Assembly: GCA_963729535.1 (NCBI GenBank)
Contig: CAVSOL010000002.1
Coordinates: forward strand, 771,503 to 835,502
Reading direction: 5' to 3'
Length of the DNA stretch: 64,000 nt
Source of the DNA: an uncultured Pseudomonadota bacterium
Lineage (GTDB): Bacteria; Myxococcota_A; Polyangia; Fen-1088
The number at the start of each line of letters is the position of its first letter. Positions within the stretch are counted from its first letter, which is position 1. The translations under genes were made by a program, and so were the position numbers. The notes beneath the pieces were generated by a model. That model saw nothing but the letters and a program-made list of their open reading frames with translations, searched no databases and had not been told where the DNA came from. Of this stretch, positions 1 through 64,000 are shown piece by piece.

Positions 1-469
1 GCGACCAGGCCGAGCAGCCCGGGCAATACCTGAACTACCGCTGGAAGTTCGTCGCAGCAGCCGTCCGGCGACCACGCGATCAGGAACTTCCACTTCTCGC
101 CCGACTACCACGTCGACCAGATCTTCTTCCGCAACATCATCGGCACGGTCACCAACGCGATCTACGTCAAGCCGCAGGCCGCCTACTGGTTCGACCTCGG
201 CAACACGCGCGCCGTGGGCCTGCAGGGCGCGGCCATCTACAGCATCGCCCAGGTCCCCGTGTCGACCCCGGGCAACGCGCTGAGCTACGGCGTCGAGACC
301 AACGTCGGCGTCGGCTACCGCAACACCGCCGAAGGCTTCTACGCCGGCGGCACGTGGGCCGTGTTCTTGCCCCTCGGCGCCCTCAACCGCGGCCCGCTGT
401 GGCCCGAAGGGCGCCGAAGACGCCAGCGTCGCCCAGATGATCCGCATCTACATGGGCGTGAAGTTCTAG
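1..469 (+). CDS. Outer-membrane beta-barrel family protein, C-terminal part (5' end lies outside the window; frame broken twice as sequenced)
   Basis: Conserved-looking text ..NFHFSPDYHVDQIFFRNIIGTVTNAIYVKPQAAYWFDLGN..GFYAGGTWAVFLPLGALNRGP in frame 1. After a frame change it reads ..DASVAQMIRIYMGVKF, with the stop at 467-469 (terminal Phe as in OM barrel beta-signals). The upstream piece DQAEQPGQYLNYRWKF is in frame 3. From memory it resembles a myxobacterial OM-barrel family (TIGR04551-like). Breaks lie near 60-75 and 395-415. Confidence 0.5.
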
Positions 470-522
470 CCAGCCAGCACGCGGGGAACCGGGCTGCGCC
501 GCCGCCCACACTGCCGGCGCGT

Positions 523-1371
523 CTACTTGAGCGACTTCAGGCGCTCTTCGGCGTCCTTCTTGGACGCGGCGTCTTCGCTGACGCCGTACTTCAGGTAGTT
601 CTCGAACGCCGCGCGGGCCTCGGCGGTCTTCTTCTCCTGCGAGTACATGAGGCCCAGGTCGTAGTACGCCTTCGCCAGGCGCGGGTTCTTCTGCACCGCG
701 ACCTCGTATTCGGCGATCGCCAGGTCGGTCTTGCGCTGGCGGCGGTAGACGGTGGCCAGGTCGAAGTGCAGCTCGCCGTCGTCGGGCTTGATCGCCAGCG
801 CCTTCTTGTAGGCCACGATCGCGCCCTCCTTGTCGTCGGTCTTCGTCTTGGCGACGCCCAGGTTCCTCCACGCGGTCGCGTCGGCCGGCTTCAAGGTCGT
901 CGCCTTCTCGAGGTGCTTGATCGCCGACTTGTAGTCGCTCTTCTGCCGGTACGCCGCGCCCAGCGACACCAGCGCTTCGTAGTCGTCGGGCTTGAGCGAG
1001 ACCGCTTCCTCGAGCTCGCGGATGCCGTCGTCGACGCGCTTGAGGCGCACGTAGGCGGCGCCCAGGTTGGCGTGCGCCATCGCGTCCTTGGGCTCGAGCT
1101 TCACGGTCTTCTCGTACGCCTCGGCCGCCTTCGCGTAGTTCCCCTGCGCGCGGTGCAGGCTCCCCAGCGTCATGTACGCGGCCGCGTAGTTCGGGCGCAG
1201 CGCGATCGCCTTCTCGCACTCGGCGATCGCGGCGGGGAGCTTCCCCTCGCGCTTGTACTGGAGCGCCAGGTTGTAGTGCCCGGCCGCGTCGTCGGCGTGC
1301 GCCAGCACCGGCGCCAGCACCACCAGGCTGAAGCACAGCACCGCTGCTGCCGACCATGTGTTCACGCGCAT
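523..1371 (-). CDS. Secreted TPR-repeat protein
   Basis: ORF 523..1428. I moved the start to MRVNTWSAAAVLCFSLVVLAPVLAHA, which looks like a signal peptide. It has about 7 consecutive 34-aa TPR-like units (e.g. AIAECEKAIALRPNYAAAYMTLGSLH, AIKHLEKATTLKPADATAWRNLG). Confidence 0.85.
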   Translation of the reverse strand: MRVNTWSAAAVLCFSLVVLAPVLAHADDAAGHYNLALQYKREGKLPAAIAECEKAIALRPNYAAAYMTLGSLHRAQGNYAKAAEAYEKTVKLEPKDAMAHANLGAAYVRLKRVDDGIRELEEAVSLKPDDYEALVSLGAAYRQKSDYKSAIKHLEKATTLKPADATAWRNLGVAKTKTDDKEGAIVAYKKALAIKPDDGELHFDLATVYRRQRKTDLAIAEYEVAVQKNPRLAKAYYDLGLMYSQEKKTAEARAAFENYLKYGVSEDAASKKDAEERLKSLK

Positions 1372-1458
1372 AGGCTTCCTCCCAATGTGGCAACGTGGAT
1401 TGACGGGCCCAAAACGGCCAAAATTCACCTTATCACCGCGCTATAGTTCCCGTCGACG

Positions 1459-2305
1459 ATGCTGGAGGCGCTGCTGGTCACGTTCCGCGAAGGGATCGAG
1501 TCGTTCCTGATCATCGGGATCCTCGTCGCCTACCTGAAGAAGACGCAGCGCGGCGGGGCTCGTCAAGGGCGTGCGCATCGGCCTGGCGCTGTCGGTGGTC
1601 ACCTGCGTCGTCGGCGCATGGCTGTGGTTGCAGGTGCCGAACCAGCCGCTCTACGAAGGCATCGCGGCGCTGACCGCGGCGGCCGTGGTCGGCGTGCTGC
1701 TGGTCCAGATGCTGCGCGCCGGCCGCCACATCAAGGGCCAGATCGAACAGCCAGGTCGGCCGCATGGCCGGCGAACGAGGGTGCGCCGCCGTCGCTGCGC
1801 GCCTGGCCGGCGTCGCGCTGGTGACGACGCTGCTGGTGACGCGCGAGGGGCTCGAGGCGGTCTTCTATCTGGGCGTGCAGGCGATGGCGGTGCGGCAGGC
1901 GACGACTCGACCCAGGCGGTGCTGATGCTGGTGGCGCCGTGCTCGGGCTTCGTCATCGCGGGGTTCTTCGCCTGGAGCTGGACCCGCTGGGGCCATCGCC
2001 TCAACCTGGGCGTCATCCTCAAGGTGACGGCGCTGTTCCTCGGCCTGTTCCTGATCCAGCTGCTCGTCTACGGCGTCCACGAGCTGGCCGAAAGCGGCGT
2101 CATCCATGGCAGCCAGGGCTTCCACGACGCGACCGAGATGTTCGGGCCCCGACGGCAGCATCGGCCACTTGCTGTCGTATTCGCTGCGTGCTCGCGCCGC
2201 TCGCTCTACCTGCTGTTCGCCCGCCTGTCGAAGCCCGGCAACCGGCCGCCGCCGGCGTCCACCGTCAGAGCGGCCGCTGTGAGCACGCGCGACAGCTCGC
2301 GGTAG
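1459..2305 (+). CDS. FTR1/EfeU-type iron permease (frame broken about 4 times as sequenced; 3' end uncertain)
   Basis: The N-terminus MLEALLVTFREGIESFLIIGILVAYLKK contains a REGIE (RExxE) motif. A second RExxE motif, LLVTREGLEAVFYLGV, lies in another frame. The C-terminal TM region is VILKVTALFLGLFLIQLLVYGVHELAESG. Pieces lie in frames 1, 2, 3 and 2, with breaks near 1553 (G-run), 1750, 1900 and 2150. Confidence 0.65.
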
Positions 2306-2751
2306 CCGAGCCGCTCGTAGAACGCGGCGGCGTCGCGGTTGCCGACCCAGGTCGTCAGCACCAGCTCGACGGCGCCGTGGCCGCGCCCCCACTGCGCCAC
2401 CTCGAACATCATCCGGCGTCCGATACCGTGCCGGCGCTGCTTGCTCGCCACGACCAGCGTCTCGACGTGCAGCCGGCGGCGCGGCACCATCGCGGGGTTC
2501 TCGGGGGTGTCGTAGATGCGCGCGACCAGCACCGCGACGGGACCGTCCTGGGACTGGTGCTCGCCGACGAACACCGCGGTCGCGTCTTCCTCCAGCAGGC
2601 GCAGCCATTCGTCCTCGGCGCGCGCCGTGGCGCGGAAGTACTCGGGCGCGATCGCCGCGTGCAGGTCGTCGATCTCGCGCAGCAGCGCGCGGGCAGCAGG
2701 CCAGTCCTCGCGCCGCGCGCGACGGACGCGTATCGCCGCCGCGGCGGTCAC
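2206..2751 (-). CDS. GNAT family N-acetyltransferase
   Basis: This is the tail of ORF 2206..4212. It carries the acetyl-CoA motif region LVVASKQRRHGIGRRMMFEVAQW..AAAFYERLGY. The GTG start at 2749-2751 overlaps the ptsI stop (GTGA), which implies translational coupling. Confidence 0.8.
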   Translation of the reverse strand: MTAAAAIRVRRARREDWPAARALLREIDDLHAAIAPEYFRATARAEDEWLRLLEEDATAVFVGEHQSQDGPVAVLVARIYDTPENPAMVPRRRLHVETLVVASKQRRHGIGRRMMFEVAQWGRGHGAVELVLTTWVGNRDAAAFYERLGYRELSRVLTAAALTVDAGGGRLPGFDRRANSR

Positions 2752-4520
2752 GCTGTCGGCCGTTCCTCCTCGCTGTCGCCGAGCTCCAGCGGAAAGCGTC
2801 CCTTCATCGTGCCGTAGACCAGCTCTTCGATCTCGGTCTCGGTCGACATCGTCAGCGCCTGCGCCAGCAGCCGCTCCGCGTCGGCCACGCGCGTGGCGCG
2901 CATGATCGACTTGACCACCGGGATCTGCCGCGGCGCCATCGACAGGTGGCGCAGGCCCAGCCCGACGAGGATCCACGCCAGCATCGGATCGCCCGCCATG
3001 TCGCCGCACATCGCGACCGGTTTGCCGGTGCGCTCCGCCGCCACGACGATCTGGCGCAGCACCCGCAGGATGGCCGGGTGCAGCGGGTGATACAGGTAGC
3101 CGACGTGTTCGTCCTCGCGATCGGCGGCCAGCGAGTATTGGATCAGATCGTTGGTGCCGATGCTGAGGAAGTCGCACTCCGCGGCCAGCAGGTCCGAGAT
3201 CGTCGCCGCGCTCGGCGTCTCGATCATCACGCCCAGCGGCACCTTCGCCGCGTGCGGCGTCCCGCGGCTCTTCAGCTCGTCGGCCACCTCCTGGCACAGC
3301 TGCTTGGCCGCGCGCAGCTCGGCGACGCCCGACACCAGCGGAAACAGGATCTGCATCGGGCCGATCGCCGCCGCCCGGTACAGCGCGCGCAGCTGGGTGC
3401 GAAACACGTCCTCGCGCTTGAGCGAAAAGCGAATCGATCGCAGCCCCATCGCCGGGTTCATGCCGCTCGGGATGCGCACCGACGGCGGCAGCTTGTCGCC
3501 GCCGAGATCCAGCGTGCGGAACGTGACGGTGCGGCCGCCGACGCTCTTCAGCGCCGCGACGGCGTGCGCGTACTGCTCGTCCTCCGACGGCAGGTCGGTG
3601 CGTTCGAGGTAGAGAAACTCGGTGCGGAACAGCCCCACCCCCTCGGCGCCCAGCTCGACGGCGATCGGGATCTCCTCCAGCATCTCGATGTTCGCCTGCA
3701 GGTGGATCGCGGTGCCGTCGCTGGTCCGGCTCGGCACGTCGCGGATCGCCGCCAGCCGCTCCGCGCGCGACCGGCGCACCTCGGCGCGCTCTTCGTAGCG
3801 CTGCAGCGCATCGGCGTCGGGGTCGAGGATCACCTCGCCGCGGTCGCCGTCGATGACCAGCGTCATCCCCGACCACACCTTGTGCCCGACCGCCTCGACG
3901 CCGCACACGTACGGCAGCCCCAGCGCGCGCGCCACGATCGCCGTATGCGAGGTGCGCCCGCCCCCTTCGGTGCAGAAGCCGGCGGCCTCCGCCCGCCCCA
4001 GCTGCGCCGCATCGGCGGGCGACAGCTCGTGCGCCACCGCGATGCTCCCCTTGGGAGCCTCCTCCGGCGACGCCGAGTCGCCGATACCAACCAGGTTGCG
4101 CAGCAGGCGTTCGCCGACCAGCGCGACGTCGCTCTTGCGGTCGCGGAAGTAGGGGTCCTCGATGCGCTCGAACACCGCCTGGATCTGGTCCAGCGCCTTG
4201 CGCACCGCCCACTCGGCGGCGGCCTTGTCGTCGCGGATCATGCGCCGCGCCCGCTCGACCAGGTGCACGTCCGACAGCATCAGCCGGTGGGCCTCGAGGA
4301 TCCGATACTGATGTTCGTCGCCCTCGCGTTCGGCGATCTCTGCCTGGATGCGCGCCAGCTGCGCGTCGGTCTCGAACAGCGCCTTCTCCAGGCGTTTGAG
4401 CTCGTGGTCGACCTGGTCAGCGGCGATGCGGCGCTCGTGGATCTCGACGCGGCTCGCGAGCACGTGCGCGACACCGATCGCGATGCCCGGGGACGCGCCC
4501 ACCCCGATCAGGCGCTCCAT
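2748..4520 (-). CDS. ptsI: Phosphoenolpyruvate-protein phosphotransferase (PTS enzyme I; no GAF domain)
   Basis: ORF 2748..4604. The start is taken at MERLIGVGASPGIAIGVAHVL. It has the phospho-His region GGRTSHTAIVARALGLP and the PEP-utiliser C-terminal motif SIGTNDLIQY. The ATG overlaps the ptsH stop (ATGA). Confidence 0.95.
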   Translation of the reverse strand: MERLIGVGASPGIAIGVAHVLASRVEIHERRIAADQVDHELKRLEKALFETDAQLARIQAEIAEREGDEHQYRILEAHRLMLSDVHLVERARRMIRDDKAAAEWAVRKALDQIQAVFERIEDPYFRDRKSDVALVGERLLRNLVGIGDSASPEEAPKGSIAVAHELSPADAAQLGRAEAAGFCTEGGGRTSHTAIVARALGLPYVCGVEAVGHKVWSGMTLVIDGDRGEVILDPDADALQRYEERAEVRRSRAERLAAIRDVPSRTSDGTAIHLQANIEMLEEIPIAVELGAEGVGLFRTEFLYLERTDLPSEDEQYAHAVAALKSVGGRTVTFRTLDLGGDKLPPSVRIPSGMNPAMGLRSIRFSLKREDVFRTQLRALYRAAAIGPMQILFPLVSGVAELRAAKQLCQEVADELKSRGTPHAAKVPLGVMIETPSAATISDLLAAECDFLSIGTNDLIQYSLAADREDEHVGYLYHPLHPAILRVLRQIVVAAERTGKPVAMCGDMAGDPMLAWILVGLGLRHLSMAPRQIPVVKSIMRATRVADAERLLAQALTMSTETEIEELVYGTMKGRFPLELGDSEEERPTA

Positions 4521-4801
4521 CAGGGATCGACCCCCTCGCCGAAGCCCGTGCCCACGAGCTCCGCCAGCGCCGCGACCGCCGCGTCGGCGTCGTCGCCGTC
4601 GCATACGACGGTCATGGTCACGCCGTGCGCCGCCACCAGCGTCAGCAAGCCCATGATGCTCTTGCCGTTGGCCTCCTGCCCGTCCTTGACGACGGTGACA
4701 TCCGACCGAAAGCCATTGGCAGTTTGCACGAACCGCACGGCGGCCCGGGCGTGCATGCCCAGGCGGTTGCGGACCTGAACCTCGCGTTCGGCGCGCGCCA
4801 T
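4520..4801 (-). CDS. ptsH: Phosphocarrier protein HPr
   Basis: 93 aa. It has the active-site His context VRNRLGMHARAA and the regulatory Ser context NGKSIMGLL, the target of HprK. Confidence 0.9.
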   Translation of the reverse strand: MARAEREVQVRNRLGMHARAAVRFVQTANGFRSDVTVVKDGQEANGKSIMGLLTLVAAHGVTMTVVCDGDDADAAVAALAELVGTGFGEGVDP

Positions 4802-4803
4802 CG

Positions 4804-5256
4804 CTAGTGGTGATCTTCCCTGGGGATGGCGAACTTGCCGGTCAACTCCGAACCCAACCGAATCGACCGCTTCCCCACCTCTTTGACTCGCTCAGCCACC
4901 TCGGCCGGCCGCAGCCCGCTGCGATCGCAGGTCGCCAGCTTGATCAGCATGGGGAGGTTCACTCCCGCGACGATCTCGACCGGCCGCGTGCCGTCGACCA
5001 TCGCCAGGCACGCACGAAACGGCGACGAGCCGTGCACGTCGGCCAGGATGAGGATACCGACGCCTGAATCGACCTGGTCACAGGCACGGCCGACGCGCCG
5101 GACGATGTCGTCGAAGGCCTCGGACTGCACCACCGAGACCGCGGTCGAGTTCGCGACCGGCCCGATGATGTCCGCGGCGGCGGCGAGCAGGCATTCGCCG
5201 CAGCCACCGTGCGTCACGATGACCAGGCCAACCTGAGCGGGCTGCGCCGTCGCCAT
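4804..5256 (-). CDS. PTS EIIA component, mannose/fructose family
   Basis: ORF 4804..5421, with the start moved to MATAQPAQVGLVIVTHGG (TH = phospho-His context). DVHGSSPF and GVNLPMLI are typical of EIIA-Man. There is a 2-nt gap to ptsH. Confidence 0.8.
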   Translation of the reverse strand: MATAQPAQVGLVIVTHGGCGECLLAAAADIIGPVANSTAVSVVQSEAFDDIVRRVGRACDQVDSGVGILILADVHGSSPFRACLAMVDGTRPVEIVAGVNLPMLIKLATCDRSGLRPAEVAERVKEVGKRSIRLGSELTGKFAIPREDHH

Positions 5257-5323
5257 GGAGTCATGTACTTTACCACCGACGGCAAGGCGGAGCGCGTCGC
5301 GTCGCGCCTTAGATGTGAATCGG

Positions 5324-6164
5324 TCAGATCGATATGTCGCGGTGGCGGATGGAGAGCGAGAATTCGTCGCCCAGCCGACGGCCGAGCTCCTTGGCGATCG
5401 CGACAGATCGATGACGCCCACCCGTGCAGCCGATGGCGACGGTCGCGTACGATTTGCCCTCGCGCCGGAAGCCGTGCACGGAACGGCGCAGCAGCCGCGC
5501 CGCGTCCTCCAGGAAGCCGGCGGTCTCCGGGTCGTTCATGACGAATTTGACGACCGCCTCGTCTTCGCCCGACAGCGCCGACAGCTGCGGGACGAAGAAC
5601 GGATTGGGCAGGAAGCGGACGTCGAGCACCACGTCCGCCTCCGACGGGATGCCGTGCTTGAAGCCGAACGACAGCAGGGTCACCGCCAGTTCACCCTCGC
5701 CGCGCCCGTAGCGCTCCTGGATGAGGCCGCGCAACACGTGCACGTTGAGCGCGCCCGTATCGACGACGGCGCTCGCCTCCTGCCGCAAACCCGCCAGCGT
5801 CCGCCGCTCCGCCGCGACGCCGGCGCGGATGTCCGTGTCCGACAGCGGGTGGCGGCGCCGCGTCTCGGAGAACCGCCGGATCAAGATCTCGTCCGTCGCC
5901 TCCAGGAACAACACCTCGACGGAATGGCCGCGCGCGCGCAGATCGGCGAACACCGACGCAGACACCTTCCAGGAAGTTGCCGCTGCGCGCGTCGACGCCC
6001 AGCGCCGCGCGGTCGACGTCCGGGCGGCTGGCGAGCAGGTCGATCAACTCCGGCACCAGCGGCAGCGGCAGGTTGTCGACGGCATAGAAGCCCAGATCCT
6101 CCAGCGCGCGCAGCGCCGTGGACTTGCCCGCTCCCGACACGCCGGTGACGACCACGAGCCTCAT
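5324..6164 (-). CDS. rapZ: RNase adapter / nucleotide-binding protein RapZ (one frame break near 5965)
   Basis: The N-terminus [33 protein letters not shown] (Walker A) is in ORF 5691..6164. The rest (..[39 protein letters not shown]..) is in ORF 5324..5965. The ATG overlaps the hprK stop. Confidence 0.85.
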
Positions 6165-7123
6165 TCGACGTCGTCCCGCCAGCGCCGCTCGCGCGCGTCG
6201 GCCAGCGCCCGATCCAGGCGCTCCTGAAACTCGCGCGCCGAGTGGTGACCGCGCACCTGCAGCAACCGATTGCGCGCCGCGACCTCGATCAGCGAGCTGA
6301 CGTTGCGGCCCGGGCTGACCGGTATGCGCAGCAGCGGCACCTGCACCTCCAGGATTGGATACACCATCTCGTCCAGGCCCAGGCGATCGTGGGCGTCGGT
6401 CTGATCCCAGCGGATCAGCTCCAGCACCAGCTCGATGCGCTTCTCGTCGCGCACGGCCGCGACGCCGAACATGTCCTTGATGTTGATGATGCCGAGGCCG
6501 CGCACCTCCATGTGGTGCTTGATCAGCTCGGACGCCCAGCCGACCAGCACGCTGCCCGACGTCCGCCGCACCTCGACCAGATCGTCGGCGACCAGCCGGT
6601 GGCCGCGCATGATGAGATCGAGCGCCGCCTCCGACTTGCCGATGCCGCTCTTGCCCAGCAGCAGCACGCCCACGCCCAGAACGTCCATCAGCACGGCGTG
6701 GATGCTGGCGGTGGGCGCGAGCTGCAGCTCCAGGTATTTCTGGATCTGATCGATCGCCGCCGACGACACCAGCGGTGTCCGCAGCAACGGCACGCCCAGC
6801 CGTTCCGCCCCCTCGCGTAGCAGGCCGGGAACCTCCAGCCCCTTGGTGACGACGACGCAGGCCGGGTTCAGGCTGAAGAACGCGTCGATCGCCGTGCGCG
6901 CCGCCTCCTCGGACAGCGTCTCCAGGTACGAGATCTCCGTCGCGCCCAGCACCTGCACCCGCTCCGGGTGCACCTGCCGGACATAGCCCGCCAGCGCCAG
7001 CCCGGGTTTCTGGATGCGCTGAATCGTGATGCGGCGCCCGAGCCCCGCTTCGCCCGCCAGCAACACCAGCCGAAGGTCCGCGCCTTCGTCGAGCAGCGAC
7101 CGGACCGTGAGCGTTGGCGTCAT
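6161..7123 (-). CDS. hprK: HPr kinase/phosphorylase
   Basis: 320 aa, intact. It has the Walker A motif [17 protein letters not shown] and the signature [12 protein letters not shown]. Confidence 0.95.
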
Positions 7124-7164
7124 CGCGCCTTAGCCTACTCCAGCGTCAGACGGATCAGACAGGT

Positions 7165-7626
7165 CTAGTATTTGGCGTCTTCCTCGACGATGACCTGATA
7201 CATGGCCTCGCTGGACGGCGCGTCGAGCAGCCGCTTGCGGAAGCTGGCGTCGCGAAACAGCCGCGACAGCCGGGCCAGGGCCTTGAGGTGAACCCCCGTC
7301 GAGCTCGCCGGGGCCACCAGCATGAACACCAGGTTGGTCGGCTTGCCGTCGATCGACTCGAACTCGATGCCTTCGACCGCGCGCCCCAGGCAGCCCACCA
7401 GGCGCCCGACCGAGTCGAGCTTGCCGTGCGGGATGGCGATGCCGTCGCCGATCGCCGTCGAGGCCAGCTGCTCGCGTTCGTCCAGGACCTTGCGCAGCGC
7501 CTCGGCCTCTACCCCCGGGACGACCTTGGACAGGTGCAACGACAGCTCGGCCAGCACCGCCGGCTTACTCTTCGCCTGTAGCACTGCAATGATGCAGTCA
7601 GGCTGAAGGAAGTCGGTGACTTTCAT
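7165..7626 (-). CDS. ptsN: PTS IIA-like nitrogen regulatory protein PtsN (EIIA-Ntr)
   Basis: 153 aa. It has STAIGDGIAIPHGK (phospho-His) and the LVFMLVAP motif, and it sits next to hpf and rpoN. Confidence 0.9.
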   Translation of the reverse strand: MKVTDFLQPDCIIAVLQAKSKPAVLAELSLHLSKVVPGVEAEALRKVLDEREQLASTAIGDGIAIPHGKLDSVGRLVGCLGRAVEGIEFESIDGKPTNLVFMLVAPASSTGVHLKALARLSRLFRDASFRKRLLDAPSSEAMYQVIVEEDAKY

Positions 7627-7644
7627 GGCGCAACTTCGCCCGGA

Positions 7645-8263
7645 TCAGCGCCCGCCCGGGCTCCCGTTGGCCGTCTCGATCAGGCCGTAGTTGCCGTCCT
7701 TGCGCCGGTAAAGGACGACCGTACGGCCGCTGGTGGCGTCGGTGAACACCAGTAGCTCGTCACCCAGCAGGTTCATCTGCATCACGGCGTCCTCGACCGT
7801 CATCGACCGCGCGGTGAAGCGCTCGTCCTTGATGACGTTGTAGCCGGCGACAGCCGTAGCCACGGGCGTCGGGGGCGTTGTCGCCGGCTGGGGCTGCGGC
7901 TGCGGCTCGACCTCCTCGGCGGTGATGACCATCTCGCGCACCGACGTCGACGGCCCGCCGTGCGGCTTGTGGTCGCGGATCTTGTCCTTCCACTTGCGAA
8001 CCTGGCGTTCGATGCGCGCCGCGGCGAGGTCGATGGAGGAGTACATGTCCTCCGTCGTCTCCTTGGCGTTGATGACGATGCCGCTCGGCAGCGTGATGTT
8101 CAGATCGGCGACGTGATGGAAACCGCGTTCGACCGAGAACACCGCATGGGCGTGAGATCGGATCCTTGTTGAAATACTTACGAATCTTCTCGAGCTTATC
8201 GGCCGCATACTCTCGCACCGCTTGCGAGGCATCCATGTGCCGAAACGTCGTGGAGAGCTGCAT
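7645..8263 (-). CDS. hpf: Ribosome hibernation promoting factor, long form (one frame break near 8150)
   Basis: The N-terminus MQLSTTFRHMDASQAVREYAADKLEKIRKYFNKDPI is in ORF 7760..8263. The continuation HAVFSVERGFHHVADLNITL..IERQVRKWKDK..FTARSMTVEDAVMQMNLLGDELLVFTD..VLYRRKDGNYGLIE is in ORF 7645..8313. Confidence 0.85.
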
Positions 8264-8414
8264 GACGCTTCCTTCCCGTTGGCCGATTTACCGTGTGCGC
8301 CGCCGGTCATCACTTGCGACCGGGCCGTTTACGCGCACCGCTTTTACCCCTTTTCCCGTCGAGGAACAATAAATACGGGGGGGCCGCCGGACCCAGACCG
8401 GGCCGCCCGCCGTA

Positions 8415-9917
8415 TCAGAAAACCTGGCGTCTTTTCGACGAGGATAGGATGCGAAGTTGCTCACGGTACTTGGCCACCGTTCGCCGCGCGATCTCGATGT
8501 TTTGGTCCTTGAGGAGCTCTACGATGCGTCTGATCCGAGTGCGGATTGGCAGGGCTCTCCGAGCCGATGATTTGCTTTATCTTGAGCTTGACCGCTTCGG
8601 ACGCCAGATCCTCGCCGTCGGTGCGTGCGATCCCCGAGTTGAAGAAGTATTTCAGCTCGTAGATGCCCTGGGGGGTGTGGACGTACTTGTTGGTCGTGAC
8701 GCGCGACACGGTGGATTCGTGCATGCCGATGTCCTCGGCGACGTCGCGCAGGATGAGCGGCTTCAAGTGCGCGGTCCCCTTGTCGAAAAACTCGCGCTGA
8801 AACTTCAGGATCGACTCCGTGACGCGCACGATCGTTCGCTGCCGCTGCTGGATCGACCGGATGAGCCACTGCGCGCTGCGTAGCTTTTCCTGGATGTACT
8901 CGCGCGCCTTGGCGCCGCCGGCCAGCGCCGTCCGGTAGAAGTCGGAGATCTTGAGCTTGGGCAACCCGTCGTCGTTGGCGACGACGAAGTACTTGTCGCC
9001 GACCTTGTGCACGTAGACGTCGGGCGTGATGTAGGTCGGTTCCTCGGCGGTGTACTCGCGCCCCGGCTTCGGGTCGAAGGCCTTGAGCACCTTGGCCGCC
9101 TCGTAGATCTCCTCGACGGGCTGGCCCAGGTCCTTGGCGATCGCCTGGTAGTTCTTCTTCTCCAGGTTGGTGAGGTGCTTGGTGATGATGCCGACCACGA
9201 CGTCGTCGTCGGCGCCGATGTGGCGCGCCTGGATCAGCAGGCACTCCTCCAGCGACCGCGCGGCGACGCCAACCGGGTCGAACTCCTGGATGCGCTTCGA
9301 GCACCGACTCCGACAGCTCGAGGCTGACGCCCGCCTCCTCCGCCAGATCCGCGAGGTCGTCCTCCAGGTAGCCGTCCGGCGTCAGGTTGCCGATGATCAG
9401 CATCGCGATGCCGTCTTCTTCCAGCGTGAAGTGGCTGAGCTTGAGCTGCCACTCCAGGTGGTTGAACAGCGACGTGCCGCGCGTCAGCGTCGCTTCCAGC
9501 GACGGCAGGTCCTCGTTGTTCGACTTGTACGACGGCATCGGCGCCGCCGCCGCCTGGTTGTCGAGGTAGCCCTCCCAGTCGAAGTCGTTGACCGCCTCGT
9601 TGGAGCCGACGTCGGCCTTCACCTCGGACGTCGTGTCGACCTTGTTCTCGCGGATCTCGACGATCGGCGTCTCGGTCTCCCCCACCCGCTCCATGTCCGC
9701 GCCGTTGCTGTCGACCTCCGCCGGCGCCTCGGCCTTCGCCTGCTCGTTGGCCGACTCGACGCTGTCCTCCAGAATGGGGTTTTCCAGCATCTCGTCGCGG
9801 ACCATGTCGCACAGCTCCATCCGCGACAGCTGCAGGAGCTTGATCGCCTGCTGCAGCTGGGGGGTCATCACCAGCTGCTGCGACAGGCGTCAGGTGCTGC
9901 TTTATCTCGATGGACAT
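8415..9917 (-). CDS. rpoN: RNA polymerase sigma-54 factor (three frame breaks, near 8525, 9292 and 9885)
   Basis: The ATG at 9917 gives MSIEIKQHLT, and a 1-nt insertion then precedes LSQQLVMTPQLQQAIKLLQLSRMEL. The middle part reads IQEFDPVGVAARSLEECLL. The C-terminal part has the HTH ..ESTVSRVTTNKYVHTPQG and the RpoN box ARRTVAKYREQLRI. The stop is at 8415-8417. Confidence 0.9.
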
Positions 9918-10028
9918 GCGGCGACCTCGTTCACTTGTAACACTTGAAGGTCGGCACCGACAAGCGTCAAGGGGCTTGTGGTACACGAATTGCACATACT
10001 CTGTCGCACACCAACGCCCTGGGCGAGC

Positions 10029-11810
<1,782 letters not shown>

Positions 11811-11833
11811 TTATGTCGTGAGCAGGGAAGTCA

Positions 11834-12211
11834 ATGCCTCGTGAGGTGATTCTGATCATCGAAGACGACGCGCACATCGGTGGGCTGGTCGTCCAGGTGC
11901 TTCGCGAGGCAGGCTTTGCGCCCGTGCTGGTGCGCGACGTGGGCGCGGCGCGGACCTGGCGGGCGGAAGGCAACGCGCCCGCGGCCGTGATCAGCGACCT
12001 CATGGTCGCGGGGTCGCCCGGACCGGCCCAGCTTCCGTCGGAGCTCGGCGGCATTTTCCCGTCGACGCCGCTCGCGCTGATGACCGGCGTGCCGCCGCGG
12101 CGGCGCGCGGCGCTGGGCGTCACCCACGACCGCGTCATCGAAAAGCCGTTCGAGCTCGAGACGTTGATCGACACCGTCAACGGCATGCTGGCCGTGGCGG
12201 CGGCGCAATGA
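11834..12211 (+). CDS. Single-domain response regulator (receiver only)
   Basis: 125 aa. It has the acidic pair IIEDD, the phospho-acceptor context VISDLMV, a conserved T (LALMTG) and a conserved K (IEKPF). The stop overlaps the ribF ATG (ATGA). Confidence 0.85.
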   Translation: MPREVILIIEDDAHIGGLVVQVLREAGFAPVLVRDVGAARTWRAEGNAPAAVISDLMVAGSPGPAQLPSELGGIFPSTPLALMTGVPPRRRAALGVTHDRVIEKPFELETLIDTVNGMLAVAAAQ

Positions 12212-13158
12212 AGCTCGTGGCCGGCGCGACCGAGTTCGCGGCGACGGCGCGCGCGGGCGACCCGCGGCCGCTGGCCGTGGCTGTGGGTAACTTCGACGGC
12301 GTGCACATCGGCCACCAGGCGCTGCTGCGCGAGGCGCGTGCGCGCGCGGAGCGGCACGCCGCGCGCGCCGCGATCTTGACGTTCACGCCCCACCCGGCGC
12401 GGCTGTTCGCCCCGGCGAAGGCGCCGCCGCTCATCATGCCGCTCGCACGGCGGCTGGAGCTGTGCGCCGAGGCCGGCATCGAGCTGGCGATCGTCGAGCC
12501 GTTCACCCGTGAGTTCGCCGCGACGCCCGCCGACGCGTTCGTGCGCGACGTGCTGGGCCGTGACCTGGGCGCGCGCGACGTCGTGGTCGGTTACGACTTC
12601 AGCTTCGGGCGCGGGCGCGCCGGCGACGCCCGCCTGCTGGCGCAGCTCGGCGCGAGCCTGGGTATCGAAGTCGCCGTGATCCCGCCGGTCGCGATCGGCG
12701 ATACCAGCTGCTCGTCGACGCGCATCCGCGAGCTGGTCACCGCCGGCGACACCGTCGGCGCGGCGCGGCTGCTGGGCCGGCCGTTCGAGCTCGAAGGGCC
12801 GGTGGTGCGCGGAGCGGGCCGCGGCCGCGGCCTCGGCTTCCCGACCGCCAACATCGCCGCGGAGGGGGAGCTTCGCCCGGCGCTAGGCATCTACGCGGCG
12901 CGCGCGCGCGTGCTGGACGGCGAGCTTGCAGGCCAGGTCCACGCCGCGGCGCTCAGCGTCGGCCGGAATCCGACGTTTTCTTCTGCTGCCGACGTCAGCG
13001 TCGAAGCGTACTTGCTGGATTTCGAAGGTGATCTTTACGACCGGCGGCTGCGCGTCGAGCTCGGCGAGCGATTGCGCGACGAGTTGAAATTCGACTCGGT
13101 CGCGGCGCTGGTGGCGCAGATCGAGCGAGACGTCGCGCGTATCCGACAGCTAGTATGA
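12208..13158 (+). CDS. ribF: Bifunctional riboflavin kinase / FMN adenylyltransferase
   Basis: 316 aa. It has VAVGNFDGVHIGHQ, GYDFSFGRGRAG, and the kinase part GLGFPTANI..VEAYLLDF. Confidence 0.95.
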   Translation: MKLVAGATEFAATARAGDPRPLAVAVGNFDGVHIGHQALLREARARAERHAARAAILTFTPHPARLFAPAKAPPLIMPLARRLELCAEAGIELAIVEPFTREFAATPADAFVRDVLGRDLGARDVVVGYDFSFGRGRAGDARLLAQLGASLGIEVAVIPPVAIGDTSCSSTRIRELVTAGDTVGAARLLGRPFELEGPVVRGAGRGRGLGFPTANIAAEGELRPALGIYAARARVLDGELAGQVHAAALSVGRNPTFSSAADVSVEAYLLDFEGDLYDRRLRVELGERLRDELKFDSVAALVAQIERDVARIRQLV

Positions 13159-13607
13159 CCGCGATGTTCGACACCGAGACGATGGCCGAGCTGTGCGTCA
13201 AACAGGGGCTGGTGGACGAGGCTCTCGCCATCTATCGACGGCTGGCGGACCAGAGTGAGGAGCTTGCCCCGCGCCGCCGCTACGAGGCGCGGATGGCTGC
13301 GCTGGGCACCCCGCGCGACGCACGGCCGATGGACACGCCCGGGCTGCGCGTCGACCGGCGGGGCGACGAGGTCGAGATCGAATGGCGGCTGCCGCCGAAC
13401 GTGAATTCGCCGGCACTGCAGCTACTGCTGTTGCGGCGGACGCCCACTGGCATCGCCGTCGAGCCGCGCACCACGGCGCTGACGTCGATGGGCGGGACCA
13501 CCGTGGTCGTCGTGCCCGACCTGCATTCGCTGCGCGCCGCCGCCGGCCGCGTCCGCGACGACGGCACCTTCATCCCGATCATCCGACTGTCTCCCGAAGC
13601 GCGATAG
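13155..13607 (+). CDS. Hypothetical protein (single TPR-like N-terminal helix pair)
   Basis: 150 aa. The ATG overlaps the ribF stop (ATGA). The N-terminus reads TMAELCVKQGLVDEALAIYRRLADQ. I recognise no enzymatic motif. Confidence 0.6.
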   Translation: MTAMFDTETMAELCVKQGLVDEALAIYRRLADQSEELAPRRRYEARMAALGTPRDARPMDTPGLRVDRRGDEVEIEWRLPPNVNSPALQLLLLRRTPTGIAVEPRTTALTSMGGTTVVVVPDLHSLRAAAGRVRDDGTFIPIIRLSPEAR

Positions 13608-13611
13608 CGCC

Positions 13612-14157
13612 TCAGGGGTTGGTGCGGACGACGCGGAACGCGCCGTCGGTGACGGTGACGGTGCGCGCGGGCACCATCGACTTCAACGTCGCCGTGAACG
13701 TGCCCTGGATGACGTCGCCGATGGCCGGGGCGGCGGACGTGACGTTGACGCTGCAGCTGCCGCCGCCCAGATCGGATCGCGGGTTGCCGTTGTTGTCGAA
13801 CAGCCCGACCCAGCCCATCCCACAGTCGTGCATACCGACCTGGTTCAGTACGTAGAGATTCCACGACGTCGGCGCCGTCCCTGCAACGACCCAGATCTGA
13901 CCATCGGCCACGCCCTGAACGCCGGCTTTCGGCTCGGACTCGGCGCGAACGACGACGCCGTCGACGGTGCCGGTGATGAAACCGGGTGCGCTGCCCCCCG
14001 CACCGCCGGCGCCTGTGCTGCCGCCGCTGCCCGCGTTGCCGGCGCCGCTGCCCGCCGCGCCTCCACCGCCGTCCGTTGCCGCGCCGCCGCCGCCGCACGC
14101 CGCCAGACCCAACGCGATCGACCCTACAAAACCAAGCAACCGATAGCGATAAGTCAT
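13612..14157 (-). CDS. Lipoprotein with a short Gly-rich tether and a beta-rich C-terminal domain
   Basis: The start is at MTYRYRLLGFVGSIALGLAAC (lipobox LAAC). A tether GGGGAATDGGGGAAGSGAGNAGSGG follows, then an unassigned domain of about 125 aa. Confidence 0.7.
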   Translation of the reverse strand: MTYRYRLLGFVGSIALGLAACGGGGAATDGGGGAAGSGAGNAGSGGSTGAGGAGGSAPGFITGTVDGVVVRAESEPKAGVQGVADGQIWVVAGTAPTSWNLYVLNQVGMHDCGMGWVGLFDNNGNPRSDLGGGSCSVNVTSAAPAIGDVIQGTFTATLKSMVPARTVTVTDGAFRVVRTNP

Positions 14158-14215
14158 GGCCAATTCTGCCATGAAGCTCGGCCGCCGCCTCCGATCGGTG
14201 TGATATACGAAGTCC

Positions 14216-15088
14216 ATGTTTCAAGGGGCCATCACAGCGCTGGTAACGCCCTTCCGCGGAGACGCGATCGACGAGGAGGCGCTGCGCCGCCTGGTCGACG
14301 AGCAGATCGCCGCGGGCATTCACGGCTTGGTCCCGGTCGGGACCACGGGCGAATCGCCGACCGTCACCAACGAAGAGCACGTCCGCATCATCGAGATCGT
14401 CGTGCAGGCGGCGAACAAGCGCGTGCCGGTGATCGCCGGCACCGGATCGAACTCGACGCGCGAGACCATCGAGATGTCCGCGGCGGCGAAGCGCGTCGGC
14501 GCCGACGGCCTGTTGCTGGTCACGCCGTATTACAACCGTCCCGGGCAGGAGCACCTTTACCGCCACTTCAAGGCGGTGATGGAAGCCGTGCCGCTGCCGG
14601 CGATCCTCTACAACGTCCCCGGGCGCACCGCGTGCGACGCGCTGCCCGAGACGATCGCGCGCCTCACAGAGGTGCGCACGCTGGTCGCCGTCAAGGAAGC
14701 GACCGGATCGGCGCTGCGCGCAGCGCAGATCATCGCCCGCGTCGGCGATCGGCTGGCCGTGCTGTCGGGCGACGACGCGACGACGTTCCCGCTGCTCGCG
14801 CTGGGCGCGCGCGGCGTGATCTCCGTGGTCAGCAACGTCGCGCCCGCGCTGATGAGCGGCATGTGCAACGCCGCCGCCGCCGGCGACTGGAACAAGGCGC
14901 GCGAGATCCACTACAAGCTGCTGCCGCTCGGCGAGGGGCTGTTCGTCGAGGCGAACCCGATTCCGGTCAAGGCGGCGCTGGCGATGATGGGGCGAATCGC
15001 GGACGAGATCCGACCGCCGCTCTACCCGCTGGCCGAGCAATTCCGCGCGAAGCTACGCGCGCAACTCGCCGAGCTCGGACTGGTCTAA
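14216..15088 (+). CDS. dapA: 4-hydroxy-tetrahydrodipicolinate synthase
   Basis: 290 aa. It has GLVPVGTTGESPT, TPYYNRP, and the active-site Lys context VAVKEATG. Confidence 0.97.
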   Translation: MFQGAITALVTPFRGDAIDEEALRRLVDEQIAAGIHGLVPVGTTGESPTVTNEEHVRIIEIVVQAANKRVPVIAGTGSNSTRETIEMSAAAKRVGADGLLLVTPYYNRPGQEHLYRHFKAVMEAVPLPAILYNVPGRTACDALPETIARLTEVRTLVAVKEATGSALRAAQIIARVGDRLAVLSGDDATTFPLLALGARGVISVVSNVAPALMSGMCNAAAAGDWNKAREIHYKLLPLGEGLFVEANPIPVKAALAMMGRIADEIRPPLYPLAEQFRAKLRAQLAELGLV

Positions 15089-15090
15089 CC

Positions 15091-15906
15091 GTGGCGCGCC
15101 CGATTCGCATCGCGGTGCTGGGGGCCGACGGGCGGATGGGACGCGCCCTCACCCGCGCGGTGATGGCGGCGTCTCCGCGCGCGCAGCTCGCGGCGGCGTC
15201 GGAGCGGCCCGGGCACGCGGCCGTGGGCAAGGACGCGGGTGTCGTCGCGGGCGTGGAGGCGGCAGGCGTGGCGATCGCCGAGGAGCTGCCGGCGCGCGGC
15301 ACCGCCGACGTCTGGATCGACTTCACGTCGGCCAACGTGACGGAGTCGGTCGCGGCCACCGCCACCGCCCAGGGCGTCGGGCTGGTCGTCGGGACCACGG
15401 GCCTGGGGACACACGCGCGCGCGGCGCTGGGCGTCGCGGCGACGCGCATCCCGGTCGTCTACGCGGCCAACTACTCGGTCGGCATCAACGTGATGCTGAA
15501 GCTGATCGCCGACGCGGCGCGCGCGCTGGGCCCCGACTACGACATCGAGCTCGTCGAGGCGCACCACCGCGCCAAGCGCGACGCGCCGTCGGGCACGGCG
15601 TTGACGCTGGCGGACGCGCTGGCCTCGGCGAGCGGGCGCGACCTGGCGGCCGCCGCCCGTTACGCCCGCCACGGCGACATCGGCGCGCGCTCGCACAACG
15701 AGATCGGCATCCAGACCTTGCGCGGCGGCGACGTCGTGGGCGACCACACGGTGATGTTCCTGGGCAACGGCGACCGGCTGGAGGTCACCCACCGCGCCAG
15801 CACGCGCGACACGTTCGCCGTCGGCGCCGTCCGCGCCGCGCTGTGGGTGGTCGGCTGCCAGCCCGGCCTCTACGACATGCGCAACGTGCTCGGCCTCGGG
15901 CTGTAG
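15091..15906 (+). CDS. dapB: 4-hydroxy-tetrahydrodipicolinate reductase
   Basis: The GTG at 15091 is in the frame of ORF 13828..15906. It has IRIAVLGADGRMG and the signature EAHHRAKRDAPSGTA. Confidence 0.93.
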   Translation: MARPIRIAVLGADGRMGRALTRAVMAASPRAQLAAASERPGHAAVGKDAGVVAGVEAAGVAIAEELPARGTADVWIDFTSANVTESVAATATAQGVGLVVGTTGLGTHARAALGVAATRIPVVYAANYSVGINVMLKLIADAARALGPDYDIELVEAHHRAKRDAPSGTALTLADALASASGRDLAAAARYARHGDIGARSHNEIGIQTLRGGDVVGDHTVMFLGNGDRLEVTHRASTRDTFAVGAVRAALWVVGCQPGLYDMRNVLGLGL

Positions 15907-15913
15907 GCAGCCG

Positions 15914-17291
15914 TTACCAGGTGACGGCGTCGACGTAGGCGCTGAACGCGCCGCTGGTCTGGAACTCGACGCCCACCTGCTTGCCCGAGCAACCGGCCGG
16001 CACGGTGATGGTGACGACGTTCCACGAGCCCTTGAGCACGGTCGACACCGGGTTGATCACCTTCCACTCGTTGCCGCCCGACCTTCTTCACGAACGGGTT
16101 GATGTGCGGTGAGCTTGCTGTCCGACGCGAGGTACAGATAGAAGCTCACCTTGGTGCCGGCGGGGAGCGCCAGGTTCGACGGGCCCTGCATGCGGATCGT
16201 GCCGGAGCCGCTGGCGTAGGCCGCCTTGAGGAACTTGCTGCCCGTCTGCGCGACGGTCTGGTTCGACGAGCTCAGCACGAGCTGGGTGTTGCCGGCGGTC
16301 CAGCCGTCGACGCCCGATTCGAAGTCGTAGCGGACCGTGCGCCCGTCGGCGGTCTTGCCGGCGACCACCTGGCCGGAGGAGGTGAAGCTCTTGTTCTGCC
16401 GCCACACGGTGATGGTCTCGTTCCACGCGCTCATCGGGCCTTCGCCCATCGCGCACGCCTTGTAGCCATCGGGGACGTTGTTGGTCTTCGCGTCCGACGG
16501 GACGCAGCCGTTGATGTGGCAGAAGCCGCTGGCAAACAGGTTGCGATACGGCGCGCCTGTCTGCTTGGCGCCGATGCGCCCCTCGACGACGTCCTTGTCG
16601 AAGCCGGGGCCGCTGCAGTAGTAGGCGTCGATGCGGCCTACGTTGTTCAGCTGGAACATGTTGCCGAAGAACGTCCCCTCCTGGTTGGGGTAGTTCGGAT
16701 CCTGGCCCCAGCCGATCGCCGAGTTCTGCGCGACGATGGAGATCGGCACGTGAATGCCGGCAGTGTTGACGTGGGCGAGCAAGCAGGCGGAGATCCAGCG
16801 CTTGCACGGGACCGTCGCAGACGCCGTTCTCCCACTGAGGCGCGAGGCCGAGCGAGCCTTGCATCGTGATACGAGGTGCCGTTCTGGTCTTGCTTCGCGA
16901 TGCTGCGGCCTTCGGGCAGCGCGCAGCGAACAAGGTACTTGGACATCATGCGCCCGCCGTCGGTCGTCATGAGCCCGTTCATCGTCAGCCCGTTCATGGT
17001 CAGCCCGTTGACGGCGCTGAGGCCGTTCATGGTCAGGCCGTTCATCGTCAGCCCGTTCATGGTCAGGCCGTTCATCGTCAGCCCGTTCATGGTCAGGCCG
17101 TTCATCGTCAGCCCGTTCTCTGACGCCTCGAGGGCGCTGGTGTCCTCCGCGACGCCGTCGTCGTCAGAGGCCGGCAAACATCCGAGCCCCGCGAAGGTGG
17201 CCGACATCGGCAGCGACAGAGCAAGAGTGGGCGACTCGGGACTGAGCGTGACGGGCCGGTGCATACCGGGCCAATCGGTTGCAGTAAGCAT
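15914..17291 (-). CDS. Secreted protein with an NGLTM pentapeptide-repeat array, a Cys-rich core domain and a C-terminal CBM-like beta-sandwich (about 4 frame breaks)
   Basis: The N-terminus and (NGLTM)x6-NGLSAV-(NGLTM)x2 are in ORF 16647..17387. The core YLVRCALPEG..TMQGSLGLAPQWENGVCDG..CKRWISACLLAHVNTAGIHVPIS..RIDAYYCSGPGF..FCHINGC spans three frames. The tail ..INPFVKKVGGNEWKVINPVSTVLKGSWNVVTITVPAGCSGKQVGVEFQTSGAFSAYVDAVTW stops at 15914-15916. Breaks lie near 16080, 16105, 16810 and 16870. The start codon choice is uncertain. Confidence 0.65.
16977..17114 (-). repeat. 15-bp coding tandem repeat (GTTCATSGTCAGSCC); the last 90 bp are three exact 30-bp units
   Basis: Read directly from the sequence. 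Positions 17025..17054, 17055..17084 and 17085..17114 are identical 30-mers. More degenerate 15-mers occupy 16977..17024. On the minus strand the array encodes NGLTM units. Confidence 0.9.
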
Positions 17292-17345
17292 GCCTACAAA
17301 ATAAATTTGAGTAAAATACTTAACTAACTGATTCTTATATGGCTC
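17292..17345 (-). promoter_or_regulatory. AT-rich island immediately upstream of the repeat-protein gene (probable promoter / AU-rich leader)
   Basis: Positions 17296..17340 contain only 8 G/C in 45 nt (acaaaataaatttgagtaaaatacttaactaactgattcttatat), inside an otherwise very GC-rich window. The island ends 5 nt before the ATG at 17291. TATAAG and TATTTT hexamers are present on the minus strand. Confidence 0.4.
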
Positions 17346-17426
17346 GTCGTGAGCCGTGCCTGGCAGGCGTTGCGTCATCAGCAACACCTGCCCGTTATCG
17401 AGGCAACAGTCGGACTTAGCCCGCGG

Positions 17427-18507
17427 CTAGCCGGCCGCTTTGGCGAACGTCGCCATGAAGTCGGCCAGCGCCTTGGCGCCCGCGACCGGCATCGCGTTGT
17501 AGATCGACGCGCGGATGCCGCCGACCGTGCGGTAGCCCTTGAGCGCCACCATGCCGGCCTTCGCGGCATCCTTCACGAACTTGTCGGTCTGCTCTTCGCT
17601 GGGGAGCAGGAACGTCACGTTCATGTGGCTGCGCGCCGCCTTGTCGGCGACCGTCCCCTTGTAGAAGCCGCCCGACGCGTCGATGGCGCCGTAGATCAGC
17701 GCCGCCTTCTCGGCGTTGCGCTTCTCGACGGCGGCCAGGCCGCCCTGCGCCTCGATCCACCGGAACGTCTCGAGCAGGAAGTAGATGCCGAACGTCGGCG
17801 GCGTGTTGAGGCAGCTCTTGGCCTCGGCGAGCGCCTTGAAGCTGAAGATCTTCGGCACGCTCTTGGCGATGCGGTCGTAGAGGTCCTTGCGCACGATCGT
17901 CAGCACGACGCCGGCCGGCCCGAGGTTCTTCTGCGCCCCCGCGTACACCAGCGCGGTGCGCGCGATCGGGTGCGGGCCGCGACATCATCTCGGAGCTGGA
18001 GTCGACGACCAGGTTCGCGTGCTCCGGCCATTCGACCAGCCGGTGGCCGTGCACGGTCTCGTTCGAGCAGACGTGCAGGTAGGCGGCGGCCGGATCGGCC
18101 GTCCAGCCCGTGGGCGGACGATCGAAGTTGGTCGCTTCGCTGGAACCAATGACGCGGATCTTCTCGCCGTAGGCGCTCTGCGCCGCGGACGCCGCCTTCT
18201 TCGACCACTCGCCGCCGACGACGTAGTCGGCCGTCCCGTTGAGGATGTTCATCGGGATGACGTTGAACAGCTGCGTCGCCCCGCCCTGCAGGAAGAGGAT
18301 GTCGTGCGTATCCGGCACCGACAGCAGGCTCTTGCACTTGGCGATCGCCTCGTCGAGGACACCGTCGAACTCCTTGCCGCGGTGGCTGCACTCGGCGATG
18401 CCGAAGCCCTTGCCCTGGTAGTCGACCAGAGCCTTGGCGGATGCCTCGAGGACCTCTGCCGGCAGCATCGCCGGCCCTGCGCTGAAGTTGTAGACGCGGT
18501 TGCTCAT
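17427..18507 (-). CDS. serC: Phosphoserine aminotransferase (one frame break near 17960)
   Basis: The N-terminus MSNRVYNFSAGPAMLPAEVL..FLQGGATQLF..VDSSSEMMSRP is in ORF 17416..18507. The continuation ..ALVYAGAQKNLGPAGVVLTIVRKDL..GGIRASIYNAMP is in ORF 17427..17948. Confidence 0.9.
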
Positions 18508-18595
18508 GCCGCCTTGTTACCGCTCGCGGCGTCCGAGTTCAAGCCCTGTCGCGGGCTTGTTTCACCGTCCAGGTCGCCTTACGACTTCGGCTGAT

Positions 18596-18624
18596 TTGTC
18601 GGGGGTTTGCGCAGCCCGTAATAT
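18596..18624 (+). promoter_or_regulatory. Candidate sigma-70-type promoter for murQ (TTGTCG-N17-TAATAT), predicting a leaderless mRNA
   Basis: The -35-like hexamer is at 18596..18601 and the -10-like TAATAT at 18619..18624. Only 6 nt separate the -10 from the murQ ATG at 18631. This is pattern matching only. Confidence 0.3.
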
Positions 18625-18630
18625 GAGCGG

Positions 18631-19623
18631 ATGCCTCGCGCGCCACGGACGTCGTCGGAGCTGGCCGAGCTTCCGACGGAGGCGACGCACCCCCGCGCGG
18701 CGCGACTGGACACCATGCCGCCCGAGGCGATCGCGGCGCTGATGCTGGGCGAGGAGGCGAAGGCGGTGCGCGCCGCGCAGGCGCGCGCCGATGACATCGG
18801 CAAGGCCGCGCGCCTGATCGCCGACAAGCTGGCGGCGGGAGGCCGGCTGATCTACGTCGGCGCGGGGACGTCGGGGCGCCTGGGGACGCTGGACGCGGTG
18901 GAGTGCGTGCCGACGTTCGGCGTGCCGCCGTCGCGGCTGGTGCCGATCATCGCGGGCGGGCCGGCGGCGCTGACGCGTTCGATCGAAGGCGCCGAGGACA
19001 ACGTGCGCGACGGCGAGCAGCGCATGCGGCGCGTGGCGGTCGGCCCGGCCGACGTCGTCTGCTGCGTCGCCGCGTCGGGGACGACGCCGTTCGTGCGCGC
19101 GGCGCTCGACTACGCGCGCTTCCGGCGCGCCGCGACCATCTTCGTCCGCTGCGGGCGGCCCAACGACGACGACAGCGGCGCCGCCAACGTGGTCATCGCG
19201 CTGGACACCGGGCCGGAGGTGATCGCCGGCTCGACGCGGCTCAAGGCGGGGACGGCGACGAAGATCACCCTCAACGCGATGTCGACCGCTGCGTTCGTGC
19301 TGCTGGGCAAGACCTACGGCGGCCTGATGGTCGACGTGCGCCCCACCAACGCGAAGCTGTGGGCGCGCGCGATCCGCATCGTGCGGACACTGTCCGGCGT
19401 CGACGACGCGACCGCGCGCCGGCTGATCGAGAAGGCCGGCGGCCGCGCGAAGGTCGCGCTGGTCATGCACCACGCGGGCGTCAACGCGACGCGCGCCAAG
19501 GAGCTGCTGGTCAAGCACAAGGGCTCGCTGCGCGCGATCGTCGGCGACGTCGCGCCCGATGGCTGCGGCGACAGCGTGGCCGACATGGACGAAGGGCCGC
19601 GCACCGGCAACGGGGCGCGATGA
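18631..19623 (+). CDS. murQ: N-acetylmuramic acid 6-phosphate etherase
   Basis: 330 aa with a SIS domain: RLIYVGAGTSGRLG, CVAASGTTPF, IAGSTRLKAGTATK. Confidence 0.93.
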   Translation: MPRAPRTSSELAELPTEATHPRAARLDTMPPEAIAALMLGEEAKAVRAAQARADDIGKAARLIADKLAAGGRLIYVGAGTSGRLGTLDAVECVPTFGVPPSRLVPIIAGGPAALTRSIEGAEDNVRDGEQRMRRVAVGPADVVCCVAASGTTPFVRAALDYARFRRAATIFVRCGRPNDDDSGAANVVIALDTGPEVIAGSTRLKAGTATKITLNAMSTAAFVLLGKTYGGLMVDVRPTNAKLWARAIRIVRTLSGVDDATARRLIEKAGGRAKVALVMHHAGVNATRAKELLVKHKGSLRAIVGDVAPDGCGDSVADMDEGPRTGNGAR

Positions 19624-20783
19624 CAGACGACCCGCTGCGCCGCCTGCTCGCCGCGCGCGAGCGCCCCCGCCGCATCATCATCGGCCTGCTGTCCGGGACC
19701 AGCGCCGACGGAACCGACGCGGCGCTGTGCGACGTCGGCGGCTTCGGCGAGAACACCGGCCTGGTCGCGCGCGCGTTCGTGACCACGCCGTTCCCGCGAC
19801 CGCTGCGCGAACGCATCTACCGCCTGGCGCAGGCCGACGCGTCCGAGCTGTGCGATCTCGACGTCTTGCTGGGCGAGACGTTCGCCGACGCGGCGTTTGC
19901 GGTGTGCGCGGCGGCGGGCATCACCATCGAGGAAGTGGATCTCATCGGCTCGCACGGCCAGACCGCCGTGCACCACCCGCGCTCCGCCGGGAGCCTGGGC
20001 GCGACGCTGCAGATCGGCGAGGCCGCCGTGATCGCCGAGCGCACCGGCCGCCCGGTGATCAGCGACTTCCGCGTGCGCGACGTCGCCGCCGGCGGCGAGG
20101 GGGCGCCGCTGGTGCCGCTGGTCGATCACCTGCTGTTCCGGGCGCCCGGGCGGCGGCGCGCGATGCAGAACATCGGCGGCATCGCCAACGTCACGCTGGT
20201 GTCGTCGCGCCTGGACGAGCTGGTCGCGTTCGACAACGCCCCGGGCAACATGCCGCTGGACACGGTGGCGCGCTCGGCGTCCGCCGGCAGCGAAGCCTTC
20301 GACCGCGACGGCCACCGCGCCGCGCGCGGCTCGATCGACGCGGGTCTGCTCACCGAGCTGCACCGGCACCCCTACCTGGCCAAGCCGCTGCCCAAGTCGA
20401 CCGGGCGCGAGACCTTCGGCCGCGACTTCGTCTACCCGTTGCTCACCCGCTACGAGTCGCGCAAGGACGACCTGCTCGCGACGCTGACCCGGTTCTCCGC
20501 CGAGGCGATCGCGCGCAGCTACCGCGAGATGCTGCCCGCGCTGCCCGACGAGGTCTTCGTCTCGGGCGGCGGCGCGCTGAACCCGGTGCTGATGCGCCAC
20601 CTCAAGGAGCTGCTGGCGCCGATCCGCGTCGAATCGAGCGCCGCGCTGGGCGTCGACCCGGAGGCCAAGGAAGCGATCTCGTTCGCCGTGCTCGCCAACC
20701 AGACGCTGTTCGGGGAAGCCGGCAACATCCCGGCGGTGACCGGCGCCGTCGGCCCGCGCGTGCTCGGCAAGCTGTCGTTCTGA
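19620..20783 (+). CDS. anmK: Anhydro-N-acetylmuramic acid kinase
   Basis: The ATG at 19620 overlaps the murQ stop. It has IIGLLSGTSADGTDAAL, DLIGSHGQTAVH, QNIGGIANV and VSGGGALNPVLM. Confidence 0.93.
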   Translation: MTDDPLRRLLAARERPRRIIIGLLSGTSADGTDAALCDVGGFGENTGLVARAFVTTPFPRPLRERIYRLAQADASELCDLDVLLGETFADAAFAVCAAAGITIEEVDLIGSHGQTAVHHPRSAGSLGATLQIGEAAVIAERTGRPVISDFRVRDVAAGGEGAPLVPLVDHLLFRAPGRRRAMQNIGGIANVTLVSSRLDELVAFDNAPGNMPLDTVARSASAGSEAFDRDGHRAARGSIDAGLLTELHRHPYLAKPLPKSTGRETFGRDFVYPLLTRYESRKDDLLATLTRFSAEAIARSYREMLPALPDEVFVSGGGALNPVLMRHLKELLAPIRVESSAALGVDPEAKEAISFAVLANQTLFGEAGNIPAVTGAVGPRVLGKLSF

Positions 20784-20869
20784 CCCGGGCCCCTCAAAGG
20801 GTCCCGAACCTCCCGCTCGACGCGATCAGGCCCTGAACCTTCGGAGCGTCCGGGCAACCTATCCCCGGA

Positions 20870-22700
20870 ATGACGCCCTTCGTCCGCCATGCCGCGTTCG
20901 CCGCCCTCTTGTCGCGGCCGGCTGCTCGTCCAAGCCGGCGGCGCGCGTCCCCGACGCGGGGACGCCCGGGACGGCGGGCACCGGGCCGGGCGCCGCCGGC
21001 AGCGGCGGCGCTGACGCGCCCGACGCGGCCGCCGGTATGGGCGGCGGCACGCCCGACGCGGCCGCCGGCACGGGCGGCGGGCCAACCGACGCAGGCCCCG
21101 AGACGCCGATCAGCACGCCCGGCGTCACCTTCATCCAGGAGGACCAGCCCGGCTTCGCGGCCATCGACGGCAAGGTGCTGCCGCGCCAGGGGAGCACGAC
21201 GGTCACGGGCTACACCGGCACCGGGTTCGCGGACGGCGATTCCGGGCTGGGCAAGACGATCAGCTGGACGGTCAAGGCCGAGACCGCGGGGACGTACGCG
21301 CTGCTGTGGCGTTACGCGTTCGGTGGCGCCGCCGCGAACACGCGCGACGCCAGGCTGATGATCAACGGCGTCCGCCGCCGCCGAGGTCGCTGTTCCCCTT
21401 CACCACCGACTGGAACAACTGGCAGGTGACGCCGCCGCTGGCGGTGCAGCTCGCCGCCGGCTCCAACTTCATCCAGCTGCAGGCGACGGGCGCCAGCGGC
21501 CTCGCCAACATCGACTACATCGAGATCCGCGGCGAAGGCATCACGCCCGACAACCCGAGCTTCTCGCTGACCGTCGCGGCCAACGATCCCGCGGGGGGCA
21601 GCGTCACGTACGCGCCGATGATGGCGTTCTATCCCGTCGGCACGCAGGTGACCGTGATGGCGACCGCGTCGGCCGGTTACTTCTTCCAGAGCTGGACGGG
21701 CGATTCGCCGAGCGCGACCGCGGCGTACACGTTCGCGATCACGAAGAACACGACGATGACCGCGCGCTTCCTGCCGACCGGCACCGTGCAGGACATGGCG
21801 CTGGTCGGCTACGCCGCCGTCCAGGACGACAAGGGGACGCCCTACCTGCTCAACGGCGGCTCGCTCGGCCCGACGGTGACGGCGACGACGCTCGACGAGC
21901 TCAAGACCTACCTCGCCAGCCCGGACCCGTACGTCGTGACGTTCTCGGGCCTGATCCAGGGCGCCGACAGCGTCAAGATCGCGTCGAACAAGACGCTGCT
22001 CGGCACCGGCGCGGGCGCGCACCTGCAAGGCATCGAGCTGGAGATCGCCAACGCGCGCAACGTCATCATCCGCAACATCGCCGTGTCGCACGTCATCGCC
22101 GACGGCTCCGGCGCGGCCAACGACGCGATCGTCATCAACGGCGCGATGAACGTCTGGATCGATCACTGCGAGCTCTACTCCGACCTGACGCACGACAAGG
22201 ACTACTACGACGGCTTGCTGGAGATCAAAAACGGCGCCGCGTTCATCACCGTGTCGTGGTGCCACATCCACGACCACTACAAGGCCAGCCTGATCAGCTC
22301 GGGCGACGAGCAGGTCGGCGACACCGTCATCCGCGCGACTTACCACCACAACTACTTCCACAACTGCGGCTCGCGCCTGCCCAGCATCCGCTTCGGCAAG
22401 GCGCACATCTTCTCCAGCTACTTCGTGAACAACTTCGGCGGCACGGGCGTCAACAGCCGCATGGGCGCCGTCGTCCGCGTCGACGGCAACTACTTCCAGA
22501 CCATCGAGAACCCGATCGGCTTCTGGGACAGCGCTGTGACCGGCACCTGGGACGTCGCCAACAACACGTTCTCCGCCTGCACCGGCAGCCAGCCGACGAC
22601 GTCGACGGGCCAGCTCACGCCGCCGTACATGTACACGCTGGACGCGGTCGCCGATCTGCCGACGACCGTGCCCGCCGGCGCCGGCGTCGGCAAGCTCTGA
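20870..22700 (+). CDS. Secreted pectate lyase (PL1-like) with a lipoprotein signal, Gly-rich tether and CBM6/35-like module (at least 2 frame breaks)
   Basis: The N-terminus MTPFVRHAAFAALL.. is followed by the reconstructed lipobox ..AAGC after a 1-nt gap near 20912. The CBM-like part reads GYTGTGFADG..NIDYIEIRG. The catalytic part reads NVIIRNIAVSHV..DAIVINGAMNVWIDHCEL..DGLLEIKNGAAFITVSWCHIHDH..SRLPSIRFG. A second break lies near 21370-21398 (C4 run). Confidence 0.85.
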
Positions 22701-22707
22701 CTTCCTG

Positions 22708-23862
22708 CTAGTTGCCGCAGCCGATGCGGGCGCTGTCGATCGCGACCTCGTCGATCCAGGCAGTGAACCCGGGCGGCGCGTTCTGGTACGTGATGAAGCC
22801 GACGCGGAAGTCGGTGAACATCATGGGAAGGTGCGTGCGGTTGTCGCCGCTGCCGTTGTTGCCGGCGCCGTTCGCCAGCCGCATCTGCGTCACCTCCGCG
22901 CCGTCCCAGTAGAACTGGTAGGCCTGGTTGGCGCCGTCGACGAACCACTCGGCGCAGTGCCAGGCGCCGTCGAACATCCAGTTGTACGGGCCTTCCTTGC
23001 CGAACTCGCTCGAGCCGGTGATCTGGACGTTGTAGAGGAACTGGTGCTTCGCCGTCGTCCCCGTCATCTTCACGGTGTCGACGACACGGAAGGTCGACGG
23101 TCCGATGCCGGGCCCGTCGCCCTGGTACGCCGCCATCGACGCGTGCACGAACGCCTCGGGCGGCGGCGTCTGCACGCGATAGAAGATGCGCCCCCAGTGC
23201 GCCGCGCCGAACGCCTCGGAGTTGCCGTAGTTGTAGAAGCCGTAACCCTTGTCGGCGGCGGGCGTCAGCTTGAGCGCGTGCGCGCCGCGCGCCGCCTGAT
23301 CGTCGGCGACGGTCGCGTTCCCCGATCGCGACCATCCCGACGGCGTGTTGTTGCCGACGTTGACGCCTTCGAAGCCTTCGCACAGCAAGAAGCGCCCCGC
23401 GGTGCACAGCGACGCGCCGCCGATGCCGGCGCTGCCGGTCGCGCCACCCGCGCCGCCACGTCCGGCGGTTCCGCCGGCGGCACCGCCCGCGCCGCCACGT
23501 CCCGCGCCGCCGCCGGCCGCACCTGCCAGTCCACCTTGCCCCCCCCCGCCGCCGCGTCCCGCCGCGGTGCCCGCGACGCCGCCGGCGCCGCCGCGACCCG
23601 CGCTGCCGCCAGCCATGCCGCCCGTCCCCGCCGTACCCGTGCCGGTGCCGGCCAATCCACCACCGCCGGCTATGCCCGACGCGCCCGCGACGCCGGTGCT
23701 GCCGCCGCCACCCGCGACGCCCGTACCGGCGGCGCCGCCGCCGGGGCCGGAGCCACCGTTGCCAGCCGCGCCCGCGCCGGGATCGATGCCGGGCTCCGAC
23801 TCGGCACACGCCGCCAGCGCCAGCGCCGCGAACGACGTCACGATCGATCTGCGGAGGTTCAT
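22708..23862 (-). CDS. Lipoprotein: about 130-aa Gly-rich tether plus a concanavalin/LamG-like C-terminal domain
   Basis: The ATG is at 23862. It begins MNLRRSIVTSFAALALAAC (lipobox), followed by a GGxAG low-complexity tether and a domain of about 230 aa (..GFEGVNVGNNTPSGWSRSG..WHCAEWFVDGANQAYQFYWDG..TAWIDEVAIDSARIGC). The fold assignment is by feel only. Confidence 0.7.
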   Translation of the reverse strand: MNLRRSIVTSFAALALAACAESEPGIDPGAGAAGNGGSGPGGGAAGTGVAGGGGSTGVAGASGIAGGGGLAGTGTGTAGTGGMAGGSAGRGGAGGVAGTAAGRGGGGGQGGLAGAAGGGAGRGGAGGAAGGTAGRGGAGGATGSAGIGGASLCTAGRFLLCEGFEGVNVGNNTPSGWSRSGNATVADDQAARGAHALKLTPAADKGYGFYNYGNSEAFGAAHWGRIFYRVQTPPPEAFVHASMAAYQGDGPGIGPSTFRVVDTVKMTGTTAKHQFLYNVQITGSSEFGKEGPYNWMFDGAWHCAEWFVDGANQAYQFYWDGAEVTQMRLANGAGNNGSGDNRTHLPMMFTDFRVGFITYQNAPPGFTAWIDEVAIDSARIGCGN

Positions 23863-23867
23863 GTGGA

Positions 23868-24938
23868 TCACCTGATGTCGATCTCGTCGACGAGCAGCGC
23901 GCCCGTATACGTCGTGCCCGCCAGCCACTGGATCGAGATCGCGCTCACCGCGCTGGTCCCCGCGTCCGCGCCGCTGGGCAACGCCACGCTGCGTGTCGTC
24001 CACGTCCCCGGCACCGGCGCCGGCTGAGACAGCACGATCGTGTAGCTCGGCACCAGAAACACCAGGATGAACCCGCCCGCCGGCCCCGCCGGCGACGCCT
24101 TGTACGAGATCGAAAACATCTTGCCGGAGACGTCCTCGGCCGCCGCGAGCGGGATGATCGCCTCGCCCTTGACGTTGGTCGCGTCGAACGTGGTGTCGAG
24201 CCGCAGCGCGCCCCCACCGCAGAACGCATCGGCGCTGTTGGTGATCGTCGTGAACGACGTCTGATAGCCGGTGTTGGCGCGGGCGCCGTGCAGCGCTCCC
24301 GCCTCGAAGTTGAAGCGCGCCGAGCACGCGGCGCCATCCATGCCGGCGTCCATCGCCGCGCCTGCCCCGCCGCCGCGACCACCCGCGCCCGCCGCGCCGC
24401 CGGCGGCACCGCCGCGCCCCGCGCTGCCCGCGTCGCCACCGCCGCCGCTGCCACCACGCCCAGGCGCGCCCGCCACGCCGCCGCCCACGCCCGCCGCGCC
24501 GCCGCCCGTCCCTGCTGCACCACCCGCCGCGCCACCACGGCCGCCCGCCCCCGCGGGACCGCCCGTTCCCGCGCCACCGCCACCCGCGACGCCGCCGCCC
24601 CGGCCGCCGGGCGAACCCGCCGCCCCGGCCGCGCCTGAGGCTCCCGCGGCGGCGCCACCCCGCCCGCTCGTGCCAGCGACGCCACCAGCAGCGCCCGCCG
24701 CGCCACCATCCGCGCCCGCCGGACCACCGCCGGTGCCAGTCGCTGACATGTCCACGCCCGCGTCCCTCATGCCGCCCGCTCCACCACCGCCGCGGCCGGC
24801 TTGGCCTTGAACGCCGCTGGTTCCGCCTTCACCTTCCGCGTCGCCATCCGGCGCGCGCATCCCTCGGTTGGCACACGACGTAAGAACCACGAGGACCGCA
24901 GAAAGGGTCAGCGCGGGGGCGATAGGACAAATGCGCAT
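23868..24938 (-). CDS. Lipoprotein: about 185-aa Gly-rich tether plus a CBM-like beta-sandwich domain (paralog of 25075..26353 at the N-terminus)
   Basis: It begins MRICPIAPALTLSAVLVVLTSCANRGMRAPDG (lipobox LTSC). The C-terminal 150 aa read FNFEAGALHGA..ALRLDTTFDATNVKGEAIIPL..YTGALLVDEIDIR. The ORF track starts at a GTG (24944); I chose the ATG at 24938. Confidence 0.7.
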   Translation of the reverse strand: MRICPIAPALTLSAVLVVLTSCANRGMRAPDGDAEGEGGTSGVQGQAGRGGGGAGGMRDAGVDMSATGTGGGPAGADGGAAGAAGGVAGTSGRGGAAAGASGAAGAAGSPGGRGGGVAGGGGAGTGGPAGAGGRGGAAGGAAGTGGGAAGVGGGVAGAPGRGGSGGGGDAGSAGRGGAAGGAAGAGGRGGGAGAAMDAGMDGAACSARFNFEAGALHGARANTGYQTSFTTITNSADAFCGGGALRLDTTFDATNVKGEAIIPLAAAEDVSGKMFSISYKASPAGPAGGFILVFLVPSYTIVLSQPAPVPGTWTTRSVALPSGADAGTSAVSAISIQWLAGTTYTGALLVDEIDIR

Positions 24939-25074
24939 GCGCACGGAGGCACCAAAGGGCCAGATCGGCGCATAACGCCAGACTCCGGCCAGTCCTCATC
25001 GTAAACCCCTGCCGCAACGCGAAGCAACCTCGCCGGCCCGTGCGGACCTGCGACGCGAGAGCGTCTTGCTCAGC

Positions 25075-26353
25075 TCACTGCGCGACGAAGCGAACGTCGT
25101 CGATGCGCAGCTCGACGCTGCAGGTGCCGGTGCCCGATGATCCGGAGTTGGCCTGCCACTGCACGCCGACGATCTGCGTCGGCGTGGCGATCGTCGAGCT
25201 GGCCGGGTTATTGAACGCGGTGAAAGGCACGACGTAACTCGCCGCGACCGGTGTCGCGAGGGTCGCCGCCGGGTAGCGATAGCAGCCTCCGGCACCGTTC
25301 GGGTTGCACGTGCCGCCGGTTGGATCTGTCACGGTCGACGGACGCTGGTCCTGCGTCTGCAGCTGCACCTGCCAGACGCAACCGACGAGGCTGCCCATCG
25401 TGACCGACGCGGTGAAGGAGATCGCATTGAAGGACGATGCGTCGACACACGAGTCGAACGAGATGCCGCCGCCCGCGTACTGGCCGGCTGAAACGGTGAA
25501 GTTGAGTCGCAGGTTGCGCGCCGTCGTGTCGACCACCGCCGTGCTCGCCGACGGCGTCGCGCCCGCATACGCAAAGGTGTCGCCGTCCAGCCCGTTCGCG
25601 TCGCACCACTTGCTCGTCGTGGCGTTCCATTCCAGCGCCGAGAAGTCGACCACCTGACCGCCGGGCGTCATGTCGAGCGATCCGGTCATCGAACAATCGA
25701 GCACGCCGCCGAGCGGGCACGAGTACGGGCCACCGGCCGAGCCGCCCGTGCCGGCAGCGCCGCCGCCGCGACCGCCCATGCCCGCGACGCTGCCGCCCGC
25801 GCCTGCTGGTCCGCCTCCGGCGCCCGCTGGTCCACCGGCGGCGCCCGCCGCACCGCCGCCGCGGCCCCCCATCCCGGCGACACCACCGCCCGCGCCCGCC
25901 GGGCCGCCCGCCGCGCCCGCGGGTCCGCCCGCCGCGCCCGCGGGTCCACCCGCCGCGCCCGCTGGTCCGCCGCCCGCGCCTCCAGGTCCGCCGCCCGCCC
26001 CCGCCGGTCCGCCGGCGGCGCCGCCGCCACGGCCACCCATCCCGGCGACACCACCGCCTGCGCCCGCCGGCCCACCACCTCGGCCTGCCGCACCGCCGCC
26101 CATGCCCGCGACGCCGCCTGCGATGCCCCCGATGCCGCCGCCCGCGCCGCCACGACCGGCGCTACCGCCCAACGCCTACCTCAGCCGCACCCGCATCCCC
26201 GGTGCCGCCGCGACCACCCGCTCCGACGGTACCGGCCGCGCCCTGCGAGCCGCCGTCGGGAGCCTTCATGCCACGGTTTGCACACGCCGCAACCGCGAAC
26301 GACAGCAGCAAGATCGCTGGGAGCGATGAACGAAGGGGCACTGAAGTGCTCAA
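25075..26353 (-). CDS. Lipoprotein: about 190-aa Gly-rich tether plus a CBM11/CIA30-like domain (one frame break near 26168)
   Basis: The N-terminus ..LPAILLLSFAVAACANRGMKAPDG is in ORF 26162..26353 (TTG or GTG start). The tether and the domain ..VVDFSALEWNATTSKWCDANG..GGISFDSCVDASSFNAISFTASV..VGVQWQANSG..ELRIDDVRFV are in ORF 25075..26172. Confidence 0.65.
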
Positions 26354-26477
26354 GCCAGATATTCCCCGACATCGCAGTCGGGATCAGATTCCGGAATGGT
26401 AATCGGCCGCCGCGCGGCTAACAACCACCTGGAACATCGCAGCTTGCTACAAAGCCGGCCAGCGCCGGAATAGCAAA

Positions 26478-26517
26478 ACGCGGCGTGTCCGGCTGAACCG
26501 CCCGGAACACGCCGCGT
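26478..26517 (-). terminator. Candidate intrinsic terminator after the Gly/Ala-repeat lipoprotein gene
   Basis: The arms acgcggcgtgtccgg (26478..26492) and ccggaacacgccgcgt (26502..26517) pair over 15 bp with one bulge. On the minus strand the hairpin is followed by TTTTGCTATT. A second perfect 7-bp hairpin, gcctcgg-ctat-ccgaggc, lies at 26529..26546. Confidence 0.5.
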
Positions 26518-26564
26518 CGTCGCGGACCGCCTCGGCTATCCGAGGCTATAGCTGTCGATCCCGA

Positions 26565-27176
26565 CTAGGCGCTACCGCCAGCGCCCGCAGCGCCACCAGC
26601 CGCGCCCGCAGCGCCACCAGCCGCGCCCGCAGCGCCACCAGCCGCGCCCGCAGCGCCACCGGCCGCGCCCGCAGCGCCACCGGCCGCGCCCGCAGCGCCA
26701 CCAGCCGCGCCCGCAGCGCCACCAGCCGCGCCCGCAGCGCCACCAGCCGCGCCCGCAGCGCCACCGGCCGCGCCCGCAGCGCCACCAGCCGCGCCCGCCG
26801 TGCCGCCAGCCGCGCCACCGCTTCCGCCGCGGCCCGCCGCACCACCGGTCCCAGCAGCGCCGCCTGCCGCACCACCGGTGCCACCGCTGCCTGCCACGCC
26901 GCCGCCGGTGCCACCGCTGCCTGCGACGCTGCCGCCGGTGCCAGCCGTCGAGCCGGCAACGCCGCCGGCGCTGCCGCCGCGTCCCGCCGAGCCGCCCGCC
27001 GAGCCGCCGCGTCCCGCCGAGCCGCCGGCCGAGCCGCCGCGTCCCGCCGAGCCGCCGCCGCGACCGCCGCTGCCGGTGTCACCGTCATCGCCACCGCAGC
27101 CAAAATTCGAAGTCATAGCGGCAACGCCGCCAATGAGCATTGCCAATACCAACCAACGAGGTCCCAGATTCTTCAT
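26565..27176 (-). CDS. Domain-less Gly/Ala-rich lipoprotein (signal peptide plus tether only)
   Basis: It begins MKNLGPRWLVLAMLIGGVAAMTSNFGC (a GGAG lies 9 nt upstream of this ATG). About 175 aa of G/A/S/T low complexity follow, ending in (GAAGGAA)x10 and GAGGSA-stop. There is no globular domain. Confidence 0.6.
   Translation of the reverse strand: MKNLGPRWLVLAMLIGGVAAMTSNFGCGGDDGDTGSGGRGGGSAGRGGSAGGSAGRGGSAGGSAGRGGSAGGVAGSTAGTGGSVAGSGGTGGGVAGSGGTGGAAGGAAGTGGAAGRGGSGGAAGGTAGAAGGAAGAAGGAAGAAGGAAGAAGGAAGAAGGAAGAAGGAAGAAGGAAGAAGGAAGAAGGAAGAAGGAAGAGGSA
26588..26797 (-). repeat. Near-perfect 21-bp tandem repeat, 10 copies (CAGCGCCACCRGCCGCGCCCG)
   Basis: Read directly from the sequence. Ten head-to-tail 21-mers differ only at one A/G position (copies 4, 5 and 9 have G). 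The array is in frame and encodes a GAAGGAA heptad. Confidence 0.95.
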
Positions 27177-27312
27177 GAGCGTCATCTCCAGTTGACGGCC
27201 TCTCCGCGCTTGCGTGGCCGGCGGCGGCACACTAGCACAACTCATGCACAGACAAGCAACTGGCTCCGCGTTTTTGTTTAGAAATGGCGCGGGTTGGTGT
27301 TGCGCGGCCGGC

Positions 27313-28322
27313 TCAACGACCGACCAACGCGAGGTCGAGAACCGTTTTCAGCCCGGGTGGTGCCGCGATCACGGGCGCGATAGCCGAGAGCACCGTGCCG
27401 ACCGTCCCCCGGTCACCGTGCGTACCGTCACGAATCACGACGTCGAGGGGGGATCCCCGTCGATGACGACGCGGTCGTGGGGATCGGGTGCCGCGATGGA
27501 CATCTCCAGATCCAGCCGGACGACCTCGCGCCCGCCGCGCATCCCGGCCGCCGACTGCCGCAATCCGGCCACCCGCCCCGCGGGTATGCCGGGCCGGTCG
27601 GCAACCACCGGGTCGATCGTCGTCTTGATCTCGTCGAGGACCCAGCCCATTCCCAGGCCGATCAGCGCGCACGACTCGGCGAAGCCACGATGCCCGAGGC
27701 GGCCATCCGCCACGCCAGCACGAAACTCGTCGGGGGTCAGGCCCGCGCCCACCTTGGCGCGCAACGGCCCGCGCCGCTTCGCCGCGTCGACCACCCGTTC
27801 GACCGCCACGCGATCGACGCGCACGCACGCCGCTGCCAGCGTCAGCGGCAGGCGGTCCATGACGAAGCCGGGATTGACGCCGGTGCCTATGACGGTGATT
27901 GAGCCGGCGCGCGCGCGGGCGTCGATCTGGCGGGCCAGATCGGGCGTGGCGTGATCGGCGTAAGCCAGGTCCTCGCACGTGGAGATGACGTCGACGCCGC
28001 TCGCCGCCGCTGCCTCGATGATGGGCATGACCTCGGCGACCCCGGAGCCCGTCAGCACCAGCGCAACGTCCGCCCCGCCACCGGTGAACGCCTCGGCTGC
28101 ACTGCCGACGACCGTCACGCCGCACGCCCCCACGCCCGCTACCTCGCCCGCGTCGCGCCCGACGTGGGCCGGATCCGCGACCGCTACCAGGCTCAGCCCC
28201 GGCCGCGCCACCACCGCCTTCAGGACGTCGATGCCGATCGAGCCCAGCCCGACGATCGCGACGCGGACCACCGCCCCGCCGGTCGCGCGGCGGGTGCGCC
28301 CCGGCGTCGCGGCGGTGCTCAC
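27313..28322 (-). CDS. NAD(P)-dependent amine dehydrogenase / DapB-like oxidoreductase (one frame break at a G6 run, 27447..27452)
   Basis: It has the Rossmann motif VRVAIVGLGSIGIDVL and GTGVNPGFVMD. After the break the tail reads LDVVIRDGTHGDRGTVGTVLSAIAPVIAAPPGLKTVLDL. The GTG start overlaps the stop of the upstream coiled-coil gene (GTGA). Confidence 0.65.
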
Positions 28323-30289
28323 CTCTCCAGCTCCGCCAGATCGTCGCCCAGCTCTTCGAGGTAGCCGGCAATCTCGGACGACGACAGCGCCTCGAGGCGG
28401 CGGCGGATGCCGAGCAGCTCGTCGCGCAGGCGTCCGGCGCGCTGACGGTAGTTGCCGATCGTGTTGGCCAGCCGGCTCGCGGTCTCTTCCAGCTCGGGTC
28501 CGGGCGCGAACGCCGCCGGCGCGGGCGGCTTGTCGTGCCCATTTCCCCCGGCGGGCTTCTGCGCCCGCTGTTCGAGCTCGGCCCGCAGGACCGTTCGTTC
28601 CTGCTCCCAGGCCGCGCTCCGGTCAGCGAGCTGCCGCCGCAGTTCGTCGGCGGCCGTGCGGGCGGTGAACAGCTGGCGTTCGAGATCGGCCAGGAGCTCC
28701 GGGGCGCCATCCCCGCCTTGGGCCTGCGCCGACCTGCGTTCGTGCTCGAGCCGTAGCAGCTTGCCTTCCAGCTCGGCGAGCCGCGAGCGCCGACTGCGGT
28801 CCGCCTCTTCGAGATCCTTCGCCGTCCCGCGCAGCGCAGCCGCGTCGGCCGCCGCCGTCGTCGCGCGCGCCTCCGCCACCTGCAGCGCGTCTTCCAGCTC
28901 GGCGACCAGGGCAGCCTGTTCGGAGACCGATGCCTTGAGCTGGGTCACCTCGTCGACATGCACCGCCGCGGCCTTGTGGAACTCGTCGAGCGCTCGCGCG
29001 CGCACCGCGCGTGCCGCGACCAGCTCGTCGGAGGTCGCCGCTTCCGCGCGCGACTCGGGGCGCCCGCCGCCGCCACGACCGTCCGCACGCACCGCGCGCG
29101 CGATCGCGTCCGTCAGCTTGTCCTCCAGCTCCGCCAGCCGCCAGACCAGATCCTGTTTCTCGCTCTCGAGCTTGGCGATGCGTTCGTCGCGCGCTGCGAT
29201 CGCCATGTCGCGCTCTTCCAGCCCGCGCGCGATCGTAGCGGAGGCGCGCGCCTCCTCCTCGAACTTCGCAGCGTGGCGCCGGGCGCGGGCGAGCTCGCTA
29301 TCAGCCAGACGCAGCCTCTCCAGCGCGTCCTCCAGCTCCGTCTGCCGCGCCCGCGTCGAGCCGCCAACCTCCTCCAGCCGCTGCTCGGCCGCCGCCACGC
29401 GCGCGTCGGCCTCGGCCAGCCGCACGCGATAACGCGCGACCTCGTCACGCGCCGCGAGCAACTCCGCCGACTCGCGCGCCTCCGCGTCGACGCGCAGCCC
29501 GGTCGACAACCGCGCCGTCAGCGCCGCCATCTCGTCCGCGGTCTTGCGCGTCAGGTTGACGACCGCCTGGTCGGCGTCGGTCAGCGCCGTCCGTAGCTTG
29601 CTGACCTCGGCGTCCAGCGCGCCGCGATCATCCGCCGCGCGCCGCAGGCGGCCGCGCAGCTCATCGATCTCCTCCTTGAGCAGCACCGCCGATGGCGCCG
29701 GGGCCGCGGCGCCCGCCAGCCGGGCCGCGAACGGCGCGAACGGCAGCTGCACCAGCAGGTAGCCGAGCCCCGTCGCCGCATCGGCGCCCGCCACCGCGAC
29801 GTACGCCGCTGGCAGCTCGGGACCGTCCTTGACCAGCCGGGACTCGATGCGCAGGCCGTCCAGGGCGCCGTCGAACTCGACCACGCCCATGCCCAGAAAC
29901 GGGGTCAGACCCAGCATCTGCACGTGCGCGAAGTGCTGCGCCAGCGCGCCGTGGAGATCGTAGTAGCCGACTCCGCCGCCGCCACGGTCGGGATTGGCGG
30001 CAGCGACCACCAACCGCCCGCGTTCGGCGAGCAGCCGCCGCCAGCCGACGACGGCCGGGCCGGTCGCTGCGTCAGCCTCGGGGACGACGACGACGTCGAA
30101 GCGTTCGTCTATGCGCGACGCGTCGCCCTCGACGGTGACCACGCGCGCGCCGATCGACCGCAGGTACTCCGCACCGTCGGGCGCCGCCTTGCCGATCTCG
30201 AGCACGCGCTTGTTCGCGAGCAGCCGCTCCAGGTAGGCGTAGAGCGCTAAACGGCGGGACAAAGTATCGGGGGCGGGATCTTCCGGCAT
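28319..30289 (-). CDS. Long coiled-coil protein with an N-terminal methyltransferase-like (degenerate) domain
   Basis: 656 aa, intact. The N-terminal 150 aa resemble a class-I MTase fold, but motif I reads [11 protein letters not shown] instead of GxGxG. The remaining roughly 450 aa are A/E/R/L-rich heptad-like sequence (..[18 protein letters not shown]..). Confidence 0.75.
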
Positions 30290-30407
30290 TTCGGGGCGGG
30301 ACTATACACCTGGAGGAGAAGGTGGGGGCCCCTTCCCCTCCACACCTCCCACCTCGCGCGATGGAGCCCGCCAAGCAAAGCTCGACAGGCTCCGACGCGA
30401 GATAACC

Positions 30408-30436
30408 TTGCATCTGGGCTCAACGCCCACTATAAA
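30408..30436 (+). promoter_or_regulatory. Candidate sigma-70-type promoter of rpmE (TTGCAT-N17-TATAAA)
   Basis: TTGCAT is at 30408..30413 and TATAAA at 30431..30436, with an exact 17-nt spacer. A GGAG at 30449..30452 precedes the ATG at 30461. Confidence 0.45.
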
Positions 30437-30460
30437 AGCGCGTTTCCGGAGCCCCAGATC

Positions 30461-30688
30461 ATGGCGAAAAAAGGCATTCATCCCGTCTACAAGCCGACCA
30501 CCATCACGTGCGCGTGCGGCAACAAGGTCGAGACGTATTCGACCCGCGCGGCGTTTTCGGTCGAAATTTGTTCTGCCTGCCACCCGTTCTACACGGGTAA
30601 GCAGAAGTTCGTGGACGCGGCCGGCCGCATCGAGCGCTTCCAAAAGAAGTACGGCAAGGCCGGCGGCGGCACGCCGCCCACCACCTAA
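30461..30688 (+). CDS. rpmE: 50S ribosomal protein L31
   Basis: 75 aa. It reads [28 protein letters not shown], with zinc-ribbon CxxC pairs. Confidence 0.95.
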
Positions 30689-30745
30689 CTAGAACCCCTA
30701 CCAGCCGCTGTCCGCGCCTGCGGGCGGCGGTGGGAAACGGTCGCC

Positions 30746-31825
<1,080 letters not shown>

Positions 31826-31838
31826 CGGACCGCGCGCG

Positions 31839-32810
31839 ATGCGCATCGTCATCCTCGACAGCTTCGCCGCCGATCAGGGAGACGTCGACGGCTTCTGGGC
31901 GGGGCTGCGCGCGCTCGGCGAGCTGGAGGTGTTCGCGCGCAGCGACGACGACGCCGTCGTGGCGCGCTGCCGCGGCGCGGACGCCGCGCTGACCAACAAG
32001 GTGCCGTTTCCGGCCGCGCGCTTCGCCGCGCTGCCCGGGCTGCGCTACGTCGGCGTGCTGGCGACCGGCACGAACATCGTCGACGTCGACGCGGCGCGCG
32101 CGGCGGGCGTGGCGGTGACCAACGTTCCCAGCTACGCGGCGGCGGCCGTCGCGCAGCACGTGATGGCGCTGGTGCTGCAGTTTTCACAGGACGTCGCCGG
32201 CCACACGGCGGCCGTGAAGGCGGGCGCGTGGGCGGCGTCGCCGGACTTCTGCTTCTTCACCAGGGAGATGTTCGAGCTGGCGGGGAAGACGCTCGTGCTG
32301 GTCGGCAGCGGCGCGATCGGCGGCGCCGTCGCGCGCATCGCGGAGGCGTTCGGAATGCGCGTCGTGCGCGCCGCGGTGCCGGGGTCACCGCCGCGCGCGG
32401 GACAGTCGCGCACGCCGCTGCTGGAGGCGCTGCCTGTCGCTGACGTCGTGTCGCTGCATTGCCCGCTGACCGAGGCGACGCGTGGCATGGTCGACGCGCG
32501 TTTCCTGATGGCGATGAAGCCGGGCGCGATCTTGATCAACACGGCCCGCGGCCCGCTGGTGGACGAGGCGGCGCTGATCGCCGCGCTGGCCAGGGGCAGG
32601 CTGGGGGGCGCGGGGCTGGACGTGCTGGGCGAGGAGCCACCGCCGGCCGATCACCCGCTGTGCGACGCGCGCGCGCCGTGGGCCAACCGCGTCGTCGTCA
32701 CGCCCCACATCGCGTGGGGCGCGATCGAATCGCGGCTACGACTGGCCGCCGAGGCGACCGAGAACCTGCGCGCGTTCGTCGCCGGCCAGCGCCGCAACCG
32801 CGTCGACTGA
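31839..32810 (+). CDS. D-2-hydroxyacid (glycerate-type) dehydrogenase
   Basis: 323 aa. It has the NAD motif LVLVGSGAIGGAVA, the catalytic region INTARGPLVDE, and TPHIAW. Confidence 0.9.
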   Translation: MRIVILDSFAADQGDVDGFWAGLRALGELEVFARSDDDAVVARCRGADAALTNKVPFPAARFAALPGLRYVGVLATGTNIVDVDAARAAGVAVTNVPSYAAAAVAQHVMALVLQFSQDVAGHTAAVKAGAWAASPDFCFFTREMFELAGKTLVLVGSGAIGGAVARIAEAFGMRVVRAAVPGSPPRAGQSRTPLLEALPVADVVSLHCPLTEATRGMVDARFLMAMKPGAILINTARGPLVDEAALIAALARGRLGGAGLDVLGEEPPPADHPLCDARAPWANRVVVTPHIAWGAIESRLRLAAEATENLRAFVAGQRRNRVD

Positions 32811-32825
32811 CGCGATCGACGCGCG

Positions 32826-33248
32826 CTACTCGCCCGACAGCGTGACGACGATGGTGCGCGCGCCGCCGTTGTCGCGGTGCTCGCCGAGGTAGATCCCCTG
32901 CCAGGTGCCGAGCGCGAGGCGTCCGTTGCGAATCGGCACCGTCACCGACGTCCCGGCCACCACCGCCTTGATATGCGCGGGCATGTCGTCGGGGCCTTCG
33001 GTGGTGTGCTCGAAGTAGGGCGCGTTTTCCGGAACGGCGCGCGAGAACCAGCGCTCCATGTCGCCGCGCACATCGGGATCTGCGTTCTCGTTGATCGCCA
33101 GCGACGCCGACGTGTGCTGGATGAAGACGTGTGCCAGCCCCACCTTGAACTGCGCGAGCTCGGGAAGCCCCGCGACAACCTCTTTCGTGACAAGGTGGAA
33201 TCCGCGCGACCGCGGCTTCAGACGGATCTCAGTTTGGTACCAGCGCAT
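32826..33248 (-). CDS. yjbQ: YjbQ/UPF0047 family protein (secondary thiamine-phosphate synthase-like)
   Basis: It has MRWYQTEIRLKPRSRGFHLVT.., HTSASLAINENADP and HIKAVVAGTSVTVPI. The ORF track extends to a GTG at 33278; I chose the ATG at 33248. Confidence 0.85.
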   Translation of the reverse strand: MRWYQTEIRLKPRSRGFHLVTKEVVAGLPELAQFKVGLAHVFIQHTSASLAINENADPDVRGDMERWFSRAVPENAPYFEHTTEGPDDMPAHIKAVVAGTSVTVPIRNGRLALGTWQGIYLGEHRDNGGARTIVVTLSGE

Positions 33249-33391
33249 CTTCGCGCTGTGAGATCTAACACGTGACACGGCGCACCCGATCCACGCGCAA
33301 AGGTTGCGAAATTTCGATTCGGCACTTTAATGATTCAGCCACTTGCTGCGTCCAATGGCGCAGACGAGCAAACCGCTCCGAAGGAGACCGC

Positions 33392-33985
33392 ATGAAATCC
33401 GCTAAGCCCCTGGCCCTCGCGTTCGGCATCACGCTGGCGACGCTGCTCGCCAACGCCCCGAGCGCGCACGCGCAATACGGTTATCCGCCGCCGCCGCCGC
33501 CACGAGGCATGTATCGCGGCGGACTGACGTTCGGCGGCTCGGTGGGCGGGGGCACGATCTCCTCGAATGACTGCGGCGGCGTATTGCGGCGGCGCGGGGA
33601 TGATCGAAGGGCACATCGGCGGCATGCTCAACCCCCGGCTGGCGCTGATGGGGGACTTCTGGGGCGGCGCGCACCCGTGGGACGACGGCTACGGCACCGG
33701 CACGACCTTCCAGGGCATCTACACCGTCGCGCTGCAGTACTGGGCAACGCCGATCCTCTGGCTCAAGGGAGGCCTCGGGTTCGCCAATCTGCAGTTCGGC
33801 TATGACGGCTCGGCCGGCATCGGCGACGAGAGCGGGCCCGGCTGCCATGGCGGCGATCGGCGTCGAGGTCTTGCAGTCCTATAACTTCGCGCTCGATCTG
33901 CAGTTCCGTCTCGGCCATGGCTTCTACAGCCAGGGACCGCGACGTCAACAACGTCGCATTCATGATCGGCCTCAACTGGTACTGA
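33392..33985 (+). CDS. Small outer-membrane beta-barrel-like protein (three frame breaks)
   Basis: An AAGGAG at 33381..33386 precedes the ATG at 33392. The signal peptide is MKSAKPLALAFGITLATLLANAPSAHA. Alternating-pattern strands continue in other frames (..MIEGHIGGMLNPRLALMGDFWGG.., ..AAIGVEVLQSYNFALDLQFRLGHGFY..). The end reads AFMIGLNWY, with the stop at 33983-33985. Breaks lie near 33580, 33840 and 33938. Confidence 0.5.
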
Positions 33986-34035
33986 CCGACCACGATTGAC
34001 AGCAACCGGTCGCGCGCGCCGCCGAACATGACGGC

Positions 34036-36492
34036 GTGCGCCTGGTTGCCTGGTGCGTCGCGTTCGTCGCCGGCGACGCGTGTGCGCTGACGGGCGCGCT
34101 CGGCTGGCGGTCGGGCGTCGCGGCGGCGGTGGTCGCGGCGCTGGCGATCGTGGTCGCGCGCGGGCGGCGTGCGGCCGTCGTCGCGACGATTGTGTTCGCC
34201 GCCGCGGGTGCGGTGCTGGGGGCGCGGGCTGCGCGGCCGACCGAGCTGCACCCGGTGCTGGCCGCGGTGATCGCGCGCGACGACCGGAAGGCGAACGTCG
34301 TCGAGGGCAAGGTGGCTCGCGGCCCCGAGAGCACCGGCTCCGGGGCGCGCCTCGTCGTCGCGCTGACCAGCATCGACGGCGCGTCGGCCGCGGGGACGCT
34401 GGCGCTGTCGGTCGCGCGCGGGTGGCCCGACTTCGGACCGGGCGAGACGATCGCGTGCACGGCGCGGCTGCGCGCGCTGCGCGGCACGCGCAACCCCGGG
34501 CTCCCCGATCCGACGCTGGGGCTACGCGCCGCGGGCATCGACGCGCTGGCCGGCGTCGGGGAGGCGGCGAAGATCACGCGCGTCGCCGAGCCGGACGGCA
34601 CCGGCCCGCGCCGCGCCGCCTTCGTCGCGCGGCGGGCGATGCGCGCCGCGATCGATCGCGGCGTCAGCGGTGAAGCCGCCGCGTTCCTGAAGACTGCCGT
34701 GCTGGGCGACCGGCGCGGCATCAGCGCCGACGTCGAGGAGGGGTTTCGCGTCGCCGGGGCGACCCACGTGCTGTCGGTGTCGGGGCTGCACCTGGCGGCG
34801 GTGGCCGCGCTGCTGTTCGTGCTCGTGCGCGCGGCGGCGGTGCGGGTGCCGCGGCTTCCGCTCTACGTCGACCCGCGCGCGGTCGCCGCCGCGGTGGCGC
34901 TGCCGTCGATCGCGTTCTTCGCGCTGCTGACCGGCGAGGCGGTCGCCACGCTGCGCTCGGCGCTGATGTTGTCGCTGGCGATGGCGGCCTTCCTGGTCGG
35001 CAGGCGCGCGTCGCCCGGGCCGGCGATCGCGGCGGCGGCGCTGGTGCTGCTGGCGGCGCGCCCGCTGCAGCTCCTGGACGTGTCGCTGCAGCTGTCGCTG
35101 GCGTCGGTCATCGGCATCGCCCTGTGCGCGCGCGGCATCGGGCCCGTGCCCGACGGCGACGGCGGTCGCCCGGGCGGCCGCGCGCTCGCCTGGCTGTGGC
35201 GGTTCGCGGCCGCCACGGCTGCCGCCACCGCGGCGACCGCGCCACTCGTCGCGCATCACTTCGGCGAGGTGGCGCCGCTGGCGCCGCTCGGCAACCTGGC
35301 GCTGGTGCCGCTGGTCGAGCTGGGCGTCGTTCCGGCGGGGTTGCTCGGCGCGGCGGCCGGCGCGATCTGGGAGCCGCTGGGCCGGCTGCCGTTGGCGGTG
35401 GCGGCGCTGGCGGCACGGGCGGCGTTGTGGATCGCGGCGGGCTTCCGCGGCCACGCGCCGCTGTGGCTGTGCCGGACGCCGAACGCGCTGGAGACGGCGG
35501 CGCTCACGGCGGCCGGTTGCGTCGCGCTGATCGCGATCGCGGCGCGCGGCCGGCCACGACGCGTCGCCGCGGTCGCCGCGCTGGCCGCCGCCGTGCTGGC
35601 CGCCGGCAGCCTGGTGGTGCGCGACGTGGTTCGACGGAGCGCGCGCGATTTGAATGTGACGTTCCTGGACGTCGGCCAGGGCGACGCCGCCGTGGTCGAA
35701 GCCCCCGGCGGCGCGGTCATGCTGGTCGACGGCGGCGGGGTACGCGACGGCGCCTTCGATCCGGGGGCGCGCATCGTCGAGCCGTTCCTGCGCGCGCGCG
35801 GCATCGGCCGCGTCGACATCGTCGCGCTGTCGCACCCGCACCCCGACCACATGAGCGGGCTGTTCCGGATCATCGAGCGGTTTCCGGTCGGCGCGCTGTG
35901 GACCAGCGGCGACGACGGCCACAACCCGGAGTATGGCCGGCTGCTCGCCGTCGCCCGGAGGCGTGGTGTGCCGGCGCCGGAGGTCGCGGCGACGACCCTG
36001 GGCGGCGCCAGCATCGAACCGCTGGGCCCGTTTTCGGGCTCACACGCGGGCGAACGCATCGGCGCGCCCGAGGGGTTGACGGTCAACGACGCTTCGCTGG
36101 TGCTGCGGGTCGCGTTTTCCGGCCGTGGTGTTCTGTTCGCTGGCGATCTGGAGGCCGACGGCGAGGGGGAGCTCGTCGGACGGCGCGACGCCGGTCAGAC
36201 AGTCACGGCGGACATCCTGAAGGTGCCTCACCACGGCAGCCGCACGTCCTCCAGCGCGGAGCTGGTCGATGCGGTCGCGCCGGCGCTGGCCGTGATGTCG
36301 CTCGGCTGGCGCAACCAGTTCCGTTTCCCGGCGTCCGAGGTCGTCGCGCGCTACCAGACCCGCGGCGCGCGCGTGCTCCGCACCGACCGGGACGGCGCGA
36401 TCACGGTGACCATCCGGCCTGATGGGGTGATGGCGGTGCGCTGCGAACGCGGTTGCCCCGAGACGCAACCGGCGGGCGGCGGCGGCCGATGA
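34036..36492 (+). CDS. comEC: DNA internalization-related competence protein ComEC/Rec2
   Basis: 818 aa, intact. It has a polytopic competence domain (..GATHVLSVSGLHLAAV..) and a C-terminal metallo-beta-lactamase domain (VTFLDVGQGDAAVV..LSHPHPDHMSG..VPHHGS). Confidence 0.9.
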   Translation: MRLVAWCVAFVAGDACALTGALGWRSGVAAAVVAALAIVVARGRRAAVVATIVFAAAGAVLGARAARPTELHPVLAAVIARDDRKANVVEGKVARGPESTGSGARLVVALTSIDGASAAGTLALSVARGWPDFGPGETIACTARLRALRGTRNPGLPDPTLGLRAAGIDALAGVGEAAKITRVAEPDGTGPRRAAFVARRAMRAAIDRGVSGEAAAFLKTAVLGDRRGISADVEEGFRVAGATHVLSVSGLHLAAVAALLFVLVRAAAVRVPRLPLYVDPRAVAAAVALPSIAFFALLTGEAVATLRSALMLSLAMAAFLVGRRASPGPAIAAAALVLLAARPLQLLDVSLQLSLASVIGIALCARGIGPVPDGDGGRPGGRALAWLWRFAAATAAATAATAPLVAHHFGEVAPLAPLGNLALVPLVELGVVPAGLLGAAAGAIWEPLGRLPLAVAALAARAALWIAAGFRGHAPLWLCRTPNALETAALTAAGCVALIAIAARGRPRRVAAVAALAAAVLAAGSLVVRDVVRRSARDLNVTFLDVGQGDAAVVEAPGGAVMLVDGGGVRDGAFDPGARIVEPFLRARGIGRVDIVALSHPHPDHMSGLFRIIERFPVGALWTSGDDGHNPEYGRLLAVARRRGVPAPEVAATTLGGASIEPLGPFSGSHAGERIGAPEGLTVNDASLVLRVAFSGRGVLFAGDLEADGEGELVGRRDAGQTVTADILKVPHHGSRTSSSAELVDAVAPALAVMSLGWRNQFRFPASEVVARYQTRGARVLRTDRDGAITVTIRPDGVMAVRCERGCPETQPAGGGGR

Positions 36493-36498
36493 CCCGAC

Positions 36499-37602
36499 AT
36501 GCCACCTGCCGAAACGTATCCGCTGCCCCTGCTGCTCGCGACGTCGATGGCGGTCCTGCTCGCGGGCGCCTGCGCGACCTCCGCCAGGCGGTTGCAGCCG
36601 CGCGCCCTCGAGCTGCAGGCCTCGGGGGTCCAGGCGCTGGGGCGCGGGGAGCTCGATCGCGCGGCGGGCCATTTCGCGCTCGCGCTGGAGTTCGAGCCGC
36701 GGCTGGGCGAGGCGGAGAACGGCCTCGGCCTGGTGGCGGTGCGCCGGGGAGACTGGACACGCGCCGAGGAGCGGTTTCGCGCCGCGCTGGCGATGAACGA
36801 GGAGCTGGCGGAAGCCCACGCCAACCTCGCCTCCGTGCTGCTGCACCGAGGTGACCATGACGCGGCGCTGATCGAGGCACGCGCCGCGCTGGCGATCGAT
36901 CCCGGCTACGCGGACGCGCGGCTGATCGTCGGCGAGCTGCTGCTGCGCCTCGGGCAGCTCGACGACGCGCGCTGGGAGCTGGAGAAGCTGTGCGCGGCGG
37001 CGCCCGAGCGGGCCGATGCGCGGGCCGCCAGCGCGCTGGTGCTGGCGCGGCTGGGACGCATCGCCGCGGCCGAAGACGAAGCGCGCGCCGCGCTGGCCAT
37101 CGATCCCATGCAGCCGATGGCGCACCGGGCACGCGCGGAGATCCTGCGCCGCAGCGGCGACCTCGACGGCGCCGCCGACGAGCTGGCGGGGTTGATCGCG
37201 GCCAACCCGGGCTCGATCGACGACCGCCTCGCTCACGCCACGATCATGGCGGCCCGGGGAGCGTGGAACGAGGCGGCGCGAGCGCTGGCGACCCTGGCCA
37301 GCGCGGCGCCGCGGCGTCCCGAGGTCCGCTTCGCGCTCGGCTTCGTCGCCCTGCGGCGGGACGACTTCCGCCTGGCGCTGCAGGAGGCTGACGCGGCGCT
37401 GGCCCTGCGCCCGCGCTATCCAGAGGCGAAGCTCGTCCGCGCCGAGGCGCTCGCCCGGCTGGGCCGTGGCGGCGAGGCGCGGCAACAGCTGGCGACGCTC
37501 GAGGTGGACGCTGTGCCCGAGCTGGCCGCCGAGATAACCGCAGAGAAGGAAAGGATCGAACACACGCTTCGACGCGGGAGCGCGCTACTTGAGATAAAGT
37601 AG
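36499..37602 (+). CDS. TPR-repeat lipoprotein
   Basis: It begins MPPAETYPLPLLLATSMAVLLAGAC (lipobox), followed by about 8 TPR-like units. There is a 6-nt gap after comEC. Confidence 0.85.
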   Translation: MPPAETYPLPLLLATSMAVLLAGACATSARRLQPRALELQASGVQALGRGELDRAAGHFALALEFEPRLGEAENGLGLVAVRRGDWTRAEERFRAALAMNEELAEAHANLASVLLHRGDHDAALIEARAALAIDPGYADARLIVGELLLRLGQLDDARWELEKLCAAAPERADARAASALVLARLGRIAAAEDEARAALAIDPMQPMAHRARAEILRRSGDLDGAADELAGLIAANPGSIDDRLAHATIMAARGAWNEAARALATLASAAPRRPEVRFALGFVALRRDDFRLALQEADAALALRPRYPEAKLVRAEALARLGRGGEARQQLATLEVDAVPELAAEITAEKERIEHTLRRGSALLEIK

Positions 37603-37613
37603 CTGCGCTTCCG

Positions 37614-38771
37614 ATGCCGGTGCGGTTGCGCGTAGTGCCAGGCCCTGCAAGTCCCAATGGGAGCGCCAGTGGCGAGCGCAGCCCCGTGGCCGAACGCAGC
37701 ATCGAGTTCGCCGACGACGTCGCCGAGATCCGCATCGGCCGCCGCCCGGACCTGGAGCTACCGCTGCCCTTCAAGGCACTATCGGCGGTGCACGCGCGCC
37801 TGGTCCGCAAGCGCAAGAGCAACAGCGGCAACAACGCGAACGGGACCGACAGGCCCCTCGACACCTGGCTCATCGAGGACATGGGGAGCAAGAACGGCAC
37901 GTTCATCGGCAATGAACGGCTGGAACGCGGCGCGCAGCGCCCGGTCACGGCCGGGACGCGCATCGCGCTCGCGCACATCAACGTGGTATTCGACGGCCCG
38001 TCGCCGCGTATCACCGGGGCCGAGGGGACCGGGACCATCGCGCGGCGGTTGGTGAGCGATCTGTTCCTGGCGGCGCCCGAGACCAACGCCCCCACGCTGA
38101 CGGTGGTCGAGGGCCCGTCGAGCGGCAGCGTCCTGCGCCTGGTCGAGCGCGGCAAGGACTTCACCATCGGACGATCCAACAGCTGCGCGCTGTGCATCAA
38201 GGTGAACGAGCTGTCGCGCGAGCACGCCGCCTTCACTCGTGGATCGAATGGCGTCGTTGTCCGCGACCTCGGCTCGAAGAACGGCATTCAGGTCAACGGC
38301 GTGACGGTGAGCGAGACGCGTCTATCCGACGGGGCCGTGATCCAGATGGGCCCGATCAAGCTGCAGCTCGCGGACCCGGAGGATCGCTACATGCGCGACA
38401 TCGAGGCGCAGCAGGACAACCGCGTGTCGCGCGCGCCGTCGCCGGTCCCTACCCCCGCTTCGGCGCCCGCCCCGGCATTCACTGCGCCGGCGCCGATCGC
38501 CGCCGCCCATCCCCACGCGCCGAAGGCCGGCGCGACGGGCGGCGCGCGCAAGTCCCGATTTGCCCGCCCGAGCACGCCTGTTGCTTCTGCCGTGCTCGAC
38601 GAGCTGCACCCTGCGATCGCAGCCGCGATAGCCGCGGACCGGGTGCCGCAATCGATCATCGACGAGCGATCGCGTTCGGCGTTGCATAGCCCGCGCGGCG
38701 CGACGTTCGTCGCGGCGGCGGTGCTGGCCGGCATCCTCGCCGCCGTGATCGTGCTCGTACTCGGCGACTGA
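37614..38771 (+). CDS. Double-FHA-domain protein with a C-terminal membrane anchor
   Basis: FHA1 reads IRIGRRPD..EDMGSKNGTFIGN and FHA2 reads FTIGRSNSC..VRDLGSKNGIQVNG. A Pro/Ala-rich linker follows, and the terminal TM segment is FVAAAVLAGILAAVIVLVL. Confidence 0.85.
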   Translation: MPVRLRVVPGPASPNGSASGERSPVAERSIEFADDVAEIRIGRRPDLELPLPFKALSAVHARLVRKRKSNSGNNANGTDRPLDTWLIEDMGSKNGTFIGNERLERGAQRPVTAGTRIALAHINVVFDGPSPRITGAEGTGTIARRLVSDLFLAAPETNAPTLTVVEGPSSGSVLRLVERGKDFTIGRSNSCALCIKVNELSREHAAFTRGSNGVVVRDLGSKNGIQVNGVTVSETRLSDGAVIQMGPIKLQLADPEDRYMRDIEAQQDNRVSRAPSPVPTPASAPAPAFTAPAPIAAAHPHAPKAGATGGARKSRFARPSTPVASAVLDELHPAIAAAIAADRVPQSIIDERSRSALHSPRGATFVAAAVLAGILAAVIVLVLGD

Positions 38772-38804
38772 GTCGCCTAGCGGCGCTCGCGCGCTCGCTG
38801 TTAC

Positions 38805-40400
<1,596 letters not shown>

Positions 40401-40522
40401 GTGAGCGCGCGGAGACTACCATGTCGTGGGACCCTGGGAGGGTCCCACACCCCCGCGATGAGCTCGAGCGAGCGGAGCTCGCCCTCCGATCACGCGATCA
40501 CGCGATCGCGGGCGACGAGGGG

Positions 40523-41560
40523 TCAGGTCTTGCGGGCGCGCCCGGACTCGTACCACCACGACTGCCAGCGCTCGCGCGCGTGCTCGCGCTCGCGGCGCGG
40601 GAGGTCGAAGTGGTAGCCGAAGTATTCGCCGGTGATCCCGCGCAGCTCGCGCTCGGCGGCGGCACGCACCTGCTCTTCCTTGTGCGACAGCCCCTCGAAC
40701 AGCCATTCGACCCGATCGGCGTCGCGGTGCTTCTCCCACCAGGCCTGCCAGCGTTTGACCTTGCTGCCGAAGTCCTGCCCGGTCAGCTTGACCAGCTCGG
40801 ACCTGGCGGCTGCCGCCCCGGCGCCGACGAGCTGGCCGATCAACTTCGGGACCTCCGCTTTGCCCGCGGCGCTGGCCGCCGCCGACGCGGCCTTCAGCGC
40901 GGCCGTGGGGGCGGCGGCGGGCAAAGTGGGCAAAGTCGGTAGAACGGGCGACGTCGGCCCAGCCGCCGCTGCGGCGGGGGCAACAGGCGTTCGCCGCGGC
41001 AGCACCTCGACGCCGCGTTTCTCGTCAATCGCCACGGGCTTGATCTGCGACGTCTGCCACCGGCGCACCGGTTCGGCGCCGGCGATGCGCGCGAACAGCC
41101 GCAACAGGCGGGGCGGCATCGGCCGATCGAAGACGGCCTGGCGCACCGCCGCCAGGCGGACCTCCGGGACGATGTACAGGCTGAACGGCACGCCCAGCCT
41201 GGCCGACGCCGCGGCGAGCTCGGCGTGCGCGACCGGCTCGCCGCACAGCACCTGCAGCGCCCCGGCGTGGACGCCGACAGGAACCGCGCGGGCGCGCTCG
41301 GACCACACCCCGTCCAGCTCGATGACCGACCCGTCCGCGTTCACGCACTTGACCGGGCTCTCACACAGGGCGGCCTCGGGCAGCGGCAGTCCACTGGCCA
41401 CGCCCATCTCGGCCCACAGCGCGGGCTCGTCGAGCACGTCCATCTCGAGCACCGCGGTGTCCAGCGCGCCGCCGTAGACCGCCTGACGCGCGATCGCCGC
41501 CTGCACGGTGTCGGCCGCGATCCCCACGTCCAGCAGCCGATCGGAGAGCCGCGAGGCCAT
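40523..41560 (-). CDS. Hypothetical protein with T2SSE_N/MshEN-like N-terminal domain(s) and a Trp-rich C-terminal helical region
   Basis: 345 aa. The N-terminus RLSDRLLDVGIAADTVQAAIARQAVYGGALDTAVLEM resembles GspE-N type domains. The C-terminus reads KRWQAWWEKHRD..ERWQSWWYESG. Confidence 0.55.
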   Translation of the reverse strand: MASRLSDRLLDVGIAADTVQAAIARQAVYGGALDTAVLEMDVLDEPALWAEMGVASGLPLPEAALCESPVKCVNADGSVIELDGVWSERARAVPVGVHAGALQVLCGEPVAHAELAAASARLGVPFSLYIVPEVRLAAVRQAVFDRPMPPRLLRLFARIAGAEPVRRWQTSQIKPVAIDEKRGVEVLPRRTPVAPAAAAAGPTSPVLPTLPTLPAAAPTAALKAASAAASAAGKAEVPKLIGQLVGAGAAAARSELVKLTGQDFGSKVKRWQAWWEKHRDADRVEWLFEGLSHKEEQVRAAAERELRGITGEYFGYHFDLPRREREHARERWQSWWYESGRARKT

Positions 41561-41567
41561 GAGCCTT

Positions 41568-42107
41568 CTACGGCTCGTCGATGATGACGTACGTGCCGGC
41601 CAGGTGATCGTGCAGCGCGCGGTGCTCGCGATCGAACAGCGCCCACAGCCAGCCGAGGCCTGCCGGCAGCAAGCTGGGCACCAGCGCCAGCAGGCGCAGC
41701 AGGCCGCGCGCTGGACCAGGCGCCCGGCCGCGGAACGAGATGAGGCGGATCCCCATCAGGCGCATGCCGGGGGTCTGCCCCGACATGCCGCCGAAGTAGA
41801 GCTGGTAGAGGCCCGCCATCCCCAGGAACAGGCCGACGGCGCCGACCGCCATCGGGTTGCGATCGAGGATGCCGGCGACCAGCAGGTCGGGGCCGAGCTC
41901 GCGCAGCCCGGGGATCGGGACGCCCAGCGCCAGCGCCATCGCGACGGTCACGGCGCTGGTCAGGGCGAGCAGCAGCGCAAGGTCGGTGAGCGCGGCGACG
42001 GCGCGCCGCGGGAAACCGGTGACGCGCACCCGCACGACACGCTCCGCACGCGAGCGGGAGGACGACGGGGCTGACGATTCGGGCATGGTCACTGCTGCGG
42101 CGGTCAC
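41568..42107 (-). CDS. RDD family membrane protein
   Basis: It has RRAVAALTDLALLLAL.., GQTPGMRLMGIRL and ALHDHLAGTYVI, as expected for an RDD domain. Confidence 0.8.
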   Translation of the reverse strand: MTAAAVTMPESSAPSSSRSRAERVVRVRVTGFPRRAVAALTDLALLLALTSAVTVAMALALGVPIPGLRELGPDLLVAGILDRNPMAVGAVGLFLGMAGLYQLYFGGMSGQTPGMRLMGIRLISFRGRAPGPARGLLRLLALVPSLLPAGLGWLWALFDREHRALHDHLAGTYVIIDEP

Positions 42108-42161
42108 ACGTGCATTTTGCGGAGACCGGCTGCGGACTTCAAGTTTACGCTCGACGCAACT

Positions 42162-42902
42162 TCAGGGAACTGGCGGCGTGGGGAGCTGGAGATCCCGCAC
42201 CAGCGCGACCGCAACCATGGCCGCGGTCTCGACGCGCAGGATGCGGTGACCGAGCGTGACCGTGTCGAAGCCGGCGTGCCGCGCCGCCTCCACCTCGGCA
42301 GCGGTGAAGCCACCTTCGGGGCCCACGAGCAACGCCGTCGGCTCGCCGCCGTCGGGTCGCGACCGGAGCGCGGTCCCCCCCTCCCCCTCCCACGCCATCA
42401 GGCGCCGGTGCGGCAGCTCGGGCGCCGCCAGCGCCGTGACGAGCGCGATCGGGGCGTCAACGTCCGGGACATCGGCCCGGCCGCACTGGCGGGCCGCCTC
42501 GCGCGCGATCTTCTCCCAGCGCCCGCGGCGCGTCGCGTCCGGACGAACGACAGAACGCTCCGTCAACACGGGCACGATGCGCGACACCCCCAGCTCGCAG
42601 GTCTTCTCCACCAGCAGGTCCATGCGCGCACCGCGCGGCACCGCCGTCAGCAACACCAGCAACGGCTCGCGCGGTGCGCCGCTGCGGGCGCTCGCCGCGC
42701 CGAGCAGCAGCTCCGTGTCCGTGCGCCCGACGCGCGTGATGCGCGCCTCGACCTCGTTGCCCACGCCGTCGAACAGCGTGACGGTGTCGCCCGGCTGAGC
42801 GCGCAGCACGCGCGCCAGGTGGCGATGATCGGCCGCCGTGATGGTGAGCCGCTCGGCCGTCAGCTTCGCCGGCGGCACGAACAGGCGGCGGCCCCGGGTC
42901 AT
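42162..42902 (-). CDS. rsmE: 16S rRNA (uracil1498-N3)-methyltransferase
   Basis: 246 aa, from MTRGRRLFVP.. It has LLVEKTCELGV, LLVGPEGGFTAAEV and LGHRILRVETAA. The ATG at 42902 overlaps the prmA stop. Confidence 0.9.
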   Translation of the reverse strand: MTRGRRLFVPPAKLTAERLTITAADHRHLARVLRAQPGDTVTLFDGVGNEVEARITRVGRTDTELLLGAASARSGAPREPLLVLLTAVPRGARMDLLVEKTCELGVSRIVPVLTERSVVRPDATRRGRWEKIAREAARQCGRADVPDVDAPIALVTALAAPELPHRRLMAWEGEGGTALRSRPDGGEPTALLVGPEGGFTAAEVEAARHAGFDTVTLGHRILRVETAAMVAVALVRDLQLPTPPVP

Positions 42903-43801
42903 GCGGCCCGCGTGCGGCGCAGGCGCAACGCGGACCACTCGTCCTCGTCGCGGCGCGCCTCCAGCTGGAATCCGGCGGCCTCGTACGCACGCATCACCTG
43001 TTCGACGTCGGTCGCGAGCAGGCCCGACAGGATGACGGCGGCGTCCGGCGCCAGGCACGCCGGGAACGCCGGCGCCAGCGGCACCAGCACCGTCGCCTCG
43101 ATGTTGGCCAGCATGACGTCGCACGGCGGCGACAGCGGCACGTCGGCCAGGCTGCCGACGCGCGCATCGACCGTGGTGATGCGATTGAGCGCCAGGTTTT
43201 CGAGCGTGGTCGCCACCGCCTCGGAATCGACGTCCAGCGCCAGACCGCGCGCCCCCGGCCACAACAGCGTCGCGGCCATCGACAGGATGCCGGAGCCACA
43301 ACCGAGATCCACGAAACGGGCGACGTGGCGATCCGCGAGCTCCTCGGCCATCGCGATCACCAGCCGCGTCGACGCGTGCCCGCCTGTGCCGAAGGCGCGC
43401 CCGGGATCGATGTCGATCACGCGATCGCCGGCGACCGCGGCCTGGGGCTCCCAGCTCGGTCGGATGACGAAGCTCTTGCCCACGCGCTGGGTCTTGAAGT
43501 AGCGCTTCCAGATGTCGCGCCACTCGTCTTCGTGCGCTTCGCGCCGCGCCAGCGTCATCGGGTCCGGCGACACGCCCGCCGCGCGCAGCCGCGCGCAAGC
43601 CGCCTCGACGGCGGCCATCACGTCCGCCTCCGCCTCGGGCGCGGTCAGCGCGACGATCAGCGACCGTCCGCCCTGAACGCGAACGATGGTCTCCGCGTCG
43701 CGGAGCTCCACGCCGCCGGTCAGCTCGCCGACGGCGTCCGCGAGGACTTCGGCCGCCGGCGAAGGAACTTCGATCGCGAGCTCAATCCACATGCCCGGCA
43801 T
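42899..43801 (-). CDS. prmA: Ribosomal protein L11 methyltransferase
   Basis: 300 aa. It has IDPGRAFGTGGHASTRL, the SAM motif VDLGCGSGILS, and MLANI. Confidence 0.93.
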   Translation of the reverse strand: MPGMWIELAIEVPSPAAEVLADAVGELTGGVELRDAETIVRVQGGRSLIVALTAPEAEADVMAAVEAACARLRAAGVSPDPMTLARREAHEDEWRDIWKRYFKTQRVGKSFVIRPSWEPQAAVAGDRVIDIDPGRAFGTGGHASTRLVIAMAEELADRHVARFVDLGCGSGILSMAATLLWPGARGLALDVDSEAVATTLENLALNRITTVDARVGSLADVPLSPPCDVMLANIEATVLVPLAPAFPACLAPDAAVILSGLLATDVEQVMRAYEAAGFQLEARRDEDEWSALRLRRTRAA

Positions 43802-43864
43802 CCCACATTCGCCGCCATTGCCGATGTCGCCCGCGTCGCCGCGGGCGATCGGCGGCCGCTGCGA

Positions 43865-44080
43865 TCAACGAATGATGCGGCGCTTCGCCTCACGACGGCG
43901 GCGCTTCCGCGCCTCGCGCATCTTTCGCTTCCGCTTCACGGACGGCTTCTCGTAATAACGCCGCCGCTTGATCTCCTGCAGGATCCCTTCCTTCGACATC
44001 TTCTGCTTCAGGATCTTGAGCGCCTTATCGACGGAATCCCTGACTTCAACTTCTAGCGGCCGGCCGAGCAATGTTTCCAA
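43865..44080 (-). CDS. rpsU: 30S ribosomal protein S21
   Basis: 71 aa. It reads ..VEVRDSVDKALKILKQKMSKEGILQEIKRRRYYEKPSVKRKRK.. The TTG start has an AAGGAG 6 nt upstream. Confidence 0.93.
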   Translation of the reverse strand: METLLGRPLEVEVRDSVDKALKILKQKMSKEGILQEIKRRRYYEKPSVKRKRKMREARKRRRREAKRRIIR

Positions 44081-44103
44081 ACGTGTCTCCTTGGAAGCTG
44101 CGG

Positions 44104-44132
44104 ATTTGACACTCTCAACCCACCCCCGTCAA
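44104..44132 (-). promoter_or_regulatory. Candidate rpsU promoter (TTGACG-N17-TCAAAT on the minus strand)
   Basis: The -35 is the reverse complement of 44127..44132 and the -10 is the reverse complement of 44104..44109, with a 17-nt spacer. A perfect TTGACA on the plus strand (44106..44111) overlaps it, forming an inverted TTGAC..GTCAA pair. Confidence 0.35.
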
Positions 44133-44285
44133 GCCGCGTCGTCGACGCATTTTCCCAAATCGGTCTTTGCACATCACATCCGGACAGGGTATGAACGCCA
44201 ACGTTTCGAACCGAGTGTTCCGCTGCCGAACCGGGGGGATCGTCAGTGGTTCCGGTTCCACGAGGGTCAAAAAGGAGCTAACAGC

Positions 44286-44474
44286 ATGGTCATGGGGGCC
44301 AAGGTCTTCACTGCCACGAAGGCCAAAGACCGCGAAGAGCTCGGCGAGGTCGTCACCCGCTGGATCCAGGCTAATCCGCGCGCACGCATTCTGGACAAGA
44401 TCGTCACCCAAAGCTCGGACAGCGAGTTTCACTGTCTGACGATCACGATTTTCTACGAGCTCGTAGCGCAGTAA
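44286..44474 (+). CDS. Small hypothetical protein (62 aa)
   Basis: An AGGAG at 44273..44277 lies 8 nt before the ATG. The sequence is MVMGAKVFTATKAKDREELGEVVTRWIQANPRARILDKIVTQSSDSEFHCLTITIFYELVAQ. The composition is protein-like (not a GC-shadow style ORF). It lies upstream of nadK and recN on the same strand. Confidence 0.6.
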   Translation: MVMGAKVFTATKAKDREELGEVVTRWIQANPRARILDKIVTQSSDSEFHCLTITIFYELVAQ

Positions 44475-44533
44475 CCTAGCCGCGTGGGCGTTCATCCCGT
44501 GCGGTGCCAGGCGGCGATGCCGGGGATGCGCCG

Positions 44534-45397
44534 ATGCGGATAGGGTTTCTGCTCAAGCGCGGCAAGCCCGAAGCGCGCCAGCTGGCGGCCGAGCTCGCCA
44601 GCCTGCTCGCCGAGCGCGGTTGCCCCCTGGTCGCGCTGCCGGACGACGTCGCCGCGATCCCCGGCGCCCGCGCCGTGACCGAGGCCGAGCTGGGCACATC
44701 GATCGATGCGCTGGCTGTGCTGGGGGGCGATGGCACCTTCCTCTACGGAGCGGCCCTGGTCGCCGACCACGGCGTCCCGATCTTCGGGGTGAACCTGGGC
44801 AGCCTGGGGTTCATCACGCCCTACGCCCGCAGCGAGGCCGCCAGCGCGATCGTCGACGTCGTCGAAGGCCGCGCGCCGATCGAGGAACGCATCCGCCTGG
44901 CGGTGACGATTCAACCGCCAAAGGGCGGGCCCGCGGCGGCCACGGCGACGCGCAGCGCGGTCAACGACGCGGTGCTGACCCAGCGTTCGATCGCGCGCCT
45001 GCTGGATCTGGAGGCGCGCCTCGACGGGGCCGAGATCGCCACCTACAAGGCCGACGGCATCATCGTGTCGACGCCGACGGGATCGACGGCGTACACGCTT
45101 GCCGCGGGTGGGCCCATCCTGACGCCCGAGGTCCAGGCGATGGTGCTGACGCCGATCTGCCCGCACACGTTGACCAATCGCCCGCTCGTGTTCCCGCCGG
45201 ATTCGCTGCTGCAGATTCGCAACGGCTCCGGTGGATCGGTGACGCTGACCATCGACGGCCAATGGGTGCACGAGCTGGTGCCGGACGCGTCGATCGAGCT
45301 GCGGCGCGCGGCGCAGCCGTTGCGCATCTACCGCTCGCCGCGCGGCTTCTTCGGGATCCTGCGCGAGAAGTTGTCGTGGGGGGAACGCCAGAGCTGA
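44534..45397 (+). CDS. nadK: NAD kinase
   Basis: It has MRIGFLLKRG.., VLGGDGTFL, GVNLGSLGFI, NDAV and ADGIIVSTPTGSTAY. The ORF track begins at a GTG at 44504; I chose the ATG at 44534. Confidence 0.9.
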   Translation: MRIGFLLKRGKPEARQLAAELASLLAERGCPLVALPDDVAAIPGARAVTEAELGTSIDALAVLGGDGTFLYGAALVADHGVPIFGVNLGSLGFITPYARSEAASAIVDVVEGRAPIEERIRLAVTIQPPKGGPAAATATRSAVNDAVLTQRSIARLLDLEARLDGAEIATYKADGIIVSTPTGSTAYTLAAGGPILTPEVQAMVLTPICPHTLTNRPLVFPPDSLLQIRNGSGGSVTLTIDGQWVHELVPDASIELRRAAQPLRIYRSPRGFFGILREKLSWGERQS

Positions 45398-45442
45398 AAG
45401 GCGTGGCAACGCCGCCAGGGTTTGGCCGAAGATGAAGCCGCG

Positions 45443-47117
45443 ATGCTGACGCTGCTCAAGATCTCGGGGTTCGCGCTGATTGATGAGGTCGAGATCGCGT
45501 TCGGGGCGGGCCTGACCGCGGTCACCGGCGAGACGGGCGCCGGCAAGAGCATCCTGGTCGAGGCGCTGGGGCTGTTGCGCGGCGCGCGCGCGGGCGCCGA
45601 CCTGGTGCGCACCGGCCGCGATGAGGCGCGCGTCGAGGCGATCGTCGAGCTTCCCGCCGGATCGCCGGCGCGGGCGCGGCTGGCCAGCGACGGCCGCGAG
45701 CCGGGTGATGCGGACGAGGGTCTGGTCGTCAGGCGCGTCATCGCGCGCGCGGGCCGCGGGCGCGCCCACCTGGGCGGCAGCCTGGCGACGGCGGCGGACC
45801 TGGGCCGGGTCGTGGGTCCGCTGATCGACATCGCCTCGCAGCACGACCAGCAGTCGCTGACCGATCCGGACAGTCAGCTCGCGATCCTGGACGCGTTCGC
45901 GGAGAACGCGGCGTTGCGCGACGAGATGGCGGCGGCGCACGCGGCCGCGGTCGACGCGGCGGCGGCGCTGGCGACGTTCTCTGCCGACGCGCGCGCCCGG
46001 GCCGAACGCGAGGACATGCTCCGCTTTCAGCTCGGCGGAGCTGGACGCGGCACAGCCGGTGGCGGGCGAAGACACGACGCTGGCCGCCGAACGCGAGCGC
46101 CTGCGCGCCGCCGACCGCTTCTTCGCGGCGACGTCGCGCGGCGAGGAGACGCTGTACGCCGGCGACGGCGCGGTCAGCGAGCGGATCGCGGCCGTGCTGC
46201 GCGACCTCGAGCCGCTGGTGGCGCTGGATCCGGCGCTGGCGGCGCTGGCCGAGCGGCTGGCGGAGGCGGCGGCCACCGTCGACGACGTCGCCCGGGACCT
46301 GGGGCGCTACGCGCGCGGCGTGCGGTCGGATCCGGCGCGGCTGGCGGAGATCGAAGAGCGTCTGTTCCTGCTGTCGCGGCTCGCGCGCAAACATGGCGGC
46401 TCCGTGGCCGAGCTCGCCGCACGGCGCGAGGCGCTGGCGGCCGAGCTGGCCGAGATCGGCTCGTACGAAGAAGGGGTCGCGACCCGCCAGGTGGCGGTCG
46501 ACCAGGCGAACGCGCGCGCGGCGGCGGCCGCGGCGGCGCTGTCGACGTCGCGCAAGCGCGCGGCCAGCAGCCTGGAGCGCAAGGTCGGCGCCACGCTGCG
46601 CGAGCTCGGGTTCGCGGCCGGGCGGCTGCCGATCGCGGTCGAGGCGCGGGAGCTGGGCGCGACCGGCATCGACCGCGTCCGCTTCCTGTTCGCGCCCAAC
46701 CCCGGTGAGGAGCCGCGCCCGCTGGCCAAGATCGCGTCGGGCGGCGAGCTGTCGCGCGTCATGCTGGCCGTCAAGCAAGCGCTGGCGCGGACGGACGACG
46801 TGCTGACGTACGTGTTCGACGAGGTCGACGCCGGCATCGGCGGCGGCGCGGCCGAGGTCGTTGGCCGCAAGCTCAAACGCCTGGCCGCCGACCGCCAGGT
46901 CATCGTCATCACGCACCTGCCGCAGGTGGCGGCGTTCGCCGACGCGCACGTCCGGGTCAGCAAGAGCGTCAGTCGCGGGAAGACCCACGTGGCGATCGAG
47001 CCGCTGTCCGCGGCCGAGCGCACCGGTGAGATCGCGCGCATGCTCGCCGGCGCATCACCGTCCGCCCAGGCCGCCGCCCACGCGGACGAGATGCTGCGCA
47101 ACGCCCGCCTGGAGTAA
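45443..47117 (+). CDS. recN: DNA repair protein RecN (one frame break near 46033)
   Basis: The N-terminus is MLTLLKISGFALIDEVEIAFGAGLTAVTGETGAGKSIL. The C-terminal part in ORF 46059..47117 has ASGGELSRVMLA and VFDEVDAGIGG. Confidence 0.9.
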
Positions 47118-47261
47118 AGGGCAACGCGCCTCAGCCAGGCGTGTAAATTGCCCCGACCCCGGTCGCGTGCTACGTGGAGTGACCGGCCATTCCAGAGCCG
47201 GCCCCCCGCTTTCGCAAGGTCGGTATTGGCACGCAGACGACGCAAACGGCGCTCCGGTGAG

Positions 47262-48890
47262 ATGAAGAGGTCGTTGAGGCTGGGCGTCCTGCTGACCGCG
47301 CTGGTCGGCATCAACGTCTACGTATTCTTCTTCAACCGGACCACGGCGCCGCGCGAGGTCCTGAACCTCCAGTCGACGTCGAAGACGTTCGAGGCGTCGA
47401 AGAAGGAGACGCTGGCCGCCGACGTCCGCAAGGCGGGCGAGCTGGTCGCGTCGGCGTCCGGTGACGCGCACCGGCCGGCGCCCTCACCCGCCGCCAAGCC
47501 GCCCTCCCCGGCCGCCAAGCCGCCGGTTGTGATAGCGCCTGCGGTTGAACCCGCGCCTGCGGCCGAGCCCGCGCCTGCCGTTGCGCCCGCGGCCGCCCCC
47601 AAGCCGGCGGCGGCCCCCGTCGTCGTCGCGGCGGCCGCGCCGCCGGTGATTCGCATTCCGTACGCGCCACCGCCCGACTCGGTCGCATCACGCGCGCCTG
47701 CGCCGCGGACGATCGAGATCCCGTTCGCGCCGCCACCGGAAGACGACGGCCCGGCAGCCGACCAGCAGGGGCAACAGGCCGTCGAGAAGCAGTTCGCTGC
47801 CGCCGACACGCTGGGACAGGTGATGGCGCGCGAGGGGTTCGGCGCCGCGGGCCCCAACGTCATCGCCGCGCTCAACAAGCTGGTCGACCCGCGCACGATC
47901 CGCGGCGGCGCGAAATACGTCGTGCACATGGGCGATGACGGCACGCCGGACGGTTTCGAGTATCAGCCCACGCCCGCGCTCCGCTACCTGGTCGAGCGCG
48001 AGGACGGCGCGGACGGCGCGAAGCCGACCTGGACCGCGCGCAAGCTGGAGGCGACGGTCGAGATCAAGACGGTGCACGCGGGCGGCGTGGTCGAATCGTC
48101 GCTGTACGAATCGGTGCAGAAGTCCGGCGAGCCGACAGCGCTCGTCGGCCTGCTGGTCGAGCTGTTCGCCTGGGACGTGAACTTCTACATCGACACCCAC
48201 CCCGGCGATCGCTGGAAGGTGGTCGTCGAAAAGCAGTACCTGGGCGGCCAGTTCTACAAATACGGTCGCGTGCTGGCGGCTGAATACGGCGGCAAGGTCG
48301 GCACGTTCCGCGCGTTCTACTGGGCGGGCAAGGACGCGCCCCGCGATCGCCCCGGCAAGTACTACGACGAAAAGGGGCTGGCGGTCTCCAAGACGATGCT
48401 GAAGACGCCGCTGCGGTTCGTGCGCATCAGCTCCAAGTTCGATCGCAAGCGCCTGCACCCCATCCTGCACGTCGAGCGCGCCCACCTGGGCATCGACTAC
48501 GCCGCGCCGGTCGGAACGCCGGTGTGGGCATCGGCGAGCGGCCGTGTCGTCGAGGCGGCAATGAAGCGCGGCTCGGGCAACACCGTCGTGATCGCCCACT
48601 CGAACGGGCTATCGACGCGCTACTACCACCTGTCGAAGTTCGCGCGCGGGCTGCGCGCCGGCATGCCGGTCAGGCAGAAGGACGTCATCGGCTTCGTCGG
48701 CACCACCGGCCTGTCGACCGGCCCACACCTGCACTTCTCGGTGACCAGGAACGGCGCGTTCGTCGATCCCAGCAAGCTGCAGATCAACCGCGACGCCCCC
48801 GTCCCCGATCGCGGCGCGTTCATCGACGCCATCCGCCCGCGCATCGCGGCGATGAAGTCGATGCAGCTCGGCGCCGTCGCGCACAACTGA
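47262..48890 (+). CDS. M23 family metallopeptidase with an N-terminal anchor and a Pro/Ala-rich linker
   Basis: It begins MKRSLRLGVLLTALVGINVYVFFF (anchor). The LytM domain has HLGIDYAAPVGTPV and TGLSTGPHLHF. Confidence 0.9.
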   Translation: MKRSLRLGVLLTALVGINVYVFFFNRTTAPREVLNLQSTSKTFEASKKETLAADVRKAGELVASASGDAHRPAPSPAAKPPSPAAKPPVVIAPAVEPAPAAEPAPAVAPAAAPKPAAAPVVVAAAAPPVIRIPYAPPPDSVASRAPAPRTIEIPFAPPPEDDGPAADQQGQQAVEKQFAAADTLGQVMAREGFGAAGPNVIAALNKLVDPRTIRGGAKYVVHMGDDGTPDGFEYQPTPALRYLVEREDGADGAKPTWTARKLEATVEIKTVHAGGVVESSLYESVQKSGEPTALVGLLVELFAWDVNFYIDTHPGDRWKVVVEKQYLGGQFYKYGRVLAAEYGGKVGTFRAFYWAGKDAPRDRPGKYYDEKGLAVSKTMLKTPLRFVRISSKFDRKRLHPILHVERAHLGIDYAAPVGTPVWASASGRVVEAAMKRGSGNTVVIAHSNGLSTRYYHLSKFARGLRAGMPVRQKDVIGFVGTTGLSTGPHLHFSVTRNGAFVDPSKLQINRDAPVPDRGAFIDAIRPRIAAMKSMQLGAVAHN

Positions 48891-48920
48891 CCGGCCGACC
48901 GCGCCTGCGGGCGTGCGCCG

Positions 48921-50506
48921 CTACTGCGTGAGCGGCTGGTACGCCGTCATGTCGAAGTAGTTGCCGGTCATCATGAGCAGCGACAGCACTGTCCACGATT
49001 CGTCGTAGTACGCGCCGCCGACCAGCATCTGGCGGGTCGCGACGCGCGCGTAGCTGTCGTTGATGAATGTCTGGTAGGTTGCGCTGCTCATCGCGCCGAC
49101 GCCCGCAGGACCGACGAAGGCCGCGGACTGCTGCGCCAGCGTCGGAGTCCCCGTTGCTGGCGAGAACTGCACGCGCTTGTTGCCGTTCATCTCGTAGCCG
49201 TCGACGATGTTGGCGGCGCCGATGCCGCTGAAGAAGCTGCTGGTCTTGGCCAGGTAGTCGCGGGCGCGCTGCTCACCGAACCAGCACCAGTCGAGCGCGA
49301 TGCGGAACGGCGTGCGGCAGGAGTCGTACTGGTAGTGGAACGGCGTCGTCGGCGACATGCCGCCCGAGCTGGTGCACCACGCGGGGACCAGTCCGTTGGT
49401 CATGTTGCCGTTGCTCGCGTTCAGCGATGCGATGATCGTGTCGTAGGTCGTCTTGATCACCGCGTCCCAGTCGTGGCCGGGGTCGACCTGCTTGAAGATG
49501 CGATAGAAGGCCGGCGCGAAGTACGAGATGTTGATGTGGTTCCACAGGTTGGTCGGCCCCCAGCTGTCGCCGGGCCCCGCCAGCTTGCTGTCGATGATCT
49601 CGTGGTTCCAGATGTTGTTGATCTGGCTCTTCGCCAGGTTCAGGTAGTTGAGCGCGCCGGTCGAGCCCCACTGCCGGTCGGCCATCACCAGCGAGAACGC
49701 GATGTCCTCGTCCGCATCGGTCGCGCCGCCCACGCCTGGCGTCCCCATGCCGTCGGCGGTGATCGACCAGTTCATCAGGCCGTTGCCGTTGAGATGTTTC
49801 TGCGAGTAGTTCCACAGGTCGTCGAACAGCGGGCGGTCGTTCATGTACACCGCCATCATCATCCCGTACGAGATCCCCTCGGAGACCGTCGAACCTGGCA
49901 GGCGTGTACATGTTGACGGGGTCAGAGGGCAGCCGCTGCACGCGGCGAGCGCCGCCGGCGCCGTTCGCTGGTGACGGTGTCGGCCTTCCATTGCTCGTAG
50001 GCTGCGACCACGTGCGAGTTGAGGTAGCCGGTCGGGTAGACGCAGCGCGATGACTCGCGGTTCTGGGGGAACGGGAAGTTGACGCCATTGACCGCGGGCG
50101 TCGGCCCACGCGTCGGCGCGCCACCACCAGAGCCCGCGCCGCCCCCGGAGCCGCCGCGGCCGCCGCCGGCCCACGTGCCGCCCCCGCCCAGGCCACCCGC
50201 GCCCGAAACGCCGCTGCCGGCGACGCTGCCGGCCGTGCCGAGGTTGCCCGCGACGCCGGAGCCGGCACCGCCGCTGTTGCCACCGACGCCTGTGCCGCTG
50301 CCGCCGCCGCCGGACACGACGGTGGTGCCAGCCGCCCCCGTCGTGCCGCCCGTGGCGCCGCCGGCGCTGCCGGCCGCGCCCGCCGTTCCGGCGCCCCCGG
50401 GCGTGCCGTGATGTCCGGTCAAGCCGGTGCAGTCAGCAAGCGAAACGAAGCTCGCGAAGCCGAGGATAAGGGTCGCGATATGCGAAGCGGATTTCGGGTG
50501 ACGCAT
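48921..50506 (-). CDS. Glycoside hydrolase family 8-like glycanase on a Gly-rich tether (two frame breaks, near 49895 and 49960)
   Basis: The signal peptide MRHPKSASHIATLILGFASFVSLADC and a tether of about 125 aa are in ORF 49922..50506. The catalytic part in ORF 48921..50174 reads TVSEGISYGMMMAV..ATDADEDIAFSL..YFAPAFYRIF..DSCRTPFRIALDWCW. Confidence 0.8.
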
Positions 50507-50588
50507 TAAGGGGCTCCCCTCCCGCCGACCACCCAGGGGGTCCGATGACCGACGGCGATCAGACCGCTAGCCCCCTCACTCGGTCAAG

Positions 50589-51869
50589 CTATTTCGCCGT
50601 CTCGTGCTGTCTGAATGCCACGGCGCCGAAGCTGACGACGCTGGCTTCGTCGATATTCCAGTGTTCGTACGCCAGGCGGCGGCCTCGCGTGCTCGGCACA
50701 GCGCGCAAGAACGTGTAGAGCGGCGACGATCCACACCACTTGAGATCGTCGTCGCCGTTCTCGACGACCAGGTTCCAGAAACCCGCCGCGTCACCCGCGA
50801 CCACCCGATCCAGCCGCGCGTCGTCGCGTTCGGCGACCTCGGCCAGCGGCCCCTCGTAGGCGCGGGCCGCGCGCGCGTCGCCGTAGCGGCGGCCGACGTG
50901 CGCGAAGTCGACGCCCAGCACGAAGCACAGCTTCGACCCTTCGCGCGCCGCGATGTCGCCCAGCTTGTCGATGAACGCCGCGACCGTGTCACTGGCCTCG
51001 GGCGGACGGCGCGCGAGCGGCCCGCCCACGAACGCGCCGCACAGCACGGGCAGGATGCGCACGCGCGGCCCGTAGATGTACTGCAGGAAGACCACCTGGA
51101 ACTCGATCGAGTGCTCGACCGCGTGGCAGTAGTCCTCGACAGCCACCGACCGCCGCGCGCCGGCCGCCAGCTCGTCGACCAGCGCCAGCTCGGTGGGCGC
51201 GACGCCGAACGGCGTGGCGAATGGTTTCCGCGTCAGCCCGAAGCGATCGGGCTCGCCATAATGCGACGTCCCCAGCACGACGAAGATCCGCTCGCCGTCG
51301 CCGGGCGGCAGCGCGCGATACGCCGCGGCGTAGCTGGCGCTTCCCCCCTCCGGGCTGACGTGCGGCGCCGCGATGCCGATCAGCGGCCCGCCACCATTGC
51401 GCTTCTTCGCGGCCGGTTTTGCCGCGTCGAAATATCCGCGCAGCTTGCTGGTCAGCGCGGCGCCATCGTCCGGGTAGCCGCTGCCGGAGTGTGCCGGGGC
51501 GCGCTCGGGTGTCGCCGCGAACTCGCGCTCGCGCGCGCCGCGCATCTCCGCGAAGCGCTGGTCGTCGAGGAAGCCGGCGTCGCGCAAGGCGGTGATGAGA
51601 CGCTTGCTGATATCCGCAACCGCCACCTGCCCTGTCAGCCGCGCGAGCGCCGCGCGCAGGTCGCCTTCATCCTGCTCGCCGTCGAAGCAGCCGAGGCAGC
51701 GGGCGAGGATCGGCGGGATGATCAGCGTCACCGTCGAGTACTGGAACGGATCGCGGATCAGCAGTCCCGGCTGATCCGGGACCGGCGACGGCATCACGTC
51801 GAGGTCGGCGCGCAGGCGCGGCAGGGGGGCTGCCATGAAGCGAGGTCTCCCCTCGCTCATAGCACGCAA
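50589..51869 (-). CDS. MEMO1 / AmmeMemoRadiSam-system-protein-B family protein with an N-terminal extension of about 130 aa
   Basis: 426 aa, intact. Family motifs are IAAPHVSPEGGSASYAAAY, VVLGTSHYG, AVEHSIEFQVVFLQY, GVDFAHVG and KWCGSSPL. The N-terminal part reads ..GLLIRDPFQYSTVTLIIPPILARCLGCFDGEQDEGDLRAALARLTG..LITALRDAGFLD. Confidence 0.8.
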   Translation of the reverse strand: MRAMSEGRPRFMAAPLPRLRADLDVMPSPVPDQPGLLIRDPFQYSTVTLIIPPILARCLGCFDGEQDEGDLRAALARLTGQVAVADISKRLITALRDAGFLDDQRFAEMRGAREREFAATPERAPAHSGSGYPDDGAALTSKLRGYFDAAKPAAKKRNGGGPLIGIAAPHVSPEGGSASYAAAYRALPPGDGERIFVVLGTSHYGEPDRFGLTRKPFATPFGVAPTELALVDELAAGARRSVAVEDYCHAVEHSIEFQVVFLQYIYGPRVRILPVLCGAFVGGPLARRPPEASDTVAAFIDKLGDIAAREGSKLCFVLGVDFAHVGRRYGDARAARAYEGPLAEVAERDDARLDRVVAGDAAGFWNLVVENGDDDLKWCGSSPLYTFLRAVPSTRGRRLAYEHWNIDEASVVSFGAVAFRQHETAK

Positions 51870-51884
51870 AGCGCGCCGCGGTAG

Positions 51885-52922
51885 CTACGGACAGGGTGGG
51901 TTCGTGGCGCCGGGGGTGCCGTAGTCGGTCGCTGTGCCGTTCGTGTTGTACGGCGTCATCGCGATGCAGTAGTTCGCCGGCAGGTCATTTTCGATCGCGT
52001 TGTAGTGCGCCGGATCGACGGCGAATGAACGGCCGCCGATCGAGGCCAACGAGTCCGGATAGGCGTACGTATCGATGACCGTCGAGCCGCAGATGAGGTT
52101 GATCTGGTCGCCGGCCTGATTGTCGAACTTGATGCCGGTGTAGATGTAGTCAGGGGTGAAGCCAGGGTTGGCGGAGATGGCGAACGTCTTGAACGTGCGC
52201 GGCGGCATCAAGAGGTGCGTCACGATGACGTGGGGATTGGCCACATCCCGGAGCGTGCACCCGAAAAGATCGAAGGTGACTGCCGGGTCCGGGTTGAAGA
52301 GCTCGAACCATTCCCCGAAGTCGTCGTTGTTGACGACGACAGCGTCGTGCATCAACTCGGTCAGCGACGAGCTGGCCGGCCACCGTCGGGATCACCGCAG
52401 GCGCGCCGCCCGTGCCACCGGCGCCACCACCGCCCGTCCCCGCCACGGCGCTGCCCGCATCACCGCCGCGACCGGCGCTGCCGCCCATGCCGCGCGCTGC
52501 CGCCCATGCCCGCGCTGCCGCCCATGCCCGCGCTGCCGCCCATGCCGGCGCTGCCGCCCGTGCCCGCCATGGCGCCGGTGCCGCCGGCGCCGCCACGACC
52601 CGCGGCGCCCGCTGTGCCGCCGGTGCCTCCGGTGCCGCCACGACCCGCGGCGCCCGCTGTGCCGCCGGTGCCTCCCACGCCGCCTGAGCCGCCAGATCCG
52701 CTGCCACTCAATCCACCGCTGCCACTGCTGCCACCGCTGCCACCGCCACCAATGCCAGCGACACCGCTGCCGCTCGCGCCACCTCCGGCGCTGCCGCCAC
52801 GGCCCGCGCTGCCGCTGCCCGCCTGCCCGCCATCGAACTGCCTGTACATCGCCTCGGTGCAGCCGACGGCCGCAAACAGCGCGGCGGCGCAGCTCGACAG
52901 CAGCAAGCGCCCGGTTCGACAT
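51885..52922 (-). CDS. Lamin-tail-domain (LTD) lipoprotein on a Gly-rich tether of about 190 aa (three frame breaks)
   Basis: The ATG at 52922 gives MSNRA, followed after a break by LLLSSCAAALFAAVGC (lipobox). The tether contains tandem GGSAGM units. The C-terminal LTD reads TELMHDAVVVNNDDFGEWFELFNPDPAVTFDLFGCTLRD.. (ORF 51885..52355). Breaks lie near 52365, 52495 and 52905. Confidence 0.7.
52477..52567 (-). repeat. 18-bp coding tandem repeat (GCTGCCGCCCATGCCCGC), about 5 copies; the first copy carries an extra base
   Basis: Read directly from the sequence. Copy 1 (52477..52495) is 19 nt and coincides with a frame break. Copies 2-5 are 18 nt each. A separate 45-bp unit is duplicated at about 52591..52675. 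Confidence 0.85.
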
Positions 52923-52926
52923 CCGC

Positions 52927-53936
52927 TCAGAACCTGAACGCACAGCCCACCGAATCCTTTCCGCCGAAACAGGCCACCGTGCTCGTGGCCGGCGCGCTCT
53001 GCTCGGAGGGCCAGAAGATCGCCGCCAGGACGCCGGTCACGATGGCGGTCGCACCGAGCCCGATCGTGGTGCCCATCGCGAGCGCTGCGCTCAGTGCGTA
53101 GATCTTCGACTCGTTCGTGCACTCGACGATCATGTCGGCCTCCATCGACCGGCACTCGTTGAGCTCCTACTGTCTCTTGCTCCACCACAGCGCGCTGGCG
53201 CCTGCCGACGAGCGCGGCGACCCCGGCCGCGCCCACCAGCCACAGGTGGCCCGAACCGCCGCCTCCGGCGGTGTCTTGCTGGCCGCCGACCAGCGTGGGG
53301 ACGTTGCCGTCCCCTGCCCCGCCGCCCGTCGTATCCGCCGTCGCCGGCGGCGCCGATGCGAGCGCGAGCGTCAGCTCGATGGGCTTCTTTTCACCGCCCA
53401 CGACGTCGACGGTCAGCTGCTTCTCGTTCGGCGAACACGTCGCGCAGCGCACCGACAGCTCGTGACGGCCGAGCGGCAGCAGCACGCCGCCGTCCCCCTC
53501 GAGCACCGCGGGCCTGCCGTCGACGAACACGGACAGGCTCGCCGGGCTCAGCTTCAGCGAAAATTGTCCGACGAACGTCTCGGCGCGCGCGAGCAACGCC
53601 TGCGCGTGCTTGCGCTGGTCGGCGGTCAACGGGCGCCGCTGGTCGCGCAGCGCCGCCGCCAGCGCGCGCGTCGCCTCGACGTAGTCGCGCATCTCGAACG
53701 AGGCCATGCCGATGCCGCGCAGCGTGCGCGCCGTCGGAGACTTCTCGTGCGCAAGCCGGAACAACGCCCGCGCTTCCTCGTAGCGGCCCGCATCATATTC
53801 GGCGACCGCGTCGCCGATCAGCACGGGAACGGCGGTGTTCGCCGCGTCGTCGGACTTGTCGGCCGGCTTGTCCGCGGCCCACCCCGCCGCGGCGACCGCG
53901 GTCACGACCAGCGCCGCGATTGCGGTCACCGCTGTC

Positions 53937-53947
<11 letters not shown>
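52927..53947 (-). CDS. Signal-anchored TPR/PEGA-like protein (frame break near 53200 and an in-frame TAG at 53167..53169 as sequenced)
   Basis: It begins MTSRTAVTAIAALVVTAVAAAGWA. A TPR-like part reads AEYDAGRYEEARALFRLA and a PEGA-like part reads LSVFVDGRPAVLEGDGGVLLPLGRHELSV. After the break the text reads GASALWWSKRQ-TAG-ELNECRSMEADMIVEC..TTIGLGATAIVTGVLAAIFW..ACFGGKDSVGCAFRF (ORF 52927..53145). It is unresolved whether the last 72 aa are the tail of this protein or a separate small gene. Confidence 0.5.
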
Positions 53948-55406
<1,459 letters not shown>

Positions 55407-55428
55407 GATTCAATCCGATCTCGTGGCG

Positions 55429-55468
55429 GTCAGCAAGCGCACAACGTGCGCAGTCAGCAAGCGCACAA
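55429..55468. repeat. 16-bp direct repeat x2 (GTCAGCAAGCGCACAA, 24-bp period) with an embedded palindrome, in a divergent promoter region
   Basis: Read directly from the sequence. The copies are at 55429..55444 and 55453..55468. GCGCAC-AAC-GTGCGC at 55437..55451 is a 6-bp inverted repeat spanning the junction. The element lies between the kinase start (55406, minus strand) and the receptor start (55524, plus strand). Confidence 0.85.
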
Positions 55469-55523
55469 GGACGGTCGGCACGTCGAACAAACGTTTCCCA
55501 TCGGGTAAAGTTCCGCGCATTTC

Positions 55524-58260
55524 GTGCGCCATTCCGCGTGGCTCCTTCGATGCCTCCTGGCCGTCTGGGTGACAGCCGCGGCGCTGGCCTTCCCGGCGGT
55601 GGCGTCCGGCCAGTCAGACCAACCGCTGCCGGCCCCCCCGGAGCCGGCGGAGCCCGCCCGGCCGCCCAAGGTGACCAAACCCCCGGCGGTCCGCAAGAGC
55701 GTCGATCCCGTATACCCGCCAGAGGCGCTGGCCGCCGGGCTGTCGGGCGACGTCACCCTCACCATCGACATCGACGCCGAGGGGCTCGTCACGTCTGTGG
55801 CGGTCACCACCCCGGCCGGCAATGGCTTCGACGAGGCCGCGGTCGAGGCGGTCAAGCAGATGGAGTTTTCGCCGGCCGAGATCGACGGCAAACCGGCCCC
55901 CATCCGGATCGCCTACACCCTGCATTTCCAGCCCAAAACCATCCCGGAAGCCCCGCCGCCGCCAGCGGCCGAGCCGGAGCCCACGCCGGAGGAGCCTCAG
56001 ACCCCCGAAGCGACGGGACGGGTGGTCGTGCGGGGCCGGATGCTGGAGCGGGGCACGCGCGAACCGGTGATCGGCGCCAACGTCGCCGTGATTCGCCGCG
56101 GCACGGCAAGCGGCGGCGGCGACCCGCCGGCGATCACGGAAGGGGCGACGGACGACGACGGGCGGTTCGAGGTGCGCGCGGCGGCCGCCAGCAACCTGAC
56201 GGTCATCGTCTCCGACGCAACGCATGAGAGCTGCGTGCGCGACTTCGGCGCGACCGAGGTTGGCGGCGCGACGCCGGTCGAATGGCTCTGCTACAGCCGG
56301 GCACGCGACGCCGGCCTCAACGAGACGCGCGTGCGCGCCAAGGCCGAGCACCCGGAGGAGACCAAACATTCGCTGAGCAAGACGGAGCTGACCACCGTGC
56401 CGGGGACGGTCGGCGACCCGCTGCGGGTGCTGATGAACATGCCCGGCATGGCGCGCGTGCCGTTCGGCCTGGGTCTGCTGGTCGTCCGCGGGTCGAGCCC
56501 GGGGGACACGGGCGTGTTCATCGGCGGCGAGCCGGTCCCGGTGCTCTACCACTTCCTCGCCGGACCGTCGGTGTTCACCTACAACCTGATCGACAAGATC
56601 GACTTCTATCCCGGCGGCTTCGGCGTTCGCTACGGGCGCTACATCGGCGGCGCGATCGACGTGACGATCAAAGGCGACGTCGGCAGGACGCTGCACGGCG
56701 CTGTCGACGTCAACCTGCGCGATTCGTCGGCGTTCGTCGAAGGACCGCTTGGCAAGGGCTACCGCGCGAGCTTCGCCGTCCGCCGCAGCTACATCGATGT
56801 GGTGCTGCCGGTGGTGCTGCCGCTGTTCGTCGAGCCGCGCGTCGGATCGACGTACGTGTCGGTCGCGCCCGTGTACTGGGACTACCAGGGACGCGTCGAC
56901 AAGGACCTGGCGGGCGGCGGGCGACTGTCGCTGATCGGCTATGGCAGCAGCGACGCGCTGGAGGTGGTCGCCGGCGATCCGACGCTGGAGCTCACGGCGG
57001 ACTCGCAGATCGGCTTCCACAACCTCATGGGGGAGTGGGTGACGACCCTGCCCGGCGGCTGGGCGTCGCGGCTGACAGCCATGTCCGCGTACGGGAACCA
57101 GAGCGTCAACACCGGCCTGTTCGGCGGCTACCAGCGCTACGCCCGTTTCTACGGGCGGCACGAGGTCAACAAACGCTTCGCGCCCTGGATCGCGCTGACG
57201 CTCGGCCTGGACGTCGTGCTCAGCTACGACTGGGCGAAGTTCACCGACATCCCGTTCCCGCGCGACGGCCGCACGCTGGGGCCGACGATGCCGCCGCGGA
57301 GCGAGATCATCCGGGAGCTCTACAACACCGCGCCGGCGGCGTATGTCGAGGCGCAGTGGAACCCGCACCCGAAGCTGCGCCTGGTCCCCGGCCTGCGGTT
57401 CGACTACTACCACGTGCTGGACACGGACAAATATTCGTGGGACCCGCGGCTGGCGGTGCGCTGGGACGTGACGCCGTGGACCGCGATCAAGGCGTCGGCC
57501 GGCATCTATCACCAGCTGCCGATGCCCGAGTTCCTGGACCGCGAGTTCGGCAACCCGAACCTGAAGCTGCCGCGAGCGGTGCAGTACCAGCTGGGCGTCG
57601 AGCGCCAGTTCACCGACGCGATCAACCTGACGGCGACGGCGTATTACGTGACGCGCCAGGATCTGCCGGTGCCCAGCATCGATCACTTCTCCAGCACCGG
57701 GCGCGGGCGCGCCTACGGCCTCGAATTCCTGCTGCGGCACCAGATCACCAAACATTTCTACGGCTGGCTCGCGTACACGCTGTCGCGCGCGGAGAACGCG
57801 GGCGCGCTGGCGGAGGGCGTGCCGATGAACTTGAACGGCATGGCGCGAAACGGCGCCGACCTGTCGTGGCGGCTGGCGCAGTTCGACCAGCCGCACAGCC
57901 TGATCGCGGTCGGCAGCTACCGCTGGGAAAAATGGGAGGCGGGGGCCACGTTCAGGATGGTGAGCGGCAGGCCGAACACCCCGGTGGCGGGATCGTTCCT
58001 GGACGCCGACACCGGCAACTACACGCGCGTCAACGGGCCCGCTGCGCTCGACGCGGCACGCGACGTTCGCGCAGCTGGACCTTCGCGTCGAGCGCCGGTT
58101 CACGTTCGACAAGTGGGTGCTCGGCGTCTACGTCGACGTCTTGAACGCGCTGAACATCGAAAATGCGGAGGGCCAGCTGTTCGACTACCGGTCGCGCGCG
58201 TCGGCGCCGTTGCGCGGCATTCCGATCTTCCCGGTGCTGGGCGCGAGGGGGCGGTTTTGA
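55524..58260 (+). CDS. TonB-dependent-receptor-like outer-membrane protein with an N-terminal TonB_C domain and a carboxypeptidase-regulatory-like domain (one frame break near 58040)
   Basis: The signal peptide is MRHSAWLLRCLLAVWVTAAALAFPAVASG. The TonB_C-like part reads VYPPEALAAGLSGDVTLTIDIDAEGLV..MEFSPAEIDGKP, and the CarbopepD_reg-like part reads GRVVVRGRMLERGTREPVIGANV..TDDDGRFEV. The plug reads TVPGTVGDPLRVLMNMPG..VVRGSSPGD, followed by a long barrel. The tail in frame 1 reads FAQLDLRVERRFTFDKWVLGVYVDVLNALN..IFPVLGARGRF, with the stop at 58258-58260. Confidence 0.85.
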
Positions 58261-59352
58261 GGCGCATCGGCATCGCGGGGTGGATGTCACTGGCGGCGCT
58301 GGCCGTCGCGCCCGCGTGCACGGACTTCGAGGATCCGACCACGGTGATCGACCTGCGCGCGCTCGCGGTCCGGCTCGAGCCGTCGGAGATCGTTCTGAAC
58401 GTCGACCTCACCGATCCGAGCAATCCGACCGTCGACCCCAACAACATCCCGTCGCTGGACGGTCACGCCGCTGGTCGCCGACCCGCAGGGCGGCGGTCGC
58501 CCGCTGACGTACACCATCCTCGCGTGCCCGAACGATCCGTTCGCCGCCGCGCCGCCGGGGGCGTCGCAGGGCGGCGGCCCGTTCCCGTCGGGCGGCGCGC
58601 GCACGACGGTCGGCAGCGCGCTGTGCGACGAGGCCAGCCCCAACACGTGGACGCTGATGCCCGCGACGGAGGTGGTGGCGGGAGCGCCGCCGACGTTCAC
58701 CGTGCAGCCGACGGCCGATCAGCTGCGGGCGGCGTTCATGGCGGACCTGTTTCCCGACCAGTTCGGCAACATCCACGGCGGCTTCGATCTCGGGATGCCG
58801 TTCACGCTCGACATCAAGATCGACGCGGGCAGCGAATCGATCCGGGTGATCAAGCGCGCGCTGTACTGGGCCGTGCCGGTTCACGCCGAGCAGGTGGCGA
58901 ACCAGACGCCGGTGATGGCGTCGCTGAAGAGTTATCCCGCGCGCGATCCGGACACGCTGCTGCCCTCGCCCGACACGGTGATGCCCGTCGAGCCCGGCAT
59001 CCCGTTTGCGGTCCCGGCGGGCGCCAAGGTCTGGTTCGAACCGGAGCGCGCGACGCGCGAGCCCTACTGGACGACGGTGATCGATCCGGACACACACCGG
59101 GCGGTGCCGTTGTTCGTCGAGCGCGAGACGCTGCGTTACCGGTACTTCGCGACCGCCGGCTCGTTTTCGCCCGCGCAGACGTCCAGCGAGCCGCTGCCGG
59201 GGGTCGTGATCATCGGTGACGAGACGCACATCGAATCCGAGTACAGCGCGCCCGCCAACTTCACCGGCCCGGTCACGCTGTGGGTCGTCGTGCGCGACGA
59301 CCGCGGCGGCACCTCCTGGCTCGAGCGCCAGCTGGTAATCACGCCGCCTTAG
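58257..59352 (+). CDS. Hypothetical lipoprotein (one frame break near 58450)
   Basis: A TTG start overlaps the receptor stop. It begins (M)RRIGIAGWMSLAALAVAPAC (lipobox). After the break the text is TVTPLVADPQGGGRPLTYTILACPNDP.., and it continues into ORF 58657..59352 (..LWVVVRDDRGGTSWLERQLVITPP). I recognise no family. Confidence 0.55.
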
Positions 59353-59408
59353 CTTCAGCACGGGAAGATTCCCGCCGAGGCAACGTTGATGCCAAGGGGG
59401 GACACGGC

Positions 59409-59943
59409 GTGACAGGGATACCCGAGGCGGCGCGCGATCCGGTCGAGACCCGGTTTGCGGGGCCGTGGCTGATTCCCGACCGCGACTACCTGTCGTTCGT
59501 GGCCAGGCTGTTCGCGGCGGCCGAGCGCCGCTGTCTGGTCAGCGTGTTCCTGGTCAGCGCCCCGTGGCGCGACCGTGAGCTGGTCATGGAGACGCTGCTG
59601 GTAGAGCTCGCCGACGCGAGCGCGCGCGGGGTCGACGCCCGCCTGCTGGTCGGTGGCGCCCAGTCGAACACCATGATGGTCCAGCTGGCGGAAGCGGCGC
59701 GTCAAGCGCGCGCGGCAGCTCGTCGTCCCCTGCCGCTCGATCACCAGCATTCCCAGGGTGGCGGGCCATTCCAAGGTCGTGATCTCAGACGACAACGTGC
59801 TGGTCGGATCGCACAGATGGTCGGAGTCCGGCGGCGGCAGCAGCGACGATGAACACACCGACAGCGTCTATGTCACGTCCGGATCGCTGGCGCGCACGCT
59901 CGACAAGCGCTTCCGGCAGCAGTGGCTCAGCGCGCAGCGTTGA
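59409..59943 (+). CDS. Small phospholipase D / Nuc-like HKD-motif protein (one frame break near 59695)
   Basis: The GTG at 59409 is the only start in frame after 59352. The HKD motif region AGHSKVVISDDNVLVGSHRW is in ORF 59758..59943. The N-terminal part ..FVARLFAAAERRCLVSVFLVS..ARGVDARLLVG is in ORF 59280..59852. Confidence 0.65.
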
Positions 59944-59959
59944 TCGACTGATCGACTGA

Positions 59960-60523
59960 TCAGATTCCGAGCTCGAACAGGATGTGCAGGTTGGCGAAGA
60001 CGTTGGTTCCGGTGACGGCGCCCAGCGTGCCGTAGGGGCCTCCCGTCTCGGGAAGCACGAACCTCTCGCCGTCGATGCCGACGCCGACGAGGAACAGAGG
60101 CGCTACGCGGCCCTCGACGGCCGCGCCGATACGTCCGACGGCGCCGCGGCGATCAGGCGTGCCGACGCCGCGGCCGGTGAGCGCCCCGCCCTCTTCCTCG
60201 ATCACGCCTGCGCCGGCGCGCAGGACCAGCCGCAGCTGCTGCGTGCCAAAGCCGCCGCGCAGACCCAGGATGCCGCGGCTGACCGACGTGCCGCGGCCGA
60301 AGCCGGTGTAGTCATAGTAGCCCTCGAAGATCAGCAGACGCGCGCCCAGCCGGAAGCCGACACCGGGCGCGGACGAGCTGGTCCCGTCCGCGTTCGTCGC
60401 GCCGCCTCCCGTGGCGACGCCGCCGTGGCCATCCGCGAACACGGCCACCAGGTCAGCGCGCGCCGCGCCGGCGGCGCCCGCGAGCGCGACAAGCCCAACC
60501 ATTAGCCCTGCCGTGGCTTTCAT
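59960..60523 (-). CDS. Small secreted beta-rich (outer-membrane-barrel-like) protein
   Basis: It begins MKATAGLMVGLVALAGAAGAARA (signal peptide). Gly-rich alternating strands follow (GFRLGARLLIFEGYYDY, LRLVLRAGAGVI, FLVGVGIDGERF, NVFANLHILFELGI). I recognise no family. Confidence 0.5.
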   Translation of the reverse strand: MKATAGLMVGLVALAGAAGAARADLVAVFADGHGGVATGGGATNADGTSSSAPGVGFRLGARLLIFEGYYDYTGFGRGTSVSRGILGLRGGFGTQQLRLVLRAGAGVIEEEGGALTGRGVGTPDRRGAVGRIGAAVEGRVAPLFLVGVGIDGERFVLPETGGPYGTLGAVTGTNVFANLHILFELGI

Positions 60524-60661
60524 GGCTGAGGGATGGAGCAACGCGCACGCCAACCCACGTCAGGAAAAGCCCCACAGTTGGCGCGGCGAATGTCACCCCG
60601 CGGGAAGGTCAGCCGCGATCGGCTGTTGCAAAAGGGTGACAGCGCGCCTGGCGCGCGCGGT

Positions 60662-62686
60662 CTACTTGAACTCGATCTCGAACCGGCAGGCATCGGCGCC
60701 GTGGCCGCCGATGCACGCGGTCTCGCTGACGCGCACCGGGTGCCTGAAGATGCTCTCGACGGCGCCGGCCAGCAGGCCGCCCTCGAAGTGGCAAATTGCG
60801 TGGCCGCGGGCGTTCAGGCCGGAGCACGCGGCGCACTCGCGCACGGCGACCCTGATGACGGACTCCGACACCACCGAGGCGTCGATGAGACCGAGCTTGA
60901 GCGAATCGACGAAGGCGACCAGCCCGTCCAGCGTCGTGAGCCCCAGCGACCGTCCCAGCTTTTCGCCCGCGGCGCGCGCCGTCGCGGCGGCCTCGGCGCC
61001 GCTGCCGGCGTCGAACGCCACCAGCCGCAGCATCCGGTAGAGACCGACGCCCGCATCGCTCCCCAGCGTCGGGCGCGAGATGCGCAGCGCGCCGGCGACG
61101 TCGACGGCCGGCGTCTGGGCGCGCAACCGGCCGAGATCGCCGCGCATGCGCTGCACGCTCGACTGATAGACGTGGTTGTCGGGCGCGAGCGCCAGCGCCT
61201 TCTCCCACGCGTTGAGCGCCTCGCCGTAACGCCCGGACGTGCGCAGCTCCAGGCCGCGGTCGTAGAGCTCGACGGCCCGCTCGCGCGCCCCGCGCTCCGC
61301 CTCCGGCGATCCGGAGCGCGTCGTCGTGCGCCAGCCGCGCACCGCCGTCCCGGCGGGGACCGCGCGCGCCGCGAAGATCGACACGGGCGGCGGCAGCGGC
61401 GGCGCCGCGACCGGCGGCAGCGGTGACGCCTTGACCGCCGTCGGCAGCGGCGGGGGCAGAGGCGCCGGCGGCATCAGCTTGCGGATCGGCCCCGACGCCT
61501 CGAGGATCTCGACCTCGCACAGCGCGAAGTCATCGTCCGTCCCCGTCGCCGGGCCAGGATAGTCGTCCGCCGACACGCCGATCGGCTCCGGCACGGCTTC
61601 GGCTGCCACCGCCGGCGCCGCGGGCGCGGCGACGACGGCGGGCGGCGCCTCCAGCAGGGTCACCAGCGCCGCGGTGACGTCGCGCTCCTTGCTGCCCGCG
61701 CCCAGCTCGCCCATGCAGGCGGCGAGCGCCAGCCGCAGGTCGCGCGCGCTGGCGAAGCGGTCGTCGGGGTTCGGCGCGGTCGCCCGCACCACGGCCTCGG
61801 CCAGCCGCGCCGGGAGCTCGGGCACCCGCTCGCGCGGATCACACCCGCGGCTGCTGGCCAGCGCGGCCTTGATGACGTCGGCGTCGGGGCCGTCGAACGG
61901 CCGCTTGCCGGTGATGCACTCGTAGAGGATCACGCCGGCGGAGTACACGTCGCTGCGGCGGTCCTCGCTCGCCTGTCGGATCCGCTCCGGCGCCGAGTAG
62001 CGGTACTTGCCCACGAACACCGGCGTCGGCGGCGTACGCGCGGTGGCGCGCGCCGCGCCGAAGTCGATCAGCTTGGCGCTGCCGCTGGTCGACACGATGA
62101 TGTTGTCGGGGGAGAGGTCGCGGTGCACGAGGCCCATCACGCCGTTCGCGTCCGCGGCTTCGTGCACGTGCTCCAGCGCGTCGCACACGTCCATCATCAC
62201 GTGCAGGGCAGTGGTCAGCGGCAGCCGCTCGCCGCGCGTCACCATCCGCTTGTGTGCCAGGCGCAGCGTCACGCCCGGCACGTACTCCATGGCGATGAAA
62301 TACCGCCCCTCGAGCTGACCGAAGTCGAAGACGTGGACGATGTTCGAGTGACTGAGCTGCGCGGCGAGAGCCGCCTCGGCGATGAACATCTGCACCAGCT
62401 CGGTGCGGTGCTGCAGCCGCGTCAGCATCGTCTTGATGACGATGCGCTTTTCGAACCCCTGCGCCCCCTTGACCTTGGCGCGCCACACTTCGGCCATGCC
62501 GCCCGCGGCCAGCAACGAATCGATCGCGTAGCGGCTGAACTCCGCACCCTGCACCCACGGTGACGCCGTGGCGGCGACCGGCGCCGCGGCGCCCGTCTGC
62601 TCCGTCGGTGTCGGCGCCACCGGCACGCCCGAAGCGCCGCGCGGCGGCGCGGGTGTTGGAGCGAGGTTGTCCTCTCGTGAACGCAC
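60662..62686 (-). CDS. Ser/Thr protein kinase fused to a TPR-like segment and a C-terminal V4R domain
   Basis: The kinase part has LAAGGMAEVW, VIKTM, HRDLSPDNII, DFGAA and YSAPE. The middle has a Pro-rich linker and a TPR-like YDRGLELRTSGRYGEALNAWEKALALAPDN. The C-terminus reads LYRMLRLVAF..ICHFEGGLLAGAVESIF..VSETACIGGHGADACRFEIEFK, which fits the V4R pattern. The start is set at the GTG at 62686 (GAGG upstream), because the longer ORF would overlap the plus-strand gene 62835..63194. Confidence 0.8.
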   Translation of the reverse strand: MRSREDNLAPTPAPPRGASGVPVAPTPTEQTGAAAPVAATASPWVQGAEFSRYAIDSLLAAGGMAEVWRAKVKGAQGFEKRIVIKTMLTRLQHRTELVQMFIAEAALAAQLSHSNIVHVFDFGQLEGRYFIAMEYVPGVTLRLAHKRMVTRGERLPLTTALHVMMDVCDALEHVHEAADANGVMGLVHRDLSPDNIIVSTSGSAKLIDFGAARATARTPPTPVFVGKYRYSAPERIRQASEDRRSDVYSAGVILYECITGKRPFDGPDADVIKAALASSRGCDPRERVPELPARLAEAVVRATAPNPDDRFASARDLRLALAACMGELGAGSKERDVTAALVTLLEAPPAVVAAPAAPAVAAEAVPEPIGVSADDYPGPATGTDDDFALCEVEILEASGPIRKLMPPAPLPPPLPTAVKASPLPPVAAPPLPPPVSIFAARAVPAGTAVRGWRTTTRSGSPEAERGARERAVELYDRGLELRTSGRYGEALNAWEKALALAPDNHVYQSSVQRMRGDLGRLRAQTPAVDVAGALRISRPTLGSDAGVGLYRMLRLVAFDAGSGAEAAATARAAGEKLGRSLGLTTLDGLVAFVDSLKLGLIDASVVSESVIRVAVRECAACSGLNARGHAICHFEGGLLAGAVESIFRHPVRVSETACIGGHGADACRFEIEFK

Positions 62687-62834
62687 GACGACCGGGCCTC
62701 GGATCAACGGCCGAGGTGGGCAAAACTTAAGCGCGACGCCAATCACATTCGGCCTGTGAGCCTCCCGCGCCAGCGGGGACCCGCCCTGGTTTGCCAGGAA
62801 CGACGCCGGCCGGCATGCTGGCCAGCCACACCCC

Positions 62835-63194
62835 GTGTCCCACCTGTTCTCGACACAGAGCTTCATGCCCCGGGGGCACGCGTACCTGTGGACGCCTGCC
62901 CTGATGCTGGGCGAGGTCATCGCCAGCCTGGTCATCGCGCTCGCGTGCGCGGTGATGGCGGTGATCTTCGCGCGCTGCCGCCGCCGCGGGGCGCTGGCGA
63001 TGGCGCTGGCGGCAAGTGGGCTGGCGGCGGCGCACGTCCTCGACGCCTGGGTCGTCTGGCACCCGGCCTACGGCATCGACCTGGTCGTCCGCTGCGCGAC
63101 CGCGGTGGCCGCCGTCGTGGCGGCCGTCGTGCTGCCGCGCCTGCTGCGTGACAAGCCGGCGCGCGGTGCGCGAAACGACGATGGCGATCGCTGA
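62835..63194 (+). CDS. Small polytopic membrane protein resembling the N-terminal membrane module of PAS/GAF sensor histidine kinases (stand-alone)
   Basis: 119 aa. The sequence is [37 protein letters not shown]...[31 protein letters not shown]. From memory it matches the FMPHGxCYLWxP..W.P.Y module at the start of many sensor kinases, but no kinase domain follows. Confidence 0.6.
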
Positions 63195-64000
63195 ATACGG
63201 GCAGCTGGACGGCCTGGCGCTGGCGGAGCTGGTGCGCCGGCGCCAGGTGACGCCCGCCGAGCTGATCGAAGAGGCGATCGCGCGCGCCGAGCGGGTCAAC
63301 CCGCGCATCGGCGCCATCGTCACGCCGCTGTACGATCGCGCCCGCGCGGAGGCCGCCACGGCGGCGCCTCCGAACGCCGGCCCGTTCGCGGGGTTGCCGT
63401 TTCTGCTCAAGGATCTGGACGCGGCGCTGGCCGGCGCGCCCCAGGCGGCGGGGTCGCGCCTGCTGGCCGGCTACGTGCCCACGCGCGATTCGACCATCGT
63501 CGAGCGCTTCCGCCGCGCGGGGGCGATCGTGTTCGGCAAGACCGCGACGCCCGAGCTGGGGCTGGTGCCGTACACCGAGCCGAAGGCGTACGGGCCGACG
63601 CGCAACCCGTGGAACCTGGAGCTCACGCCGGGCGGCTCGAGCGGCGGCGCTGCGGCCGCAGTCGCCGCCGGCATCGTGCCGCTGGCGCATGCGAACGACG
63701 GCGGCGGCTCGATCCGGATTCCGGCGTCGTGCTGCGGTCTGTTCGGGCTCAAACCGTCGCGTGGCCGCACGCCGGCTGGTCCGGATCGCACGCAGCTGTG
63801 GAGCGGCTACGCGATCGGGGGCGTACTGTCGCGCAGCGTGCGCGACAGCGCCGCCATGCTGGACGCCATCGCCGGACCGGAGCCGACGTCGCCGTACCAC
63901 GCGCCCGCGGCGGCGCGTCCGTTCCTGGACGAGGTGGGTGCGCCACCCGGCCGGCTGCGCGTGGCGCTGACCAAGCGCGGGACCGCCGCGGCGATGCCGC
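63181..64000 (+). CDS. Amidase-signature family amidase (3' end lies outside the window)
   Basis: The ATG is at 63181. It has [19 protein letters not shown] and the AS signature [45 protein letters not shown]. The frame is open to the end of the window. Confidence 0.9.

Follow-up and report, generated by a model that had tools for sequence, protein, structure and literature searches.

An RRE/PqqD-like domain fused to a MEMO core: a conserved single-gene protein of Polyangia and Acidobacteriota encoded outside RiPP clusters

The window analysed here, i.e. the whole stretch of 64 kb, is an ordinary piece of core genome, Polyangia-like and with a GC content of ~70%; its source is described as a soil myxobacterium. 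Its genes include ptsI, rapZ, hprK, ptsN, hpf, rpoN, pyrG, ribF, dapA, anmK, prfA, comEC and ffh, together with prmA, NAD kinase, recN, an M23 peptidase, a GH8 glycosidase, an LTD lipoprotein, Ser/Thr kinases and a TonB-dependent receptor. Among them, on the minus strand, lies a gene whose product joins a PqqD/RRE-like domain to a MEMO core (henceforth RRE-MEMO), with gaps of 48 nt and 82 nt to the flanking genes. The features of this gene are as follows.

50589..51836, minus strand: complete RRE-MEMO fusion CDS, 415 aa plus stop in a single intact frame (ORF list, homolog starts)
51846..51852, minus strand: Shine-Dalgarno-like GGGGAGA (motif GGGAGA), 9-10 nt 5' of the ATG at 51834-51836 (read from the sequence)
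51561..51836, minus strand: PqqD/RRE-like winged-helix domain, residues 1-92 (AF2, Foldseek, hhalign)
51504..51560, minus strand: linker helix, residues 93-111, DQRFAEMRGAREREFAATPE, bridging the RRE-like domain and the MEMO core (AF2 models)
50592..51503, minus strand: MEMO (LigB-superfamily) catalytic core, residues 112-415 (PF01875, TIGR04336, phmmer, Foldseek)
51360..51362, minus strand: codon of His159, invariant counterpart of the MEMO1 metal ligand H49 (MEMO1 alignment; ligand role from PMC11081632)
51261..51263, minus strand: codon of His192, invariant counterpart of the MEMO1 metal ligand H81 (MEMO1 alignment; ligand role from PMC11081632)
50733..50735, minus strand: codon of Cys368, invariant counterpart of the MEMO1 metal ligand C244, where the dioxygenase Glu is replaced by Cys (MEMO1 alignment; PMC11081632)

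The ORF originally listed for this locus (50589..51869, minus strand, 426 aa) opens with a TTG at 51869, which is 11 codons too early. All 120 of the 120 closest homologs start at MAAPLPRL, and it is because of these homolog starts and of the Shine-Dalgarno-like motif before the corresponding ATG that the gene is given above as 50589..51836, encoding 415 aa. A preliminary description of this DNA had quoted the N-terminal sequence and its ORF, both of which are indeed found on the minus strand of the window, and had put the extension ahead of the MEMO core at roughly 130 aa; the extension is real, and with the corrected start its length comes down to 111 aa. Exact-sequence look-ups with both start versions of the protein gave no database record. 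More than 6000 database proteins nevertheless match it, and the best 120 of these homolog clusters measure 394-483 aa (most of them 410-430 aa), with a query coverage of at least 92% and typically ~96%.

We also considered whether the extension could be an annotation artefact, produced either by a mis-called start or by an assembly frameshift joining a small upstream gene to MEMO. Apart from the 11 superfluous codons of the listed ORF, at least four neighbouring genes in the window show frame switches relative to their orthologs, so indel errors are present in this sequence. The RRE-MEMO gene itself, though, aligns by tblastn with an ortholog (locus L001) at 87% identity, with residues 1-411 all in one frame, and in 80 independent genome loci, drawn from two phyla, every full-length member carries the two-domain architecture in a single frame, just as the same 410-430 aa architecture recurs in the best 120 clusters. 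Both domains and the linker are also confidently modelled by AF2. Homolog architecture, independent loci and the single-frame ortholog alignment together refute an artefactual origin, to which we assign next to no probability. Moreover, the column conservation of the first 110 residues equals that of the catalytic core across the 120 homologs, and the extension is therefore a selected domain and not the product of a mis-called start.

An AlphaFold2 (AF2) model of residues 1-110, built from 74 sequences (pLDDT 94.3, pTM 0.85), has strands at 13-16, 25-28 and 37-40 followed by helices at 42-50, 57-68 and 74-86. The same order of strands and helices appears in the full-length model, and the N-domain topology is that of the strict structural definition of an RRE (PMC12710340). 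A linker helix, spanning residues 93-108 in both models, follows the domain and contains the conserved residues R94, F95, R99 and R102. Across phyla, the invariant residues of the N-domain (L8, R9, L12, P16-S17, P23-G24, R28-D29, P41 and D52-G53) are located in the sheet and loops, while alpha2 and alpha3, including the usual leader-binding helix, make up its least conserved part.

When the N-domain model was compared by Foldseek with 350,542 PDB chains, the top five matches were all RRE-containing proteins. They comprised the cyanobactin oxidase ThcOx (5LQ4, probability 0.97), PqqD (5SXY, probability 0.90, TM 0.57 to the target), the heterocyclase TruD (4BS9, probability 0.85), the lasso-peptide RRE TbiB1 with bound leader peptide (5V1U, probability 0.80, TM 0.62) and, more weakly, the radical-SAM enzyme SuiB (probability 0.16). 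The top four extend over ~85 columns with an rmsd of 3.2-4.0, and TM values to standalone RREs are 0.57-0.62. DNA-binding winged helices reached a probability of at most 0.03. E-values for the RRE matches are weak (0.05-0.8, none at or below 1e-3), as is to be expected of a domain of only ~90 residues. Foldseek alone is known to yield many false positives on short domains (PMC12710340), and a profile-profile comparison was therefore added as a third, independent test.

For this comparison, a PqqD profile was made by aligning ten annotated pqqD genes taken from plasmid records; a bait sequence, 98.9% identical to an annotated Klebsiella pqqD, served only to find them. With hhalign, residues 45-91 of the N-domain aligned in register with residues 46-93 of PqqD (P = 1.5e-4). 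When the N-domain profile was deepened to 123 sequences from two phyla (Neff 3.7), the match improved to 59 columns with a score of 30.1-30.4 (P = 5.5e-5), now spanning N-domain 33-91 against PqqD 28-87 and thus including beta3. As controls, 200 column-shuffled PqqD profiles scored 11.1 +/- 1.8 with a maximum of 17.3 (0/200 reached 30.4), and the reversed PqqD profile scored 15.4. The aligned stretch contains the 'L..xDG......L' motif recognised by eye in the preliminary description. Other sequence searches returned little: in neither the window protein nor 18 homologs was PF05402 (PqqD) matched even at E <= 10, nothing meaningful came out of Pfam and NCBIfam scans covering the first 135 aa and the N-domains of 19 homologs, and when the N-domain profile was run against all PDB sequences, the matches stayed at chance level. 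Thus, of the profile and structure comparisons proposed earlier, Foldseek and hhalign bore out the PqqD/RRE-like domain, whereas the Pfam model and the PDB-sequence profile search did not detect it. Judged from models and profiles, the assignment of the N-domain as RRE/PqqD-like is sound as far as fold and remote homology are concerned.

The remainder of the protein is a MEMO-fold core, as also claimed before. PF01875 (Memo) matches residues 125-415 of the listed ORF with 100.6 bits (cutoff 27), and TIGR04336, 'AmmeMemoRadiSam system protein B', a model of the hypoth_equivalog type, scores 83.9 bits (cutoff 26). These two matches begin at ~123-125 in the numbering of the listed ORF, and the core itself starts at R112, the residue from which phmmer aligned its sole match among PDB sequences, human MEMO1. 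In Foldseek comparisons, the core is closest to the human MEMO1 structures 7kq8 and 3bcz (E ~1e-16, TM 0.80), with LigB-type extradiol dioxygenases more distant (E 1e-7 to 1e-5). The ligands through which human MEMO1 holds iron or copper are H49, H81 and C244 (PMC11081632). Residues H159, H192 and C368 align with them; in 74 sequences none of the three varies, and neither do D310 and H313 adjoining the metal site. Given this invariance of the MEMO1 ligand residues, the core looks like a functional MEMO-type metal site in which the dioxygenase Glu has been replaced by Cys. The full-length AF2 model (pLDDT 88.3, pTM 0.89) further suggests, by its pTM, that the two domains are held in a fixed mutual arrangement. 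MEMO1 itself showed no dioxygenase activity, and none of the MEMO proteins has a known catalytic activity; glutathione lies near the MEMO1 metal site, and peptide chemistry has not been demonstrated (PMC11081632).

To describe the distribution of the fusion, we scanned a genome collection with the N-domain; relatives turned up in the representative genomes of 331 species. The best 80 of the 331 belong to Polyangia (60-80% identity) and to Bryobacterales/Solibacteraceae of the Acidobacteriota (51-64% identity). Between the two phyla, the N-domain retains 51-62% identity. A profile of the N-domain matched 579 representative clusters (50% identity) among 1.84 billion. Wherever a fusion partner was recognisable among the N-domain clusters examined, it was Memo, and the four matches with an internal N-domain (P0174, P0184, P0235 and P0239) showed no other partner either. 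Matches of ~100-200 aa initially resembled standalone RRE proteins; most of them are fragments or frameshifted versions of fusion genes, since they end inside the domain or run on into Memo motifs.

The companions of AmmeMemoRadiSam protein B are a radical-SAM protein and an AMMECR1-like protein A, as a rule encoded next to it. This defining association is lacking for RRE-MEMO, both in the 64-kb window and within +/-10 kb of 84 related loci. In the window, the absence of AMMECR1-like and radical-SAM genes noticed earlier was confirmed in two ways: a six-frame motif scan of the 64 kb gave no AMMECR1 signature and placed CX3CX2C motifs only in Arg/Cys-rich translations resembling wrong-frame readings, and Pfam scans of essentially all substantial ORFs of the window gave neither PF01871 nor PF04055. 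Three orthologous contigs share the synteny of the window, and their precomputed Pfam annotation likewise holds no AMMECR1 or radical-SAM protein within +/-10 kb. Across 1.4 Mb around the 84 related loci there was no AMMECR1 signature, and radical-SAM-like motifs were sporadic, of unrelated types and in no case recurrent.

Neighbourhoods do not supply another partner. Gene order in Polyangia is kept (kinase, in some cases an LTD lipoprotein, RRE-MEMO, GH8, M23), and in Acidobacteriota the neighbours vary (an SDR, a beta-lactamase-like protein, a YceI-like protein, serine acetyltransferase, a sulfatase and others). Clustering of the ORFs around the best loci gave no neighbour common to both phyla. 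An apparent cross-phylum upstream partner proved to be a set of generic SDRs that single linkage had drawn together, putative tandem Memo paralogs were high-GC shadow ORFs on inspection, and an MsrA gene upstream in one locus (L003) is not a general companion. The suggestion that short conserved ORFs near the orthologs might encode substrates fared no better. No conserved precursor-like short ORF accompanies the gene in either phylum in a search that took ORFs of 15-80 aa up to 2 kb away and clustered them across 81 loci; cross-phylum clusters were low-complexity, Arg-rich junk and within-phylum clusters were out-of-frame pieces of neighbouring genes. In the window, the short gaps on both sides of the gene leave no room for a precursor gene. 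The neighbours, in short, are housekeeping or variable genes, and no RiPP-like gene cluster was found around RRE-MEMO. Such a setting is typical of RREs and not obligatory, as it applies to about 60% of them (PMC12710340). In Polyangia and in Acidobacteriota of the Bryobacterales type, RRE-MEMO represents a single-gene function that is vertically conserved and located outside RiPP clusters.

Taken as a whole, RRE-MEMO is a two-domain cytoplasmic protein composed of an RRE-like domain of ~92 residues, a conserved helix and a MEMO core with a 2-His-1-Cys site. The explanation that we favour, with a probability of roughly 0.55, is that the RRE-like domain guides a peptide or protein tail to the MEMO site and that the protein does so without genomically linked partners. 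The domain would bind an extended peptide or protein-tail segment as an extra strand beside beta3/alpha3, and residues neighbouring the bound segment would then be held at the MEMO Fe/Cu site for redox modification, with no call for an AMMECR1 or radical-SAM protein encoded nearby. It is from the RRE-like fold that we infer a peptide or protein tail as substrate, and the binding of peptide, the use of a metal and the redox chemistry are likewise predicted properties of RRE-MEMO. Because the gene is a single-gene function outside a RiPP cluster, the ligand is probably encoded elsewhere in the genome. A more specific proposal, that the protein is a housekeeping-type, leader-guided metallo-oxidase modifying a ribosomal peptide or protein tail encoded elsewhere, without AMMECR1 or radical-SAM help, we regard as tentative and less likely than not. 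The neighbourhoods of RRE-MEMO are ordinary and are not kept across phyla, unlike those of most characterised RRE enzymes. Also to be set against a classical leader-peptide mechanism are the missing RiPP context and the pattern of conservation in the N-domain, with invariant residues in sheet and loops and variable alpha2 and alpha3.

The same conservation pattern, which could reflect an interface between the domains, lends weight to the main rival reading, according to which the N-domain, of RRE/winged-helix descent, no longer binds a substrate peptide and has become a structural, oligomerisation or regulatory module packed against the MEMO core, or a docking site for a folded partner protein, in an enzyme with a small-molecule or a MEMO1-like metal-handling role. 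Tight interdomain packing, as suggested by the full-length pTM, the want of a precursor-like ORF or RiPP-type context, and the example of human MEMO1, with its iron or copper, its glutathione near the site and its undemonstrated peptide chemistry (PMC11081632), would all be in keeping with such a module. The fold, however, matches RREs specifically and not DNA-binding winged helices, the sequence profile ties the N-domain to PqqD, a peptide chaperone, and fusion to Memo only, in the clusters examined, is as expected of a substrate-delivery module. We view the non-binding module as possible, a minority reading to be taken seriously. Improbable by comparison is that the protein is the B component of an AmmeMemoRadiSam system with its A and radical-SAM genes elsewhere in the genome, the RRE-like domain recruiting a substrate common to the three enzymes. 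The TIGR04336 score, well above the cutoff, and the public annotation of homologs as 'AmmeMemoRadiSam system protein B' speak for such a dispersed trio, as does the fact that RREs commonly serve radical-SAM enzymes (e.g. PqqD with PqqE, or SuiB). But 84 bits is modest for a model of 270 positions, canonical B proteins do not have the 111-aa extension, and neither the 1.4 Mb around the 84 loci, with no AMMECR1 signature and only sporadic, unrelated radical-SAM-like motifs, nor the Pfam annotation of the window and the three orthologous contigs contains the partners.

Conservation of MEMO proteins extends from bacteria to humans, and the family has been linked to cancer-cell motility. The fusion of a peptide-recognition domain to MEMO argues that at least this branch of the family acts on a peptide or protein tail. 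The isolated RRE-like domain offers a direct route to fish for the ligand. Should the protein prove to be a leader-guided metallo-oxidase, the domain would be an affinity handle for the first physiological substrate of the MEMO family, and MEMO proteins in general would be peptide-directed enzymes. There is also a practical point regarding annotation: the name 'AmmeMemoRadiSam system protein B' is assigned by an HMM cutoff only, and as this clade is found away from RiPP clusters, with neither an AMMECR1 nor a radical-SAM partner close by, the name is probably misleading for RRE-MEMO genes.

RRE-MEMO can be compared with several known systems. It shares with PqqD (PF05402) the fold, the order of secondary-structure elements and a profile match in register over beta3-alpha3 that includes 'L..xDG...(D/T)...L', even if the Pfam PqqD model does not detect its N-domain. 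PqqD, though, is a standalone protein of ~90 aa (or is fused to PqqC or PqqE) and adjoins pqqA and the radical-SAM gene pqqE, whereas the domain described here is fused to MEMO and has neither a precursor nor a radical-SAM gene as neighbour. With human MEMO1 (3BCZ, 7KQ8) the core has a similar fold (TM 0.80, 21% identity), and the His-His-Cys site with the nearby Asp and His is conserved in RRE-MEMO; the human protein is a single-domain protein of 297 aa without the RRE-like extension. MEMO1 reportedly binds an ErbB2 phosphotyrosine peptide (Qiu et al. 2008), which fits a peptide-directed role. From LigB-type extradiol dioxygenases, with their 2-His-1-carboxylate iron site, RRE-MEMO differs in having Cys368 and not Glu at the position of the third ligand. 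As for AmmeMemoRadiSam protein B (TIGR04336), the core exceeds the model cutoff and homologs bear that name publicly, but RRE-MEMO has no AMMECR1-like or radical-SAM neighbour (window and 84 loci) and carries the additional N-terminal domain of 111 aa.

The nearest counterpart is found in the RRE literature itself. RRE fusions to Memo-like proteins are listed there among high-confidence predictions (Bregman et al. 2025, RRE-Finder v2, PMC12710340), and Table S1 of that paper gives the model RREFam044, 'Memo_RRE', with a cutoff of 20 bits. RRE-MEMO is of the same RRE-Memo fusion type as RREFam044, a likeness drawn from the published architecture and not from a model score. Novelty is accordingly limited, as such fusions have already been published. 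The treatment of RRE-Memo in PMC12710340 amounts to one sentence and a table row, with no analysis of taxonomy, genomic context, metal site or partners. To this mention the present work adds the occurrence in 331 species genomes, with two phyla among the 80 best loci, the retention of the MEMO1 metal site, the non-RiPP context and the absence of a nearby AMMECR1 or radical-SAM partner. The protein is best described as another example of an uncharacterised kind whose RRE-MEMO fusion architecture was already published in 2025.

Four genes share one orientation in many Polyangia loci: those for a Ser/Thr kinase, for a protein of ~340 aa without a Pfam match and for an LTD-domain lipoprotein whose linker is Gly-rich, and RRE-MEMO itself. 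The genes alongside RRE-MEMO lie at 51885-55406 (-) in the window; the corresponding stretch of L001, an orthologous contig, is 6505-11248. Given this shared direction, the overlapping or nearly touching genes (the gap ahead of MEMO is 36-48 nt) and the absence of a terminator, gene organization suggests that the four are co-transcribed in these loci. The arrangement is not present in the Acidobacteriota loci.

Comparison with intact orthologs on L001 revealed that at least four genes near RRE-MEMO change reading frame mid-gene in the window:

~53209, frame switch, 340-aa protein gene
~49966 and ~49928, two frame switches in one gene, GH8 glycosidase
~46030, frame switch, recN
~58038, frame switch, TonB-dependent receptor

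Since recN, a housekeeping gene, is also hit, assembly indel errors (e.g. from long reads) are more likely here than pseudogenes. Unlike these neighbours, the RRE-MEMO gene is intact.

A radical-SAM-like gene adjoins RRE-MEMO in only one of the 84 loci, the acidobacterial L070, immediately 3' and on the opposite strand (11445-12944 (-), CPYDCIFC motif). Just upstream of RRE-MEMO in one Polyangia genome (L003/L067), and divergent from it, is a PMSR/MsrA gene (9295-9939 (-)), whose product, peptide methionine sulfoxide reductase, repairs protein oxidation and here adjoins a putative redox enzyme; this pairing is not general across loci.

Several predicted secreted proteins or lipoproteins of the window carry, after the signal peptide, a long low-complexity Gly/Ala/Ser-rich linker (GGAGG-type repeats); the C-terminal domain that follows is globular and matches no Pfam family:

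13615-14220 (-), linker protein
22711-24828 (-), linker protein
25078-26175 (-), linker protein
49922-50506 (-), linker protein

GC content falls to 0.63-0.65 at 8001-10000 and 16001-18000, against ~0.70-0.75 in the rest. The dips lie near rpoN/hpf, and near serC and a secreted protein (16060-17163 (-)) with an N-terminal 'ADDERPDHER' repeat; both rpoN and serC appear split or truncated.

Two further features were observed:

2751-9381 (-), compact nitrogen-PTS/sigma-54 cluster (ptsI, EIIA-Man, rapZ, hprK, ptsN (EIIA-2), hpf, rpoN)
60665-63067 (-), second Ser/Thr kinase, with TPR repeats and a C-terminal V4R (small-molecule-binding) domain

The architecture of this second kinase recurs at the edge of L001.
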